From NCBI RefSeq assembly GCF_002113885.1, contig NW_018403913.1, positions 67,990 to 131,989 of the forward strand: a DNA stretch of 64,000 nt, given 5' to 3'. The DNA is from Mizuhopecten yessoensis. Taxonomy: Eukaryota. Of the stretch, positions 1-64,000 are shown in pieces. The translations under genes and the position numbers were made by a program. Each line of letters begins with the position of its first letter. Position 1 is the stretch's first letter. Under the pieces are notes generated by a model. It worked only from the letters and a program-made list of their open reading frames with translations. It was not told the DNA's origin and did no database searches.

Positions 1-3000
1 AACAAAAACTTAAAATCCATCCTGATCAATAACTGATGGTAACGAAAGACCTTTGAAATATTTTTTAAATAATGAAACATCTTTCTGAACACTATACTAC
101 ATTTATATCTTAAATTTCATTCACAATAATAATAATTATAATACCTAACTTGGCTGCTGATTTGAGATATTATATCGCCACCAAGATATTTATGTCTAGT
201 CGCCATGATATATAAAACTACAGTAGGATATTTTAGCACTTCTGTTATAGCGAGGGTGCAGACAAATTCATTCTTCGGGAGGGTTCTTATTTAAAACAAG
301 ACGAATGCTGCGATGTACGAATCGACGTAAAATGAGAATCAAATGGCTGATGATCATCGATCGGTTTATCATAATATTATAAAATAATGAATCAGCTCTA
401 ATCGATAATTAAGGCATATAGAATACCGGTACATCGAACCTTAATGACAGTTTGTGGGAAATAAACATAGATTAAAGCTCAAGTCACGTCAGATTTCAAA
501 CAATGTCTCATGGATATCAGTTAGGAAAACGATTAATCTTGACAAGTTAATTTGGCTTAACGATGTTTTCTTATGTATGAGAAACACACATATGTATACA
601 TATATGCTCCTATCTGACCCAGTCATTGACAATCCAACATGCTGCATATTATAAACTGTATGCTTTGAGTTGATCTATTTATTGATTTCAAATGAAGCCT
701 TGCTTACGTTACTGGAACATCAAGCGCAAAAAAATAAGAATCATGCTAGGGGTTTTATTGTACAGTTACAAGAACACTTGACTGGAATAGGAATTTCGTT
801 CCATGGTCTATTTTTAGTACACAATGTTTTGTGAAAATGTACAATTAAATGCTTTGAAACATTTATAAAAGAAATCAATACCCGTCTTTCTTTCTCCTCA
901 ATGTCACATTGAAGGAATGACTTTGAATATTTTATCGTGACGTTTTAGAATTTACGTATTCATTTAAAATTAAGCATGGTCTGCATACTGCGTCACTTGA
1001 GCTCTAGGGGGCGCGTTGTGCAAGAAATACAACCCGACCGAGGTCACACGGGTCAGGAAATTGTTAGGTATATAAGTGTTTTACCTGTCTGTCTATGTGT
1101 TACGGACACCGTTGACGTCATCACTATCTGCCGATCCTTATATGACAATCCCTGTAATTGACAGTGAACGTGCACGTATTATCTGCCTTTATTTTTCACC
1201 TCGCAATCAATTCTGCCATGTATTGCTATTCTACACAGTGAATATAAACAAACAAGCCGTGAATACAAAATCACGTCTGAGACAATAGCCCCACCGTACG
1301 TCGTCATTAAATAAGGAAATTGGACGAATTTTAGTAACTTTATTTTATTAAATAGGCTTTTACAGAATGACAAATACGTTAACCCGATTCTATGCATATT
1401 ACTTGACTAGATTTGGTATTTCATATTTTTATGAAACCCACACAGTTACGGTAACCTTTTGCTAACTTATAGTAGAGGGTACCAATTGAACTCTTTAAAT
1501 TTCTATTAAATTAAATTTGATTGATTTACTTGGTATTTTTTGGCAAATTGACAAATGTTTTTATTCTGTTTCACTCAAAACAATGAAGATTTGTGCACGT
1601 GTGTGTCAATTTGTCAACGATGTTCCCATACACGTTAAACGATATTGTACAAAAACGGCTTCGATCATGCAATACGAACTGTATTCTCACGGTGTCAGTG
1701 CTGCGTTAGGCTATATTTGTTTTAACCGGAACAAAACCTTAAGCTTTAAAATATATACCAAATCATATCTACCACATTAGGTTGTCTTTTAGTTTTGGGG
1801 TCAACCCCTAAACATTCGTGTCTCGATCTGCATATTATTCAGTGTACTTAAGCAGGAACGAGACAGATACAATGTCGTTCGACTAATTGGAGATATGACG
1901 GAAACAGCACTAAAGTTGCCTGATATTCTTAGTAGAAACATTCCGGTTGTGTAATTCTCGAGACATTCCGAACGGCTGACAAATGATATATTATTAGCAG
2001 AATCAACGTTGTTGGTATATGCATATATCCGTAGATACTTGATGAAACGCTGACAAAACAAATAAATCATAATCCCATTAGTAATAAGATAAATAGGAAT
2101 TCATCTTTGTAAATGACACTTGTAAGCTGAGGCCGTATACTACTCCTTCTGCCTGACACATTCGAATCATAGGTTGTGTCCACTTTAGGTCCTTTACCAG
2201 ACTGGGCGGACCCCGAGTGTTGGGGAGGACGTCAGGCCAATTAAAGACATTCAGTCATCCACGTAATTATAGTAGCAAAACACGGATATAGGATGGTGTA
2301 GCGATACCAAAAGTACCGGAAGTGCAAACAAAGCCTCTGTAATGGTGCACACTAAAACACCGGTTTCGTGTCACTTTGACGGAAATGCAAAAAAAAGGCC
2401 CTCGAAAAGGTGAAATCTAACAAAAAAACTGGTAACAGTTATCGTACCACTTCATCATTACAAAATAACACAAATAACATTAATCTCGGGCAAGGTTCGC
2501 ACTAGGCTAAATGATGTATACATAAGCTACAGATCTATTTACATTCAGCAGAATTTTCCCCATATACTATTGTGGGGCCCGAAAAGGGTGAAGTAAAACC
2601 AGACAAATGAAAGGGCAATCTCTCCCTAGTTAAAGCCAGCAATTTGTTTTGGCATAAATATTTGACATATTTCAATCATCAGTTTGCCATAAGTGATCTC
2701 AGAAGTATTATAACATTTCCTTTATGTCTTGTTATCAAAATAAACCGTGGAGTTTTATAAACTTATTTCAATGTTCGGGATAAGAAATAGATGAAAGTAC
2801 GTTATTATCAAGGTGAAACAACGTTTTATTTGCCACGATTTTACTAAAGTCGTTGACACAACTTTGGATAGAGATTGAAGATGAACCCTGTGGTGTTTAG
2901 AATACCTAGGCTCTTGTGCACAGTGCCTGCACCATAGTGTGCCAGTGCAGTTTGTAATTTTCTATATATATAACAAGTGTTGATAAGCAAAACTTATAGA

Positions 3001-4789
3001 TCTAGACAAGCTTGTTATCTGTAAATGTGTGCAGTCTACAATCCTCTGATTCTCTACCACTATGTGCCTGTGTCGGGTTGATCAATTTGTAATATATATA
3101 TATGTGCACCTTGCGCTTGTTTACCTGGATTTGTGCCAAAATCGGTGGCATTGTTTAAATATCGATGATATAATACCAGGTGGCTAATGTAAACATTTCC
3201 GTTTTAATCATCGCCAATAACACATGTCGAAACGTGTACCATCGTTTTTGTTTGAATATTCCAGAAGAATATATGAAGATTTTGGTATCAATGATAGCGT
3301 TCATACTGAAAGAAATCCCCTTTCACAAAAATATTTCAAATTGAACTGCCTTGCTAACAATAAACTTGTAAGGCTTTGTTCCTCCAAATTTATAAGTTTG
3401 GCGTCATTATGGTTTGATTAGTGTCATTCCGCTTGTTTGTTTTCGCTTGATCTGATGCAGTATATTGGTCGGAAAAACGTTGTTCCCATTGACTATTTTT
3501 ATCACAACAATGACACTACTTGTACGTCCCCTAATCTATGTAAGTCAAATTTATGAACCCCCAACGCGACAAAGATATATGAGCAAATCAACGGCCTACA
3601 AACTAAGGTGCAAGTCATAGGAAGTGGCATTATGGAACCGGATGTGCATAACATCTTTAATGGAAGAGACCGAAAGTGGTAGCTGACAATCTGACCCCAA
3701 TTATATATACGATGCTCTACAAATTAACCTTATAAGAAAATCATCGTAGTTAATTGCTAACTCGGTAATATTTTAAGGAAATTTCCTCAAGCCTTTTTCA
3801 ATACACATGATGCTTTCAAAAGGAAAGAAATAAGGAAGAGTTGGAGGAATAGGGGTCCATACTGAATCTAGCCAGTTGGCATTTCTAATAGCCTGTCTAA
3901 TGTTTTAAAAAGCCTATTTAATTATTGTTCTGGTCGGTATTGTTACAGTTACCGATACTGATACATATCTTATCTATATGTTTTCTTTATCATACAATGG
4001 TAGGTAGGATAAGTTATTCACGTGTGCGCGCTGGAGGTATATCATAAACTATAGTGGACAAGTCAGGTTAACAAACTGTGTGTCAACACATATCGGGATT
4101 CCATCAGCATTACATTGAATTGACAAGGAATCCCGACTACGCTATTTAAGATAGACACGATCACAATAGAAGTTACACGGGGACGTCCATATCGACTCCG
4201 ATAGTTGCCAATTACAAATCTACTAATCTACAGTACACGGCCTTATTGGGGACATTCTATACAGGTAGTGACCTATACTAATCACGCGTATTTTTATTTA
4301 GATTTCCGTGGATCTGATATCCGATATTTGGCACCACGTATAATCTCTGGATTACCACCAACTGTGCAAGGTAATTGCCGAATCGTTGTTTTAGATCCAC
4401 GTACAAATGGAATTTTTCAGTGCTTAAAAGGAACCTTATACAACGCGTTGGCTAATATTGATAAGACAGTAATTTTATCGTTTTTACATATTGCATCGAC
4501 TCTTTAAACATTTATATTATCCAGTTTTAATAATTTTGGGTCTGGTCCAATACACGATCTCTCATTACGTTACAGTATTTGCACAGACCTGAATAAAAAA
4601 TATTCCTGTGAAGTCGGAATTTGTTTTATTTATTCAAGAATTTTCAAGGGTGGTTATTTAAATAAGGTCCATGATGACACCACACCGTGTTTATGTTGTT
4701 TATCTCTAGGTGTAGCATTCTTTCTTTGTTTGTAAGAATCTAATAATAAACCTGATATAAACGTGATGTGATACTATTTCCACATAATG

Positions 4790-5215
4790 CGACACCTTTT
4801 ACCTTATTAACCTTAAATGTAACACCTTATTTACCATAAATATGGTACCTTATTCACCTTAAATGTAACACCTTATTTACCATAAATATGATACCTTATT
4901 CGCCTTAAATGTAACACCTTATTTACCATAAATATGATACCTTATTCACCTTAAATGTAACACATTATTTACCATATATATGATACCTTATTCGCCTTAA
5001 AGGTAACACATTATTTACCATAAATATGATACCTTATTCATCTTAAATGTAACACATTTTTCATCTTAAATTTGATACCTTATTTAACTAAAATGAGACA
5101 CCTTATTCACCTCAAATGTTCTATATTATTCAGGTTAAATGTGACACTTTATTCACCATTAATATGACACTATATTTCTCAATAATGTGACACTTTATCT
5201 AAGTGTAATTTAATA
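4790..5215. repeat. Minisatellite, 23-bp unit alternating as a 46-bp dimer, decaying rightwards
   Basis: Alternating ACCTTATTTACCATAAATATGAT / ACCTTATTCACCTTAAATGTAAC units; ACCTTAT recurs at 4824, 4847, 4870. Confidence 0.9.
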
Positions 5216-5248
5216 CTTTATTATACGTTCAGGTTAAATGTGTTTATG

Positions 5249-6340
5249 ACGACACCCTACATAGGACAGTAGGATAGGATTATAGCGTCCTACCTGTGGT
5301 AAGGACCGGGTGTTGTACCGTACAGTTTATTTATGTTTATTACATTTTTTACGTCACCCTACATAGGACATTAGGATAGGATTATATCGTACTACCTGTG
5401 GTAAGGACAGGGTGTTGTACCGTACAGTTTATTTATGTTTATTACGTGACCCTACATAGGACAGTAGGTTTAGGTTATAGCGTCCTACCTGTGGTAAGGA
5501 CCGGGTGTTGTACCGTACAGTTTATTAATGTTTACTACGTGACCCTATATAGGATAGAAGGTTTAGATTATAGCGTCCTACCTGTGGTAAGGACCGGGTG
5601 TTGTACCGTACAGTATATTTATGTTTATTGCGACACCCTACATAGGATAGAATGTTTAGATTATCGCGTCCTAATTGTGGTAAGGACCGGGTGTTGTACC
5701 GTACAGTTTATTTATGTTTGTTACGTGACCCTACATAGGATAGAAGGTTTAGATTATAGCGTCCTACTTGTGGTAAGGATCGGGTGTTGTACCGTACAGT
5801 ATATTTATGTTTATTGCGACACCCTACATAGGATAGAAGGTTTAGATTATAGCGACCTACTTGTGGTAAGGACCGGGTGTTATACCGTACAGTATATTTA
5901 TGTTTATTGCGACACCCTACATAGGATAGAAGGTTTAGATTATAGCGTCCTACTTGTGGTAAGGACCGGGTGTTGTACCGTACAGTATATTTATGTTTAT
6001 TGCGACACCCTACATAGGATAGAAGGTTTAGATTATAGCGTCCTACTTGTGGTAAGGACCGGGTGTTGTACCGTACAGTTTATTTATGTTTATTACGACA
6101 CCCTACATAGGACAGTAGGTTTACATTATAGCGTCCTACCTGTGGTAAGGACCGGGTGTTGTACCGTACAGTTTATTTATGTTTATTACGACGCCCTACA
6201 TAGGACAGTAGGTTTAGATTATAGCGACCTACTTGCGGTAAGGACCGGGTGTTGTACCGTACAGTTTATTTATGTTTATTGCGACACCATACATAGGACA
6301 GTATGTATAGAATATAGCGTCTTACATGTGGTAAGGATAG
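5249..6340. repeat. Minisatellite, 93-bp unit, ~11-12 copies
   Basis: GTGGTAAGGAC recurs at 5398, 5491, 5584; explains the repetitive 316-aa ORF. Confidence 0.95.
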
Positions 6341-6459
6341 AAGGTTGAAGCCTGCTGTAGACTTTTCATTCTACATACATCCCAGTCTGCAACATGGCAT
6401 AATTTCTTGGACCAGACTAAATATTGCTCTATTGAACTGAATATGGCAACCCTAGTACA

Positions 6460-7275
6460 GGCTATGACATAAATCATAAGATCTAATGTAATACACTAGA
6501 GACTATGACATCCTACCTCAGACCTAATGTAATACACTATAGACTATGACATCCTACCTCAGACCTAATGTAATACACTAGAGACTATGACATCCTACCC
6601 CAGACCTAATGTAATACACTATAGACTATGACATCCTACATCAGACCTAATGTAATACCACCATAGACTATGACATCCTATCTTAGACCTAATGTAATTC
6701 ACTATTGACTATGACATCCTACCTTAGACCTAATGTAATACACTATAGACTATGACATCCTTCCTCAGACCTAATGTAATACACTATAGACTATGACATC
6801 CTACCTCAGACCTAATGTAATACCACCATAGACTATGACATCCTATCTTAGACCTAATGTAATACACTATTGACTATGACATCCTACCTTAGACCTAATG
6901 TAATACACTAGAGACTATGATGACATCCTACCTTAGACCTAATGTAATACACTAGAGACTATGATGACATCCTACCTTAGACCTAATGTAATACACTATA
7001 GACTATGACATCCTACCTTAGACCTAATGTCATACACTAGAGACTATGATGACATCCTACCTTAGACCTAATGTAATACACTATTGACTATGACATCCTA
7101 CCTTAGACCTAATGTAATACACTAGAGACTATGATGACATCCTACCTCAGACCTAATGTAATACACTATAGACTATGACATCCTACCTCAGCCCTAATGT
7201 AATACACTATAGACTATGACACCCTACCTTAGACCTAATGTTATACACTATAGATTATGACATCCTACCTTCGAC
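6460..7275. repeat. Minisatellite, 41-bp unit (42/44-bp variants), ~19-20 copies
   Basis: Unit AGACTATGACATCCTACCTYAGACCTAATGTAATACACTAK. Confidence 0.95.
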
Positions 7276-8415
7276 CTCAAAAACCGGATGTGGTGCCATG
7301 TCTCTCGATTTGGTAGAAAATAACCGGTTTCGGGAAATTTTCGGGAGCAAACCACCAATCTCCNGGGGGGGAGTAGGGAGTAGTTAGCCGAAATATGTTT
7401 GCATGTTGGATTTTAGGTCTAGAGCTTTTTATGGCAGGACTTGGGGGACACCGCCTAACCTCCACTCTCTCCCCCATCCGGCACTTTGTGTTCGTGTGAG
7501 GGTGTTACGGGATATCTTGCAGAATATTTTCACAAATTTTCTGTATACCTTCCCGAAATCCTGATTCCGCATCTGTATATTAATGCCTTCTTATCTAAAC
7601 CCTTTAAAACGGTCATATTAATATGTTGAACAAATTCTGTATTAATGTGTTGTGTGAATGGGCAATTCCTTGACAAAACACGAATTTAAATTGTGGCTTT
7701 GTACCCAAAACCCCCGGACAAAAACCTCATGCCGTCTACCTCACACAGACTATTTACAACGGATAAATAAAGAGTCGGGCACATTGAAAGTTATCAATTG
7801 AATTTCATTTGTTATCAAAGTCGGACAACATTGTACAAGTGATTTGTCATATCTGCTATAAGCGAACTACGTCTTGGCGCTTATAATTATTACATTTGTA
7901 TGTTGGGTGATGAACACGATCGCCATGCTAATTGGTCTTATTGTTAACGTAGAGAGTAACATAAGTACGAGATCGTGTGTATGTTGAACGCGATGGTTTC
8001 ACGGATACTCTTACGGAAAGCGTTTCCTGTGCTTTCTTGATATGTCGCACGCAAATCTAAGAATATTTCGAAAGATTATTTAATTCCTCTTAAAACAGGA
8101 TGCAAGCAAAATAATGTTTTCAAATGCTTAATATAATTATTTTCGTATAAACTTTAGCAGAGTACTTGATTATAAAAGGGCCGGGTTCACAATCTACGAT
8201 AAAATCGGTTTAATGTTCCTTTTAAAGATTAATTTTCCCATCCATCAGAGCATTACAAGTTGATCACGAAAGTTTTCAATGATTTCTATGTGCACTTCAA
8301 AATAATAATTGAACTGAAGGAATATCACGTCTGTATTACTAGTGGGGGCGTATATAAGTAATATATTAGGACAACGCCTGCGGGCAGGTATAAAAAAATA
8401 CAGGCACATTCTTAC

Positions 8416-8496
8416 CTGTAATGTTACGAAGTCTTTCGGTTGCTTATGCTCCAAGCCGAACTTTCGGAGACGAAACTGTTCCCGGTTACAACACAT
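8416..8496 (-). CDS. Probable first coding exon of a rolling-stone-like (FAR-17a/AIG1-related) membrane protein; downstream exons not found, probably left of the window
   Basis: Translates MCCNREQFRLRKFGLEHKQPKDFVTLQ, ending phase 0 at CAG|GTAAGA; acceptor TGTAG before 8521. Resembles from memory the EF-x-L-xx-FG-xx-H-xx-P-xx-F-xxx-Q|W N-terminus of invertebrate rolling-stone-like proteins; not database-checked. Confidence 0.5.
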
Positions 8497-11400
8497 GCTT
8501 AGTCCAGCATTGGATTTCTTACTACAACGTACACAGAACACGTGTTGTTCGTTTTAAATCCCACACACAAATCAGATTGAAGAATTTAAATTGATGCTTA
8601 ACGTCCTTACAACGAAGCTTGCTCATGTACAACTAATGTGAAGTGAATAAGTTAAACGTATATACACATATACACACACGTATTTGATTTACGTTTAATG
8701 CACAGAGTGGGTCTTAGGTTAACGACAAGCCCCATTGGTTGGTATTGAAGGGCTGTGGAGACGATATTCAACCAATGCTACGAAATGTATAGTTAACATT
8801 CAAAATTACCTTGTTAATGGATTAAATTTCCTTAAAAGGCAACGTTAAACGAACACTCTGATTATGTTAATTCATAGTCATTAAAAAACAAATAAATCAC
8901 AGTCGTTAGCATACCTACAAATTAGTGTTCAACATAGCATGAATCGATCAAGATTAGATCGGACTCAAACAGCGAAGGGAACTTTTTTAATGCGTACCTT
9001 TCGACTGGTTGCTGCATTTCTATTCACAAACGTACGGAGACAAGAGGAAACCTTTCGGAGACGTCCCGAGACTAGAGGATACAGGGGTTCGAAGGTCAGG
9101 CGTGCACGTGCTGGTTAGGGCACACATATGTCCTCCTTACGTGCAATATAACCAAGGGAAAAGTATAACGGCTGGAACAAGTCCGAATACTTTACGATGT
9201 ACGTTTTGGTTTTATGTAAACAATATTACTGTGTTGTATATGTATCGCGTACTCGAAAATACATAAATGCAAGTTTCGAGTAGGCCTGTACGAAGGGTCG
9301 GTCAACCCTCATCTGTTTTAATAAATACACAAGTATATATTCAGCGAGATCTCGGTATGACACTCATAATGAATAGCATATGATAATATACATATAATGT
9401 GTGTATCTGTCATACACTTATACAGGTTAGTGACGTACAAGTAACTGTCTACTTCACACGTTAAAATGGTCATCTTGGTGCATCTAATCCTTAAATAGTT
9501 TAGATCGACCTTTTAAACACTTCACGTATGATTGAATTTGATAGGTTAAGTCGAACTTTAACATTTGTAATAAATACGGGTCTCTGACCGTCTGTAAGTG
9601 TATGATGACCGCTGAAATAAAAATGATCAATGAATGGTTCAGGTCGACCTTTAGCATTCCGGTCGTATATAAATGACTTACGTCAATAAGGATGTGTCAA
9701 ACGGTTAAATTTGACCATCGTTTTTTTAATATCCCTCTAATAGTTAATATATCTGAACAAGTCGGAAAATAATACAATATAGCTAATACTTCCGTACAAT
9801 ATTGCGATACAAAACAAAAATGTCCGTTTCACATGCATATATCATACAGACGGTTATACCAATAACTCAGTATCTTAGAGACATTGAACACGTGCCTTCT
9901 GCCCGCGCCAGGCACGCGCATATTTTGCGCAAGAAACTATGTAATAAAAAGTAAGACAAGTGGTTATGTTCCCGACTCAGGAATGCTAGCGTCTCTTTTT
10001 ATCACTGGCATCATTCATAGGTGGCTTCTTTAGGATTCTTGTGACGTCATGTTTTCCCAGGCTCATCAAATCAATGGATACGTCAGAACGGGCGTTAAAT
10101 ATAGAACATGTAAAGGTAGGCAATTTTTTGAATGTACTAGCGTCATTTCTTACTTACTTCAGGACTTAACAACAATAACATCTGAAACAGTATGCCAAGT
10201 TACACTGTAAGCATTGCAATACTCTGACGTATTTACATTTGTATTCAAATCGCATAATATGTTTTCCAAACATATATTACAGTGTATTTGCATTAAAATC
10301 CATATCATCTGAATCCCTGTGTTATTTACATAGAGACAAACCAATATTATATCCGTACAATACAATTATAGTATACACACAAAAAATAACTTTGAATACC
10401 ACGAAATACTGCGGTTAAAATCCAAATCACAAGTTTTCTGAATGCAGTAGTATCGTTTGATTGCAAAAGTATATTTTGGAATACAACTCACATTTTTTTA
10501 CTGTAAAATATTGAATACTGCAACACTTATGATACAAAGTGAAAAGTCTAACTGAAATATAACCTCACTCGTCTTATTGGCATATACGTCATCTTGGGAA
10601 TATATTGGTAAAATTTTAAGTAAGCTTAAAAATTTAGAAGAAACCGGCGTTTTTACTTACATAAGAGATGTAATCGAATTGTTTTTGTTGGTATTGACAA
10701 CGTTCGATGTCTATATTCAACACAAAATCAAAGTCTGGAACTTGAAAACATTTTTTTTCATTATGTATAATTTGCAATTCATCAGTCCAATATCGAAACG
10801 AGTGATCATATGTTTAGCCTACTACATTTTTTCATTACATCACATCACTTAATGATCTGATATCATGTTTCATTTTACATAACACAATCGATGCGGCCTT
10901 TAAGAGAAACAACAACTTGTATTTTAGTAGGATCGCAGTGAAAATGGCGGCCACTGCCAATTAAAAAATGAAATTAACAAGGAAAACGTCCCCGAAACAG
11001 CACTATTAGATCACACAGATCACCGTAACATGAAAACAATCAACATGTTTAACCACATGAGTGACCGTCAGTACAATCGTATGGCAAGATTCTGTTCGTC
11101 TCTGCGGCAAGTCTGTTATTCTAAGGCAGTGTGGACACTTCTTTTGGACAATCTCGTCAGTGATTCATTAAACATCAGGATTAATTCCAAATGATATTTG
11201 GTCATCAGCCGTGTAAATCAGTGACTGAGCTCGATCGTAACAAATAAAATGGGGTGACGTAAGTGTGACGTCAAAGCTACCGCCAAAATTTCGCGCCAGA
11301 ATTTGAAATAACAAGTGTTATCACGTGGCTTAACAAAAAAAACTGATTTTGATCGTAAGTGAATTGGCAATGAATATAATGGTTAGATGCAAAAAACCTT

Positions 11401-12694
11401 TGAAGGAGAATTTAAGAAATGTTGATGTTTGAAAATATATTTTAGGTAGTCTTTATTATTTATGCGCATAAACGAACATGTTGTATGATGGTAAACGATT
11501 TCGTTGTGTATAAGAAGCAGGTCTTTCTTCAGAGTATTGAACTCGGAAAACCCTACAGAACACGCACGTTTGAGAGTCACGTGAAAAGGAATCGGATGCA
11601 ATCCGCTTTTCGATTCGATTGACAATTATGTAGCTCATCAAAAACCAAAACTATGATCTTCAGGCCCTCGCAGAATTCAAATTAACTCGTTTCCTAAATG
11701 CCGACTATGCCGTATAAAACGGAAACTCGTTGGATGTTCTTCATTTCTGTATTTCATCCAATAAAACTCTTTTTGAAATTTCCTCAGAATTTTGACCGAA
11801 ATACATTTTAGACACCTACGATCAGTTGATAATCGTTTTTAATATAGATTTTTAGCATTTTATGATAAATCAATCTATATTTCCCCTCAGAAGAGCGTTT
11901 GATGACGTCACCGATGACAACGTCACTATTTTGTCATGAATATTAATAACCAGAACAAGGTTTTTTCTCCACACGACAGAAAAGAACAGCTTCTCCTGTT
12001 ACTCATTATCATAGAAATAAATCAAAACTTCGTGAAGCAAACATAGGAGATTTGAAACAAAGGTTACAACTGAAAATCTTGGTGGGGTTTACACAAATTT
12101 TCAAAATACCATTTATAAAAGAATACATTCTGTGTGTGTGTGTGCTTTACGGTCCCAGATGATCGTAGTTGATCCTTTTCAATATAACTTTAGCTTTGAA
12201 TTTATTCATTAATTATTTTTTTTGAAAATATGCTCGATTGAAGTTTTTACAAGGCCTTTGAACATACGGGCACTGGATTTTGATCATCCGGGCACTGGGC
12301 TCTGACAATGACAGTTCCAGACATTGTTTTACCTATATATACTCTATAATGTGTATGTGCAGACGGTCCGCACTAACTGCATCGAAACAGTCGTATTGCA
12401 ATTATTGTGTTAACGAAGAGACGGCATACTGACGATATGTGTACCGCGAGGGATAGAACACGTCAGGGATTTGTCACATGGTACATTAGCACACACATAA
12501 CAACTAGGTACTGAGACCGTGTGTGTGTGCAATGTACGTGATACAAAATTCATGTCGAAAAATACCGGTATTCAAACATGTTTCTTCCTTCTGAAAGATG
12601 CATTGTCCTATACATAATCGACATTTTATAAAAAAAAACACACTTGATATTTAGTTATTTTAGATAAAGTGATTTGAGTTTAAAAAACACTTAC

Positions 12695-12762
12695 CAATAT
12701 ATCTCTTCCACGTAATGCTCTACACATGTAGCGTCGTACCTGCGACCACACACCTATATATA
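12695..12762 (-). promoter_or_regulatory. Candidate TATA promoter and short non-coding first exon
   Basis: TATATATA at 12755-12762, two CAGGTG E-boxes upstream on the minus strand, donor G|GTAAGT at 12695/12694. Confidence 0.3.
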
Positions 12763-13439
12763 GCACCTGGCCTGTCACACCTGACACTTATAAGTCACCC
12801 TCTGTCATCCGAACGTCCTTAACGTTGTCAGACCAAGATCTGTCTTCACGCCGATATGCCTACTTCATACTGTACATCTCCCTTCGTTACTCCCGTCTAT
12901 ACACAGCGGGGCTACCAATTCTAGCATTTGTCTCGGCAGAAACGTTATACAGGAAAGAACTTAACAGCATCACACGTGTAACAATGATTCATGCTAATAG
13001 TGACTTTGTGAATGAGAATATTACCGATATGAACAAAACACTCTCTTATCCTAAATGTCATTTATTTATTCATTTGTTTAAGGAACCAGTTTTGAGTAAT
13101 TCATCAAAAACAGACCTACGTGTACAGCATTTTACAGATTATTTATGTGTATTATAATTATGTACAATCTCGTCTTGAACCTCATCATACGTGTCCTAGA
13201 GAAACGACTGAAAAAAGGGAGAAAATTAATACCAATACGTCGATGAACTAACACTGATCGAGTTCTTTCCCTTGATTTACTACTTTGGCGTGCAATTATT
13301 TTAGCAGTGTGGTCTGGGCTTATTTTTGATTAGCCTCATCAGTCTCGGCCATCACAATTTTAATGAATCACAGCTAATACGCATCTTTACAAAATTATTG
13401 CGTTTGTGCAAATGAAATCAATTCTAAGACATCCTGATT

Positions 13440-14350
13440 AAGATAAATGGTCAACTTGCATTGATAATGTATTCCACAGTTCGTTTATGTTATACATCTA
13501 AGTATGATCAACTTGCATTGATATCGTAATCCCCAGTTCGTCTATGTTATGGATATTGTAATCCCCAGTTCGTCTATGTTATAGATATTGTAATCCCCAG
13601 TTCCTCTATGTTATAGATATCGTAATCCCCAGTTCGTCTATGTTATAGATATTGTGATCCCCCAGTTCGTCTATGTTGTACACACATCTAAGTATGGTCA
13701 ACTTGGAAACCGTTACCCCTCACATTGTCCATGTAAGACATGCAACGTAGAGTCAACTTAATATCGTAATCCTAATTTTGCTTATCTAACGCACCCAAAG
13801 GTAGTAAATTTAATAAAAAATGATTTGTCAACTTGATACCGTAACCCGAATTCGTCTGTATAATTCACCTTAAGTATTGTCAACTTGACATCGAAATCCT
13901 CAGTTCGTCTGTACAATACACTTAAAGTATTGTCAACTTGATACCATAATAAGGTTCGTCTGTATACTATATTTTGAGTATACTCAATTCGATGTGTAAC
14001 GAATCCAAAGTATTGTCAACTTAATACCATAATAAGGTTCGTCTGTATACTATATTTTGAGTATACTCAACTCGATGTGTAACGAATCCAAAGTATTGTC
14101 AACTTTGACAACGTAATCCTGAAATGGCCTGTAATATATGTTTAAGTATTGACAACTTGATATGGTAATCCTCAGTTTCTCTGTATATAAACTGTACGTA
14201 TTGTCATCTTAATATCGTAGTCATCAGATTGTCGGTTTAACATACCCAATGTACATTGTAGTAAGCTGGATATGACAACAGCGATGTTACCCTCTATTCG
14301 TGCGCAAAATGCATAGTCAGCTTGAAATCGTAACATTGGCACTCAGTTCG
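13440..14350. repeat. Degenerate ~50-55-bp tandem repeat with a nested younger ~31-bp array (13520-13680) and a ~79-bp duplication (13925-14105)
   Basis: Recurrent AAGTATTGTCAACTTGATATCGTAATCC..AGTTCGTCT motif; GTAATCCCCAGTTCGTCTATGTTATAGATAT repeated ~5 times. Confidence 0.8.
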
Positions 14351-15694
14351 TATTTATTTTACACGTCATTGTTTCTTTTAGTTTTCGGACAATTTTTAAA
14401 AATAGGAATTTATTTTTTCAGACCACAAACACACACTTGAATTTTTTAACTAACCATTCCTGATACACCGAAACACATTGGGACTATCGTCGCATTATCT
14501 GTCTAGCTAGATTTATTCTTATTTGTAACCAAACCATGAACTCGATCCATTTTATATTCAAATAGCTTTTTTTCTACTATCGTCTTAGTATAACTTGTTA
14601 CGCGTATCATTAACTTGTGTTTATCGTTTTCTGATTGACGATAAACATATTTCCCATAGCTTTTGGTGCATTTTAACGTCCAGCATTGAAGCTCTACCCC
14701 AAATAGAGAATTCTGATCAATGTCGATTACGAACTCGTACCGTTTCATGCTGGAAATCATAGACGTAGCTTTCCCATTTCAATTTTAGTTTACGTAAAGC
14801 AAGCATGCGAAAACGTTCTTTCTTTTGAAGGAATTCAGTAAAAGACATTGATTTGAACACGAGATTACTATGTGATCATATCAGAACATCAATCGACATT
14901 TAAACGAGGATTTTTATTTCATACAAATTCCCTGTTCATTTTCATACATCATAATTATAACAAACTGATAAAAAATGCATAAAAAAGTTTACGTTTTAAA
15001 AAATATTGCGACCTTGACTGTATCGCAGTACCACCCTATTGGATGACTCGGAGTAACCCGCTTGCCTTTTCTGAAACCGCTTTACACACATATAATTGAC
15101 TAGCACTGCCGAGGTTTAAGACCTCTCCAAACAACGGTTTCAATTAAAATCTTTGAATTTTCTTTGCCGTATTAAACGACTTAGTTATTTTTCATTCAGA
15201 GTTCGTCACATTACTTTAAACCTTTTTAAAATACTTCACCTCATCACGGGAACATCACGCGTCCGGTATTAAAATCTGTAACCAACGCCTTTTCACGTAA
15301 TTGTAACCAACGCCTTTTCACGTAATTGTCCGCATTGCTGGCATATACGCAATGTCTGTGTGTTGTTAACATATCATGGTGTATTTTTATGTTGTGTATT
15401 TACGTCAGTATCTATTGTTATTTATACATTTCCACCATAACCGGTGATTAATCACCAGATTCAAAGTACTAAAGATAACTCGTTATTGATATAATCTGTA
15501 TTTAGTAAACTTTGCTGTTATCCATTTTATTAGCAGCACACGCCCTTCACACATTACCGATACTATTTCCAGACATGTTCCGGTGGGTTTCGTCAGGTAT
15601 TAATTTAATCAATTTTGTGTATATAGCTCACCCGAGTATTTACTATCACGTCGTTAAAACCAATCCTCCTCAAGTATTTTAGTCTTATGGCATT

Positions 15695-16130
15695 TGTGCA
15701 CAACTATCGAACTATAGTCGACAAAACTGTTATTTTTCACAACTATCGAACCAGAGCCTACAAAACTGTTATTTTTCACAACTATCGAACTGTAGCCTAC
15801 AAAAATGTTGTTTTTGCACAACAATCTAACCAAAGTCTACAAAACTGATATTTTTGCACAACTATCTAACCAAAGTCTGCAAAAATGTTGTTTTTGCACA
15901 GCAATCTAACCAAAGTCTACAAAACTGATATTTTTCACAACTATCTAACCAAAGTCTACAGAAATGTTGATTTTGCACAACGATCTAACCAAAGTCTACA
16001 AAAATGTTGTTTTTTCACAACGATATAACCATTGTCTACAAAACTGATATTTTTACACATCTATCGAACTATAGTCTATAAAACGTTTATTTGCACGACT
16101 ATATAACTGCAGTCCAGAAACTGATATTGC
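15695..16130. repeat. Minisatellite, 39-40-bp unit, ~11 copies
   Basis: Unit TTTTTGCACAACTATCTAACCAAAGTCTACAAAACTGATA. Confidence 0.9.
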
Positions 16131-17244
16131 ACAATACAAAATTTCATGATTGCAATTCAATTATGTTGTGATCATTTATTTCAAAACACTTAGTAAATTG
16201 ATGTACACGACAAGTGTATCAAATATAAGGTTGGGGCAGGAATGGACGATAATGTTGAGTATTGGCTAGCCATCGGGTCTCTCGGTCGTATACATTGCAC
16301 TGCGAGGGACTCATCCCGTGTTCTATCATTATGTAACCTGTCCATTCTGAAAAACCGCAAAGCGGCATATTTTACTAATTCAAAGCCATTTTGTTGCAAA
16401 GTTGAGAAAATGGGTAACCTTTCTCTCATGATGTAAACGTAGACCCGCTGAGAACTATTTTTGAAATAAACGTTTTCATCATTTTATTTTTAAAACATCG
16501 TTTCGCCTAGTTTTCAGTATGGTAACAGATTAAGCGCACGCGAACATTTGCACATAGCACATACGAATACAGCAGTAGCTATTTGGGCATTTTGTCATCC
16601 GTTGCTTTACAGAATACCTACATCTGTTATTGATTCTTTTGCGAGTCAAATTTCTCGCGAATAAGTGTTTCAAGTACAATCCAGGAAATACATGGCATCA
16701 AAGATTCTGCATCGCCATATAAAAAACATTCTTATATCAGCCTAACGTCATCTGATTATTGGCTTCTTACTATGGCTTTTGTCATGCGAGGCGGGCGAAG
16801 AAATGTCAAAATGACACTCATCTAATTGCGCTAATAGACCTACGAATGCAAATTTCTCTGGTAGTGTTATAAAGGGGCTTACAGTAAAATTGTAACTTTA
16901 GTAAAAAAAAGTTATTTTCAATACATTATGTAATTTGTTACCTTGACATCAACATCTAAACATATTTGGAGAATGTCATATCTTGAAGCATGGAACGCAG
17001 ACAGACATACTTTTCTATAACGGGGTTACATGTACATGTATGTGGATATGTACTAGTATAACAGATAACACGTCATAAAGCGTCTCTATTGTTCCTACTG
17101 ATATCTTAGTTATTGTACACAACACTATAATACTGGGAAATGAAAGTGAAACATCACAACGCTATTGACGTGATTTTTGCATGCAGTCAATATCTGTATG
17201 ATAGTGATTTTCACTGCCGTACAAACTGGAGTATGTCAAATCTC

Positions 17245-20200
17245 TCATCCGTCGTACCGAATTAACCTGATAAGGGCACTCATCTGCTATACCGAATTAA
17301 TCTGAGAAAGAACACTCATCTTAGACCTAATGTAATACACTAAAAGAACACTCATCTGCTGTACCGAATTAACCTGAGCAAGACCCCTCATCTGCTGTAC
17401 TGAATTAACCTGATAAGGGCCCTCATCTGCTGTACCGAATTTACCTGGGAAAAAACACCCATCTGCTGTACCTAATTTACCTGAGAAAGAACACTCATCT
17501 GCTGTACCGAATTTACCTGGGAAAAAACACCCATCTGCTGTACCGAATTTACCTGAGAAAGAACACTCATCTGCTGTACCGAATTTACCTGAGAAAGAAC
17601 ACTCATCTGCTCTACCTAATTAACCTGAGAAAGAACACTCATCTGCTGTACCGAATTTACTTGAGAAAGAACACTCATCTGCTGTACCAAATTTATCTGA
17701 GAAAGAACACTCATCTGCTGTACCAAATTTATCTGAGAAAGAACACTCATCTGCTGCCCCGAATTTACCTGAGAAAAAACACTTATCTGCTGTACCGAAT
17801 TTACCTGAGAAAAAACACTCATCTGCTGTACCGAATTCATCTGATAAGGGCACCCATCTGCTGTACCGAATTTCCCTGAGTAAGAACACTCATCTGCTGT
17901 ACCAAATTTATCTGAGAAAGAACACTCATCTGCTGCCCCGAATTTACCTGAGAAAAAACACTTATCTGCTGTACCGAATTTACCTGAATAAGAACACTCA
18001 TCTGCTGTACCAAATTTATCTGAGAAAGAACACTCATCTGCTGCCCCGAATTTACCTGAGAAAAAACACTTATCTGCTGTACCGAATTTACCTGAGAAAA
18101 AACACTTATCTGCTGTACCGAATTTACCTGGGATAGAACACTCATCTGTTCTATCTAATTAACCTGAGATAGAACACTCATCTGCTGTACCGAATTTACC
18201 TGAGAAAGAACACTCATCTGTTCTATCTAATTAACCTGAGAAAGAACACTCATCTGCTGTACCGAATTTACCTGAGAAAAAACATCCATCTGCTGTACCG
18301 AATTAACCTGAGAAGGGCACTCATCTGCTGTACCGAATTTACCTGAGTAAGAACACTCATCTGCTGTACCAAATTTATCTGAGAAAGAACACTCATCTGC
18401 TGTACCTAATTAACCTGAGAAAGAACACGCATCTGCTGTACCGAATTTACCTGAGTAAGAACACTCATCTGCTGTACCGAATTTACCTGAGAAAGAACAC
18501 TCATCTGCTGTACCGAATTTACTTGAGAAAGAACACTCATCTGCTGTACTGAATTAACCTGATAAGGGCACCCATCTGCTGTTCCGAATTATCCTGATAA
18601 GGGCACTCATCTGCTGTACCGAATTTACCTGAGTAAAAACACTCATCTGCTGTACCGAATTTACCTGAGAAAAAACACCCATCTGCTGTACCGAATTTAC
18701 CTGAGAAAGAACAGTCATCTGCTGTACCGAATTAACCTGATAAGGGCACTCATCTGCTGTACCGAATTTACCTGAGAAAAAACACCCATCTGCTGTACCA
18801 AATTTACCTGAGAAAGAACACTCATCTGCTGTACCGAATTTACTTGAGAAAGAACAGTCATCTGCTGTACCAAATTAACCTGAGAAAGAACACTCATCTG
18901 CTGTACTGAATTAACATGATAAGGGCACCCATCTGATGTACCAAATTTACCTGAGAAAGAACACTCATCTGCTGTACCGAATTTACCTGAGAAAGAACAC
19001 TCATCTGCTGTACCTAATAAACCTGAGAAAGAACACTCATCTGCTGTACCGAATTTACTTGAGAAAGAACAGTCATCTGCTGTACTAAATTAACCTGAGA
19101 AAGAACACTCATCTGCTGTACCGAAGTTACCTGAGTAAGAACACTCATCTGCTGTACCGAATTAACCTGAGAAAGAACACTCATCTGCTGTACCGAATTT
19201 ACCTGAGCAAGAACACTCATCTGCTGTAACAAATTTACCTGAGAAAGAACACTCATCTGCTGTACCGAATTTACCTGAGAAAGAACAGTCACATGCTGTA
19301 CCAAATTAACCTGAGAGAGAACACTCATCTGCTGTACTGAATTAACATGATAAGGGCACCCATCTGATGTACCGAATTAACCTGATAAGGACACCCATCT
19401 GCTGTACCGAATTAACCTGATAAGGGCACTCATCTGCTGTACCGAATTAACCTGAGAAAGAACACCCATCTGCTGTACCGAATTAACCTGATAAGGGCAC
19501 CCATCTGCTGTTCCGAATTATCCTGATAAGGGCACTCATCTGCTGTACCTAATTTACCTGAGAAAGAACCCTCATCTGCTGTACCGAATTAACCTGAGAA
19601 AGAACTCCCATCTGCTGTACCGAATTAACCTGATAAGGGCACCCATCTGCTGTTCCGAATTATCCTGATAAGGGCACTCATCTGCTGTACCTAATTTACC
19701 TGAGAAAGAACACTCATCTGCTGTACCGTTTTTATGATAAGGGCACTCATCTGCTGTACCGAATTCACCTGAGAATTTACCTGAGAAAGAACACTCATCT
19801 GCTGTCCCGAATTAACCTGATAAGGGCACTCATCTGCTGTACCTAATTTACCTGAGAAAGAACACTCATCTGCTGTCCCGAATTAACCTGATAAGGGCAC
19901 TCATCTGCTGTTCCGAATTAACCTGATAAGGGCACTCATCTGCTGGACCGATTTTACCTGAGAAAGAACACTCATCTGCTGTACCTAATTAACCTGAGAA
20001 AGAACACGCATCTGCTGTACCGAATTTACCTGAGAAAGATCAGTCATCTGCTGTACCGAATTTACCTGAGAAAGAACAGTCACATGCTGTACCAAATTAA
20101 CCTAAGAGAGAACACTCATCTGCTGTACTGAATTAACATGATAAGGGCACCCATCTGATGTACCGAATTAACCTGATAAGGACACCCATCTGCTGTACCC

Positions 20201-21635
20201 AATTATCCTGATAAGGGCACTCATCTGCTGTACCTAATTTACCTGAGAAAGAACCCTCATCTGCTGTACCGAATTTACCTGAGAAAGAACACTCATCTGC
20301 TGTACCTAATTAACCTGAGAAAGAACACGCATCTGCTGTACCGAATTTACCTGAGAAAGAACAGTCACATGCTGTACCAAATTAACCTGAGAGAGAACAC
20401 TCATCTGCTGTACTGAATTAACCTGATAAGGGCACTCATCTGCTGGACCGATTTTACCTGAGAAAGAACACTCATCTGCTGTACCTAATTAACCTGAGAA
20501 AGAACACTCATCTACTCATCTGCTGTACCGAATTAACCTGAGTAAGAATACTCATCTGCTGTACCGAATTAACCTGATAAGGGCACTCATCTGCTGGACC
20601 GAATTTTCCTGAGAAAGAACACTCATCTGCTGTACCGAAGTTACCTGAGTAAGAACACTCATCTGCTATACCAAATTTACCTGAGAAAGAACACTCATCT
20701 GCTGTCCCGAATTAACCTGATAAGGGCACTCATCTGCTGGACCGATTTTACCTGAGAAAGAACACTCATCTGCTGTACCTAATTAACCTGAGAAAGAACA
20801 CGCATCTGCTGTACCGAATTTACCTGAGAAAGATCAGTCATCTGCTGTACCGAATTTACCTGAGAAAGAACACTCATCTGCTGTACTGAATTAACCTGAT
20901 AAGGGCACTCATCTGCAGGACCGAATTTACCTGAGAAAGAACACTCATCTGCTGTACCGAATTAACCTGAGAAAGAACACCCATCTGCTGTACCGAATTA
21001 ACCTGATAAGGGCACCCATCTGCTGTACCGAATTAACATGATAAGGGCACTCATCTGCTGTACCGAATTTACCTGAGAAAGAACACTCATCTGATGTACC
21101 GAATTAACCTGAGAAAGAACACCCATCTGCTGTACCGAATTAACCTGATAAGGGCACCCATCTGCTGTTCTGAATTAACCTTATAAGGGCACCCATCTGC
21201 TGTACCGAATTAACCTGATAAGGGCACTCATCTGCTGTACCGAATTTACATGAGAAAAAACACTCATCTGCTGTACCGAATTTACCTGAGTAAGAACACT
21301 CATCTGCTGTACCGAATTCATCTGATAAGGGCACCCATCTGCTGTACCGAATTAACCTGATAAGGGCACTCATCTGCTGTACCGAATTAACATGATAAGG
21401 GCACTCATCTGCTGTACCGAATTCACCTGAGAAAGAACACTTATCTACTGTACCGAATTAACATGATAAGGGCACTCATCTGCTGTACCGAATTCACCTG
21501 AGAAAGAACACTCATCTACTGTACCGAATTAACATGATAAGGGCACTCATCTGCTGTACCGAACTTACCTGAGAAAGAACACTCATCTGCTGTACCTAAT
21601 TAACCTGAGAAAGAACACTCATCTGCTGTACCGTT
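17245..21635. repeat. Large satellite array (~4.4 kb, ~120 copies) of interspersed 36-bp and 35-bp variants
   Basis: A unit CCTGAGAAAGAACACTCATCTGCTGTACCGAATTTA; B unit CCTGATAAGGGCACTCATCTGCTGTACCGAATTAA. Confidence 0.97.
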
Positions 21636-22439
21636 TTTATAAAAATTGAATTAAAGTTTAAACACATGTATCAGTTTCAACCAATTGCTTACCTTAGTCT
21701 CGCAAGCTATCCAATTAAGCAGTTTCGAAACAATAGTTCTGTATTCTAGGAAGATCTGTCCAGTACTTCTTTAACAAACAGTTCCGAGTTCTGCTATGAC
21801 AAAACGTCGCCTGATAGGTTGCACCTTATGTTTGATAATACATGCCCCAGTTAAAAGATTATCAGGTTTATATGCGTTATGCTAATATTATTATCAGGTG
21901 GACAAGGTAAATAACTAGTGTGATTTTATCGTTGCAATCATAGACGCCATCTAGTACTGTTTTTACACCTACTACACCACACAGTCCCATTTTACACATA
22001 TCATCAGATAGCGGTTTATGTGCAGAATATGTATATTACAACTTCAGGATAGCTGTACTTAACGCTAGGGATTTTTTTTTATCAAAAGTTTCATTTTTTT
22101 ATGATAAAAAATGAAAGATAATCTGACAAAATCACGTTAACAATGAAACACCTACATTCAGGGTGATAAAACATTTGTTAACATAAAAAAAGAGATAAGA
22201 ATAACGTTCAATAAAACTAACGCCTACATTATTATTAGTGATACTGAATGTACAAATGATATGTGAATTCAACAAAGTTGGCAGGTTGGTATACTTCTCG
22301 TTTTCCATTTGTATCTGATCATGACATACCAGTGGTCAAATAAGGTGTGCGGAACAAAAAACATCATAGCAAACAAGTAAAAGTAAAGGTCAACCAGTTC
22401 GTTAACGAAAACGATATCATATTAAAAGCAGACGTGTGT

Positions 22440-23603
22440 GTACTACAAATGCTACTCATAAAAATGTTACTCATACAAATGTTACTCATACAAATGTTCA
22501 TACAAATGTTACTCATACAAATGGTACTCATACAGATGTTACTCATACAAATGGTACTCATACAAATGGTACTCATACAAATGGTACTCATACAAATGTT
22601 ACTAATACAAATGTTACTGTTACAAATGGTATTCATACTAAAGTTACTCATACAAATGTTACTCATACAAATGTTACTCATACAGATGTTACTCATTCAA
22701 ATGATACTCATACAAATGGTATTCATACTAATGTGTTACTCACACTAATGGTACTCATACTAATGGTATTCTTACTAATGTTACTCTTACAAATGTTACT
22801 CATACAAATGATACTCATACAAATGTTACTCATACAAATGTTACTCATTCAAATGGTACTCATACTAATGTTATTCATACAAATGTTACTCATTCAAATG
22901 TTACTCATACAAATGTTACTCATACTAATGTTACTCATACAAATGATACTCATACAAGTGGTACTCATACTAATGGTATTCATACTAATGTTACTCTTAC
23001 AAATGTTACTCATTCAAATGATACTCATACTGATGTTACTCATACAAATGTTACTCATACAAATGTTACTCATTCAAATGGTACTCATGCTAATGTTACT
23101 CATACAAATGGTACTCATACAATGTTACTCATACTAATGTTACTCATACTAATGTTACTCATACAAATGTTACTCCTTCAAATGGTACTCATACTAATGT
23201 TACTCATACTAATGGTACTCATACTAATGTTACTCATACTAATGTTACTCATACTGATGTTACTCATACTAATGTTACTCATACAAATGGTACTCATACT
23301 AATGGTACTCATACAAATGTTACTCATACTGATGTTACTCATACAAATGTTACTGATTCAAATGGTACTCATACAAATTGTACTCATACAAATGTTACTC
23401 ATACAAATGGTATTCATACTAAAGTTCCTCATACAAATGTTACTCATACAAATGGTACTCATACTAATGTTACTCATACTAATGATACTCATACTAATGT
23501 TACTCATACTGATGTTACTCATACTAATGGTACTCATACAAATGGTACTTATAAACATATTACTCATACAAATGTTACTCATACTAATGTTACTCATACA
23601 AAT
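22440..23603. repeat. Minisatellite, 15-bp unit, ~75-78 copies
   Basis: Unit TGTTACTCATACAAA and variants (TGGTA.., ..ACTAA). Confidence 0.97.
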
Positions 23604-24011
23604 GAACAATTGTAATACTTACAGACTCATCAGAGAGATGAACCGGATGGGCGTCCGTCGACAGTTAAAATCAGTGCCTTTGATAGTTGGAGGTAGTGAC
23701 GAGATACACCGGACAATGGACGCACACTGCACTGTACACGGGAAAGTTTCTCTCCCAGTTTCAATTAAACGAGAGCGAGCTTGTGATTGATCCCTACAGT
23801 TGAGGCAATACAACATCATGTCAAGTTTCTCCCAGTCGTCGATCTGGCTTGGGTTTTAAAAAGCACTCCCCCGAATTTCCCCAATTTACTCCGTCACAAC
23901 GAACTGTACCAAACAATACTTTACCTAGTCTTTTATAGGTATAGTTTTTACATTCCATTGTTTCATTTCTAACAATGTACAATTAACCGAACATGGTTTG
24001 ATACACTACGA

Positions 24012-24181
24012 TACTGTGGAACCTCCTCAAGAGACTACTTCTATAAAGAGAACATTTGTATTAACAAACCACTGTTCAAGCTTCACGTAACATTGATTTT
24101 CATGTTAACAAACCACCTGCACTAAGCACTCATTATATATGCATTTCCAAAAGGTTATCTCTGAATATAGGTTTGACTGTA
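24012..24181. mobile_element. Tc1/mariner(pogo)-type MITE, degenerate
   Basis: TA-CTGTGGAACCT ... AGGTTTGACTG-TA imperfect TIRs of the CAGT.GAACCT type with TA flanks. Confidence 0.5.
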
Positions 24182-24860
24182 TAACTTTCGCCAAATCATT
24201 GTAATTAATGCCATACATGTAAAAGATTAAAGATTGGATCATTTTTCATTATGGTTAGAAGTTATAAGATTATGGGTCCCTGAGCAGGATATCATATTGT
24301 GGGAAATGTTCTAAGCAGAGTAAATCAACCGATGGCTTGTATTGCGAATGTCAAAGATCCATATTCCTTATCTTCCAAAGACCATGTTATCATATCGTTA
24401 AAGCAGTACACCCCCAAAGTATTACCCAGCAATAAATAAACATACTGCATTGAAAAAAGGAAAAAATTGCGAGAGAGCGCGTGAACGTTTCAAAATCAAT
24501 AATTTGGTTTAAAAGTATCAAAACGTGATGTAAGCTCAGCATTCTATTTAAAACAATGAAATGTATCCCATATCCCTTCTCAGGACGTGTCTGGTTACTT
24601 ATTACCTCCAGTATAGCTGTCACTCACTTCAGAAACCCACTTATTAGAATGTCCACTGACAGCCAGCTTTTCTTTCTGTTGTAATCTATTGGAATGTTCT
24701 AAAGGAACCTAACACCTAGGATTTCACATGTTGTATGTTTAAAGGAAAATGTCAGAAACGAGCACAAAACTCCAGTTTATTCCAAACACATGTATTTGTT
24801 ATTACACAAACATGAAATATATTTCGCCGTTATAAAATTATCATGTTTTTTTTTTGTCAG

Positions 24861-25784
24861 ACAGACATTCTTTATTTCCTACTTTAGGAGTTTTCATATG
24901 TCAAAACAGTTTTACAAAATGTATCTTAATTTAAATATAAACATAGTTTTGAGAAGTAAATGTATTGAATAATGACGTATTTGACATTCATATAACTGCA
25001 TTATATAATTCATAATACAAAATGTTCACTACAATATCTATTCCGCATACAACTTCTACATATATATGTATACACTTATATATACATCAATAGGTTAATT
25101 ATAAAAAACTCTCCATCTCACATACCATTCCTTTGATATTTCCAGCCATATTTATCATTAGTGTTTCCCACTCTATATCAGTCAAGTATACATGTGACTG
25201 ATCACCAAGTAAAAAGCTGCATTGGTCTTCAATGCTTAGTTCTGAAAACTGTACATATGACAATACTTCTATAGCATTAACAACACCATCCATCATTTTA
25301 TCACGGCTTAAGTATAAACCTGGACATTCTAATATAAAATGCAACACAATATCTTTACTTGTTTTCTCACATATCTTACATATAACTACTTCATTCTCAC
25401 AAGATATTGAGTATTTAAATAACTCTACTAGATCCCATACATGTTGTTGAGAAATGTGTTTACTGCTTAGTTGCAATATTGGATTTATTCCCGGATCACT
25501 ATGGATAGCAGCATATCTGTTCATCACGTGTATTTAGTTTATCTTTCCGCCTTATGTAATAAAAATCATATACAAATCTATTAATGAAACGTTTCCAGCA
25601 TAACATCGGTGGTACGAATATATTTAGAACATAGTCATTGATAAATGACTCTATATCATTTAACCATTATGTTATATATATCAGGCAGAAATCCTATTTG
25701 AGCACTGGTTGATGAACTGCCATACATAAATTGGCATAGTCTAATAATACGTAATAGTACGTTCCAACTCTTCTACAGAATGAA
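24861..25784 (-). mobile_element. 5'-truncated non-LTR retrotransposon (RTE-X/L2-like 3' end) flanked by ~48-bp direct repeats
   Basis: ORF 25099-25527 has C-terminal CKICEK..HFILEC zinc motif; minus-strand AATAAA plus (TCTG) tail at 24861-24876; direct repeats 24812-24860 and 25785-25831. Confidence 0.8.
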
Positions 25785-28229
25785 ATGAAATATATTTCGC
25801 TGTCATAAAATTATCATGTTTTTTTTGTCAGTACTGTTGTTCAATATGTAAGAATCCTTTGGTATTGGCTGGAGATTTAAATGTGTTATTGACTAGACCT
25901 TTAATGTTTAGCTTACACTTATTGTTTAATAATGAGATGAAGCATGATGTTTCCTAGTCAGTAACACTGTTTCCCCGAGGGTCGGGTACGGTCCAGAGAA
26001 ACGGTACTACCTGTTCGACTAGCGGACGCTGACGTGAAGCACGTGCGATGTGATTAGTGGTTAATGGTCCCATGTGTTGGTAAAGACACGCCGATCTAAT
26101 CCTCCGCTCCAGATTTGTCGCCTCGCACACACGGACCCTTAGATTTTAGTGCTGTAAGCCGATATTTTTTCATGTTCGATGTTTCGGAAATAATTAATTG
26201 TTACGGAAGGCTAGAGAAGATCATTCATTTCAGTCACATGGAGTGTATTTAAAGCAACATGTTCACCGCTTGATCTTATTAGCACAATTTTCACTATGTA
26301 AGCTTGACAGATGAGGTTTAGGGGACCTGCAGTCACGACTGAGTGCGTCACTATTATACAACATGTGTAAAGTCAGGGCTTACCTACATATTTGATTGAT
26401 GGATACTCAGATTTGTTTTGTCCATGAGTAAACTGTTTTTACAGTTTATTATTATATAGTTCTTCAAGTAAATTGCAATAGTTCCATGTTATTTGTAAAA
26501 CTAATATCGATATTGCAATTACATATCATCCAAACAATCTTGTGTCTTCTAAACCTTTTAATCAAACTGCAACATCCGAAATCCTTAGTCACATGCCTGA
26601 CAAAACATAGGTGGACATTTCCCTCCGCTTTACCAGCGAGTTTCTTGTAGAGGAGTTTTGTTTCGGTAGGATAGCTCGACGCTGTTTTTACCCTACATGC
26701 AATATCAGCGTTAACCGTCAGTAAAACATAATTAACCAAACAACCGCTCCGGTCCTCGTGCCTTTAAGGCTTCAGAGGACGAGGTGATCAATGAAAACTC
26801 AATCATCTCGGCCAGATTGCGGGCCATTGATTGAGCTACAAATATGCTGCGCTGTTTTGGGAGATGAAATTGCCAAGAGAAGATACATTTATTGTTATTT
26901 ACAGGGACTTAACAGATTATTTAATATAATAAAGCAGACACTTAACTACATGTTAACTTCATTACAGGCCTCGTCACATCTTGCCAAACAAAGTAGGTAT
27001 ATTTGATTACCAATTTACGGCGTCCATAAACGAAAAATTTACGATACATATGCTGAAGATTAAAAAGTGTTTTGATAGTTTGTTTTCCTGATATCCCCAT
27101 GTACTTTTAATGGAATCGTCGTATTACGATCTGATCAGAGAAATGGAGTAATCTGAAATGAAATTCTGGGGAAGCATGGTTTATATAAAAGGATAATAAC
27201 TTTGTGAACCAAAACAATCTCTGTATAAAATAAGGTGTGTAACATGGTTAGTAAGGCCATGTTTTGTAACCGCCACAGTGCAACAGATAAGGGGTCGTGG
27301 TATGGGATGTACGCCCTGTTAGCTTCCACGTATACAATATCAACTTCCGGGAAACTAAAAAACGGGAACAGCAGATGATAAAATAACTTGTAGGATCCCA
27401 CTCTCTAGAAGTCCTTTGTCTAATTATCTTGTTGTGGCACTGTAGACATTTTAGAGAAGGTTTCTGTTCAAACAAAGTTGCTGGGGATGATTATGATTAC
27501 TAAGGTCGACATATAGTCTACAGTGATTCACCACAGTCTCTCGAGGTTTGTATTGTCCTGAAGGCTTCTATGAAATCTTTGAAAATGTTACCACTTTTTT
27601 AAACTTTATTTCATTGCCATTGTCTAGAAATAGCTTCAAACAACAAAACTGATTTTCATTTTGCCATGAAGAGATCGTTTTCATGAGTATTCCATATCCT
27701 TAATGATGTTAACCATTCTTGATTATGTCTTGCTCGAGATTAGATCAACAATAGCGATGAAACTCTTTCATACACATGTTCACAAATATATGTATCCTTA
27801 AAACATGTATTTGTTCAGTTCTTATATGTTGAATGAAACATCGGGAGATTTACAGAATTGCACGTGTTGGTAAAATATCAAATGATATCTATTTCAAATT
27901 AGCACATCTTAAAAATGTGGAAATATATTGCTTACACATGTTTGTAATATATATGCAGAAACAAAAATCATTCAAAGATATATCAAATCTAACGATATCT
28001 AAATATTTCATTTGAACATTTACAACGTCACATAATAAAGATTCATGGAAACTGGTATATATATATATATATAACCAAATTGTTTTATAGTAATAATTGT
28101 TTGGGACTTTAACGTTGAGACTTTGTGTATATATTCATAACTTTTCTAAAGACAGATGTTCGAATATATATGAGATGCCTTATCAGTTTAATCAATTTAA
28201 GAATAGTTATTCACCTGTTCTTCTTCCCA

Positions 28230-28418
28230 TCATTCGAATTCCCTAGCAAAGTTATCGACAGCAGGGGTATTTGAAATTGATTTTCCAGTTAATTGAGGTG
28301 GTCCTAAGCATTTCGGGTCGTTGGCAAGCAAAAGTACATTCGTGCTTTCATTAACAATATCAAGGCACCACCAGCAATGGCATTGCCAATAGGGACAACG
28401 TACAGAATAATAAGGTAA
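28230..28418 (-). pseudogene. Possible decayed leucine-rich-repeat C-terminal cap (LRRCT) remnant
   Basis: Met-less open frame ..CPYWQCHCWWCLD..DPKCLGPPQLTGKSI.. resembles LRRCT PWxCxC..CxxPxxLxG; no clean splice context. Confidence 0.3.
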
Positions 28419-29089
28419 TCAAACAGTGAGATGCAATGAGGTATTCACGGTGGACGATTTGCTAGGATTATTCAATATATTTATGAGGTGAATTGCGTTT
28501 GCTACTATATAGTATTCAATAAGAAAACGTAGCTGGACGGACTGTCGACCCGCTGGCCCAGGTGGCATATATCTAATAACTAAAATCCATATAAAGTAAC
28601 CAACGTGCTCTCATTTAACCGATGTTTGAGTTTGTGTTGCTTACAGAGTGTATGTGTCGATGAAATGTTGCATATTCGTTACAACAATATACTTCCTACA
28701 GACTTGAACATCAGGCTTACTTGTTTCTTTCCGACGGAATTTTTAAATGACCTGCAGAGCAGAATAAAACGGCATACTCATTTTTTTTAAATGCCTGGTA
28801 AATGAATTTTGTTTTAAGATCATCAGAGTAACCTCCCTTCCGTAGTGCTGACAAAAATAATTATTACAGATATTTGCTTTATAAATTTATATCCTTTATG
28901 TGCAATTATTATATTTTCAAACCTTATGTATGTTTTAAATATTTTATGTTCCAATATAAATGTGCATATTTACTTGTCATTGTTGACTTTAAATTTTAAC
29001 GAAGAACTAATATTGACTTCGTATCTTATCCTTTGACCTTTTACGATCGATGTTGTCCTTGCAAGTTGACGTTCTGTTAAATTTTGTCT

Positions 29090-29330
29090 TTGTGTGTTAA
29101 CACTACGGTACATTTGCGTATTTTATGATTGTTTATTGGCGCTGTGGCATGCATTGTCCTTTTTGATTGACGCTGGTGGTATGTTTTGTCACTGTGTGTT
29201 GATGCTGTGGATTTTTTTCATTTTTTTATTGATGCTGAAGTATATTCTTTCCTGGTGTATTTAGACTAAAGTACATATTTTACTTGTGTATTGAAGCTGC
29301 TGTACACTTCGTCCTTTTCTATTCAATGTT
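29090..29330. repeat. Old degenerate ~31-bp tandem repeat
   Basis: Recurrent TATTGATGCTG/TTGACGCTG motif at ~31-bp spacing. Confidence 0.5.
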
Positions 29331-31971
29331 TTAGTTTTTAAGCTATATTCGTAGTCGATATATTCACAATGCTATAGGATAAGCAATGCCTATAAACTAT
29401 TATATGTTTACACACATAGTGTAATTTATCAACAGGGAGTCTTATGATCAGATCATGTTCAATCATTTGATTTCTTTATCAACAAAACTCTTTTGTAAGT
29501 GTCGCTGATAGGGATTGAATATGGATCTTATGGTTTCTACCGATTAATCAAAAAGGAGATTGTTTAGAATAAAGCTAGTGAAGCGTTTCAATGTTTATCA
29601 CTCTGACACGTACATCCTATATTAGATTTACATGCTTTTATTTATGGTGTCCTTCAAGGTATACTTTTACATAAAAAAATGGATTTTTAAATTTTCAGCA
29701 GTTACCTCCCTTCATCCAACACAGTTATGATAGTTTAGATAAGTCACGAAAAACAAAAGATTTTACAAGTTCTATTATTATAATCAGTATTTGAAATAAT
29801 TATATATTTTTTAAATATCGCTATAAAGACATGATTTGTTTTACCTGACACTAAATGCAATAATGATGACCATATATTTTGTTTCAAATTATAATAATTC
29901 CAATTTTATGCCAAATAATTCATCTTTGAAGGTGATTAACGAACCATGTAGAGGATATTTACATCATATTTGAGTAGTTGATATCAAAACCTTCCGAAAG
30001 TTGATTCATGTGATAATAAGCTTAAAAATCCTACAATATATTTTATTTGATTATTGAGGTGGTTTTTTTAGCGTCGTCATAACGAAATATAGTATATTGT
30101 TGGTATAAGTTTGTTGAACCCTACATATTAGAAAAACGCTATTTGTAACAAATGCTCCGCTGATCATTTTTAAGCAGCTGAATTTTGGCCACAAAAGCTG
30201 TTATGGTGACCCTGTGAGTTCTTCGCACTAGCGAAGGTCACATTGTTACAATGACCCTCATAGAAATAAATTGTACTCACATACATATGGTCAAAATGTT
30301 AGATGCTGTATTATAACGTAAACAGGTACTAGACCTTGATGGTATTAATATGATTCTACATGGGGTAATTAAACGTAATTGGGATGAATTCAAGTCCGTA
30401 TAAAACTATCATATTGAAATAAATTATAATAATATATATATAATATTATAGCAAAAAAGTATCAAATTAATTTACTACGATATAGTCACACGAATTCTTG
30501 AAAATAGAATATGGTCCAATAACTCTTTGCTTTTTATCGATTACATTTTTTATAATTTCGCGTTAATGTTAGCAAAGTCAAATGAACTTGTTCGTGTTAG
30601 ATGTTTCCGGGTGTGACCGGTTTGATGTCGGTTCATGAAACAATTGTTAGCGATGTATACGTTTTTATTTGATATCTGCAGTTTTGTCAATCGATCGAAA
30701 CAGAATATTGTATAGAATGCTGGAAAACACATCAAACCAGACCACATCAGTATTTTTGGGCTCGTGTGCACATGCGCTAGCGAGCATTCTGATAAATCAA
30801 GAGTACAATTACCCTGCAGTAAATAGTTTATCATCAGTATCGTGTTAAAGTATCTGTTAGCTAGATCAATATATATGATGCTGGTTTTTTGAAATGTTGT
30901 CCTAACTTGACCTATTTGTGAAATTCCAGTCATACGTGCTCTATAAATACATGTAGTAACAATTTGTGAAAACCAGAGATGTTGTATTGCAAAAAGACGT
31001 TAAGTTGACACTGCTGACAATGTCAGTGAAAACCAGAGAAACAGAGTGTGTGGATAAGGGTATTGCATACCATATGAGGACATTAGGTTGACAGTGCTGA
31101 CAATGGGAGTGGTGCTAAAGTTAACAGTGTGGCAGGTTAAGAGAGGAGAATCGACCGTACTACATTGGTGGGTCTTAATTAAGTGTAAACCAAATATGAC
31201 ACCGAGTTCAAAAAGAATGTTATTTATAAAAGACAAACTAGTCTACACAAACATTAGATTGATCAGTAAGTCACGTATGCGCAGCGAATCCCAAATAAAT
31301 CGCGCATAAGGGAAAAGGTAATTAAATGTCCTTGCTCAGAGGAAGGAAGGGTGCGAAAAAATTAAGAATTGAATATCAATCACCCCGTCGTAGACTAAAG
31401 GCAACCCACAAAACGAGCATGTGCAAACTCATTTTTATCTTGAAACAAAATATTGTGTCTGTAAACACTTATCAACGTACTTCGTATCGTACAACGCTAC
31501 ACAAAATTGTCAAAAAAGCGCGAGTCAACACGGCCATGGACCTCATGTTTACTCATCGGACAGTCGATGCCATTAATCTTAATCCGAAGCTTATGTAATC
31601 ACACAAACAAAATGTATTGGAATATTTATTGAAAAAACAAGGGATTAACAGGAGTGTTTGTTCTGGACGGAAATAATACAAAAGAGTATTTACTACATAG
31701 TTTACTTTAAATTAGAAGTAATAATAATATATTGTTATAGTCTAATAATACACATTTCTATAAAGACATCATCAACAGAATCAATAAGCATATTACTCTA
31801 TTTGTAAGCTTTATTTAGAATATCTTGAATCTGTTTTCATATTTGCTTAGCATTGTTTGATTGATGTTTATTTGCATGGACATAAATATCACAGTTGGTC
31901 ACACATAAACAAAAAATGATTGAAACTCCACGATACTGCGTGAAATCACTAGCAATACATTATCACTGCCA

Positions 31972-32022
31972 TCAACGGGAACACATCCACAACAGGAGGA
32001 AGGCCGAGATCACTTCTAGTAC
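31972..32022 (-). CDS. Gene 1 last coding exon, hydrophobic GPI-signal-like tail
   Basis: TTTTACAG acceptor; VLEVISAFLLLWMCSR*; minus-strand AATAAA at ~31867, ~31810 and ~31625. Confidence 0.75.
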   Translation of the reverse strand, partial: VLEVISAFLLLWMCSR

Positions 32023-35000
32023 CTGTAAAAGTATGTAAAATATGTTTATATAACAAATTAAAATATTCTTCATGTATAAGAATTCAGGTTAGATATGTTG
32101 ATTACATTTAAAATAAATAAGGAAGGAAAAAACAATCAATAGTAATGAAAAAACAATGAAGAGAAGTGTCTTCGTTAATTGCCTATCGACATGATTGTAG
32201 TTATGTTTCGTGCTTAATGTTTTTATTCAAATATGCTAAGAAACTTTGGGTAACCACATTATCAATAATGGGAGACAAGTGACAGGTTTAAATCATCTGA
32301 TATTTTAAATTATACGCCGCTCTGTTAATCAGTGTCTGCCCGTTACGAATAACCTCATCACTTTATATATAAATAAATGATTATTTAACAATTTAATTAA
32401 TGAAAATGCTTTGGGAAATAACGAACATTATTCCTTTCTTATGCTAGTTTTTCAACATAAAATACATATCTCAAAAAACGTCAGCGTACTTTGTAACCGG
32501 TTCAAACACCCATCAAATACTGTATCGCATCTATCAATAATGAGTAAATAGCCAATTAATAAGTTCTTCATTTTAAGTAATTTAAAACACATATTAAGGC
32601 TGAACCTGGACTAAAAATACCTACAAAACATTTAAAAAAAAAAAAAAAAAAATGAACGATTCAATTGGGGCAAGGGAAGTAGTTCTATTAATAGATTGTT
32701 AGATTTTTTTGTCAGAAGTTTTTAATTTAATTAAAGAAAACCAATTTACATCTTAATTAATTTGTTTCTTTGTAATCAATGCAAACAAGTTATTCATCTT
32801 ACTGGAACGACGAATTATAGTGAGTGATGACAATATGAATTGCTGTGCAGTTCATAGAACTTGTGTCAAGACCCACTGAGGTTTATATCCAATAAACCTC
32901 AATAAAGCAGGATTCAATTCACCTTATCTGAACCTTTCCTCTAATTCTCTACTTACGGTGTTGGTTTGCAAATGACATCCGCTGTTATGACCAAACGTGC
33001 CGTTATTTGCAATGCAATCGATGTCTGTAATGTTGGAAAGTAAGAGGTTTAGACAAAAATCATGCTATTTATATGAATTTATCAAGTTCGAATATGTACC
33101 CTCTTCTTTATTATGAAAAATTCACAAAATATTCACTAAAAAGACGTGGTGTTTAAAAAGTCTGCACGTAAAGGAAAATCAAATGACATATCTAATATAA
33201 TAATATATTAATAATGTTCCCGAAAACAGGCACTGATTGAGAGAAATACATTGTATTTATTTATTTCAGACGTATTTATTGACTGTTCTTTAGAAGTTGT
33301 CCAAACTCACAATCGATAAAAAGTAGGGTGAACTATGTAAGAAGGTAAGATCTAATTGGAAACCCTTGAAAGGTACAACGAGAAAAAGAACTTGTGTTCC
33401 GGAAGGGAAAGTGTCTTCTGCTTCACTAACGACATCTGTCGTTTAAATCTAGAAATAATTTCTCCCATGCCAGAGCAATCTGATTGGACGGAAATCTTGT
33501 ATATCGCTTGCGAAATCATTTGGTAAGAAAGTAATACAAGATCCAGGTATGCTTATCGTACGTACCATTCTCAACGTTTCCAAAGCAGTACCTCTCTGGA
33601 CAGGTAGTCCTAGCCTTGAGCTCATAGGCATAATACGACTGACAGTTGACGACTCTTATCTGAACTCTCTCTCCGCAGCAATCAGTTTCATTTCTCACGC
33701 ATGCGTTTCTTGTCACGATGCCGTCAGATGGCGTTGGATGCCGTTCTATCACAAAGGAGAGTCAGGATATAATCCAAAACAATTTCAATGATTCCATTTT
33801 AAATACTTGATGACAGATATAATCGCTAGACTGGATACACTGTCTGAAATAGCTTTGCCGATACACATGTTTTTTAATATTCAAAGATAATTATAGAATT
33901 AACCAGTTCTCTGTATGTTTTGGAACAAATTTGTTGGAAGATGCCTCTTATATTATATATTNNNNNNNNNNNNNNNNNNNNNNNNNNNNNNNNNNNNNNN
34001 NNNNNNNNNNNNNNNNNNNNNNNNNNNNNNNNNNNNNNNNNNNNNNNNNNNNNNNNNNNNNNNNNNNNNNNNNNNNNNNNNNNNNNNNNNNNNNNNGTGA
34101 TTTTTAATTGTTTTATCAAAAGCAAAGTTTAGGTGATTATTGTGAGAAAGCATTATTTTATATATCGGAAATACCTTCGAGCCAGATCGGCGAAGGTTAT
34201 TCATTCATTCATTCATTCTTTCATTCATTCATTCTTTCATTCATATTCATTCATTCATTCATTTGATTTTTATTCTTAATGTGATTTTTTATTTGTTTTA
34301 TCAAAAGCAAAGTTTAGGTGATTATTGTGAGAAAGCATTATTTTATATATCGGAAATCCCTTCGAGCCAGATCGGCGAAGTCGCGCCGCAGTATCCGGGA
34401 CGTGGACACTTGTCAGACATTTTAAGCCCGGTGCCATCACTCCCATGTTTGTTCACACGGTACCATCCATTAATGTTGTTGTCACACAGATCCATTCGAG
34501 AACACGTAGGAGCCCTGTGTCCATCGTCTACTAGCTCCTCACGGTCAATATCCACACACGGATCTTCAATGACAAAATTATGTGACATCCTGCGTCGTAA
34601 ACATTGATTGCCTTCTATAGATCGTAATTACGCAAAAACATACTTATATATTTTATTTTCCCGATATTTATGACGTTCTAAACGAAGAATTGAACTGTTA
34701 ACAAGAACATAAATGTAGTAGAGGTTACTTTTTATTTCACTTTGTACTTAATTAGGTTTATAATCCTATATTTCGGAGAGCATATTTGTGAAGACGTTTT
34801 AGCATGCAACGTAATTAATAAGGCATTGCTACTTTGACAAACTTCAACAGTAAATAGTGTTTATAAGACGTATATATGTTAATTAATATTTTTTCTAAAG
34901 TGTTTTTTATTTGAGTTTTGATTCCACCGAGATCCAAGAATAATCTTTGTGCCCACCATAGTAAGATCGTCATTGTTTCTTCGTAAATTATATCTTTTCT

Positions 35001-38000
35001 TTAATCTGTTGAAGTTGAGTCATGTCAACAAAACAATCTAATGCAACTGGTGGTAACTTTATGCTGTTGTATTTCATATTGTCTTTTCAACGCGAGGTTG
35101 TGAGATTTCGAGAAAGACCTGTCAAGTACTTCTTACAAACCCCTACTTTCAAAATCAATGATGGTAGCTTGGCAATCATATTGTTTCTACGACCAGTCTT
35201 AAAATCGGGAAAATGTATAACTAAGAAACTAAGACAAAAGAAAATATTTACGTTAAAATTATGAAAGCTCTGTAAATTACTACTTGTAGCATAGCGATGT
35301 CAGTCTTTGATATTTATATATTTCGTTGGTTTATTAAATAAATTGTTCTAACGTTTACATTTTAAAGTCTCGTTATTTTACTTTGACATTAATCTGACAT
35401 ACAGTTACATGTTTTCCCAAGTACATACCTGTTGGTGGACATGGCACATTTTCACCTACAAATAAAATGTAATTCATGATAATTACCACTGATGTTCTAT
35501 AAGTGAAATCCACATCCCATTCTAAACCTTTGAGTTTGTTTAAATGTCAGTAAATGTTTTACAAATATTTAAGGAAAGGAAAATCAAATAACATATCTAA
35601 TAAAATATTAATATTGTTCCCGAAAACAGGCACTGATTGAGAAAATACAGTGTATTTATTAATTTCAGGCGTATTTATAAACTGTTTTTTAGAAGTTATC
35701 CAAACTCACAATCGATAAAAAGTAGGATGAACTATGTAAGAAGGCAAGATCTAGTTGGAAAACCTTGAAAGGTACAACGAGAAAAAGAACTTGTGTTCCG
35801 GAAGGGAAAGCGTCTTCTGCTTCACTAACGACATCTGTCGTTTAAATCTAGAAATAATTTCTCCAATGCGAGATAATCTGATTGGACGGAAATCTTGTAT
35901 ATTGCTTGCGAAATCATTTGGTAAGAAAGTAATACAAGAATCCAGGTATGCTTGTCGTACGTACCATTCTCAACGTTTCCAAAGCAGTACCTCTCTGGAC
36001 AGGTAGTCCTAGCCTTGAGCTCATAGGCATAATACGACTGACAGTTGACGACTCTTATCTGAACTCTCTCTCCGCAACAATCCGTTTCATTTCGTACACA
36101 TGCGTTTCTTGTCACGATGCCGTCAGAGCGCGATGGATGCCGTTCTATCAAAAAGGAGAGTCAGGATATAATCCAAAACAATTTCAATGATTCCATTTCA
36201 AATACTTGATTACAGATATAATCGCTAGACTGGATACACTGTCTCAAATAGCTTTCCCAATACACATATGTTTCAATATACTAAGATAATTATAGAATTA
36301 ACCAGTTCTCTGTATGTTTTGGAACAAATTTGTTGAATGATAGCTCTAACATTATATATTTTTTATCATTCATTTCATTCACTCTTTCATTAATTCATAT
36401 TTTCTTCCATTCATTCATTCATTCATTTTTTTTAAAAATATTTATTGTGATTTTTTATTTGTTTTATCAAAAGCAAAGTTTAGGTGCTTATTGTGAGAAA
36501 GCATTATTTTAAAAGAGCGAAAATACCTTCGAGCCAGATCGGCGAAGTCGCGCCGCAGTATCCGGGACGTGGACACTTGTCGGACATTTTAAGCCCGGTG
36601 CCATTACTCCCATGTTTGTTCACACGGTACCATCCATTAATGTTGTTGTCACACAGATCCATTCGAGAACACGTAGGAGCCCTGTGTCCATCGTCTACTA
36701 GCTCCTCACGGTCAATATCAACACACGGATCTTCAATGACAAAATTATGTGACATCCTGCGTCGTAAACATTGATTGCCTTCTATAGATCGTAATTACGC
36801 AAAAACATACTTATATATTTCATTTTCCCGATATTTATGACGTTCTGAACAAAGAATTGAATTGTTAACAAGACCATAAATGTAGTAGAGGTTTCTTTTT
36901 ATTTCACTTTGTACTTAATAAGGTTTAGAATCTTTTGTTTCAGAGAGCATATGTGTGAAGACGTTTAAGCGTGCAAGGTCATTAATAAGGCATTGCTACT
37001 TAGACAAACTTCAACAGTTAATAGTGTTTATAAGACGTATATATATGTGAAATAAAAAAAATCTAAAGTGTTTTTTATTTGAGTTTTGATTCCGTCGTTA
37101 AAAAAAACAATATCCAAGAGTAATCTTTGTACCCATTATCGTAAGATCGTCATTGTTTCTTCGTAAATTATATCTTTTCTTTAATCTGTTGGAGTTGAGT
37201 CATGTCAACAAAACAATCTAATGCAACTGGTGGTAACTTTATGCTGTTGTATTTGATATTGTCTTTTCAAAGTGAGATTGTGAGATTTCGAGAAAGACCT
37301 GTCAAGTACTTCTTGCAAACCTCTTCTTTCAAAATCAATGATGGTAGCTTGGCAATCATTTTGTTTCTACGACCAGTCTTAAAATCGGGAAAATGTATAA
37401 CTAAGAAACTAAGACAAAAGAAAACATTTATGTTAAAATTATGAAAGCTCTGTAAATTACTACTTGTAGCATAGCGATGTCAGTCTTTGATAATTATATA
37501 TACCGTTGGTTTACTAAATAAATTGTTCTAACGTTTACATTTTAGAGTCTAGTTATTTTACTTTGACATTAATCTGACATACAGTTACATGTTTTCCCAA
37601 GTACATACCTGTTGGTGGACATGGCACATTTTCACCTACAAATAAAATGTAATTCATGATAATTACCACTGATTCTCTATAAATGAAATCCACATCCCAT
37701 TCTAAACATTTGAGTTTGTTTAAATGCCAGTAAATATTTTACAAATATTGACTGACGACCATAAATGGTGTTGTGCAAAATTTAGACCCTCCCAAGAAGT
37801 AAAGAAAAAGAACGGAAACGGTAATGTTCAATACCGCAAAATACAAAGCTAAATATCACATTTCATATGTTTACTTTCACATATGCATACGTACTTACAC
37901 ACATACAACTGTAATTTTATTGAGAGAAATGAGGCATTATCTATCTTTTTATTTATTTATTTCTGTCATTACGCAACTTAGATAGTTACTTCCAAATATT

Positions 38001-40508
38001 ATGCTCTTTTTAACCATCGTTATTAGTTCGATATTATGTCTTACATTGTGAAAAAATGCCAGGATAATATATGTATGAGATATAATCAATTAGTAAACTT
38101 TGGTAAGAGTGGCTTTAATTTAATAACGATAAATGATACGTTTCTTACCAAAGCAGTAGGCCATTTCCAATCCAGTTGTTTTTTGTAATTTGTAGACATT
38201 AAATGCACTGCAGTTTTTCACCTGTATTTTGTATTCTTCCTGGCATTTCATCGTTGGACCTGTCATACACGCTGTCCTGTTAACTGTCACACCAGTGTCT
38301 GGATGTGTACCTGAAAAGAGAACATAATGTTTATTTAACCTCATATTTCAATGTATTATGATAGATGTGGCTATTAGAAACATTTTATATATCAAAAGCC
38401 ATACGTTTTATGATATTTTAGAAAGGGGAAAAGGGCAACCTTTTTAAATCGAACTGTTTCAAATCATGAATTTGCAGCTAAACGGTATCTTTCGTAACGT
38501 TGGCATATAAAACGTATCAGAAATTTAAATAATTCCTGCAAACAAAGTTATATACAATTTGTCTGGAGTAGAAATAACTAGCTTTAAGGAATAAAAGTGC
38601 AATTTGCAAATTTACTTTATACTTAGATATATATCCAATATTTTAATTAATCGCTAATGAAATACATCATTAGACTAATAATACGTAGAATAAGTGAATG
38701 AAAGAATGTAGAATGATCAAGAATTATCTCTAATATTAAAAACGAATATTGTAAATAAGGAAACTACTTAGGTAAATTTCATTTAAATATTTTATGCTAT
38801 ATTTCTCCCTTGCAAATATTACTTACTATATTTCATTCATTTATTTATCCTAATATCAATCATTCATCTAGTCCTATAAAAAAAATGTAAACATTGAATT
38901 GATTACAATATGTCGTGTTTAACATAATTGAACAACTACATATAGTTTACTTAGATACAGATTTAAAACATATTCTGTTTATATTATGACTTACGTTAAT
39001 CCATCGTTAAAACTCTTATCAAAAGTGTCGCAGTTTTTATTGGTTGATTTATTGCATTGTACATGTAACCACGAACGCACAAATAAAACGGATAAAATCA
39101 CAATAGCAGTAAGATATTTTTTAAAATAAGGTTCAAGACAAAAATGTCAAGTGTTTTAACTGATGTTGATGTGATAAGAATAATAAGTATTAACATTAAG
39201 TAATTGTATCGTACTGGCAGGCGCGTAGCTGCCACGTAAGCAAATAAGCAGTTGCATGCACATACAAAATTTAAATATACTATTATATTTTTATTTATTT
39301 ATTTTGTAGTTCGGAAAAGTGATTAAATGATGTGTGGTTCATTTGAAAAATATATTAAATTTAACTGTATAACCGACAGCCGACAATCAGTACGCATCCC
39401 GAAGTTCCAACCTATAGGGTACCTGGTGCCGATTTTATTATTAGTATTTTTTAAGTTGTCAACATCGGAAACATGACTGCAAAGCCAACGAAAAACCCGC
39501 ATCATCTTCGAATAACAAGTTTATACATGACTTCTTCCAAGCAGCTGTAGGTTCACATGAAACAACATCCTCTTGCGACATTAACTTAGACATCGACGAG
39601 TCTAAAATGGCTATTTGTATTAGGGCCTAGTAATGCCGGACCGACCGAACACAGTTCTGATCAGTCTGACTGTTGTTACCTCTGATATCGGGAAAACAAG
39701 CGAGGGCGATATTTGTCTTACTTAAGTGAAGGTGGATTTCGATATCCTGTCAAAAAGATGGGAAAAAGCTCACGAGTTCAAATTCCATCCACGGCAACAT
39801 TTTAACAAACGATGGTCATAAAATACAGCTAAGTCAACGGAGGCGGGTTGTTTTTCCGGAATGGATGTATTTTTGTGTATATTTTTTTCACCAATTAAAG
39901 GTCTTCCGAATAACAATTGTAGATTGATTTGTTACTAGCATTGTTGTTATAGGTCTTAGGGCGGATATATGCGCGGATAGGATCCATCTGAGTTTTACAT
40001 TCACTTCGCCTGCAAATGTAATATGAAAAAGGCAAAGCCCCAAAGCCAGAAAAAAAGCCACGTACTTGTAGCTTTTGCTAATCTTTGACATTATATAGGC
40101 CTTCATTTGTCCCTGTCATGAACTAATTAAGTATTTTTTTAAGAGTAGTCCTGGGCCTATCTTCGGTAGGGCTACTGGATATATATGTATACATATATCT
40201 AAACATCGATATAGGAGCTAGCGTTATCTTAGGTTCTGAGAAATGTTGATGATATAAAGAGGATTTGGGGGACACAACAGCAAAAAATCTGAAATTAACC
40301 TGTTCATATTGCCTCCGACATTTTAAATATCTAGTTAATTAAGATTCATCAGGAAAGAGATATGACGCAACGGATATTTTCGGGTAATTCCAACAATCGA
40401 CACATTTTTGTCGGAGAGAAAAAGGAGAAAAAAGAGCTCAAATATGTATCTAAAAAGCCACCAGATGGCACGATAGTGCTTCTAGATATCTAGATATCTA
40501 AAAAAAAT

Positions 40509-40541
<33 letters not shown>

Positions 40542-43500
40542 CATGCCCCCGTACCCCTCTAGAATGGCTTCTTCATGCACATACAAAACAGTCCAGCTAC
40601 GCGCCTGACTGGTCAGTGATATTGCGATTTTGCTTTATGTTAATATGTTCTATTCCCTGTTCAACATATTTAGGAAAATAATACACTAAAGCTGAATTAC
40701 TTTTGATAATTTATGTTGTTCTAAAGTCTTTACAGTATCTGATAACAGGAAGTAGTTGCGTGTTGCGTGTTGAATGCGTTAAAAAATATCTTTTAATTTA
40801 ACAAGCAAGCAAGCAAGCAAGCAGGTTGTACAGATTATCTCCTTCCTAGTAACGCTACGGCCGAATAACATTTGTTATCTAACAGGAAGTTGCTGCGAGA
40901 TGATACGTCAATAAGTTTTAATCAAACTCAATTTATATGTAATAAAGAGATGAATTTTTATCTAAAGACATGTTCTTTGTAACATTGGGATTATCCCCCG
41001 CTGAAATTTCGTCAATTCATGTTTACTTTATAGGGATACAAACAGTTGTTGACCAGAAACGTTAAGACTTATAGATAATTTTGTCATATGTTCCACGTAC
41101 AATACAACTTACCCTTAAGTTGATTGATAAATTATTATTTCTTTACAGAAAATATTTTAACCCAAAAATAAATTGAAGTTCAGCAAGAAAGTCGTCTTTT
41201 TAAGATAATGTCGGTTGACTTATCAGTTATAACATATATACAAAACAATACAGAGACAACATACAATATCTCCTTTTGTTTGTTTGTATTAAAAAATTGC
41301 CAAGATTTCAAATGTCGGATACATTCTCACAAGTAAGTAGTTGAATTCATTTGTACATGCTTGTATGTCTTATATAATCTTTCTTAATTAGTTTCAACCT
41401 TATATCAATATAGCAAGGACATTTTAAAATGAAATGGAACTCATCCTCGACATCATTCAGGTCACATACTGTACAAAATCTGTTTTGTATTTCAGTTCGA
41501 TTATATCTGCCACACTCAATATTTAACTTATGTGCAGACATTCGAATTTTACATATTTGTTTTAAATAATTTATATTTACAGGTTTTGATAAATAATACT
41601 GGTGACCAAAATTACACACATATTGATACAATGCTCCTTTAGGAGAAGATTGAATTTTTTCAAAACATTCTTGTCTGAATATGTCACAAAGACGTTCTTT
41701 TATAATGTGAAAAGTGTTATTATTTAAACTGGAGGATTCCCACACATTTCCAAGACCAATTCTGTATAATTCTTCTTTTACACTCATTAACAAAATGTCA
41801 TTATTACCAAGCATATCATCATAGCATGACCTTAGAATATAATTTCCTACATTTCTCAGTTTTATCCAATATTTGAATATACGTAATTTTCTAACTATTT
41901 TCATGGGATATCTTCCAAGTTCATAATACACCATACTATTTTTATGTAGTAGTAATATTTGTTTGCAGAATCTCACATGCAATTTTCGATATCTGGTGCA
42001 GCATGGAAGCCCCATACTTCTGCTCCATAACTTAAAACACTATTTACATAAGTATCAAAACAGACAATTGAGTTTTTATATTAAAATTGTTTTCTTACAA
42101 ACATTTGATAATGCAAACAAAGATGTTCTCCCCTGGTCAGCGGCTTGCTTTTGAGTTTGTCTAAATTTTCCGTTAAAATCAATAGATAGTTCGACAGCAC
42201 ACAGCAATTTATAAAAACCTTGTTCTTAAAAATTAAAATAACTATTACAGAATTGTGTAAAATGTTATTCAAAAGCGTAAATATACATTGAGTAGCATAT
42301 CGGTGATATTTTGTTGAAATATGACATAATATTTAACATGTAGATTTATTAATATTGATGAGTTTATACAAGGTTTTGAAAGTTGATTCCACACACTTAA
42401 TTGAACGGTTTTCTAAAAATCAACAAAGCAACAGTTTAATCGTCTAACTTTAGTGAATAATCTAATTGTGAATCGAACGGAGAAAAAGTAGCGTCCACTC
42501 TGCTTGAATCCGGTCTGAATTATGTATCTGGCCATACTAAAATGTGCTGTGCAGCACAGAGATAAACATTTTGCTAAACTAATTTACAAAAAAAATAAAA
42601 ATGTATCCCTCTAAAATTTAAAGGTTAGTTTAATTCATCCGTTTTATGCACAGGCCTAATTACAACAAAAAGGCCAAACGGTAATATATTATTCATATCA
42701 ATCATATAAATCTTGAAGTTTCAGGATACAGATTCACTTAACTAGTTTGCTCATTTCCAAATTTTTTACTGTCCCAATTCCAATCTTTTTAAATATCTTA
42801 CAATTTTGAAGACAAAATATTTTTTTATTGATTTGATATTCTGCTTCAGATGAAAAATGTTTTCATTCCTCAAAATATACTTTAATATGATACAATAAAT
42901 ACTATTAACAAAAAAATAATTTTAGTTTGTACGCATCAATAAAATATTAAAAAACAAGATACGCATTTTACTTCTTTTGCTTATCATTAAAAGATCAAAA
43001 CATACCATTCATCCAGATGGGCAATTTGGTACTACATTCGTCGACGTTAACAGGAAATGTTGGCATACTCAGTGGGCCATTGGATCCCACTGCTATGTAC
43101 CACATACTATCTTTGATGTACCGGTCATTTACTGCTTTCCCAAGTCTGTAGTTGCATTTTGTTCCTCTGTATTTCCCTTTGTGGATTCTTTCGTGACTAA
43201 CGCACGGATCTGAAACTAAAAGGAAACTAGGAATCATATATTGAAATTGTTTGATACGCCGAAAGCAAGAAGATTATACCCTTTAATTGTATTTTATCAC
43301 ATGTGGTCGACATGAAAATATGATATTTACAGTCGGGATGAATATAGATGATATAGAAACAATACACCCTAATGGCGAATCACAGATAAGATGATAATAT
43401 CACAGATGTAGTACATCAACAATATTACACGTAGTATCAGAAAAGATATTGAAGTTTAAAGTCGTTTTATCGAACAAACTGTTTGTAAAATGTTTAGAAC

Positions 43501-43616
43501 AATTCCATCTGGTATTAAACAATAAATAGTCTTTACTTACCCGCAGAAGATTCGGACGGCAATACATACATCAGAATCACTAAAAAAGACAGTATACAGG
43601 ACATGCTTGTCGCCAT
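31972..43616 (-). CDS. Gene 1: uromodulin/GP2/OIT3-like (D8C-domain) GPI-anchored glycoprotein; 11 coding exons, ~460 aa (323 aa without the duplicated module)
   Basis: Exons 43541-43616, 43006-43209, 38149-38310, 37609-37635, 36527-36730, 35965-36144, 35429-35455, 34360-34563, 33566-33745, 32957-33024, 31972-32022 join in one frame (1383 nt). D8C hallmarks DPC..WY..MP..C.T..PIW..G.HP..V.R.AC..I.V.NC..Y.L..YCF; signal peptide; hydrophobic C-terminal tail. Confidence 0.85.
32957..33024 (-). CDS. Gene 1 penultimate exon, stalk with likely GPI omega region
   Basis: TTACAG acceptor; DIDCIANNGTFGHNSGCHLQTNT; GTAAGT donor; phase 1 to 0. Confidence 0.75.
33566..33745 (-). CDS. Gene 1 duplicated D8C C-half exon (copy B)
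   Basis: Near-identical to 35965-36144 (HPTPSDG vs HPSRSDG); splice sites intact. Confidence 0.85.
33962..34096. other. Assembly gap
   Basis: N run. Confidence 1.
34360..34563 (-). CDS. Gene 1 duplicated D8C N-half exon (copy B), donor mutated to GG
   Basis: Near-identical to 36527-36730; exon end reads GAAG|GGATTT instead of GAAG|GTATTT. Confidence 0.7.
35429..35455 (-). CDS. Gene 1 duplicated 27-nt microexon (copy B)
   Basis: Identical to 37609-37635 including splice sites. Confidence 0.65.
35965..36144 (-). CDS. Gene 1 exon 6, D8C domain 2 C-half (copy A)
   Basis: ERHPSRSDGIVTRNACVRNETDCC..IRVVNCQSYYAYEL..CPERYCFGNVEN; TAG acceptor, GTACGT donor; 180 nt. Confidence 0.9.
36527..36730 (-). 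CDS. Gene 1 exon 5, D8C domain 2 N-half (copy A)
   Basis: DPCVDID..LCDNNINGWYR..MSDKCPRPGYCGATSPIWLE; AAG acceptor, GTATTT donor; 204 nt like exon 2. Confidence 0.9.
37609..37635 (-). CDS. Gene 1 exon 4, 27-nt Cys-containing linker microexon
   Basis: TGTAG|GTGAAAATGTGCCATGTCCACCAACAG|GTATGT = GENVPCPPT, phase 1-1. Confidence 0.75.
38149..38310 (-). CDS. Gene 1 exon 3, D8C domain 1 C-half
   Basis: TTTTCAG acceptor; GTHPDTGVTVNRTACM..IQVKNCSAFNVYKL..AYCF; GTAAG donor; 162 nt. Confidence 0.92.
39017..41210 (+). repeat. Copy 1 of a ~0.8-0.9 kb dispersed direct repeat, interrupted by a hAT-like element
   Basis: Colinear with 44408-45312 (TTATCAAAAGTGTCGC ... GTCGTCTTTT). Confidence 0.9.
39218..40607. 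mobile_element. Non-autonomous hAT-like DNA transposon with 5-bp TSD (hAT5-like)
   Basis: Perfect 14-bp TIR CAGGCGCGTAGCTG; ACTGG on both flanks (39213-39217, 40608-40612); empty site at 44601-44605. Confidence 0.9.
41215..42540 (-). mobile_element. Decayed, internally deleted RTE-X-like LINE
   Basis: ORF 41347-42015: VYYELGRYP, IRMSAHKLNIECGRY, CTVCDLNDVEDEFHFILKC; broken RT remnants to ~42540. Confidence 0.85.
43006..43209 (-). CDS. Gene 1 exon 2, D8C domain 1 N-half
   Basis: TTTCAG acceptor; DPCVSH..VNDRYIKDSMWY..MPT..CSTKLPIWMN; GTATGT donor; 204 nt. Confidence 0.92.
43541..43616 (-). CDS. Gene 1 exon 1, signal peptide
   Basis: MATSMSCILSFLVILMYVLPSESSA then G|GTAAGT (phase 1). Confidence 0.85.
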
Positions 43617-44407
43617 TCGACCTGACTGTACACTGTAGGTCACTGTGCATTCCTATCAACCCAACGAAAGTCTCGTAGTCCTCACACTGTCTCATTGGCT
43701 AGCATTTTATTTGTTTAAGTAAAAATATAGCGTTATAACAGTATCGATTCCTATCGCAGCAACTAGATGTGTGCTTTGGCCAATAAATCAACCTAATCCC
43801 GTGAAAGCAAGACAAAAAAATATTATGCTTATAAGATTTAATCATCAAAATAATTAAGATAACATCAAGTATATGCCCGCGTCAATATAAATGACACGCC
43901 ATGACATATGTATTATTTCCGAATAGCATACATTCACTTTTACAGTGACATTGTTTTTGTATGTATAATAAAGCTTTGATTAATGTATAAAATACAGCAG
44001 ACAATAAAATATGCAATCCTTGCGAAGGAAAATATATAATGCAATAACAAATATACAAGACTGACTGCTAGGTTTTTCTGTCTTCTTGGGTTTCTCCATC
44101 CTGACAGATGTTAATTAGTTACCAGTAGTTGCATCACGTCATCAATAGTAATGCATTAAACAAGCATAGTGACGTCAACAATAAACAATAGCAGAGACGT
44201 CATGAACAATATTAGGACCGCGTAAATCACGTGCATTCAACAGACTATGAAAATTATTATGCATTAAAGCTGGATTTGACGGCTTTATAAATATTTGTTC
44301 TGTAAGTTCTCGAATCATCACAATTCAGCTAAACATTTATTAAATAAAAACATCATCCTGAAAACATTAAAGCATATAATTGACAACTCTTAAACACCTT
44401 TATTCAT

Positions 44408-45312
44408 TATCAAAAGTGTCGCCCTTTTTATTGATTGTATTATTCTATTGTACATGTAACCACGAATGCACGAATAAAACGGATATATATCTCAATAGCA
44501 GTAACAGATTTCTTTTTAAAATAAGATTCAAGATAAAAATGTCAAGTGTTTTAACTGATGTTAGAGAATAATAAGTATCAAAATTAAGCAATTTCATCAG
44601 ATTGGTTATTTATATTGCGATTTTGCTCTATGTTAATATGTTTTACAACCTGTTCAACATATTTCGGGGAAAAAATACACTTAAGGTATTACTTTTGATA
44701 ATTGATAATGTTCTAAAGTATTTAAAGTATCTGATAACATTAGAATGAGAAATTGAAACTGTAATATGATGACATCTAAGTATATCATAGTTATACTAAA
44801 TACTTTCTTGGCTGTGCATTCAACATTGTGTTATTGTTGTAATCAGCAACGCGTAAAATATCGTTTAATTTAACAAGCGCTAACAGGCAGGTTTTACAGA
44901 TTATCCCCTTCCTAGTAACGCTACGGCCGAATAACATTTGTTATCTAGCAGGAAGTTGTTGCGTAATGAATGCGTCATCAACTTTTGTATCGACCTCAAT
45001 TGATATGTAAATAAAAAGATGAATTTTAAACCTATCTGATTGATTTCTTATAATCTGTCAGTCGTTTTAGAGTAACAGACTTATCTAAAGACATGTTCTT
45101 TGTATCATTGGGATTATCCCCCGCTGAAATTTCGTCAATTCATGGTTACTTAACAGGTATACAAACAGTTGTTGACCAGACAGGTTAAGACTGCTAGAAT
45201 TTTTGTCATATGTTCCTCGTACAAAGCAACCTACCCTTAAATTGCTTAACAGAAATTATAATAACTCAAAATATATTGAAGTTCAGCAATAATGTCGTCT
45301 TTTATATATAAT
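44408..45312 (+). repeat. Copy 2 of the dispersed direct repeat, upstream of gene 1
   Basis: Shares near-identical blocks with copy 1, e.g. CCTTCCTAGTAACGCTACGGCCGAATAACATTTGTTATCTA and CATTGGGATTATCCCCCGCTGAAATTTCGTCAATTCATG. Confidence 0.9.
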
Positions 45313-45787
45313 GAGAGAACAGATATTTCGGTAAATTAGCCAAAGCTTCAAAGATTTTCCTATACATAAGCCAGCATCCTTCATGTTGCAAAGATAAGCA
45401 ATCACTTCAAGAAAGATGATTCGAACTCCATAATTTTCCTTTAGCCAAATCACGCTATTCAAAAGAATAAGTTAATAACAATTGTTTCAAAATAAAAAAT
45501 ACAAGGTTTGACAATATTGTAAGACCAACATACTATCCATATAAATTTTTATGAAGTTTCCAAGCTACTTTCCAAATAGAACCAGAAACCGTTTGAATTT
45601 AGGTGTAGCCTTTAGCAATGTTCGTAATACAAGGACAGGAAGCTAATGCAGTTGAAGGTTGAACATGATGAGCGCATGATAGTTCCTCTAGAGTTCTCGT
45701 AAGGTTTTTTTAAGTTAAACATGAAACCGGTTGGACTTTTGTCACTTCGATGAATAAACAACAGAGTTTCGAGTGTTAAAAAAATAG

Positions 45788-45858
45788 CATGGCTAGTCCG
45801 GGATTCGAAACCTTGACTTTTGTTATACTATCGCTCTAACCGATTGAGCTTGGTCAAC
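45788..45858 (-). mobile_element. tRNA-derived sequence (SINE head or tRNA pseudogene)
   Basis: Minus strand AGCTCAATCGGTTAGAGCG (A box/D arm) ... GGTTTCGAATCCC (B box) ..GCCA; anticodon arm broken. Confidence 0.6.
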
Positions 45859-45975
45859 GGGAGTGTCCAGGACCAACTGTGCTACAATAATATACAAACG
45901 GAGGTAACTATTTACACGAAAACAATCGAAATTAAAACAATAGTGTGTTGGTAGGAAAGCCTATTGATTTTATTT

Positions 45976-47577
45976 TCGAAGGAGGTTGTGGGTTTTTTGC
46001 GATATAACGCGACATTTTTGCGAAATAACGCGAAACATTCGCGCTATATTGCGAAACCTACTTAATAAGATAAGATAACTTTGTTTAAAGAGGATAACAA
46101 TTAAGGATTATACTTTTCTTCCGAAAGGTCATCTATTATATACATTTGACTCATAGGTAAATAGCATACCTACTACATGTAACCATAGCATCCTATCTCA
46201 CATATTAATGTCTCTTTGGAAACTCAGGATACAAACACAATGTAAAATCAATTTGATATTTAAATTCAGATGCAAGTTTCAAATTCCAACATCATTGATA
46301 TTATGTTCAACAGTAATATTTTTTAACACACAGATCAGATACAAAGCATATTGCACACACGCACACACTCACACACTTACACNCCCCCCCCCCCCCCCCC
46401 CCCCCCTATTTGATATAAAGTCTTTCATTTGTTCATATGTATATGTTAATGAGATTTCTGGAAATAAATTATACAAGTTATTGGCATGATTTGAGTTTAT
46501 TGATTTGTCATCCGCTGTCATATCATTCGGATAGTCAAGGATAATGCGTCATATTTTTTTGAAGTTTAAGTATAGAGTAAAGATGATGAGATAATGTTAC
46601 CCCAGATTGTGCAGCAATAATCGAAATGAGGTTGTACTGGTTTCTTCCTTATAGAAAATAATCCGAATATGTAATTAAAGCTAATTTTAAATCTGCGTAA
46701 AAGACTCAATAGTAAAATTATACACTGAATTTGGGTTGACTATAAATAATCCTGTCCGCTTAACATATCCAACATCTTATCACTTTTTACATATTCTATA
46801 CAACTTTCATTGGCTCTAACCTTAATACCGTGTGAGCTAACAAGTGTTGTCTTCGAATAAATAGCATATGTTTTGTTTTACTTACATGTATATCTGTTCT
46901 TATCTTGTTTGCAAAAGCATTGCTGTCTGTATAACTGACTTTGTATGACAGGATATTGTTGCATTATCAGCAAAAAGGTCTGTTCGCAGTCGTCTACAGT
47001 AAGATGTAAATCACTAATATATATGAAATATAAAAGCGGGCCAGAATTGTTCCTTGAGGAACTCTTTACAAGTCGAGTAGATGAGGTTTATTCCTCTATT
47101 CAGCCTGTCCGAAATCTAGTATAAAGATAAGAAGAAGGAAAGTACAGTAATGCTTTGAATCCAAAGTGTTATTTTCTGAATTTCTGTATTGGGATGTTAA
47201 AATCTACCATGTCGAAAGCTTTCCAATAATCGATATATAAAATTGCTTTGAAATTTCCTGTGTCAATAGCAGAATGCAAGTTATCAATTAACGCCGGTTG
47301 CAGTGTTTGACAAGAATACTTTTGTCTAAATCAAGATCGAAAATCGAATATCAACATGTGTTTCAATAGATAGTTTCATAGGTGTCCGATATATGCTGTT
47401 TAGACGGATGTATCATTTGCAGGACTGGAACATTCCGCCTATGAGTTAACATTCATCAGTACTTGTACAAAACATCATTTGTAAAAATGTCATTAAAAGC
47501 GTTGCAATCGCTTTCATAAGAAGTTTCGGATGATATCGCGAAAATTTCGCGTTTTTACGCGAAAAAAACCCTCCCGA
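45976..47577. mobile_element. Inverted-repeat (MITE/foldback-like) element with CGCG-rich subterminal repeats, split by a LINE
   Basis: 45976-46058 (GGAGG..GTTTTTTGCG..AACGCGAAA..TTCGCG.TAT..GAAAC) is an imperfect reverse complement of 47521-47577. Confidence 0.55.
46065..47420 (-). mobile_element. Highly decayed CR1/L2-like LINE fragment with 3' UTR
   Basis: Minus-strand RT remnants ..YIDYWKAFDMVD.. (~47200-47240) and VPQGTIL (~47043-47063); (ATCTT)n tail at 46065-46079. Confidence 0.7.
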
Positions 47578-49153
47578 GTTTACACGGTCATTACATCCAT
47601 ATGGCGCAGCAGTGCTAAGAAACCTTATCAAGATGAAGTTTCTTAAAACACAAAGAGTCATAGACAGAATTAAATTCTCAGTGAGGTTGAAATGTTGACA
47701 TAAACATTGACTTCTGCACAGTCCACTACCAAACGATGACCATTCGTTCGTTGTCGTAATTGTCCTTTTGTTTTGCCAATCTATATTCATTAACCAGCAG
47801 AAAGCAAACTCATTACCACAGTGATTGGTTGTTTTGCAATTCTGGGGTCCAACATTTCTTAAACAATAATCCCTTTTTGTAATACCATTAATAATGTCAG
47901 AAATTGCATCCCCTTAATCGTGAATTCAAGTTCTGGGGGAAATCCTACAGGCATAGTTCGTGAAATAAAGCACACGTGAAAGTTCATTACTAGTTCTTAG
48001 CAAAAAGTGTTTTTAAATAGTAGAAATTAAAAAAAAAGGGAAATGAAATGGTTTTGATGTGCACTTACACTGAATAGTAAATTGTAGAGCTCTGCTTCCG
48101 AATATACTTATTAATGGAATGTCAATTCCAAATATGATTAATACTAAGTTTAATAGATAAAGTAATGTTGGCTTAGCGTTGATTGATAAAACTCATGTAC
48201 AATAAATCTTGTTATATTACTCCCTTTTAATTTGTCAATAAAAAATGAAACAAGCTTCAAATTCATAATTTTGATGGTGGTTAACAGCTGATGATTACTA
48301 TATATTTTTATTACAATTATTACAAGAATCGATGATGAATAAGGCGTTCGCAGTAGGAAATGTTTAAGAGTGAGAGAGGGAGCTTATTTGTAGAATATGT
48401 ACATATTTATAGCGAAATCGCTTATCATTCTTACACATGAAAAAACGAATATCGCACCTAAATGTGTCAAATAAGTGAAGATACAATGATCTATTGCGAC
48501 AGGAGTGATCATGAAGTTTGATATTGTGTTTGTCATGTGGACATTGTTGCTAGGAACGCATGCTTTAGGACTATACCCCCCGGGTTTGTAGACTGTAACT
48601 GATAACGTTTTCCTAGTGTTATAGAAAAACCTGTTGCTATACATTCAAGCACTTTTAATCAAACGCGTTATTTTATTTATATGGTAAATAAACTATCAGA
48701 GATAGTGATAGGGAAAAATATGAATAGAGATAGAATACTACAGGATACAAAAATATTGATATAATTACATAATGACTTAAATATCAGAGAAACATTTTCA
48801 TTTTTGATTGTGATACATTTATATCGAAACAAATCCTAGAAACCAAAATGATAACATAATTTATTTGGACCTTTTTATTTCTCAAAAATTAGATAATTTG
48901 TGAAGTTATGCAATAGTTTTTCATTGGTTTGCTTTTATTTGTTAATAAGTAAATAGTTGAAAATTGGTAACGGTAATTTTGAATAAAGGTAAAATAAAAG
49001 ATTTTACATTTCAAAAATATTTGAAACACCCTGCCTAAAGTATGATTGTATGAAAACGAATTATGCACAGCCATGTTGAATTTGATTACTCGCTGTTATC
49101 AGGCGAGGAAAGGAGAGTATTGATTTGTATATGTCGTAGTGTGTACGTTATTC

Positions 49154-49190
49154 ATTGGCCGTGGAGTTGTGTAGCCCAGCATATATAAAG
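49154..49190 (+). promoter_or_regulatory. Gene 2 core promoter (reverse CCAAT box and TATA box)
   Basis: ATTGG at 49154-49158, TATATAAA at 49182-49189, ~50 nt upstream of ATG 49238. Confidence 0.55.
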
Positions 49191-49237
49191 CATACACTTA
49201 ACGATACTTGCACCAGTATATGCTGACAGTATGCAAG

Positions 49238-49268
49238 ATGATGTTTTTACTATTTCTTCTCGCAGTTG
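49238..49268 (+). CDS. Gene 2 exon 1, start of signal peptide
   Basis: MMFLLFLLAV then G|GTAAGT. Confidence 0.85.
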
Positions 49269-52200
49269 GTAAGTCTCCGTTGGTACTTATCCTTCCGTAT
49301 ATCTGCTTATATATTATGTTAACATTTCAAAATTTAATGATAATTTGTTTTGAATATGGATTTGTTAATAAATGGTAATTTAACATTGTAGGATTTCAAC
49401 ATGGAGAGGCAGATCCATGCGTGAACTACACAGAGTTACCGTTTGCAGACTTCAGATTTGTGCACAATATGTACAATACAGCAGATGAACCGGTGAATGA
49501 CCGCTACTTGAAATTTGCCTGGTATCGGGCTGGGGAGGAGGACATGCCAACAACCGTGCCAAAATTCACATCCTGTGGAACTAAATCTCCAATATGGCTC
49601 AATGGTAAAAGAACTTTCTTCTCGTTTATGTTGTTTTTAATACTTTATTACCCCATATGATATCAGGAGGTGTAATGATAATAGCTCAAAGATCACTTCC
49701 ATATATACAATGTATATAAAAAAAATCTTTTATTATTGTTTTGGAGGTATAAAGCTCTTCTAATGATTTTAAATCAGTCATGACTTCCTGATTGATTTAA
49801 ACTCTTCGTTAAACCTTGATTTTGAAAAATAGATTTATACGACTTAATAGACTGATCAGACACAATCAAAGCAAACATGAAGCCCAGTCGAAAGAAACTA
49901 TCACGAAGTGATATATTTAACGCCACATAGAAAACAATCTGAGTAGTATGGTTTAAAATACTTGTATTGAATATAATGAACCCTGTCCATCAATTCAAGT
50001 TTGTGGTCTTCCAAGTCTACCAAAAATTTAAACTTAAATCATGTTTCATAATTTAACACTAGTAATAAAAACGAAATTCGTGACAATGTCCTGGCATTAG
50101 CGTGTTACATGTCACAAGAAGTTTCAGCTATATTAACCGACAAATTTGAGTACCAATTACCTCCTTACTCCTTCTGATTATCGGTCTTCTACCGTGTTAA
50201 TATAACTGAAAATTAAGTTTTAAAAATCATAAAGACAAGATTTTAGAGAGGCGATTTGCTACTCCAGAGCGTGTTTTAATACGTAATTTTCTGAAGTAAT
50301 ATTCTGGGGATAACCCTACTACGTTTTGATATTTGCAACGATATATCGTGAATTAATGATTATTCCTTGGCAGCTTAAGCTTGTGTCATATTTGATGGGA
50401 GAATAACTAATTGTCATTTAAAGGAAACAAAAAAAAGCACAGACCAAGACAAATTGGTCTTCTACTATCATTATTCTTGTTCATAAGAAAGGTATACGTA
50501 ATGACCCTAATAACTTTCGATGCAGCAGTTTAATAAGCTTAGTAAACTTTTTACTTCTTTACTTAACAAACATATTTTAGATGTTTGTTCAAAATATGAT
50601 ATTTTAACAGATGCTCAATTCGGATTTCGTCCCGAAATGAGTGCGATAGATGCTATATTTGCATTAAATTCTATTATAACAAAAACGTTGTCATCTAGGA
50701 AAAGATTGTATCGCTGCTTTGTAGATTATCGCAAAATGGAAGTAAACAGTAAATTCAGAAAAAACAAAGATAGCTGTTTTCAGAAATAGAGGTCGTATTA
50801 AGGACTGAGAAACCTGGACATATAAAAATAAAATTGAAATTGTAGACGCATTCAGCTATTTAGGCCTGAAACCTAGATTTAACAATAAAGTTAATCTTAT
50901 TCAGAAGCAGCTTGCTCACCAAGGTCGTAAGACTATGTTTGCTCTTTTTCCGAACTTTTTAACTTCAGCCTTAATTTTGAAACTTAAGTTACTGCATCTA
51001 TTTGATACTTACGTTTGTAGTCTGTTGAATTATAGCTGTGAAGTTTGGGGTTCTTTAATAGGTTTGGATATCGAAACGGTGCACTTATATTTTTGTAAGA
51101 GTATCTAAAAGATGAAGAAGACTACTTGTAATGCAATGGTGTATTTTATAATGTTTCAGGAAGTAAAAAATGGTAAAATAATTGTTCAAATTAATAGACA
51201 CGAAAAACTATACTCTTAGCACCGATAATTCCTTAAGCAAAAGTAAAACAGGCAATTGTTTTAATTAAGTAAATAACGTAATTCACTATCTATTTTCTCT
51301 TGACTTTGGAGATGTATGGACAACACACTATACTTACAACCATAAAAGTATATTGTGCCTAATAAAGCAAATGTTTTTTTTTTTTATCAAAATCAACATT
51401 ATTTAATTTGTTCACTTGAGTCTTCAATAAAATATAACTTATATAAGCATTTGGCAAATCGTTTTTCCCTGTAGTATTATTTGACACAATATATGCAAAA
51501 AAAACATCGAATAACTTACATGTACATATTGAGACTGAGCGATATAATGATATAGCAAGAGAACAAAAAATCTGTACTAGATGTAATTCAGATATAGAAT
51601 ATGAATATCATTTTAATATAATATGTAATAGGTATCATGACTTACGATTGAAATACATAAAACGGTTTTATTGGCGTAAACCATCTGCCACGAGGTGTAG
51701 TATATTAGCCCAAAATTAATAAAAACTAGCATAATCAAATTATAACCAACATATATACAGTTATTTACAACCAAATAAATTCATACAATATACACAACAT
51801 AAATACCACAAAGTCCACAATCACACAATGCAATCTTTCACTCACTCCTAACAATACATAGACCCCCGGTTTACATTTTACAAATAGTTCACCCTACATC
51901 AATAAATATAACTTATAGAGTCCATCAAGTGATGTTACAGTCTCTGCACATGTATTCCACAGTATCAGAGGACACCGTAGTTATATGGTTCACGCGTATC
52001 CAGGAATGGCGCGTATATGTCACTCAAGACGGAGCTCACGACTTCTCTCCATATTGGTGAAATCATTCCAGGTTGAATCTCAGTTACAATTCAAGGTCGA
52101 CTCAAGGTCACACCAGGGTTACATCCCGTTACAGCCAAACCGGCTCCTACAGAAGGTCTATCTATGGTCGGGGTCACATAAAGAGGTTACCTACAAGGCA

Positions 52201-55200
52201 TAACCAATGATATATAGTACCTAATCTAGCCCGAATGTCTAGTACAACACATTAATATATATGCCTTGAGTATTTCTGACGGTCTACACTTCTTTAGGAA
52301 ATACTAAATTCCCTAGTCAGGTTTTTAACTATAAAAGCACATTTCTCACTCTGGTGATCAACTACATGCACACTAGTTATATAGCATTAGACTATACTTA
52401 TAATAAAAACCCTTATTTAATAAGCATTTAATATACACTCTCGTAAATACTCGCATCAACTTCCAGGTAACTTCATCCGGACACACAGTCCTCCACAATA
52501 TTTTAGCACACAGCCTCATGGACACAGTCCACACAAACACAGGGCACACTGTCTCACAAAACAGCTTCGAAGCACACAGCTTGGAATTCATATATACAAG
52601 CACACAGCTTGGAATTTATATATACAGGCACACAGCCATCATTAGCGCCCAGCTAATACATATTGGCAATGGAATTGGAGTTCAGGCACACAGCCCTCCC
52701 AACACCCAGCTATCCATGTAGAGATACAGGCACACAGCCATCATTAGCACCCAGCTAATACATTGTATAGTTGAGCCCTAGACCACAACCTTCACTGTCA
52801 AAGTTATGTCCGGTACTACCCCAATCTACATTGGGTACCTTGTAAAATACCTGGTTATTGCATGCCTAGCATGTGTTCCTCACCTTACCTGAGTTACCTG
52901 AGACACCTACAGTCCCAACACTGGCCAAATCAGTTTTCCAACTCCTGGGTGACAGCACGTGCCCTACACATGCATGAATGAACTGTCACGGTTGAGTAAC
53001 CTCAATAGTACACACTATAGTAAACACTGTAGTAAGGAGTATTTTGACACCAACTGTGAGTAAATTTGTGTAACTATTTTTATGTGTGAACAAAATGAAA
53101 AATTCTTCGTACATAAGGTAGATATATTTTTGAAGCTAATAAAAGTAGTAGTTTAGAGTAAAAATGAATTCTTATTAACTAGTTATGATCATGTATACTC
53201 TACTGTAATATATGATTCGCAAATAATCCATCAATTTTATTCATATCAATAAAAGCTTATTGTTGTTGATGATGATTGAGAATGATATGAAAACTGGGGA
53301 NNNNNNNNNNNNNNNNNNNNNNNNNNNNNNNNNNNNNNNNNNNNNNNNNNNNNNNNNNNNNNNNNNNNNNNNNNNNNNNNNNNNNNNNNNNNNNNNNNNN
53401 NNNNNNNNNNNNNNNNNNNNNNNNNNNNNNNNNNNNNNNNNNNNNNNNNNNNNNNNNNNNNNNNNNNTATTAAGTCACTATTGCTTTCTTAAATACAGTA
53501 GTGTGAAGTTTATATGACGCAAAGTGATAATCAATTTTCAATTTGCATTGATCTTTCCGTAAGATAAATTCACCGGAAAACTTTTCAATCGTAAACGTAT
53601 ACCCATGTCTAAGTAAATGGTATGTACGACTCTTATGTTTGGTATCAACATGGGGTACTATGACGTCACATAATAGTTCGCTGTAGCGACGTCCGCTATA
53701 TGCGTACCCGCCATAGCGATATCACATCAATAGAAATACATAATTATGGTCTTAAGGTAAAGAGTACTATTTGTTTAGGATTTAGAATTACTATAAATAA
53801 TATTATTTTTAAAAAAAATCTCTGTGCGGAGCAAATTCGGGACCATCACATTACTGATCCAAAATACTATAAATTTCAGAACAATTGTTACAAATCAATG
53901 CGTAAATTACATTACTAGACTTACAATTCATATGTTTTTTAACCTTAAAGTTAAAACCATTTTTTAACTTAACATCACTTCCTTCTATAATAAGGTTACC
54001 ATTATGAGGTGTATTACATTTTGATACACATGCATTAAGATGATTACTTTCAAACCTTGATCTAGTTAGATTACATTTAAGATTTTCAGGTTGTCTTTTC
54101 CTGTTTATTAAAGCACAACGATCCAAAACTTTTTTCCTACGTTCGCTGCTTCCTTCAAATCTTCACATCTGTTTCGGATTACTGGAAATATGTTGAAATT
54201 ACTAGGGTTGAAAGTTGAAACAAATGACATTATAGGCATATTATCTACAACACGAGTGCGGGCTGTAAAAGGTGCCTTTTAAATTGCCATACTTTTACCT
54301 TTTTCAACAATACTCTCAGGATATCCTTGAGATTTCAAAAATGTAGAAAGTTCATCAAGCCTTTTCTTCTTTGTAATCTTATTTCTCACTATAGAAACGA
54401 TACGCAGCGCTAAATTGAAAGGAATATTTACTTTAGCATGCTTAGAATGGTTTGAGTAAAAATTCAGATAATAATGAAAATCTGTAGGTTTTGTATATAA
54501 ATCAGTAGAAACAGTATTGTTTTTCAAAATGACAAGCACCTCCAAAAAGGGTAACGAAGACTCCCTCACTTCCATAGTATAACGAATAGAAGGGTGCAAA
54601 GAATTAAGATCACTAAATAACTCATCTACACACAAGTCAACTGGCCATATGATGATCTACTTCAAATAAACAGTCTGAAGAATATCCTTGACGAGATGAA
54701 AGTAATTATGACTCGCTGTTGAGAATTTTTCTTTTTATATTATATATATATTCATATAAAGAAAACATTGAGAAGTCCTTGTGTTGGAATTAAATATAAA
54801 AAATAGAACAAAAGACAGAGATAGCGTCTCTAGGCCTTTCTCGGGTTGATTCCCCGTTCATCAGGAGACTGATATTTATATATATATATAATATACATAT
54901 TTATATATATATATAATTACAGCATACAAACACTTAACCGTTGTTCGTACATATCATGCAAGTGCCTGTTTTAAAATGTTTTTGTTTCATCTTTTATTAA
55001 TCAAGGAACAATACCGACGGTTTCTGCAAGGGAAGTTTCACGAACAGCTTGCGTTGTGGTCGAACCACTGTCTTGCGTACAATCCTACACCATCAATGTC
55101 AAGAATTGTGGCAAATACCGTGTCTATTATCTTGGCCATACTGAAGGATCCGACCAAGGCTATTGTTTCGGTAAGTGATCTAAAGAATAGTCAATTAGTT

Positions 55201-58200
55201 CGCTAACAGTTGTGAATGCATTAAAAACAATTTTCAATCTTATGAATGATATATAAGTATGGTTTATTTATTCATACCTAGTTTCTTTCTTTTTAGGTGA
55301 GGGAGAGTCAGGTAAGAACATCTTCTCTAGATTAATCACTATAATTTCCTCAACTTAGGTACTGATAAGTTAGGTGGCCTAAGCTATCTGATCTTACGAT
55401 TTGGTAAGCTCAAGTTCAATATATCGTTTGCTTGCTTGTTCTTTCGTTCGTAAATGCTTCTATCGTTTTCCTATTTCCAATCATTCACATCATTTATTCG
55501 TCCTTTGTTTATTTATTTCAATTCATTAAAACAATAATAAAAGTTCTTTTTCAATCAAAGGGGTTTTCCATATTACTAAGGCATGAACGTGAATGAAGAT
55601 TCCAAAGGAAACACTTAAATAGGAAGATGGATAAAAAATGTTTTGTTTTCCATTCGATCCGGTTGTACTTATTACAGTCCATTTCAGAACCGACACTGTG
55701 GAAATTAGGATAAAGCCAAATAAAATAAATAAAACAATGGATGCGATTTACTCAGTGACGTCAGTTTTTTATAATCTTGCCACAAAATTCTTCATGATAA
55801 TATACAAAACTGTAGTTTGATACTCTTTTGGAACGATTCATGTTGAAAAATTGACTAGAAACAATATTTTCTTTGCGATTTTAATCAGTAATAAATAAAT
55901 CCTTTACTGTACAACCATATAGTGTCCTAATGTGGGAGGAAATCGGAGTACCCGAAGAAAATACCCACGTGGTAGGGCAAGTTATCCCATATCTTTACAC
56001 ATCCGATCGGGGAATCGAACCTCGACAGCTTTGGTGAAAGGTGAGTGCGTTATCCACGGCGCCACCTGACCACCAATATATATATATTAGTGCATCTAAT
56101 ATACTGCAAATAATTGATATATATATATAGAAATATTCAATTTAAAATATTTAAACTAATTATTCATAACATTTTGCTTATGTTTGGTTTGTCTATTACT
56201 CTTACTTAACTTTCAGTGACAAATAATATTGGTATTCTCTATGTCGATTTTTATCGATTCAATTAGCTTTACGTTCCCTGTTTCATCAATTGTTGTTTCA
56301 AATATTTGATAGCTACTATAGAAAGTTCAGTCATACCTTATTCTGTTGATTCCTGTGTGTTATTTTGCACATAAATATTTTTTATATGATGATATGTCAT
56401 ATTTACATAATCAGTACCTGCTCCATTCCATGTTTTACCTTTCATATGATTAATCTGTGAATATATATTTTTTTTTGCTTAACACAGGGGTCAAAATAAT
56501 CATGCAGCCAATAAAGTTGTCAAAGCATCTTTTGACATTTGCAATTTTCTGTCCCAAGTATAAATAAGTTGTATGCTGATTTCGTTTGAAATATCGTCAG
56601 CGCGGATAATCCACGTTTTATCTCGTAATCTTCCAATTACTAATATCTTTCCTTTGAAATGCGAGGGGTATTTCTTGTACCCACACGTGAATATTTTTCT
56701 TCAATTCATAGTTGCCTCAATTAATAAGTGTTTTTCCCATTTCCATCACATACAAATTTGCCTTCTTAAAAAAAAAGAAAAAAAAAGAAAAGTAAATATA
56801 CTTTTTTTCATGTGTTATCAGATATGATGGTGCTAACCTTATAATCTGGTTGAACTTTGCACATAATAGGCGCTCTATGGCAGCGTTGCGTCCATGAATG
56901 TATTATCTGATAAATTAAAAAACATGATAGGTATCCGATTTGATTTGAAAAAAAAATCCTCCGCATCCATTTGATAATTCATCACCGTAGTTTAAAGTTT
57001 AAAGCTGACAGCGCAAGTCAAAAAGCTTTCAATTGGGGTTTTTTTTTCAATTTTTTTCTTGTTTTGAGATCTTTCCCGTCTCTTCCGACTATCGTTTCTA
57101 AAGAAGTGCCGACATTTTAGTTTGTCCTTGCTTGGTAACGAATATGGGTCTCGCTGCTTATAAAATGCGCATAACCTGTCAAACCGGTTATCATTCTACA
57201 ACTGACCGTCTTGCAATTCAATGCATCGCGCACACTGTCGGCAACCGATATCGAAAATGAAACGCACTCACCTGAATACTTTAAAACACTGCCGCGCTGG
57301 TTGTTAATTATGGCACATTCTCGAAAATTGTGTATCTAAAATAAAAGGTATATTACTGAAAATACTTCTATAAATCCCATATATAGCATCGGTCTTTCAC
57401 GTGCATAGAACTGCACCAACACACGAAAACTTTATTATGAACTCCTAGTCTTCATCGTGTAGACGCTTTCCAAGCAAAACAAGTGCGAAATGAAACACTC
57501 CCCGGTGTGTAGTCAACAATGTGAAATTTGATAATTGAAACGTTCTCATGGAAATGATTGGAATTAGTATTGGTTTAAACTTTGTTTTATTCAAATTTTG
57601 TTTGACAATACATCGAAATACATGTTTTATAAAACAGAAAAGGAAACAAAAACAAGTGTTGTGACACTTATGTAAATTTGTTACCTGCTTAGTAATCAGC
57701 TTTTCAACGCATAGCTACAAGAATGAAGTAATATGTACAATAGAAGATTACAGGAATAGGGGAGGGGGTAATGGATTGGTATGCAGTGGAAACCAGGAAT
57801 GAATAACATATCAATATACATATGATCATCAGATGGTAATATCATATTGCTCTATTGCAATGAGTATGTGGAACACGATTCTGTAAAATATAACTATGGA
57901 ATAGTAGATGATAATGTCAGCAGTCCTGTAAATGGACGCTCGAAAAAGGTTAAAATGTATATACAAGTTACATAGAATAAATCACCATTAAATCAACTAT
58001 TGACAAAATTAGTATGTCACAAAGCACCGCCATGATTATTAAAAACGTTGCAGTTCACATACTAGCCATCACACTTATCAAATATACACTTTCCCGCCTC
58101 GTCCCTGGCTCGTCCTGCTCTTTCAAGGTAACACATCACTTTATCAAACAATCATAATCATGGCGAGATAGTGACATAATATGGTATAAAGAAATGCAAT

Positions 58201-61200
58201 GGCAAAATCACTGAATAAGCATATAAATCCAAATACATTTTAAAACATAGTAGTAAAACGAATGCAACACAACATACATATATATATATATATATATATA
58301 TGTCAAAATGAAATTGTTAAGGACTATTCGTTTATTTGAAATCTTTTAGTTTTGAGTATATAATTTTGGACGGCTAGAAAAATCGCAGTGTTTTCTTGAT
58401 GGGTTAGAGTGTCATCACTAAAGATTAAAAGATTAGTTGATAGTTGATACGGCAAACTCCGAATATGAAGCTGTCTAAGTGATGTATATTTATTACATTT
58501 TAGCAAATAATGTGTTGAGTTCTCAATGGCACCGCAGGAACAATTCGGGGATGGTATGACGTTTTTCGTAAACAAGTGTTCTTTTAGGGAGCTACATGAC
58601 ATTCGCAGTCTTGCGTGGTAGATTTGACCCAGACGTGAACCCTGAAAGTAGTATGAAAGTGGACATGGTTTACTATTAGATTTCAGAAAGGCTTTTAAAT
58701 GGGAAATGGAAGGGTTATTTCTAACATGTAATGGAAGAGAATTCCAATTGTTTACAGTAGAAGGAAGAAATGCATTTAGATAAATATTTGTTTTACAAAG
58801 AATAGGTGACAGACATGATGGGTCAGAAAGTCTGGTATTATAACTATGAACATCACTAACTGAATTGGGTAAGAGATCATACAGATACTCTGGAGTATTT
58901 TGATAAAACATTTTATGGAATTGTAACAATTTATTATTAAGTCTACAGTTTATTAATGTATTCGCTCCTACTTCTGTATATAGTTTGTCTAAGCTTACAA
59001 GTTTAGTAGCACCTGAAACAATTCTAGCAGCTTCCAAATTAACATTCTCTAGTTTAGAAATATATTCTTTGGGAATGCTATCCCAGACACTATCAGCATA
59101 TTCTACAAGTGGTCTAATAAACGAAAAATATATATTTTGTAATGTTTGCCTGTCGAGTTTAAATTTTAGAGATCGCATAATATTTAATCTAGACGTTGCT
59201 TTCTGAATTATTTGTTTAACATGTTCAACCCAACTGCAATTATTTGAAAAAAGAACTCCAAGATGTTTATGCAACAGTACTTCTGATATTTCTTCATTGC
59301 ACATATGTAAGATTGGATGTGGTTGACTGTTTCTTTTTCTACTAAGGGTCATGCTTTCCGGTTTTTTAGGATTGAAATCAACTAACCAAGATTTGGACCA
59401 TTCAGTAATTTTTTGTAGATCAGACTCCATAACGTTGTTTGTTTCTAAGTGGTTTTCAACTATCATGTACAGAGTAGTATCATCAGCAAATAATTTCATA
59501 GAAGATTTGATATCGTTGACTATGTCATTAATATAGATTAAAAACAACAAAGGTCCAAGTATTGAACCCTGTGGAACTCCAGCCTTAACTCCTGCCCAAT
59601 CAGAGTGAATATTATTGATTATAAGTTTTTGTTTTCTATTCGTTAAGTAGCTTTCGAACCATTTTAACAGCGATCCAGTTATTCCATTTTTTTTGATAAT
59701 TTATACAACAGCCTCTTGTGCCAAACCCTATCAAATGCTTTGCTGATGTCACAAAATACTACTCTTATTTCTTTACCTGAATCTAATGCCTTAATAAAAT
59801 CGTTGGAAATACTTAATAATTGGTTAATAGAGGAATCGCCTGGTGTAAAACCTGATTGATATTTTGTTATTACTTTCAATTCAAGAAGAAAATTATGAAC
59901 ATGTTTATAAACGCACCTCTCGAACACTTTACCAATTATACTTAAAAGTGAAATTGGTCGATAGTTTTTAACATCATTACGGCTATCTTTTTTATATATA
60001 TGGTAAAACATTTGCTTCTTTCCACGATGATGGAAATATTCCTTGTGATAAGGATTTATTAAAAAATATAGATAGTGGTTCAGCAAGCTTCCTTGAGCAC
60101 ATTGGGACTAATAAGATCTGGTCCTACAGCTTTACCATTTTTCAAATTGAGTAAGGCATCCTTAACATCAGTACATGATATATTTATATTACTCAGACAT
60201 ATACGATTAGGGAATTATATTAGTGGAGGAAGCATAACCATTGAATCATCCACAACGGATTGACTTGAAAAGTATAAATTAAAAACATTAGCTTTATCAA
60301 CATCAGTTTCGTAATAGACATTATCATGAAAGATCGTTGGTATTTCTCCACATTTACCACTATTGTTCATGAAGAGTTTTACAGTTAACCACCATGACTT
60401 GTTGCATTGTCTTAAATCAGATAATTTTGATGACAAACCGTCCAAATAAGATTCTGTAGATTGTCTAATGGCATTTACACACTTGTTACGGGTTTATCTG
60501 AAAATAGACCAGTCAGATTGGCTATCAGTAAGTTTAGCCTTATTGTGATTTATTTTACGTTTTGATATTAATTTTCTGATTGTTTTGTTCATCCATGGAT
60601 GATCACGTTTTCTCATAATGACCGTTTTGTTAGGGATAGCCGAAGAAGAAGCGGAATCGATGAAGTCAGTTAGACGCTTGCATGCTAGATCGATATTAGC
60701 ATCATATACTTGAGGCCAATCCGACATTTCTTATAGTTCTCTTAGTTTGTCAAAATTTCCATGCTTATAAAGCCAAATTTTCCTTCGGTACGAGTCGGTT
60801 GAATGTTGAACAATATTAAGATTTGTATAGATGGGACAATGGTATCTTACTGGTTGGTCAAGGAACAATTTCCCTACATAAGACCGATCTATTATAAAAT
60901 CGTTATTTACCAATATAACGTCTATTAAGGATGTCGAATGTTCAGTATAATGCGTACATTCAGTAATTAACTGCGTAAGTCCGTAAGTGTACATTATGTT
61001 ATCAAAATAGTTAAAATTATGACTGCGTTGCAATAAATGTACGTTAAAATCACCAGTTATAAAAACATTTCCAATACTAGAGTTAATTGCCTTACCAATG
61101 GATTCCTCAAATTTGGTCCATACAGTTATGTTAGAATTTGGGGGTCTATAGAAAGTACCAAAAAGAAATATTTGACCTTTGGATGCTATTTCAACCTAAA

Positions 61201-63142
61201 CACATTCGACATCGTCAACTTCAATATCGGACCTTCTTTTGACAAAAAGATTGGCTGCTACATAAACAGCAACACCCCCTCCAACGGCGTCATTACGATA
61301 GTAACAAAAAGGACTGTGAAAACCAGAAATATCCAAGGACGAATCAATATCAGAGTCAGAAAGCCAAGTTTCGGTAAATGCTAAAATACTATGCTCATAA
61401 AGTTCGGTGTACAGAACATCTAGTTTTGGAATTAGTATTGTTTTCACACAGGAAGTTATTTAAGCATTGAACTAGCGTGCATTATGATTTGTTTGCTTGC
61501 AAAGCTGTGTCATTCAAATAGATCATAAATACCATAAAAAAACCCAGTTCAATACTTATATTTACGTTTTCTCTGCCTTTTATGTTCTTACAATTTATAT
61601 TTAAAATTCCCGCCTTATCGACAGTCCACACAAATTCGTTCAATAGTTGGAACAGCGTGTTGTCGCGTGCTGATTGGCAAACAAACTAGTACTTTGAAAT
61701 TTTAACAAACAATTCAATTTTATTCCACAATTCAGTATCAACACAATTGCGTAGGATATGTCTATAGGGTGATTTAAGTTTTTCAATAGAAATCTGAGCT
61801 GAAAGTTGGATAAGAAACTGTTTCGATTTTCCCCCGGAATAAATTTCGCGCATGGATAAATACAGTGAACACCGTGAATCCGTGAATCCGACCTTGCCCT
61901 CCACGATGGAGTTATTTTTAGAAGGTGAATGAGTAGAGAGAAAGGTTGGAATTTGTGAAGAATCCAGGCGTGAATTTATTTGTTGATTGTATGAGAACCT
62001 GACTATATGCCTTGTGTATGTATATGTGTGCTGTGACTCATATATCAGTAGGTTTGTAGCATTATGTGTCAGTAGGTCTATGTATTACAGACGTTTGTAA
62101 CGAACCCCTGTTGATCAGTTCAGTGTAACAGACGATATTTCTGATAAATTGTAAGAGTGTTAAATTTGTTTCCATTGCCGGCATTGGTTATTTCAACCGA
62201 TGTGAATTTTGTACGATATTGCAGACCTTGGTCTTGATTTGTTGTAATAAAAGGTGCTTTTTTATACGTTTTATTTTTTTGCACATTTGCAATTACATTG
62301 TCAGGTCTCACAATGCCAAGCGATATTTCAGCAGTCATCATGCTTATTTTCATTGGATATTGTAGTTCCGGTCGGTGTTGTTTTAATACGCTAAGAATTC
62401 TGTCTCGTGGTGCATGGTATTTAAAGTCCCATCAACGACACAGCTTTTAAATAGCCTATATAGTGGAAATGCCATGCAAATGTAAATATAACTAGTTGGT
62501 TATCTAAAAGGTAGGCATTAGCGTTCGTCGTATGTTGGCTTATTTCGGGGCCGTGTTTTGGGGGGAGGGGCAAAGATTGTGCATTTGATATCTTAATTGG
62601 TCGTATTTTACTACTTTTTCCACTTTTCTTAGATAAAATGATGTGTTCCCTTTCAATTTTATTCAACTGATCTGATACAAAATGTCGGTAACAAATCGTG
62701 AAAGTTGGCACTTCCTTAGAAACGATAGTCAGAAGAGATGAGGAAGTTCTCAAAACCAGATAAAAAATAAACTTTAAAAATAATATCTAAATTGAAAGCT
62801 TTTTAACTTTCACTATCAGCTTTAACATGAATTTTTTGTTCGACCAAATAATGTTCTTTTCTTTTTTTTTTTCTTTTCTATTTACCATTTTAATTTTTAG
62901 GTGAAAGGCCATCATACATCCCTCCGAAAGTTGAAGCCGTTATCGATCTTACTCCTGGTAACTCTTTGAAATCCTATACAGCTTACTGTAAATTTGAGAA
63001 GCGCGTTGAGAAGCCAGAGTTGTTTTATCAGGTCACCTGGTATATTGATGGAGTTTTCCTGACTTCGATGAAGCCAGTTCATTTCAATAACATCAATTTC
63101 ATCCTTTTGAATGAAAGCAACCTAGTTACCCTTGGAAAGAAT
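49238..63142 (+). CDS. Gene 2: von Willebrand factor D and EGF domain-containing (VWDE)-like secreted protein, 5' part only (5 exons, 222 codons in window)
   Basis: Exons 49238-49268, 49392-49604, 55006-55170, 55297-55311, 62901-63142 join in frame with GT-AG sites. Signal peptide + D8C + Ig-like exon is the N-terminal architecture of VWDE-family proteins; the vWD domain itself is not in the window. Confidence 0.8.
49392..49604 (+). CDS. Gene 2 exon 2, D8C N-half
   Basis: TGTAG acceptor; GFQHGEADPCVNY..VNDRYLKFAWYRAG..MPT..CGTKSPIWLN; GTAAAA donor. Confidence 0.92.
50440..53285 (+). mobile_element. Decayed RTE-X-like LINE interrupted near its 3' end by a ~1.37-kb insertion
   Basis: HKKG..DPNNFR, DAQFGFRP..AIDAIFAL..CFVDY, LNYSCEVWG, CTRCNSDIEYEYHF..C remnants; C-terminus resumes ~53061; AATAAA plus (TTG)n tail at 53248-53280. 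Confidence 0.85.
51696..52968. mobile_element. Solo-LTR-like insertion nested in the LINE
   Basis: Ends TGTAG...CTACA; internal GCACACAGC sub-repeats; composition differs from the host; no TSD found. Confidence 0.45.
53301..53467. other. Assembly gap
   Basis: N run. Confidence 1.
53851..54870 (-). mobile_element. Penelope-like retroelement fragment (RT thumb, start of GIY-YIG, pLTR remnant)
   Basis: LNSLHPSIRYTME..LPFLEV..TDLYTKPTD..YLNFYSNH..NIPF..L..QGYP and MNCKSSNVIYALICNNC motifs, with frameshifts. Confidence 0.9.
54826..54869 (-). ncRNA. Minimal type I hammerhead ribozyme (Penelope pLTR type)
   Basis: GUCUC-CUGAUGA-A-CGGG-GAAUCAA-CCCG-A-GAAA-GGCC-UA-GAGAC: stem I, catalytic core, stem II, palindromic minimal stem III and UH cleavage site. 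Confidence 0.85.
55006..55170 (+). CDS. Gene 2 exon 3, D8C C-half (a different frame from the listed ORF 54976-55206)
   Basis: GTIPTVSAREVSRTACVVVEPLSCVQSYTINVKNCGKYRVYYLGHTEGSDQGYCF; GTAAGT donor. Confidence 0.92.
55297..55311 (+). CDS. Gene 2 exon 4, 15-nt microexon
   Basis: TTTCTTTCTTTTTAG|GTGAGGGAGAGTCAG|GTAAGA = GEGES, phase 1-1. Confidence 0.7.
55905..56074 (-). mobile_element. tRNA-derived V-SINE
   Basis: A box TGGCGCCGTGG, B box GGTTCGATTCC, V-domain-like GTGGGTATTTTCTTCGGGTACTCCGATTTCCTCCCAC. Confidence 0.85.
57571..61480 (-). mobile_element. CR1/L2-group LINE with near-complete ORF2 (APE endonuclease, RT, C-terminal Cys motif) broken by stops and frameshifts, plus 3' UTR
   Basis: FTETWL..GGGVAVYV, SLIDVIL, NYRPISLLS, DISKAFDRVWH, GVPQGSILGP, LFADD, CSCG..HYLLKC; AATAAA..GTTTAAAC end at ~57571-57591. 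Confidence 0.95.
62901..63142 (+). CDS. Gene 2 exon 5, Ig-like domain following D8C
   Basis: Long polypyrimidine tract then TTTTTAG; GERPSYIPPKVEAVID..AYCKFEK..LFYQVTWYIDG..LGKN; GTATGT donor (phase 0). Confidence 0.85.
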
Positions 63143-64000
63143 GTATGTATTTGTTTCTATTACATAACTTAGTTTGCCCAATTGAACACTGTACAGTTTT
63201 GCTATAAAATGAAACCTTTGTTTATTATAAGATGTAACCAGATGAATGTATGCGCCCACCAATGCAAAACCATTACATAATGCTTGTACGTAAGTTCTTT
63301 CCTCTTCATACATGTCTTTTCTTATTTTGCTTGCACATTTCTTGGGATAGTAAGGAGATTGCAAATATGGTTTCTCAATATGATCTCTGAGGAGTTTGTT
63401 CAATGCTAGATTTCCCTATCCATCTTAAACATTGAACAGAGTTTCATCATTATCTCTTTGGTACTTTCCGATACATAGCTGTAACAAACTTCAAATTTAA
63501 TTTCCATACAAAATCTTAGTAGCCGTTTCTAGAGATACTCCTTGCCACATTTGCAGACACAAATAGGGACTTTTTACAAGTGTTTTGTTTGATCTCTTCA
63601 AGTTTCACTTACGTAGTTTCTGAAAAAATACGAAAACAATCTTTATTTAAAAGATCCAATAACGCTGTCTGTCTACACTGATAAGTCGTAAGACTTAAAG
63701 TTAATAAAGAACTTGAACTTGAACAATTATATTATTTTCCAACCCATCTTTACTTATGCACAAAATCTGGACCAGTGGGGTGATATACACCTAACTTTGT
63801 CACGAACCCTTATACAGTTTCTGGAAAAAGATTCATAGTTTCAAAGATGCCCTGTGGTCATTTAGCTTTTACGATCCATCGCATATTAAAACATGCACAA
63901 CTGTGGACTAATCATGTATACCGAGTTTAATCATGATTCCTTTAGGAGTTTCTTAGAAATAGCGGTATCAAAAGTTGTTCACAGACCTTGCTGGCATATT

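What the first reader, a model, noticed from the sequence alone, without database searches (positions are those of the whole stretch)
31972..43616. ZP-less, GPI-anchored tandem-D8C protein: candidate invertebrate analogue of the GP2/uromodulin bacterial decoy
Seen: the reconstructed gene encodes only a signal peptide, 2-3 D8C domains, a short stalk, an NSG small-residue site and a hydrophobic tail, with N-glycosylation sequons (NRT, NCS, NGT, NET, NGT). Known: vertebrate GP2 and UMOD are GPI-anchored and use their glycosylated D8C/D10C region as a decoy for bacterial FimH, but always alongside a ZP polymerisation module. Inference: here valency may come from tandem domain repetition instead of ZP filaments, giving a mucosal microbe-binding surface protein. 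Whether this architecture is already described is unknown to me.
Basis: partly seen in the sequence, partly recalled or inferred. Interest (0 to 1): 0.7.

Follow-up and report, generated by a model that had tools for sequence, protein, structure and literature searches.

The report
Scallop GPI-type tandem uromodulin-domain surface protein
This is a real, strongly transcribed Yesso scallop gene for a small cell-surface glycoprotein made only of two (three in this assembly) uromodulin/GP2-type D8C/D10C domains plus a probable lipid (GPI) anchor; such proteins without the filament-forming ZP part are common but unstudied in invertebrates, and the proposed role as a bacterial decoy is unsupported.

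Summary
On the minus strand, 43616 to 31972, eleven exons give an open frame. It encodes a signal peptide, D8C/D10C modules, a short stalk with N-S-G, and a 16-residue hydrophobic end. Each module is an N-half exon, a C-half exon and a 27-nt linker exon, all in phase 1.

RNA contigs of two studies confirm four splices: linker to N-half, N-half to C-half across the assembly gap, C-half to stalk, and stalk to last exon. So the gap is intronic. The stop lies in the last exon.

The organism is Mizuhopecten yessoensis. NCBI holds only a truncated 148-aa "uromodulin-like" model here. Orthologues in Argopecten and Pecten have two modules and the same N-[S/N]-G, 7-residue spacer and hydrophobic end, so a GPI anchor is likely (about 0.75, by rule only).

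The third module is a 2.2-2.4 kb tandem copy seen only in this reference. Its N-half donor reads GG in the assembly. One RNA sample shows only one module of that type.

ZP-less D8C-only proteins are the norm among relatives (105 of 110 have D8C, 3 have ZP-N). The FimH-binding glycan sites of UMOD (N275) and GP2 (N65) are absent, so the decoy idea stays speculative.

Other notes of this scan describe the duplication here and D8C membrane receptors elsewhere in this genome.

The parts
43541..43616 (-). Exon 1: start ATG at 43616; signal peptide with a 13-residue hydrophobic core, then S-S-A before the mature N-terminus DPC; donor G|GTAAGT, phase 1
   Evidence: There are in-frame stops upstream of the ATG. 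Not covered by the RNA laid here.
43006..43209 (-). Ea: N-half of D10C domain 1, a variant that lacks the C2 and C3 cysteines
   Evidence: tblastn with the Argopecten orthologue: 63% identity, E 6e-27.
38149..38310 (-). Eb: C-half of domain 1, with sequons NRT and NCS; an NGT sequon spans the Ea/Eb junction
   Evidence: Pfam D8C at 18.6 bits. 67% identity to the orthologue. Splice sites.
37609..37635 (-). E3a: 27-nt linker micro-exon (E-N-V-P-C-P-P-T), phase 1-1
   Evidence: The orthologues have E-G-E-R-C-P-P-T and E-D-E-P-C-P-P-T at the same place.
36527..36730 (-). Ec: N-half of domain 2 (tandem copy 2), with sequon NGT
   Evidence: No RNA contig of this type was seen in X1 or X3.
35965..36144 (-). 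Ed: C-half of domain 2 (tandem copy 2), with sequon NET
   Evidence: Pfam D8C at 28.2 bits. An RNA contig of run X3 covers 36047-36146 with no differences and carries a loose end equal to the end of an N-half exon.
35429..35455 (-). E3b: second copy of the 27-nt linker micro-exon, identical in sequence to E3a
   Evidence: RNA joint 35432 to 34565 in X1 and X3. The joint cannot tell E3b from E3a.
34360..34563 (-). Ee: N-half of domain 3 (tandem copy 1); the donor reads GG in the assembly
   Evidence: The RNA contigs are of Ee type and are spliced exactly at 34360.
34097..34195 (-). Misplaced partial copy next to the gap: the last 21 nt of an Ee-type exon, an intact GT donor and the following intron bases up to the gap
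   Evidence: 98% identical to 34286-34380; sequence read.
33962..34096 (.). Assembly gap (N), lying inside the Ee-Ef intron
   Evidence: The RNA joint 34360 to 33745 skips it. It was not filled.
33566..33745 (-). Ef: C-half of domain 3 (tandem copy 1), with sequon NET
   Evidence: Pfam D8C at 30.6 bits. The X1 contig covers 33571-33745 with no differences at depth about 1100.
32957..33024 (-). Stalk exon, 23 residues including N-N-G-T and H-N-S-G; the candidate omega site is N435 in the three-module numbering; the exon ends in phase 0
   Evidence: RNA joints on both sides in X1 and X3.
31972..32022 (-). Coding part of the last exon: 16-residue hydrophobic C-terminus and the TGA stop
   Evidence: RNA joint 32957 to 32022.
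31604..31971 (-). 3' UTR, with AATAAA at 31630
   Evidence: The X1 contig of 419 nt has 356 more letters below the stretch's start at 31960, about 370 nt past the stop. Poly(A) signal found.
33171..37749 (.). Tandem duplication of the three-exon module. Copy 1 is about 33171-35570 and copy 2 about 35571-37749.
   Evidence: exons 98.5% and 95.6% identical, introns 92-95%.

Best explanation
This is an expressed gene of the Yesso scallop (Mizuhopecten yessoensis) for a small surface glycoprotein.

A cleaved signal peptide is followed directly by tandem D10C domains, the full form of the D8C domain of uromodulin and GP2. There are two in the orthologues and in at least one RNA sample, and three in the reference haplotype. 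9-residue Cys-Pro-Pro linkers follow domains 1 and 2; the last domain runs straight into a roughly 20-residue stalk, and the protein ends in a GPI-attachment signal: omega N-S-G, a 7-residue spacer and a 14-16-residue hydrophobic end with no cytoplasmic residues.

Shown here: the exons and splices of the 3' half, the stop codon, the domain homology and fold (the fold on the orthologue), and conservation of the whole plan in three scallop genera.

Inferred: signal-peptide cleavage; replacement of the C-terminal peptide by a GPI anchor in the ER, so that the D10C domains sit on the outer leaflet of the cell membrane and may be shed; and N-glycosylation at three sequons of domain 1 that are conserved in all three species.

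The protein has no ZP module, so it cannot polymerise as UMOD and GP2 do. Its ligand is unknown. Binding of microbes or of other surface proteins is possible but has no support here.

The third module arose by a recent tandem duplication of a phase-1 three-exon unit. That duplication may be polymorphic or partly mis-assembled.
For: Gene model and transcription:
- The exon model has an open frame.
- RNA contigs of two studies (X1 at depth about 900-1100, X3 at about 20-100) carry the joints 35432/34565, 34360/33745, 33024/(33566 or 35965) and 32957/22022 is not meant here: the last joint is 32957/32022. All but 35432/34565, which the aligner placed 2-3 nt off the splice, and the GG donor noted elsewhere have GT..AG ends on the minus strand. 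Intron depth is 0-4, and the DNA run X15 lacks these joints.

Domain identity:
- Pfam D8C matches on the exons.
- The existing NCBI model XP_021365321.1 'uromodulin-like' covers Ee (part), Ef, the stalk and the tail.
- The orthologue P0006 scores 76 bits on D8C with two stretches and matches no other family.
- phmmer of P0006 against solved structures finds UMOD and GP2 at E 3e-16 over the whole D10C.
- The AlphaFold2 model of P0006 has pLDDT 91.4. Its best Foldseek match is the GP2 decoy module 7p6r, with target-normalised TM 0.80, rmsd 1.9 A and 32% identity.

Conservation:
- The orthologues P0006 (Argopecten irradians, 310 aa) and P0171 (Pecten maximus, 330 aa) are about 64% identical to the two-module model and collinear with it.
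- Both keep N-[S/N]-G, a 7-residue spacer and a 13-19-residue hydrophobic end.
- The A. irradians locus has the same exon structure.
Against: - No GPI predictor or experiment was available, so the anchor rests on rule and conservation only.
- The hydrophobic end is short and holds a conserved polar or acidic residue.
- The 5' exons were not checked against RNA.
- The Ee donor is GG in the assembly, so the reference allele of module 3 might not splice.
- No Ec-type RNA contig was found, so a three-module transcript has not been seen.
- The tissue of expression is unknown because the run records are coded.
Confidence: 0.72

Rival explanations
1. One reading: a mucosal decoy that binds bacterial adhesins through the glycans of its D10C domains, with valency coming from tandem domains instead of ZP filaments.
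For: - It has the same fold as the GP2 decoy module.
- It has conserved sequons, including the equivalent of UMOD N232.
- It is very highly expressed in one sample.
- The RNA contigs differ from the reference by three amino-acid changes and no silent one in about 450 coding nt. This is a weak hint of fast evolution.
- 'Uromodulin' and 'GP2' homologues appear among genes regulated in mussel gill after a Vibrio bath (PMC7772429). That is by annotation name only.
Against: - The two glycan sites that bind FimH (UMOD N275, GP2 N65; PMC8930769) are not sequons in any domain here or in the orthologues. Some relatives do have them: 11 and 55 of 384 domains.
- There is no beta-hairpin partner of the decoy module.
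- Two or three domains on a monomer give little valency.
- There are no tissue or challenge data.
Confidence: 0.2
2. The third D8C module is not part of the normal protein. The tandem copy is an assembly artefact (two haplotypes laid in series around the gap) or a copy-number variant, and the real product has two modules (323 aa).
For: - The orthologues have two modules.
- Run X1 shows only Ee/Ef-type exons at depth about 1000 and no Ec or Ed type; X3 shows Ed and Ef types like two alleles.
- The gap and a misplaced 99-nt copy lie inside copy 1, and its donor reads GG.
- The DNA run X15 hardly covers 33783-35470.
Against: - Ee, E3b, Ed and Ec lie in one gap-free stretch, 34097-46382.
- The copies differ by 5-8% in their introns, with indels. 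That is several times the roughly 1% I recall as average heterozygosity for this species.
- No alternative contig of the locus exists in the assembly.
- Holes in contig data prove nothing.
Confidence: 0.35
3. The hydrophobic C-terminus is kept as a membrane span, or the protein is simply secreted, so there is no GPI anchor.
For: - No predictor was run.
- Many relatives are type I membrane proteins with a true transmembrane span and a cytoplasmic tail.
Against: - Only 13-16 hydrophobic residues, with 0-5 residues after them.
- A conserved small-residue triplet sits exactly 7 residues upstream in three genera.
- The model shows a disordered spacer followed by a terminal helix.
Confidence: 0.15
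4. It is a GPI-anchored ligand-binding partner or co-receptor of the transmembrane D8C receptors found elsewhere in this genome.
For: - The same domain family occurs with transmembrane spans and tyrosine-motif tails in this genome (scan notes s1-519435 and s1-519469).
- Transmembrane relatives turned up in the protein search.
Against: Pure analogy; there is no co-expression or interaction evidence.
Confidence: 0.1

Closest known systems
Human GP2 and uromodulin (UMOD): GPI-anchored ZP-module proteins with a beta-hairpin plus D10C decoy module (PMC8930769; PDB 7p6r, 7pfp)
   Same: - Homologous D10C domain: E 3e-16; the orthologue model superposes on 7p6r with TM 0.80 and rmsd 1.9 A.
- The ten-cysteine pattern is kept in domains 2 and 3.
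- The N-G-T sequon after P-I-W corresponds to UMOD N232.
- Signal peptide and GPI-type C-terminus.
   Different: - No ZP module, no EGF and no sequence room for a beta-hairpin, so no filament.
- The FimH-binding sequons (N275, N65) are absent.
- Domains are in tandem.
- Domain 1 has lost the C2-C9 and C3-C6 cysteine pairs and, like domains 2 and 3, has an extra cysteine. That cysteine may pair with the linker Cys; this pairing is inferred.
Zebrafish omcins, e.g. Omc5 (PMC11415648)
   Same: - A variable number of tandem D10C domains.
- Predicted GPI anchor.
- Lineage-specific expansion of the family.
   Different: - The omcins keep EGF IV and the ZP module.
- An antibacterial effect was shown for Omc5; nothing has been shown for this gene.
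Predicted 'uromodulin-like' D8C-only membrane proteins of bivalves and cnidarians, e.g. Ostrea edulis XP_056015360.1, Solemya velum KAL5015331.1 and Mytilus edulis 'uromodulin-like'
   Same: - Signal peptide, one to three D8C domains and a membrane tether.
- No ZP.
   Different: - Most have a transmembrane span and a cytoplasmic tail.
- The scallop orthogroup ends in a GPI-type signal.
- None of these proteins has been studied, in the literature I could search.

Membership tests
D8C/D10C domain family (Pfam PF23283) | Match to the family profile above its gathering score | tested here: met
   Exons Ef (30.6 bits) and Ed (28.2 bits) pass the 27-bit cut-off although each holds only half a domain. 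The orthologue P0006 scores 76.4 bits with two stretches.
D8C/D10C domain family (Pfam PF23283) | Ten conserved cysteines, C1-C10 as defined for GP2 | tested here: met
   Domains 2 and 3 have all ten plus one extra. Domain 1 lacks C2, C3, one of C6/C7, and C9, that is two whole disulfide pairs. This is by inspection of the and output against the pairing given in PMC8930769.
D8C/D10C domain family (Pfam PF23283) | The D10C fold | tested here: met
   Tested on the orthologue only. The AlphaFold2 model has pLDDT 91.4. Foldseek finds 7p6r_A with TMt 0.80 and rmsd 1.9 A over 124 columns. The window's own joined protein was not folded.
UMOD/GP2/OIT3-type ZP decoy proteins | ZP module (ZP-N and ZP-C) for polymerisation | tested here: not met
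   The stop codon lies in the last exon according to RNA. No ZP hit was found in the exons or in the orthologues.
UMOD/GP2/OIT3-type ZP decoy proteins | EGF domain(s) flanking the D10C | tested here: not met
   No EGF hit. Only 9-residue linkers lie between the domains.
UMOD/GP2/OIT3-type ZP decoy proteins | High-mannose N-glycan site in the hairpin/D10C groove (UMOD N275 or GP2 N65) | tested here: not met
   None of the three domains here, and none of the three in the Argopecten proteins P0006 and P0010, has a sequon at either aligned position.
UMOD/GP2/OIT3-type ZP decoy proteins | Beta-hairpin preceding the D10C (the bipartite decoy module) | tested here: inconclusive
   The mature N-terminus starts at D-P-C, and the linkers are only 9 residues, so there is no room in the sequence. 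The model coordinates were not inspected.
GPI-anchored proteins | N-terminal signal peptide | tested here: met
   By inspection: a 13-residue hydrophobic core followed by S-S-A. No predictor was run.
GPI-anchored proteins | C-terminal signal: small omega to omega+2 residues, a 5-10-residue spacer, and a hydrophobic end with no cytoplasmic tail | tested here: met
   N-S-G, then 7 residues, then 16 residues to the end. The same geometry is seen in Pecten and Argopecten.
GPI-anchored proteins | Positive call by NetGPI or PredGPI, or release by PI-PLC | not testable with these tools
   No such predictor is available here, and the joined protein could not be sent to any tool.

The most novel reading that the evidence does not exclude
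Membrane-tethered, ZP-less D10C glycoproteins (GPI- or transmembrane-anchored) are an old and widespread invertebrate family of surface receptors or decoys for microbes. The vertebrate UMOD/GP2 decoy module was later recruited from this family onto ZP filaments. The scallop gene's ongoing module duplication and its amino-acid polymorphism would then reflect selection by microbes.
Probability: 0.12. Interest if true: 0.6.

Novelty: new variant of a known kind. Interest (0 to 1): 0.33.

Why it matters
The D10C domain is known functionally only from vertebrate ZP-filament proteins (UMOD, GP2, the omcins), where it presents a glycan to bacterial adhesins. This gene shows the same domain used alone, in tandem, on a lipid anchor, and strongly expressed. 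It belongs to a large invertebrate family that databases name 'uromodulin-like' but nobody has studied.

It offers a small, tractable protein of 323 aa with which to ask what D10C does without polymerisation. It also corrects a truncated gene model in the scallop annotation. In itself it is an ordinary lineage-specific member of a known domain family.

Tried and rejected
- Pfam on Ea alone gave no hit. The exon was accepted through the orthologue alignment instead.
- The look-up of encoding contigs for the NCBI model P0005 returned nothing, because records of the window's own genome are left out. What NCBI annotates over the 5' exons could therefore not be seen.
- A DNA search of the whole assembly for a second haplotype contig of the module found only the two copies in this scaffold, plus a dispersed 150-nt repeat.
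- Literature searches for uromodulin or D8C with bivalve, shell matrix or mantle, and for the accession numbers, found only transcriptome lists (PMC7772429, PMC6626399) and no study of ZP-less D8C proteins. A shell-matrix role was considered and dropped for lack of any support.
- A transcript running on into vWD, ZP or transmembrane exons was rejected on the RNA evidence. In Argopecten the neighbouring VWD gene lies on the opposite strand.
- dN/dS between the scallop genera was not attempted, because at about 64% protein identity the silent sites would be saturated.
- The joined (spliced) protein of this window was built only inside local scripts, for the frame check, the local domain alignment and the orthologue alignment. 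It was not sent to any database, family or folding tool. Those were run exon by exon, by reference, or on the orthologue P0006.
Full report
**What is there**

The window is AT-rich animal DNA (GC 0.31-0.42). An exact-sequence look-up of one search hit identified the organism. The 148-aa protein P0005 is XP_021365321.1, 'uromodulin-like [Mizuhopecten yessoensis]', and is 100% identical to exons of this locus. The assembly has 987.6 Mb in 82,659 contigs.

On the minus strand I read eleven exons with canonical AG/GT borders:
- signal-peptide exon 43616-43541
- Ea 43209-43006
- Eb 38310-38149
- a 27-nt linker exon, E3a 37635-37609
- Ec 36730-36527
- Ed 36144-35965
- linker E3b 35455-35429
- Ee 34563-34360
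- Ef 33745-33566
- stalk 33024-32957
- last exon, 32022 to the stop at 31974-31972

All internal exons as far as Ef start and end in phase 1, so modules can be added or dropped without breaking the frame. The stalk exon ends in phase 0. The joined frame has 460 codons with three modules, or 323 with two, and no internal stop. The finding's start and end coordinates are exactly the stop and the start codon.

**The assembly gap**

The gap 33962-34096 lies in the intron between Ee and Ef. An RNA contig of run X1, at depth about 1100, joins 34360 directly to 33745 in frame, so the gap does not touch the coding sequence.

The surroundings of the gap are disturbed. Beside it, 34097-34195 is a misplaced 98%-identical copy of 34286-34380. 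It holds the last 21 nt of an Ee-type exon, an intact GT donor and the following intron bases, and is separated from the real exon by an (AATG)n-like microsatellite.

At the real exon the donor reads GG. The RNA of two studies is nevertheless spliced exactly there. The GG is therefore either an assembly error or one allele of a polymorphism.

**RNA evidence**

One search for sequencing runs and one laying call were allowed. I laid 31960-37959 on three presumed RNA runs and one DNA run.

X1 and X3 behave as RNA. Exons stand at depth 20-1100 and introns at 0-4. These runs carry exon-exon joints that the DNA run X15 lacks:
- 35432/34565, linker exon to Ee
- 34360/33745, Ee to Ef
- 33024/35965, C-half exon to stalk; the 35 letters on the exon side are identical in Ed and Ef, so this may equally be 33566
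- 32957/32022, stalk to last exon

A 419-nt contig has 356 more letters below the stretch's start at 31960, about 370 nt past the stop. This fits an AATAAA at 31630. The coding sequence therefore ends in the last exon.

The 5' exons (signal peptide, Ea, Eb, E3a) lay outside the 6 kb limit and were not tested with RNA.

**Domain identity**

Pfam D8C_UMOD matches the exon halves. Ef (30.6 bits) and Ed (28.2 bits) pass the 27-bit cut-off on half a domain each.

Exon-length queries cannot reach full-length relatives in the word-based search, so I used the exhaustive search with exon Ef. It found 681 cluster representatives at E <= 0.001, many with 2-13 D8C stretches.

The closest full-length hit is P0006, an Argopecten irradians 'uncharacterized protein' of 310 aa. 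It aligns collinearly to Ea, Eb, Ec/Ee and Ed/Ef at 63-73% identity. Its locus has the same exon plan, with one module fewer. A word search with P0006 added P0171, a Pecten maximus 'OIT3-like' protein of 330 aa. The three scallop proteins are about 64% identical pairwise over their whole length.

Further tests on P0006:
- It matches only D8C in Pfam, with two stretches.
- It matches human UMOD and GP2 chains at E 3e-16, from the D-P-C motif to the last cysteine.
- Its AlphaFold2 model (pLDDT 91.4, pTM 0.77) has the GP2 decoy-module crystal structure 7p6r as best Foldseek match, with target-normalised TM 0.80, rmsd 1.9 A and 32% identity. UMOD chains follow.

The domains are thus true D10C domains. 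Domains 2 and 3 keep all ten cysteines. Domain 1 lacks C2 and C9, and C3 and one of C6/C7. By the pairing given in PMC8930769 these are two complete disulfides. All three domains carry one extra cysteine, and the linker adds one more.

**The C-terminus**

After the last D10C come about 20 residues, then N-S-G, then a 7-residue polar spacer, then 16 mainly hydrophobic residues to the end. Pecten has R-N-S-G, 7 residues and 19 residues. Argopecten has R-N-N-G, 7 residues and 15 residues. In the model, the spacer is disordered (pLDDT below 50) and the end forms a helix.

This is the classical layout of a GPI-attachment signal: small omega to omega+2 residues, a spacer from omega+3 to omega+9, and a hydrophobic tail to the C-terminus (established knowledge; Eisenhaber's rules). 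The hydrophobic run is too short for a membrane span with a tail. I put GPI anchoring at about 0.75. No predictor was available, and the joined protein could not be submitted anywhere.

**Two or three domains**

Copies 33171-35570 and 35571-37749 form a head-to-tail duplication of the three-exon module. Identity is 98.5% and 95.6% in the exons and 92-95% in the introns.

For a real duplication:
- Ee, E3b, Ed and Ec lie in one N-free stretch.
- The divergence is well above the roughly 1% average heterozygosity I recall for this species.
- No alternative contig of the locus exists in the assembly.

Against it, or for a polymorphism:
- Both orthologues have two modules.
- X1 shows only Ee/Ef-type exons and no Ec or Ed.
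- X3 shows Ed-type and Ef-type C-halves but no Ec-type N-half.
- The DNA run X15 hardly covers 33783-35470.

A two-module protein is therefore the ancestral form and the one demonstrably expressed. The three-module protein is predicted from the reference haplotype only.

**Comparison with what is known, and function**

In UMOD and GP2 the decoy module is a beta-hairpin plus D10C. FimH binds a high-mannose glycan at UMOD N275, or at GP2 N65 just after the D-P-C motif (PMC8930769).

I aligned 384 D8C domains from the 149 relatives that matched the local profile (of 150), together with this gene. The N275-equivalent sequon occurs in 11 domains and a GP2-N65-like sequon in 55. None occurs in any domain of this gene or of the Argopecten proteins P0006 and P0010. 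By eye, the Pecten orthologue has none at those positions either.

The conserved sequons are the N-G-T after P-I-W (the UMOD N232 position, which carries a complex-type glycan in UMOD), N-R-T and N-C-S, all in domain 1.

Of 110 relatives of 140-930 aa, 105 have D8C. Only 3 have ZP-N, 1 has ZP-C and 4 have EGF. By a crude hydropathy scan, many relatives have a transmembrane span with a tail and some have a GPI-like end.

ZP-less, membrane-tethered D8C proteins are therefore common in bivalves and cnidarians. In the library I could search they appear only as names in transcriptome lists (PMC7772429, PMC6626399). Tandem D10C is described in the zebrafish omcins, together with EGF, ZP and GPI, and with an antibacterial effect (PMC11415648).

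My best reading is a GPI-anchored, N-glycosylated surface protein whose ligand is unknown. The decoy reading remains possible (about 0.2) but lacks its defining features.

**Limits**

- The joined protein of this window was made only inside local scripts. It was sent to no search, family or folding tool. The fold and the PDB comparisons rest on the orthologue.
- The run records are coded, so the tissue is unknown.

Noticed in passing
window 49409-49609 and 55002-55172 (+ strand): A second D8C gene is transcribed divergently from this one. Its N-half and C-half exons have the same split and phase. Its D-P-C motif is followed by V-N-Y-T, a sequon at the position of GP2 N65. Only one D8C domain was detectable in the window.
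   Followed up: partly
window 35700-35852 and 33300-33450: A dispersed repeat of about 150 nt, SINE-like, lies in the intron below the C-half exon. At least 40 copies at 73-85% identity occur on other contigs. It causes pile-ups of DNA contigs at 35793-35824 and 33394-33425.
   Followed up: partly
window 34399, 33570 (= 35969), 35431: The RNA contigs of X1 and X3 differ from the reference by three amino-acid changes and show no silent change in about 450 coding nt. The changes are Pro to Ser in the C3-C4 loop, Glu to Asp at the end of the C-half exon, and Thr to Ile in the linker. The numbers are small and this may simply be allelic variation.
   Followed up: no
window 37429 / 34637: A contig of the DNA run X15 goes back from 37429 to 34637, with 21 unmatched letters between the two parts. 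This does not fit the reference arrangement of the two copies and is unexplained. It could be another structural allele.
   Followed up: no
window 34196-34285 and 36374-36438: An (AATG)n-like microsatellite lies in the intron between the N-half and C-half exons of both copies. Contigs break there, and the misassembly beside the gap starts there.
   Followed up: partly
window 58324-60086 (- strand) and 41347-42015 (- strand): Reverse-transcriptase fragments (RVT_1; E 8e-14 and 5e-4) lie at 58-60 kb. A 222-aa ORF without any Pfam hit lies inside the 4.7 kb first large intron. These are probably retroelement remains.
   Followed up: partly
L001:17981-26174 (Argopecten irradians): In Argopecten a 458-aa VWD-domain gene lies convergent, 1.8 kb downstream of the orthologue. 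Whether the scallop window has the same neighbour below 31.6 kb was not checked.
   Followed up: no
window 34588-31972 (NCBI model XP_021365321.1): The public gene model for this locus is truncated to 148 aa. It starts at an internal ATG in the intron before Ee, leaves out the last third of Ee through a donor inside the exon, and misses the signal peptide and the upstream modules.
   Followed up: yes
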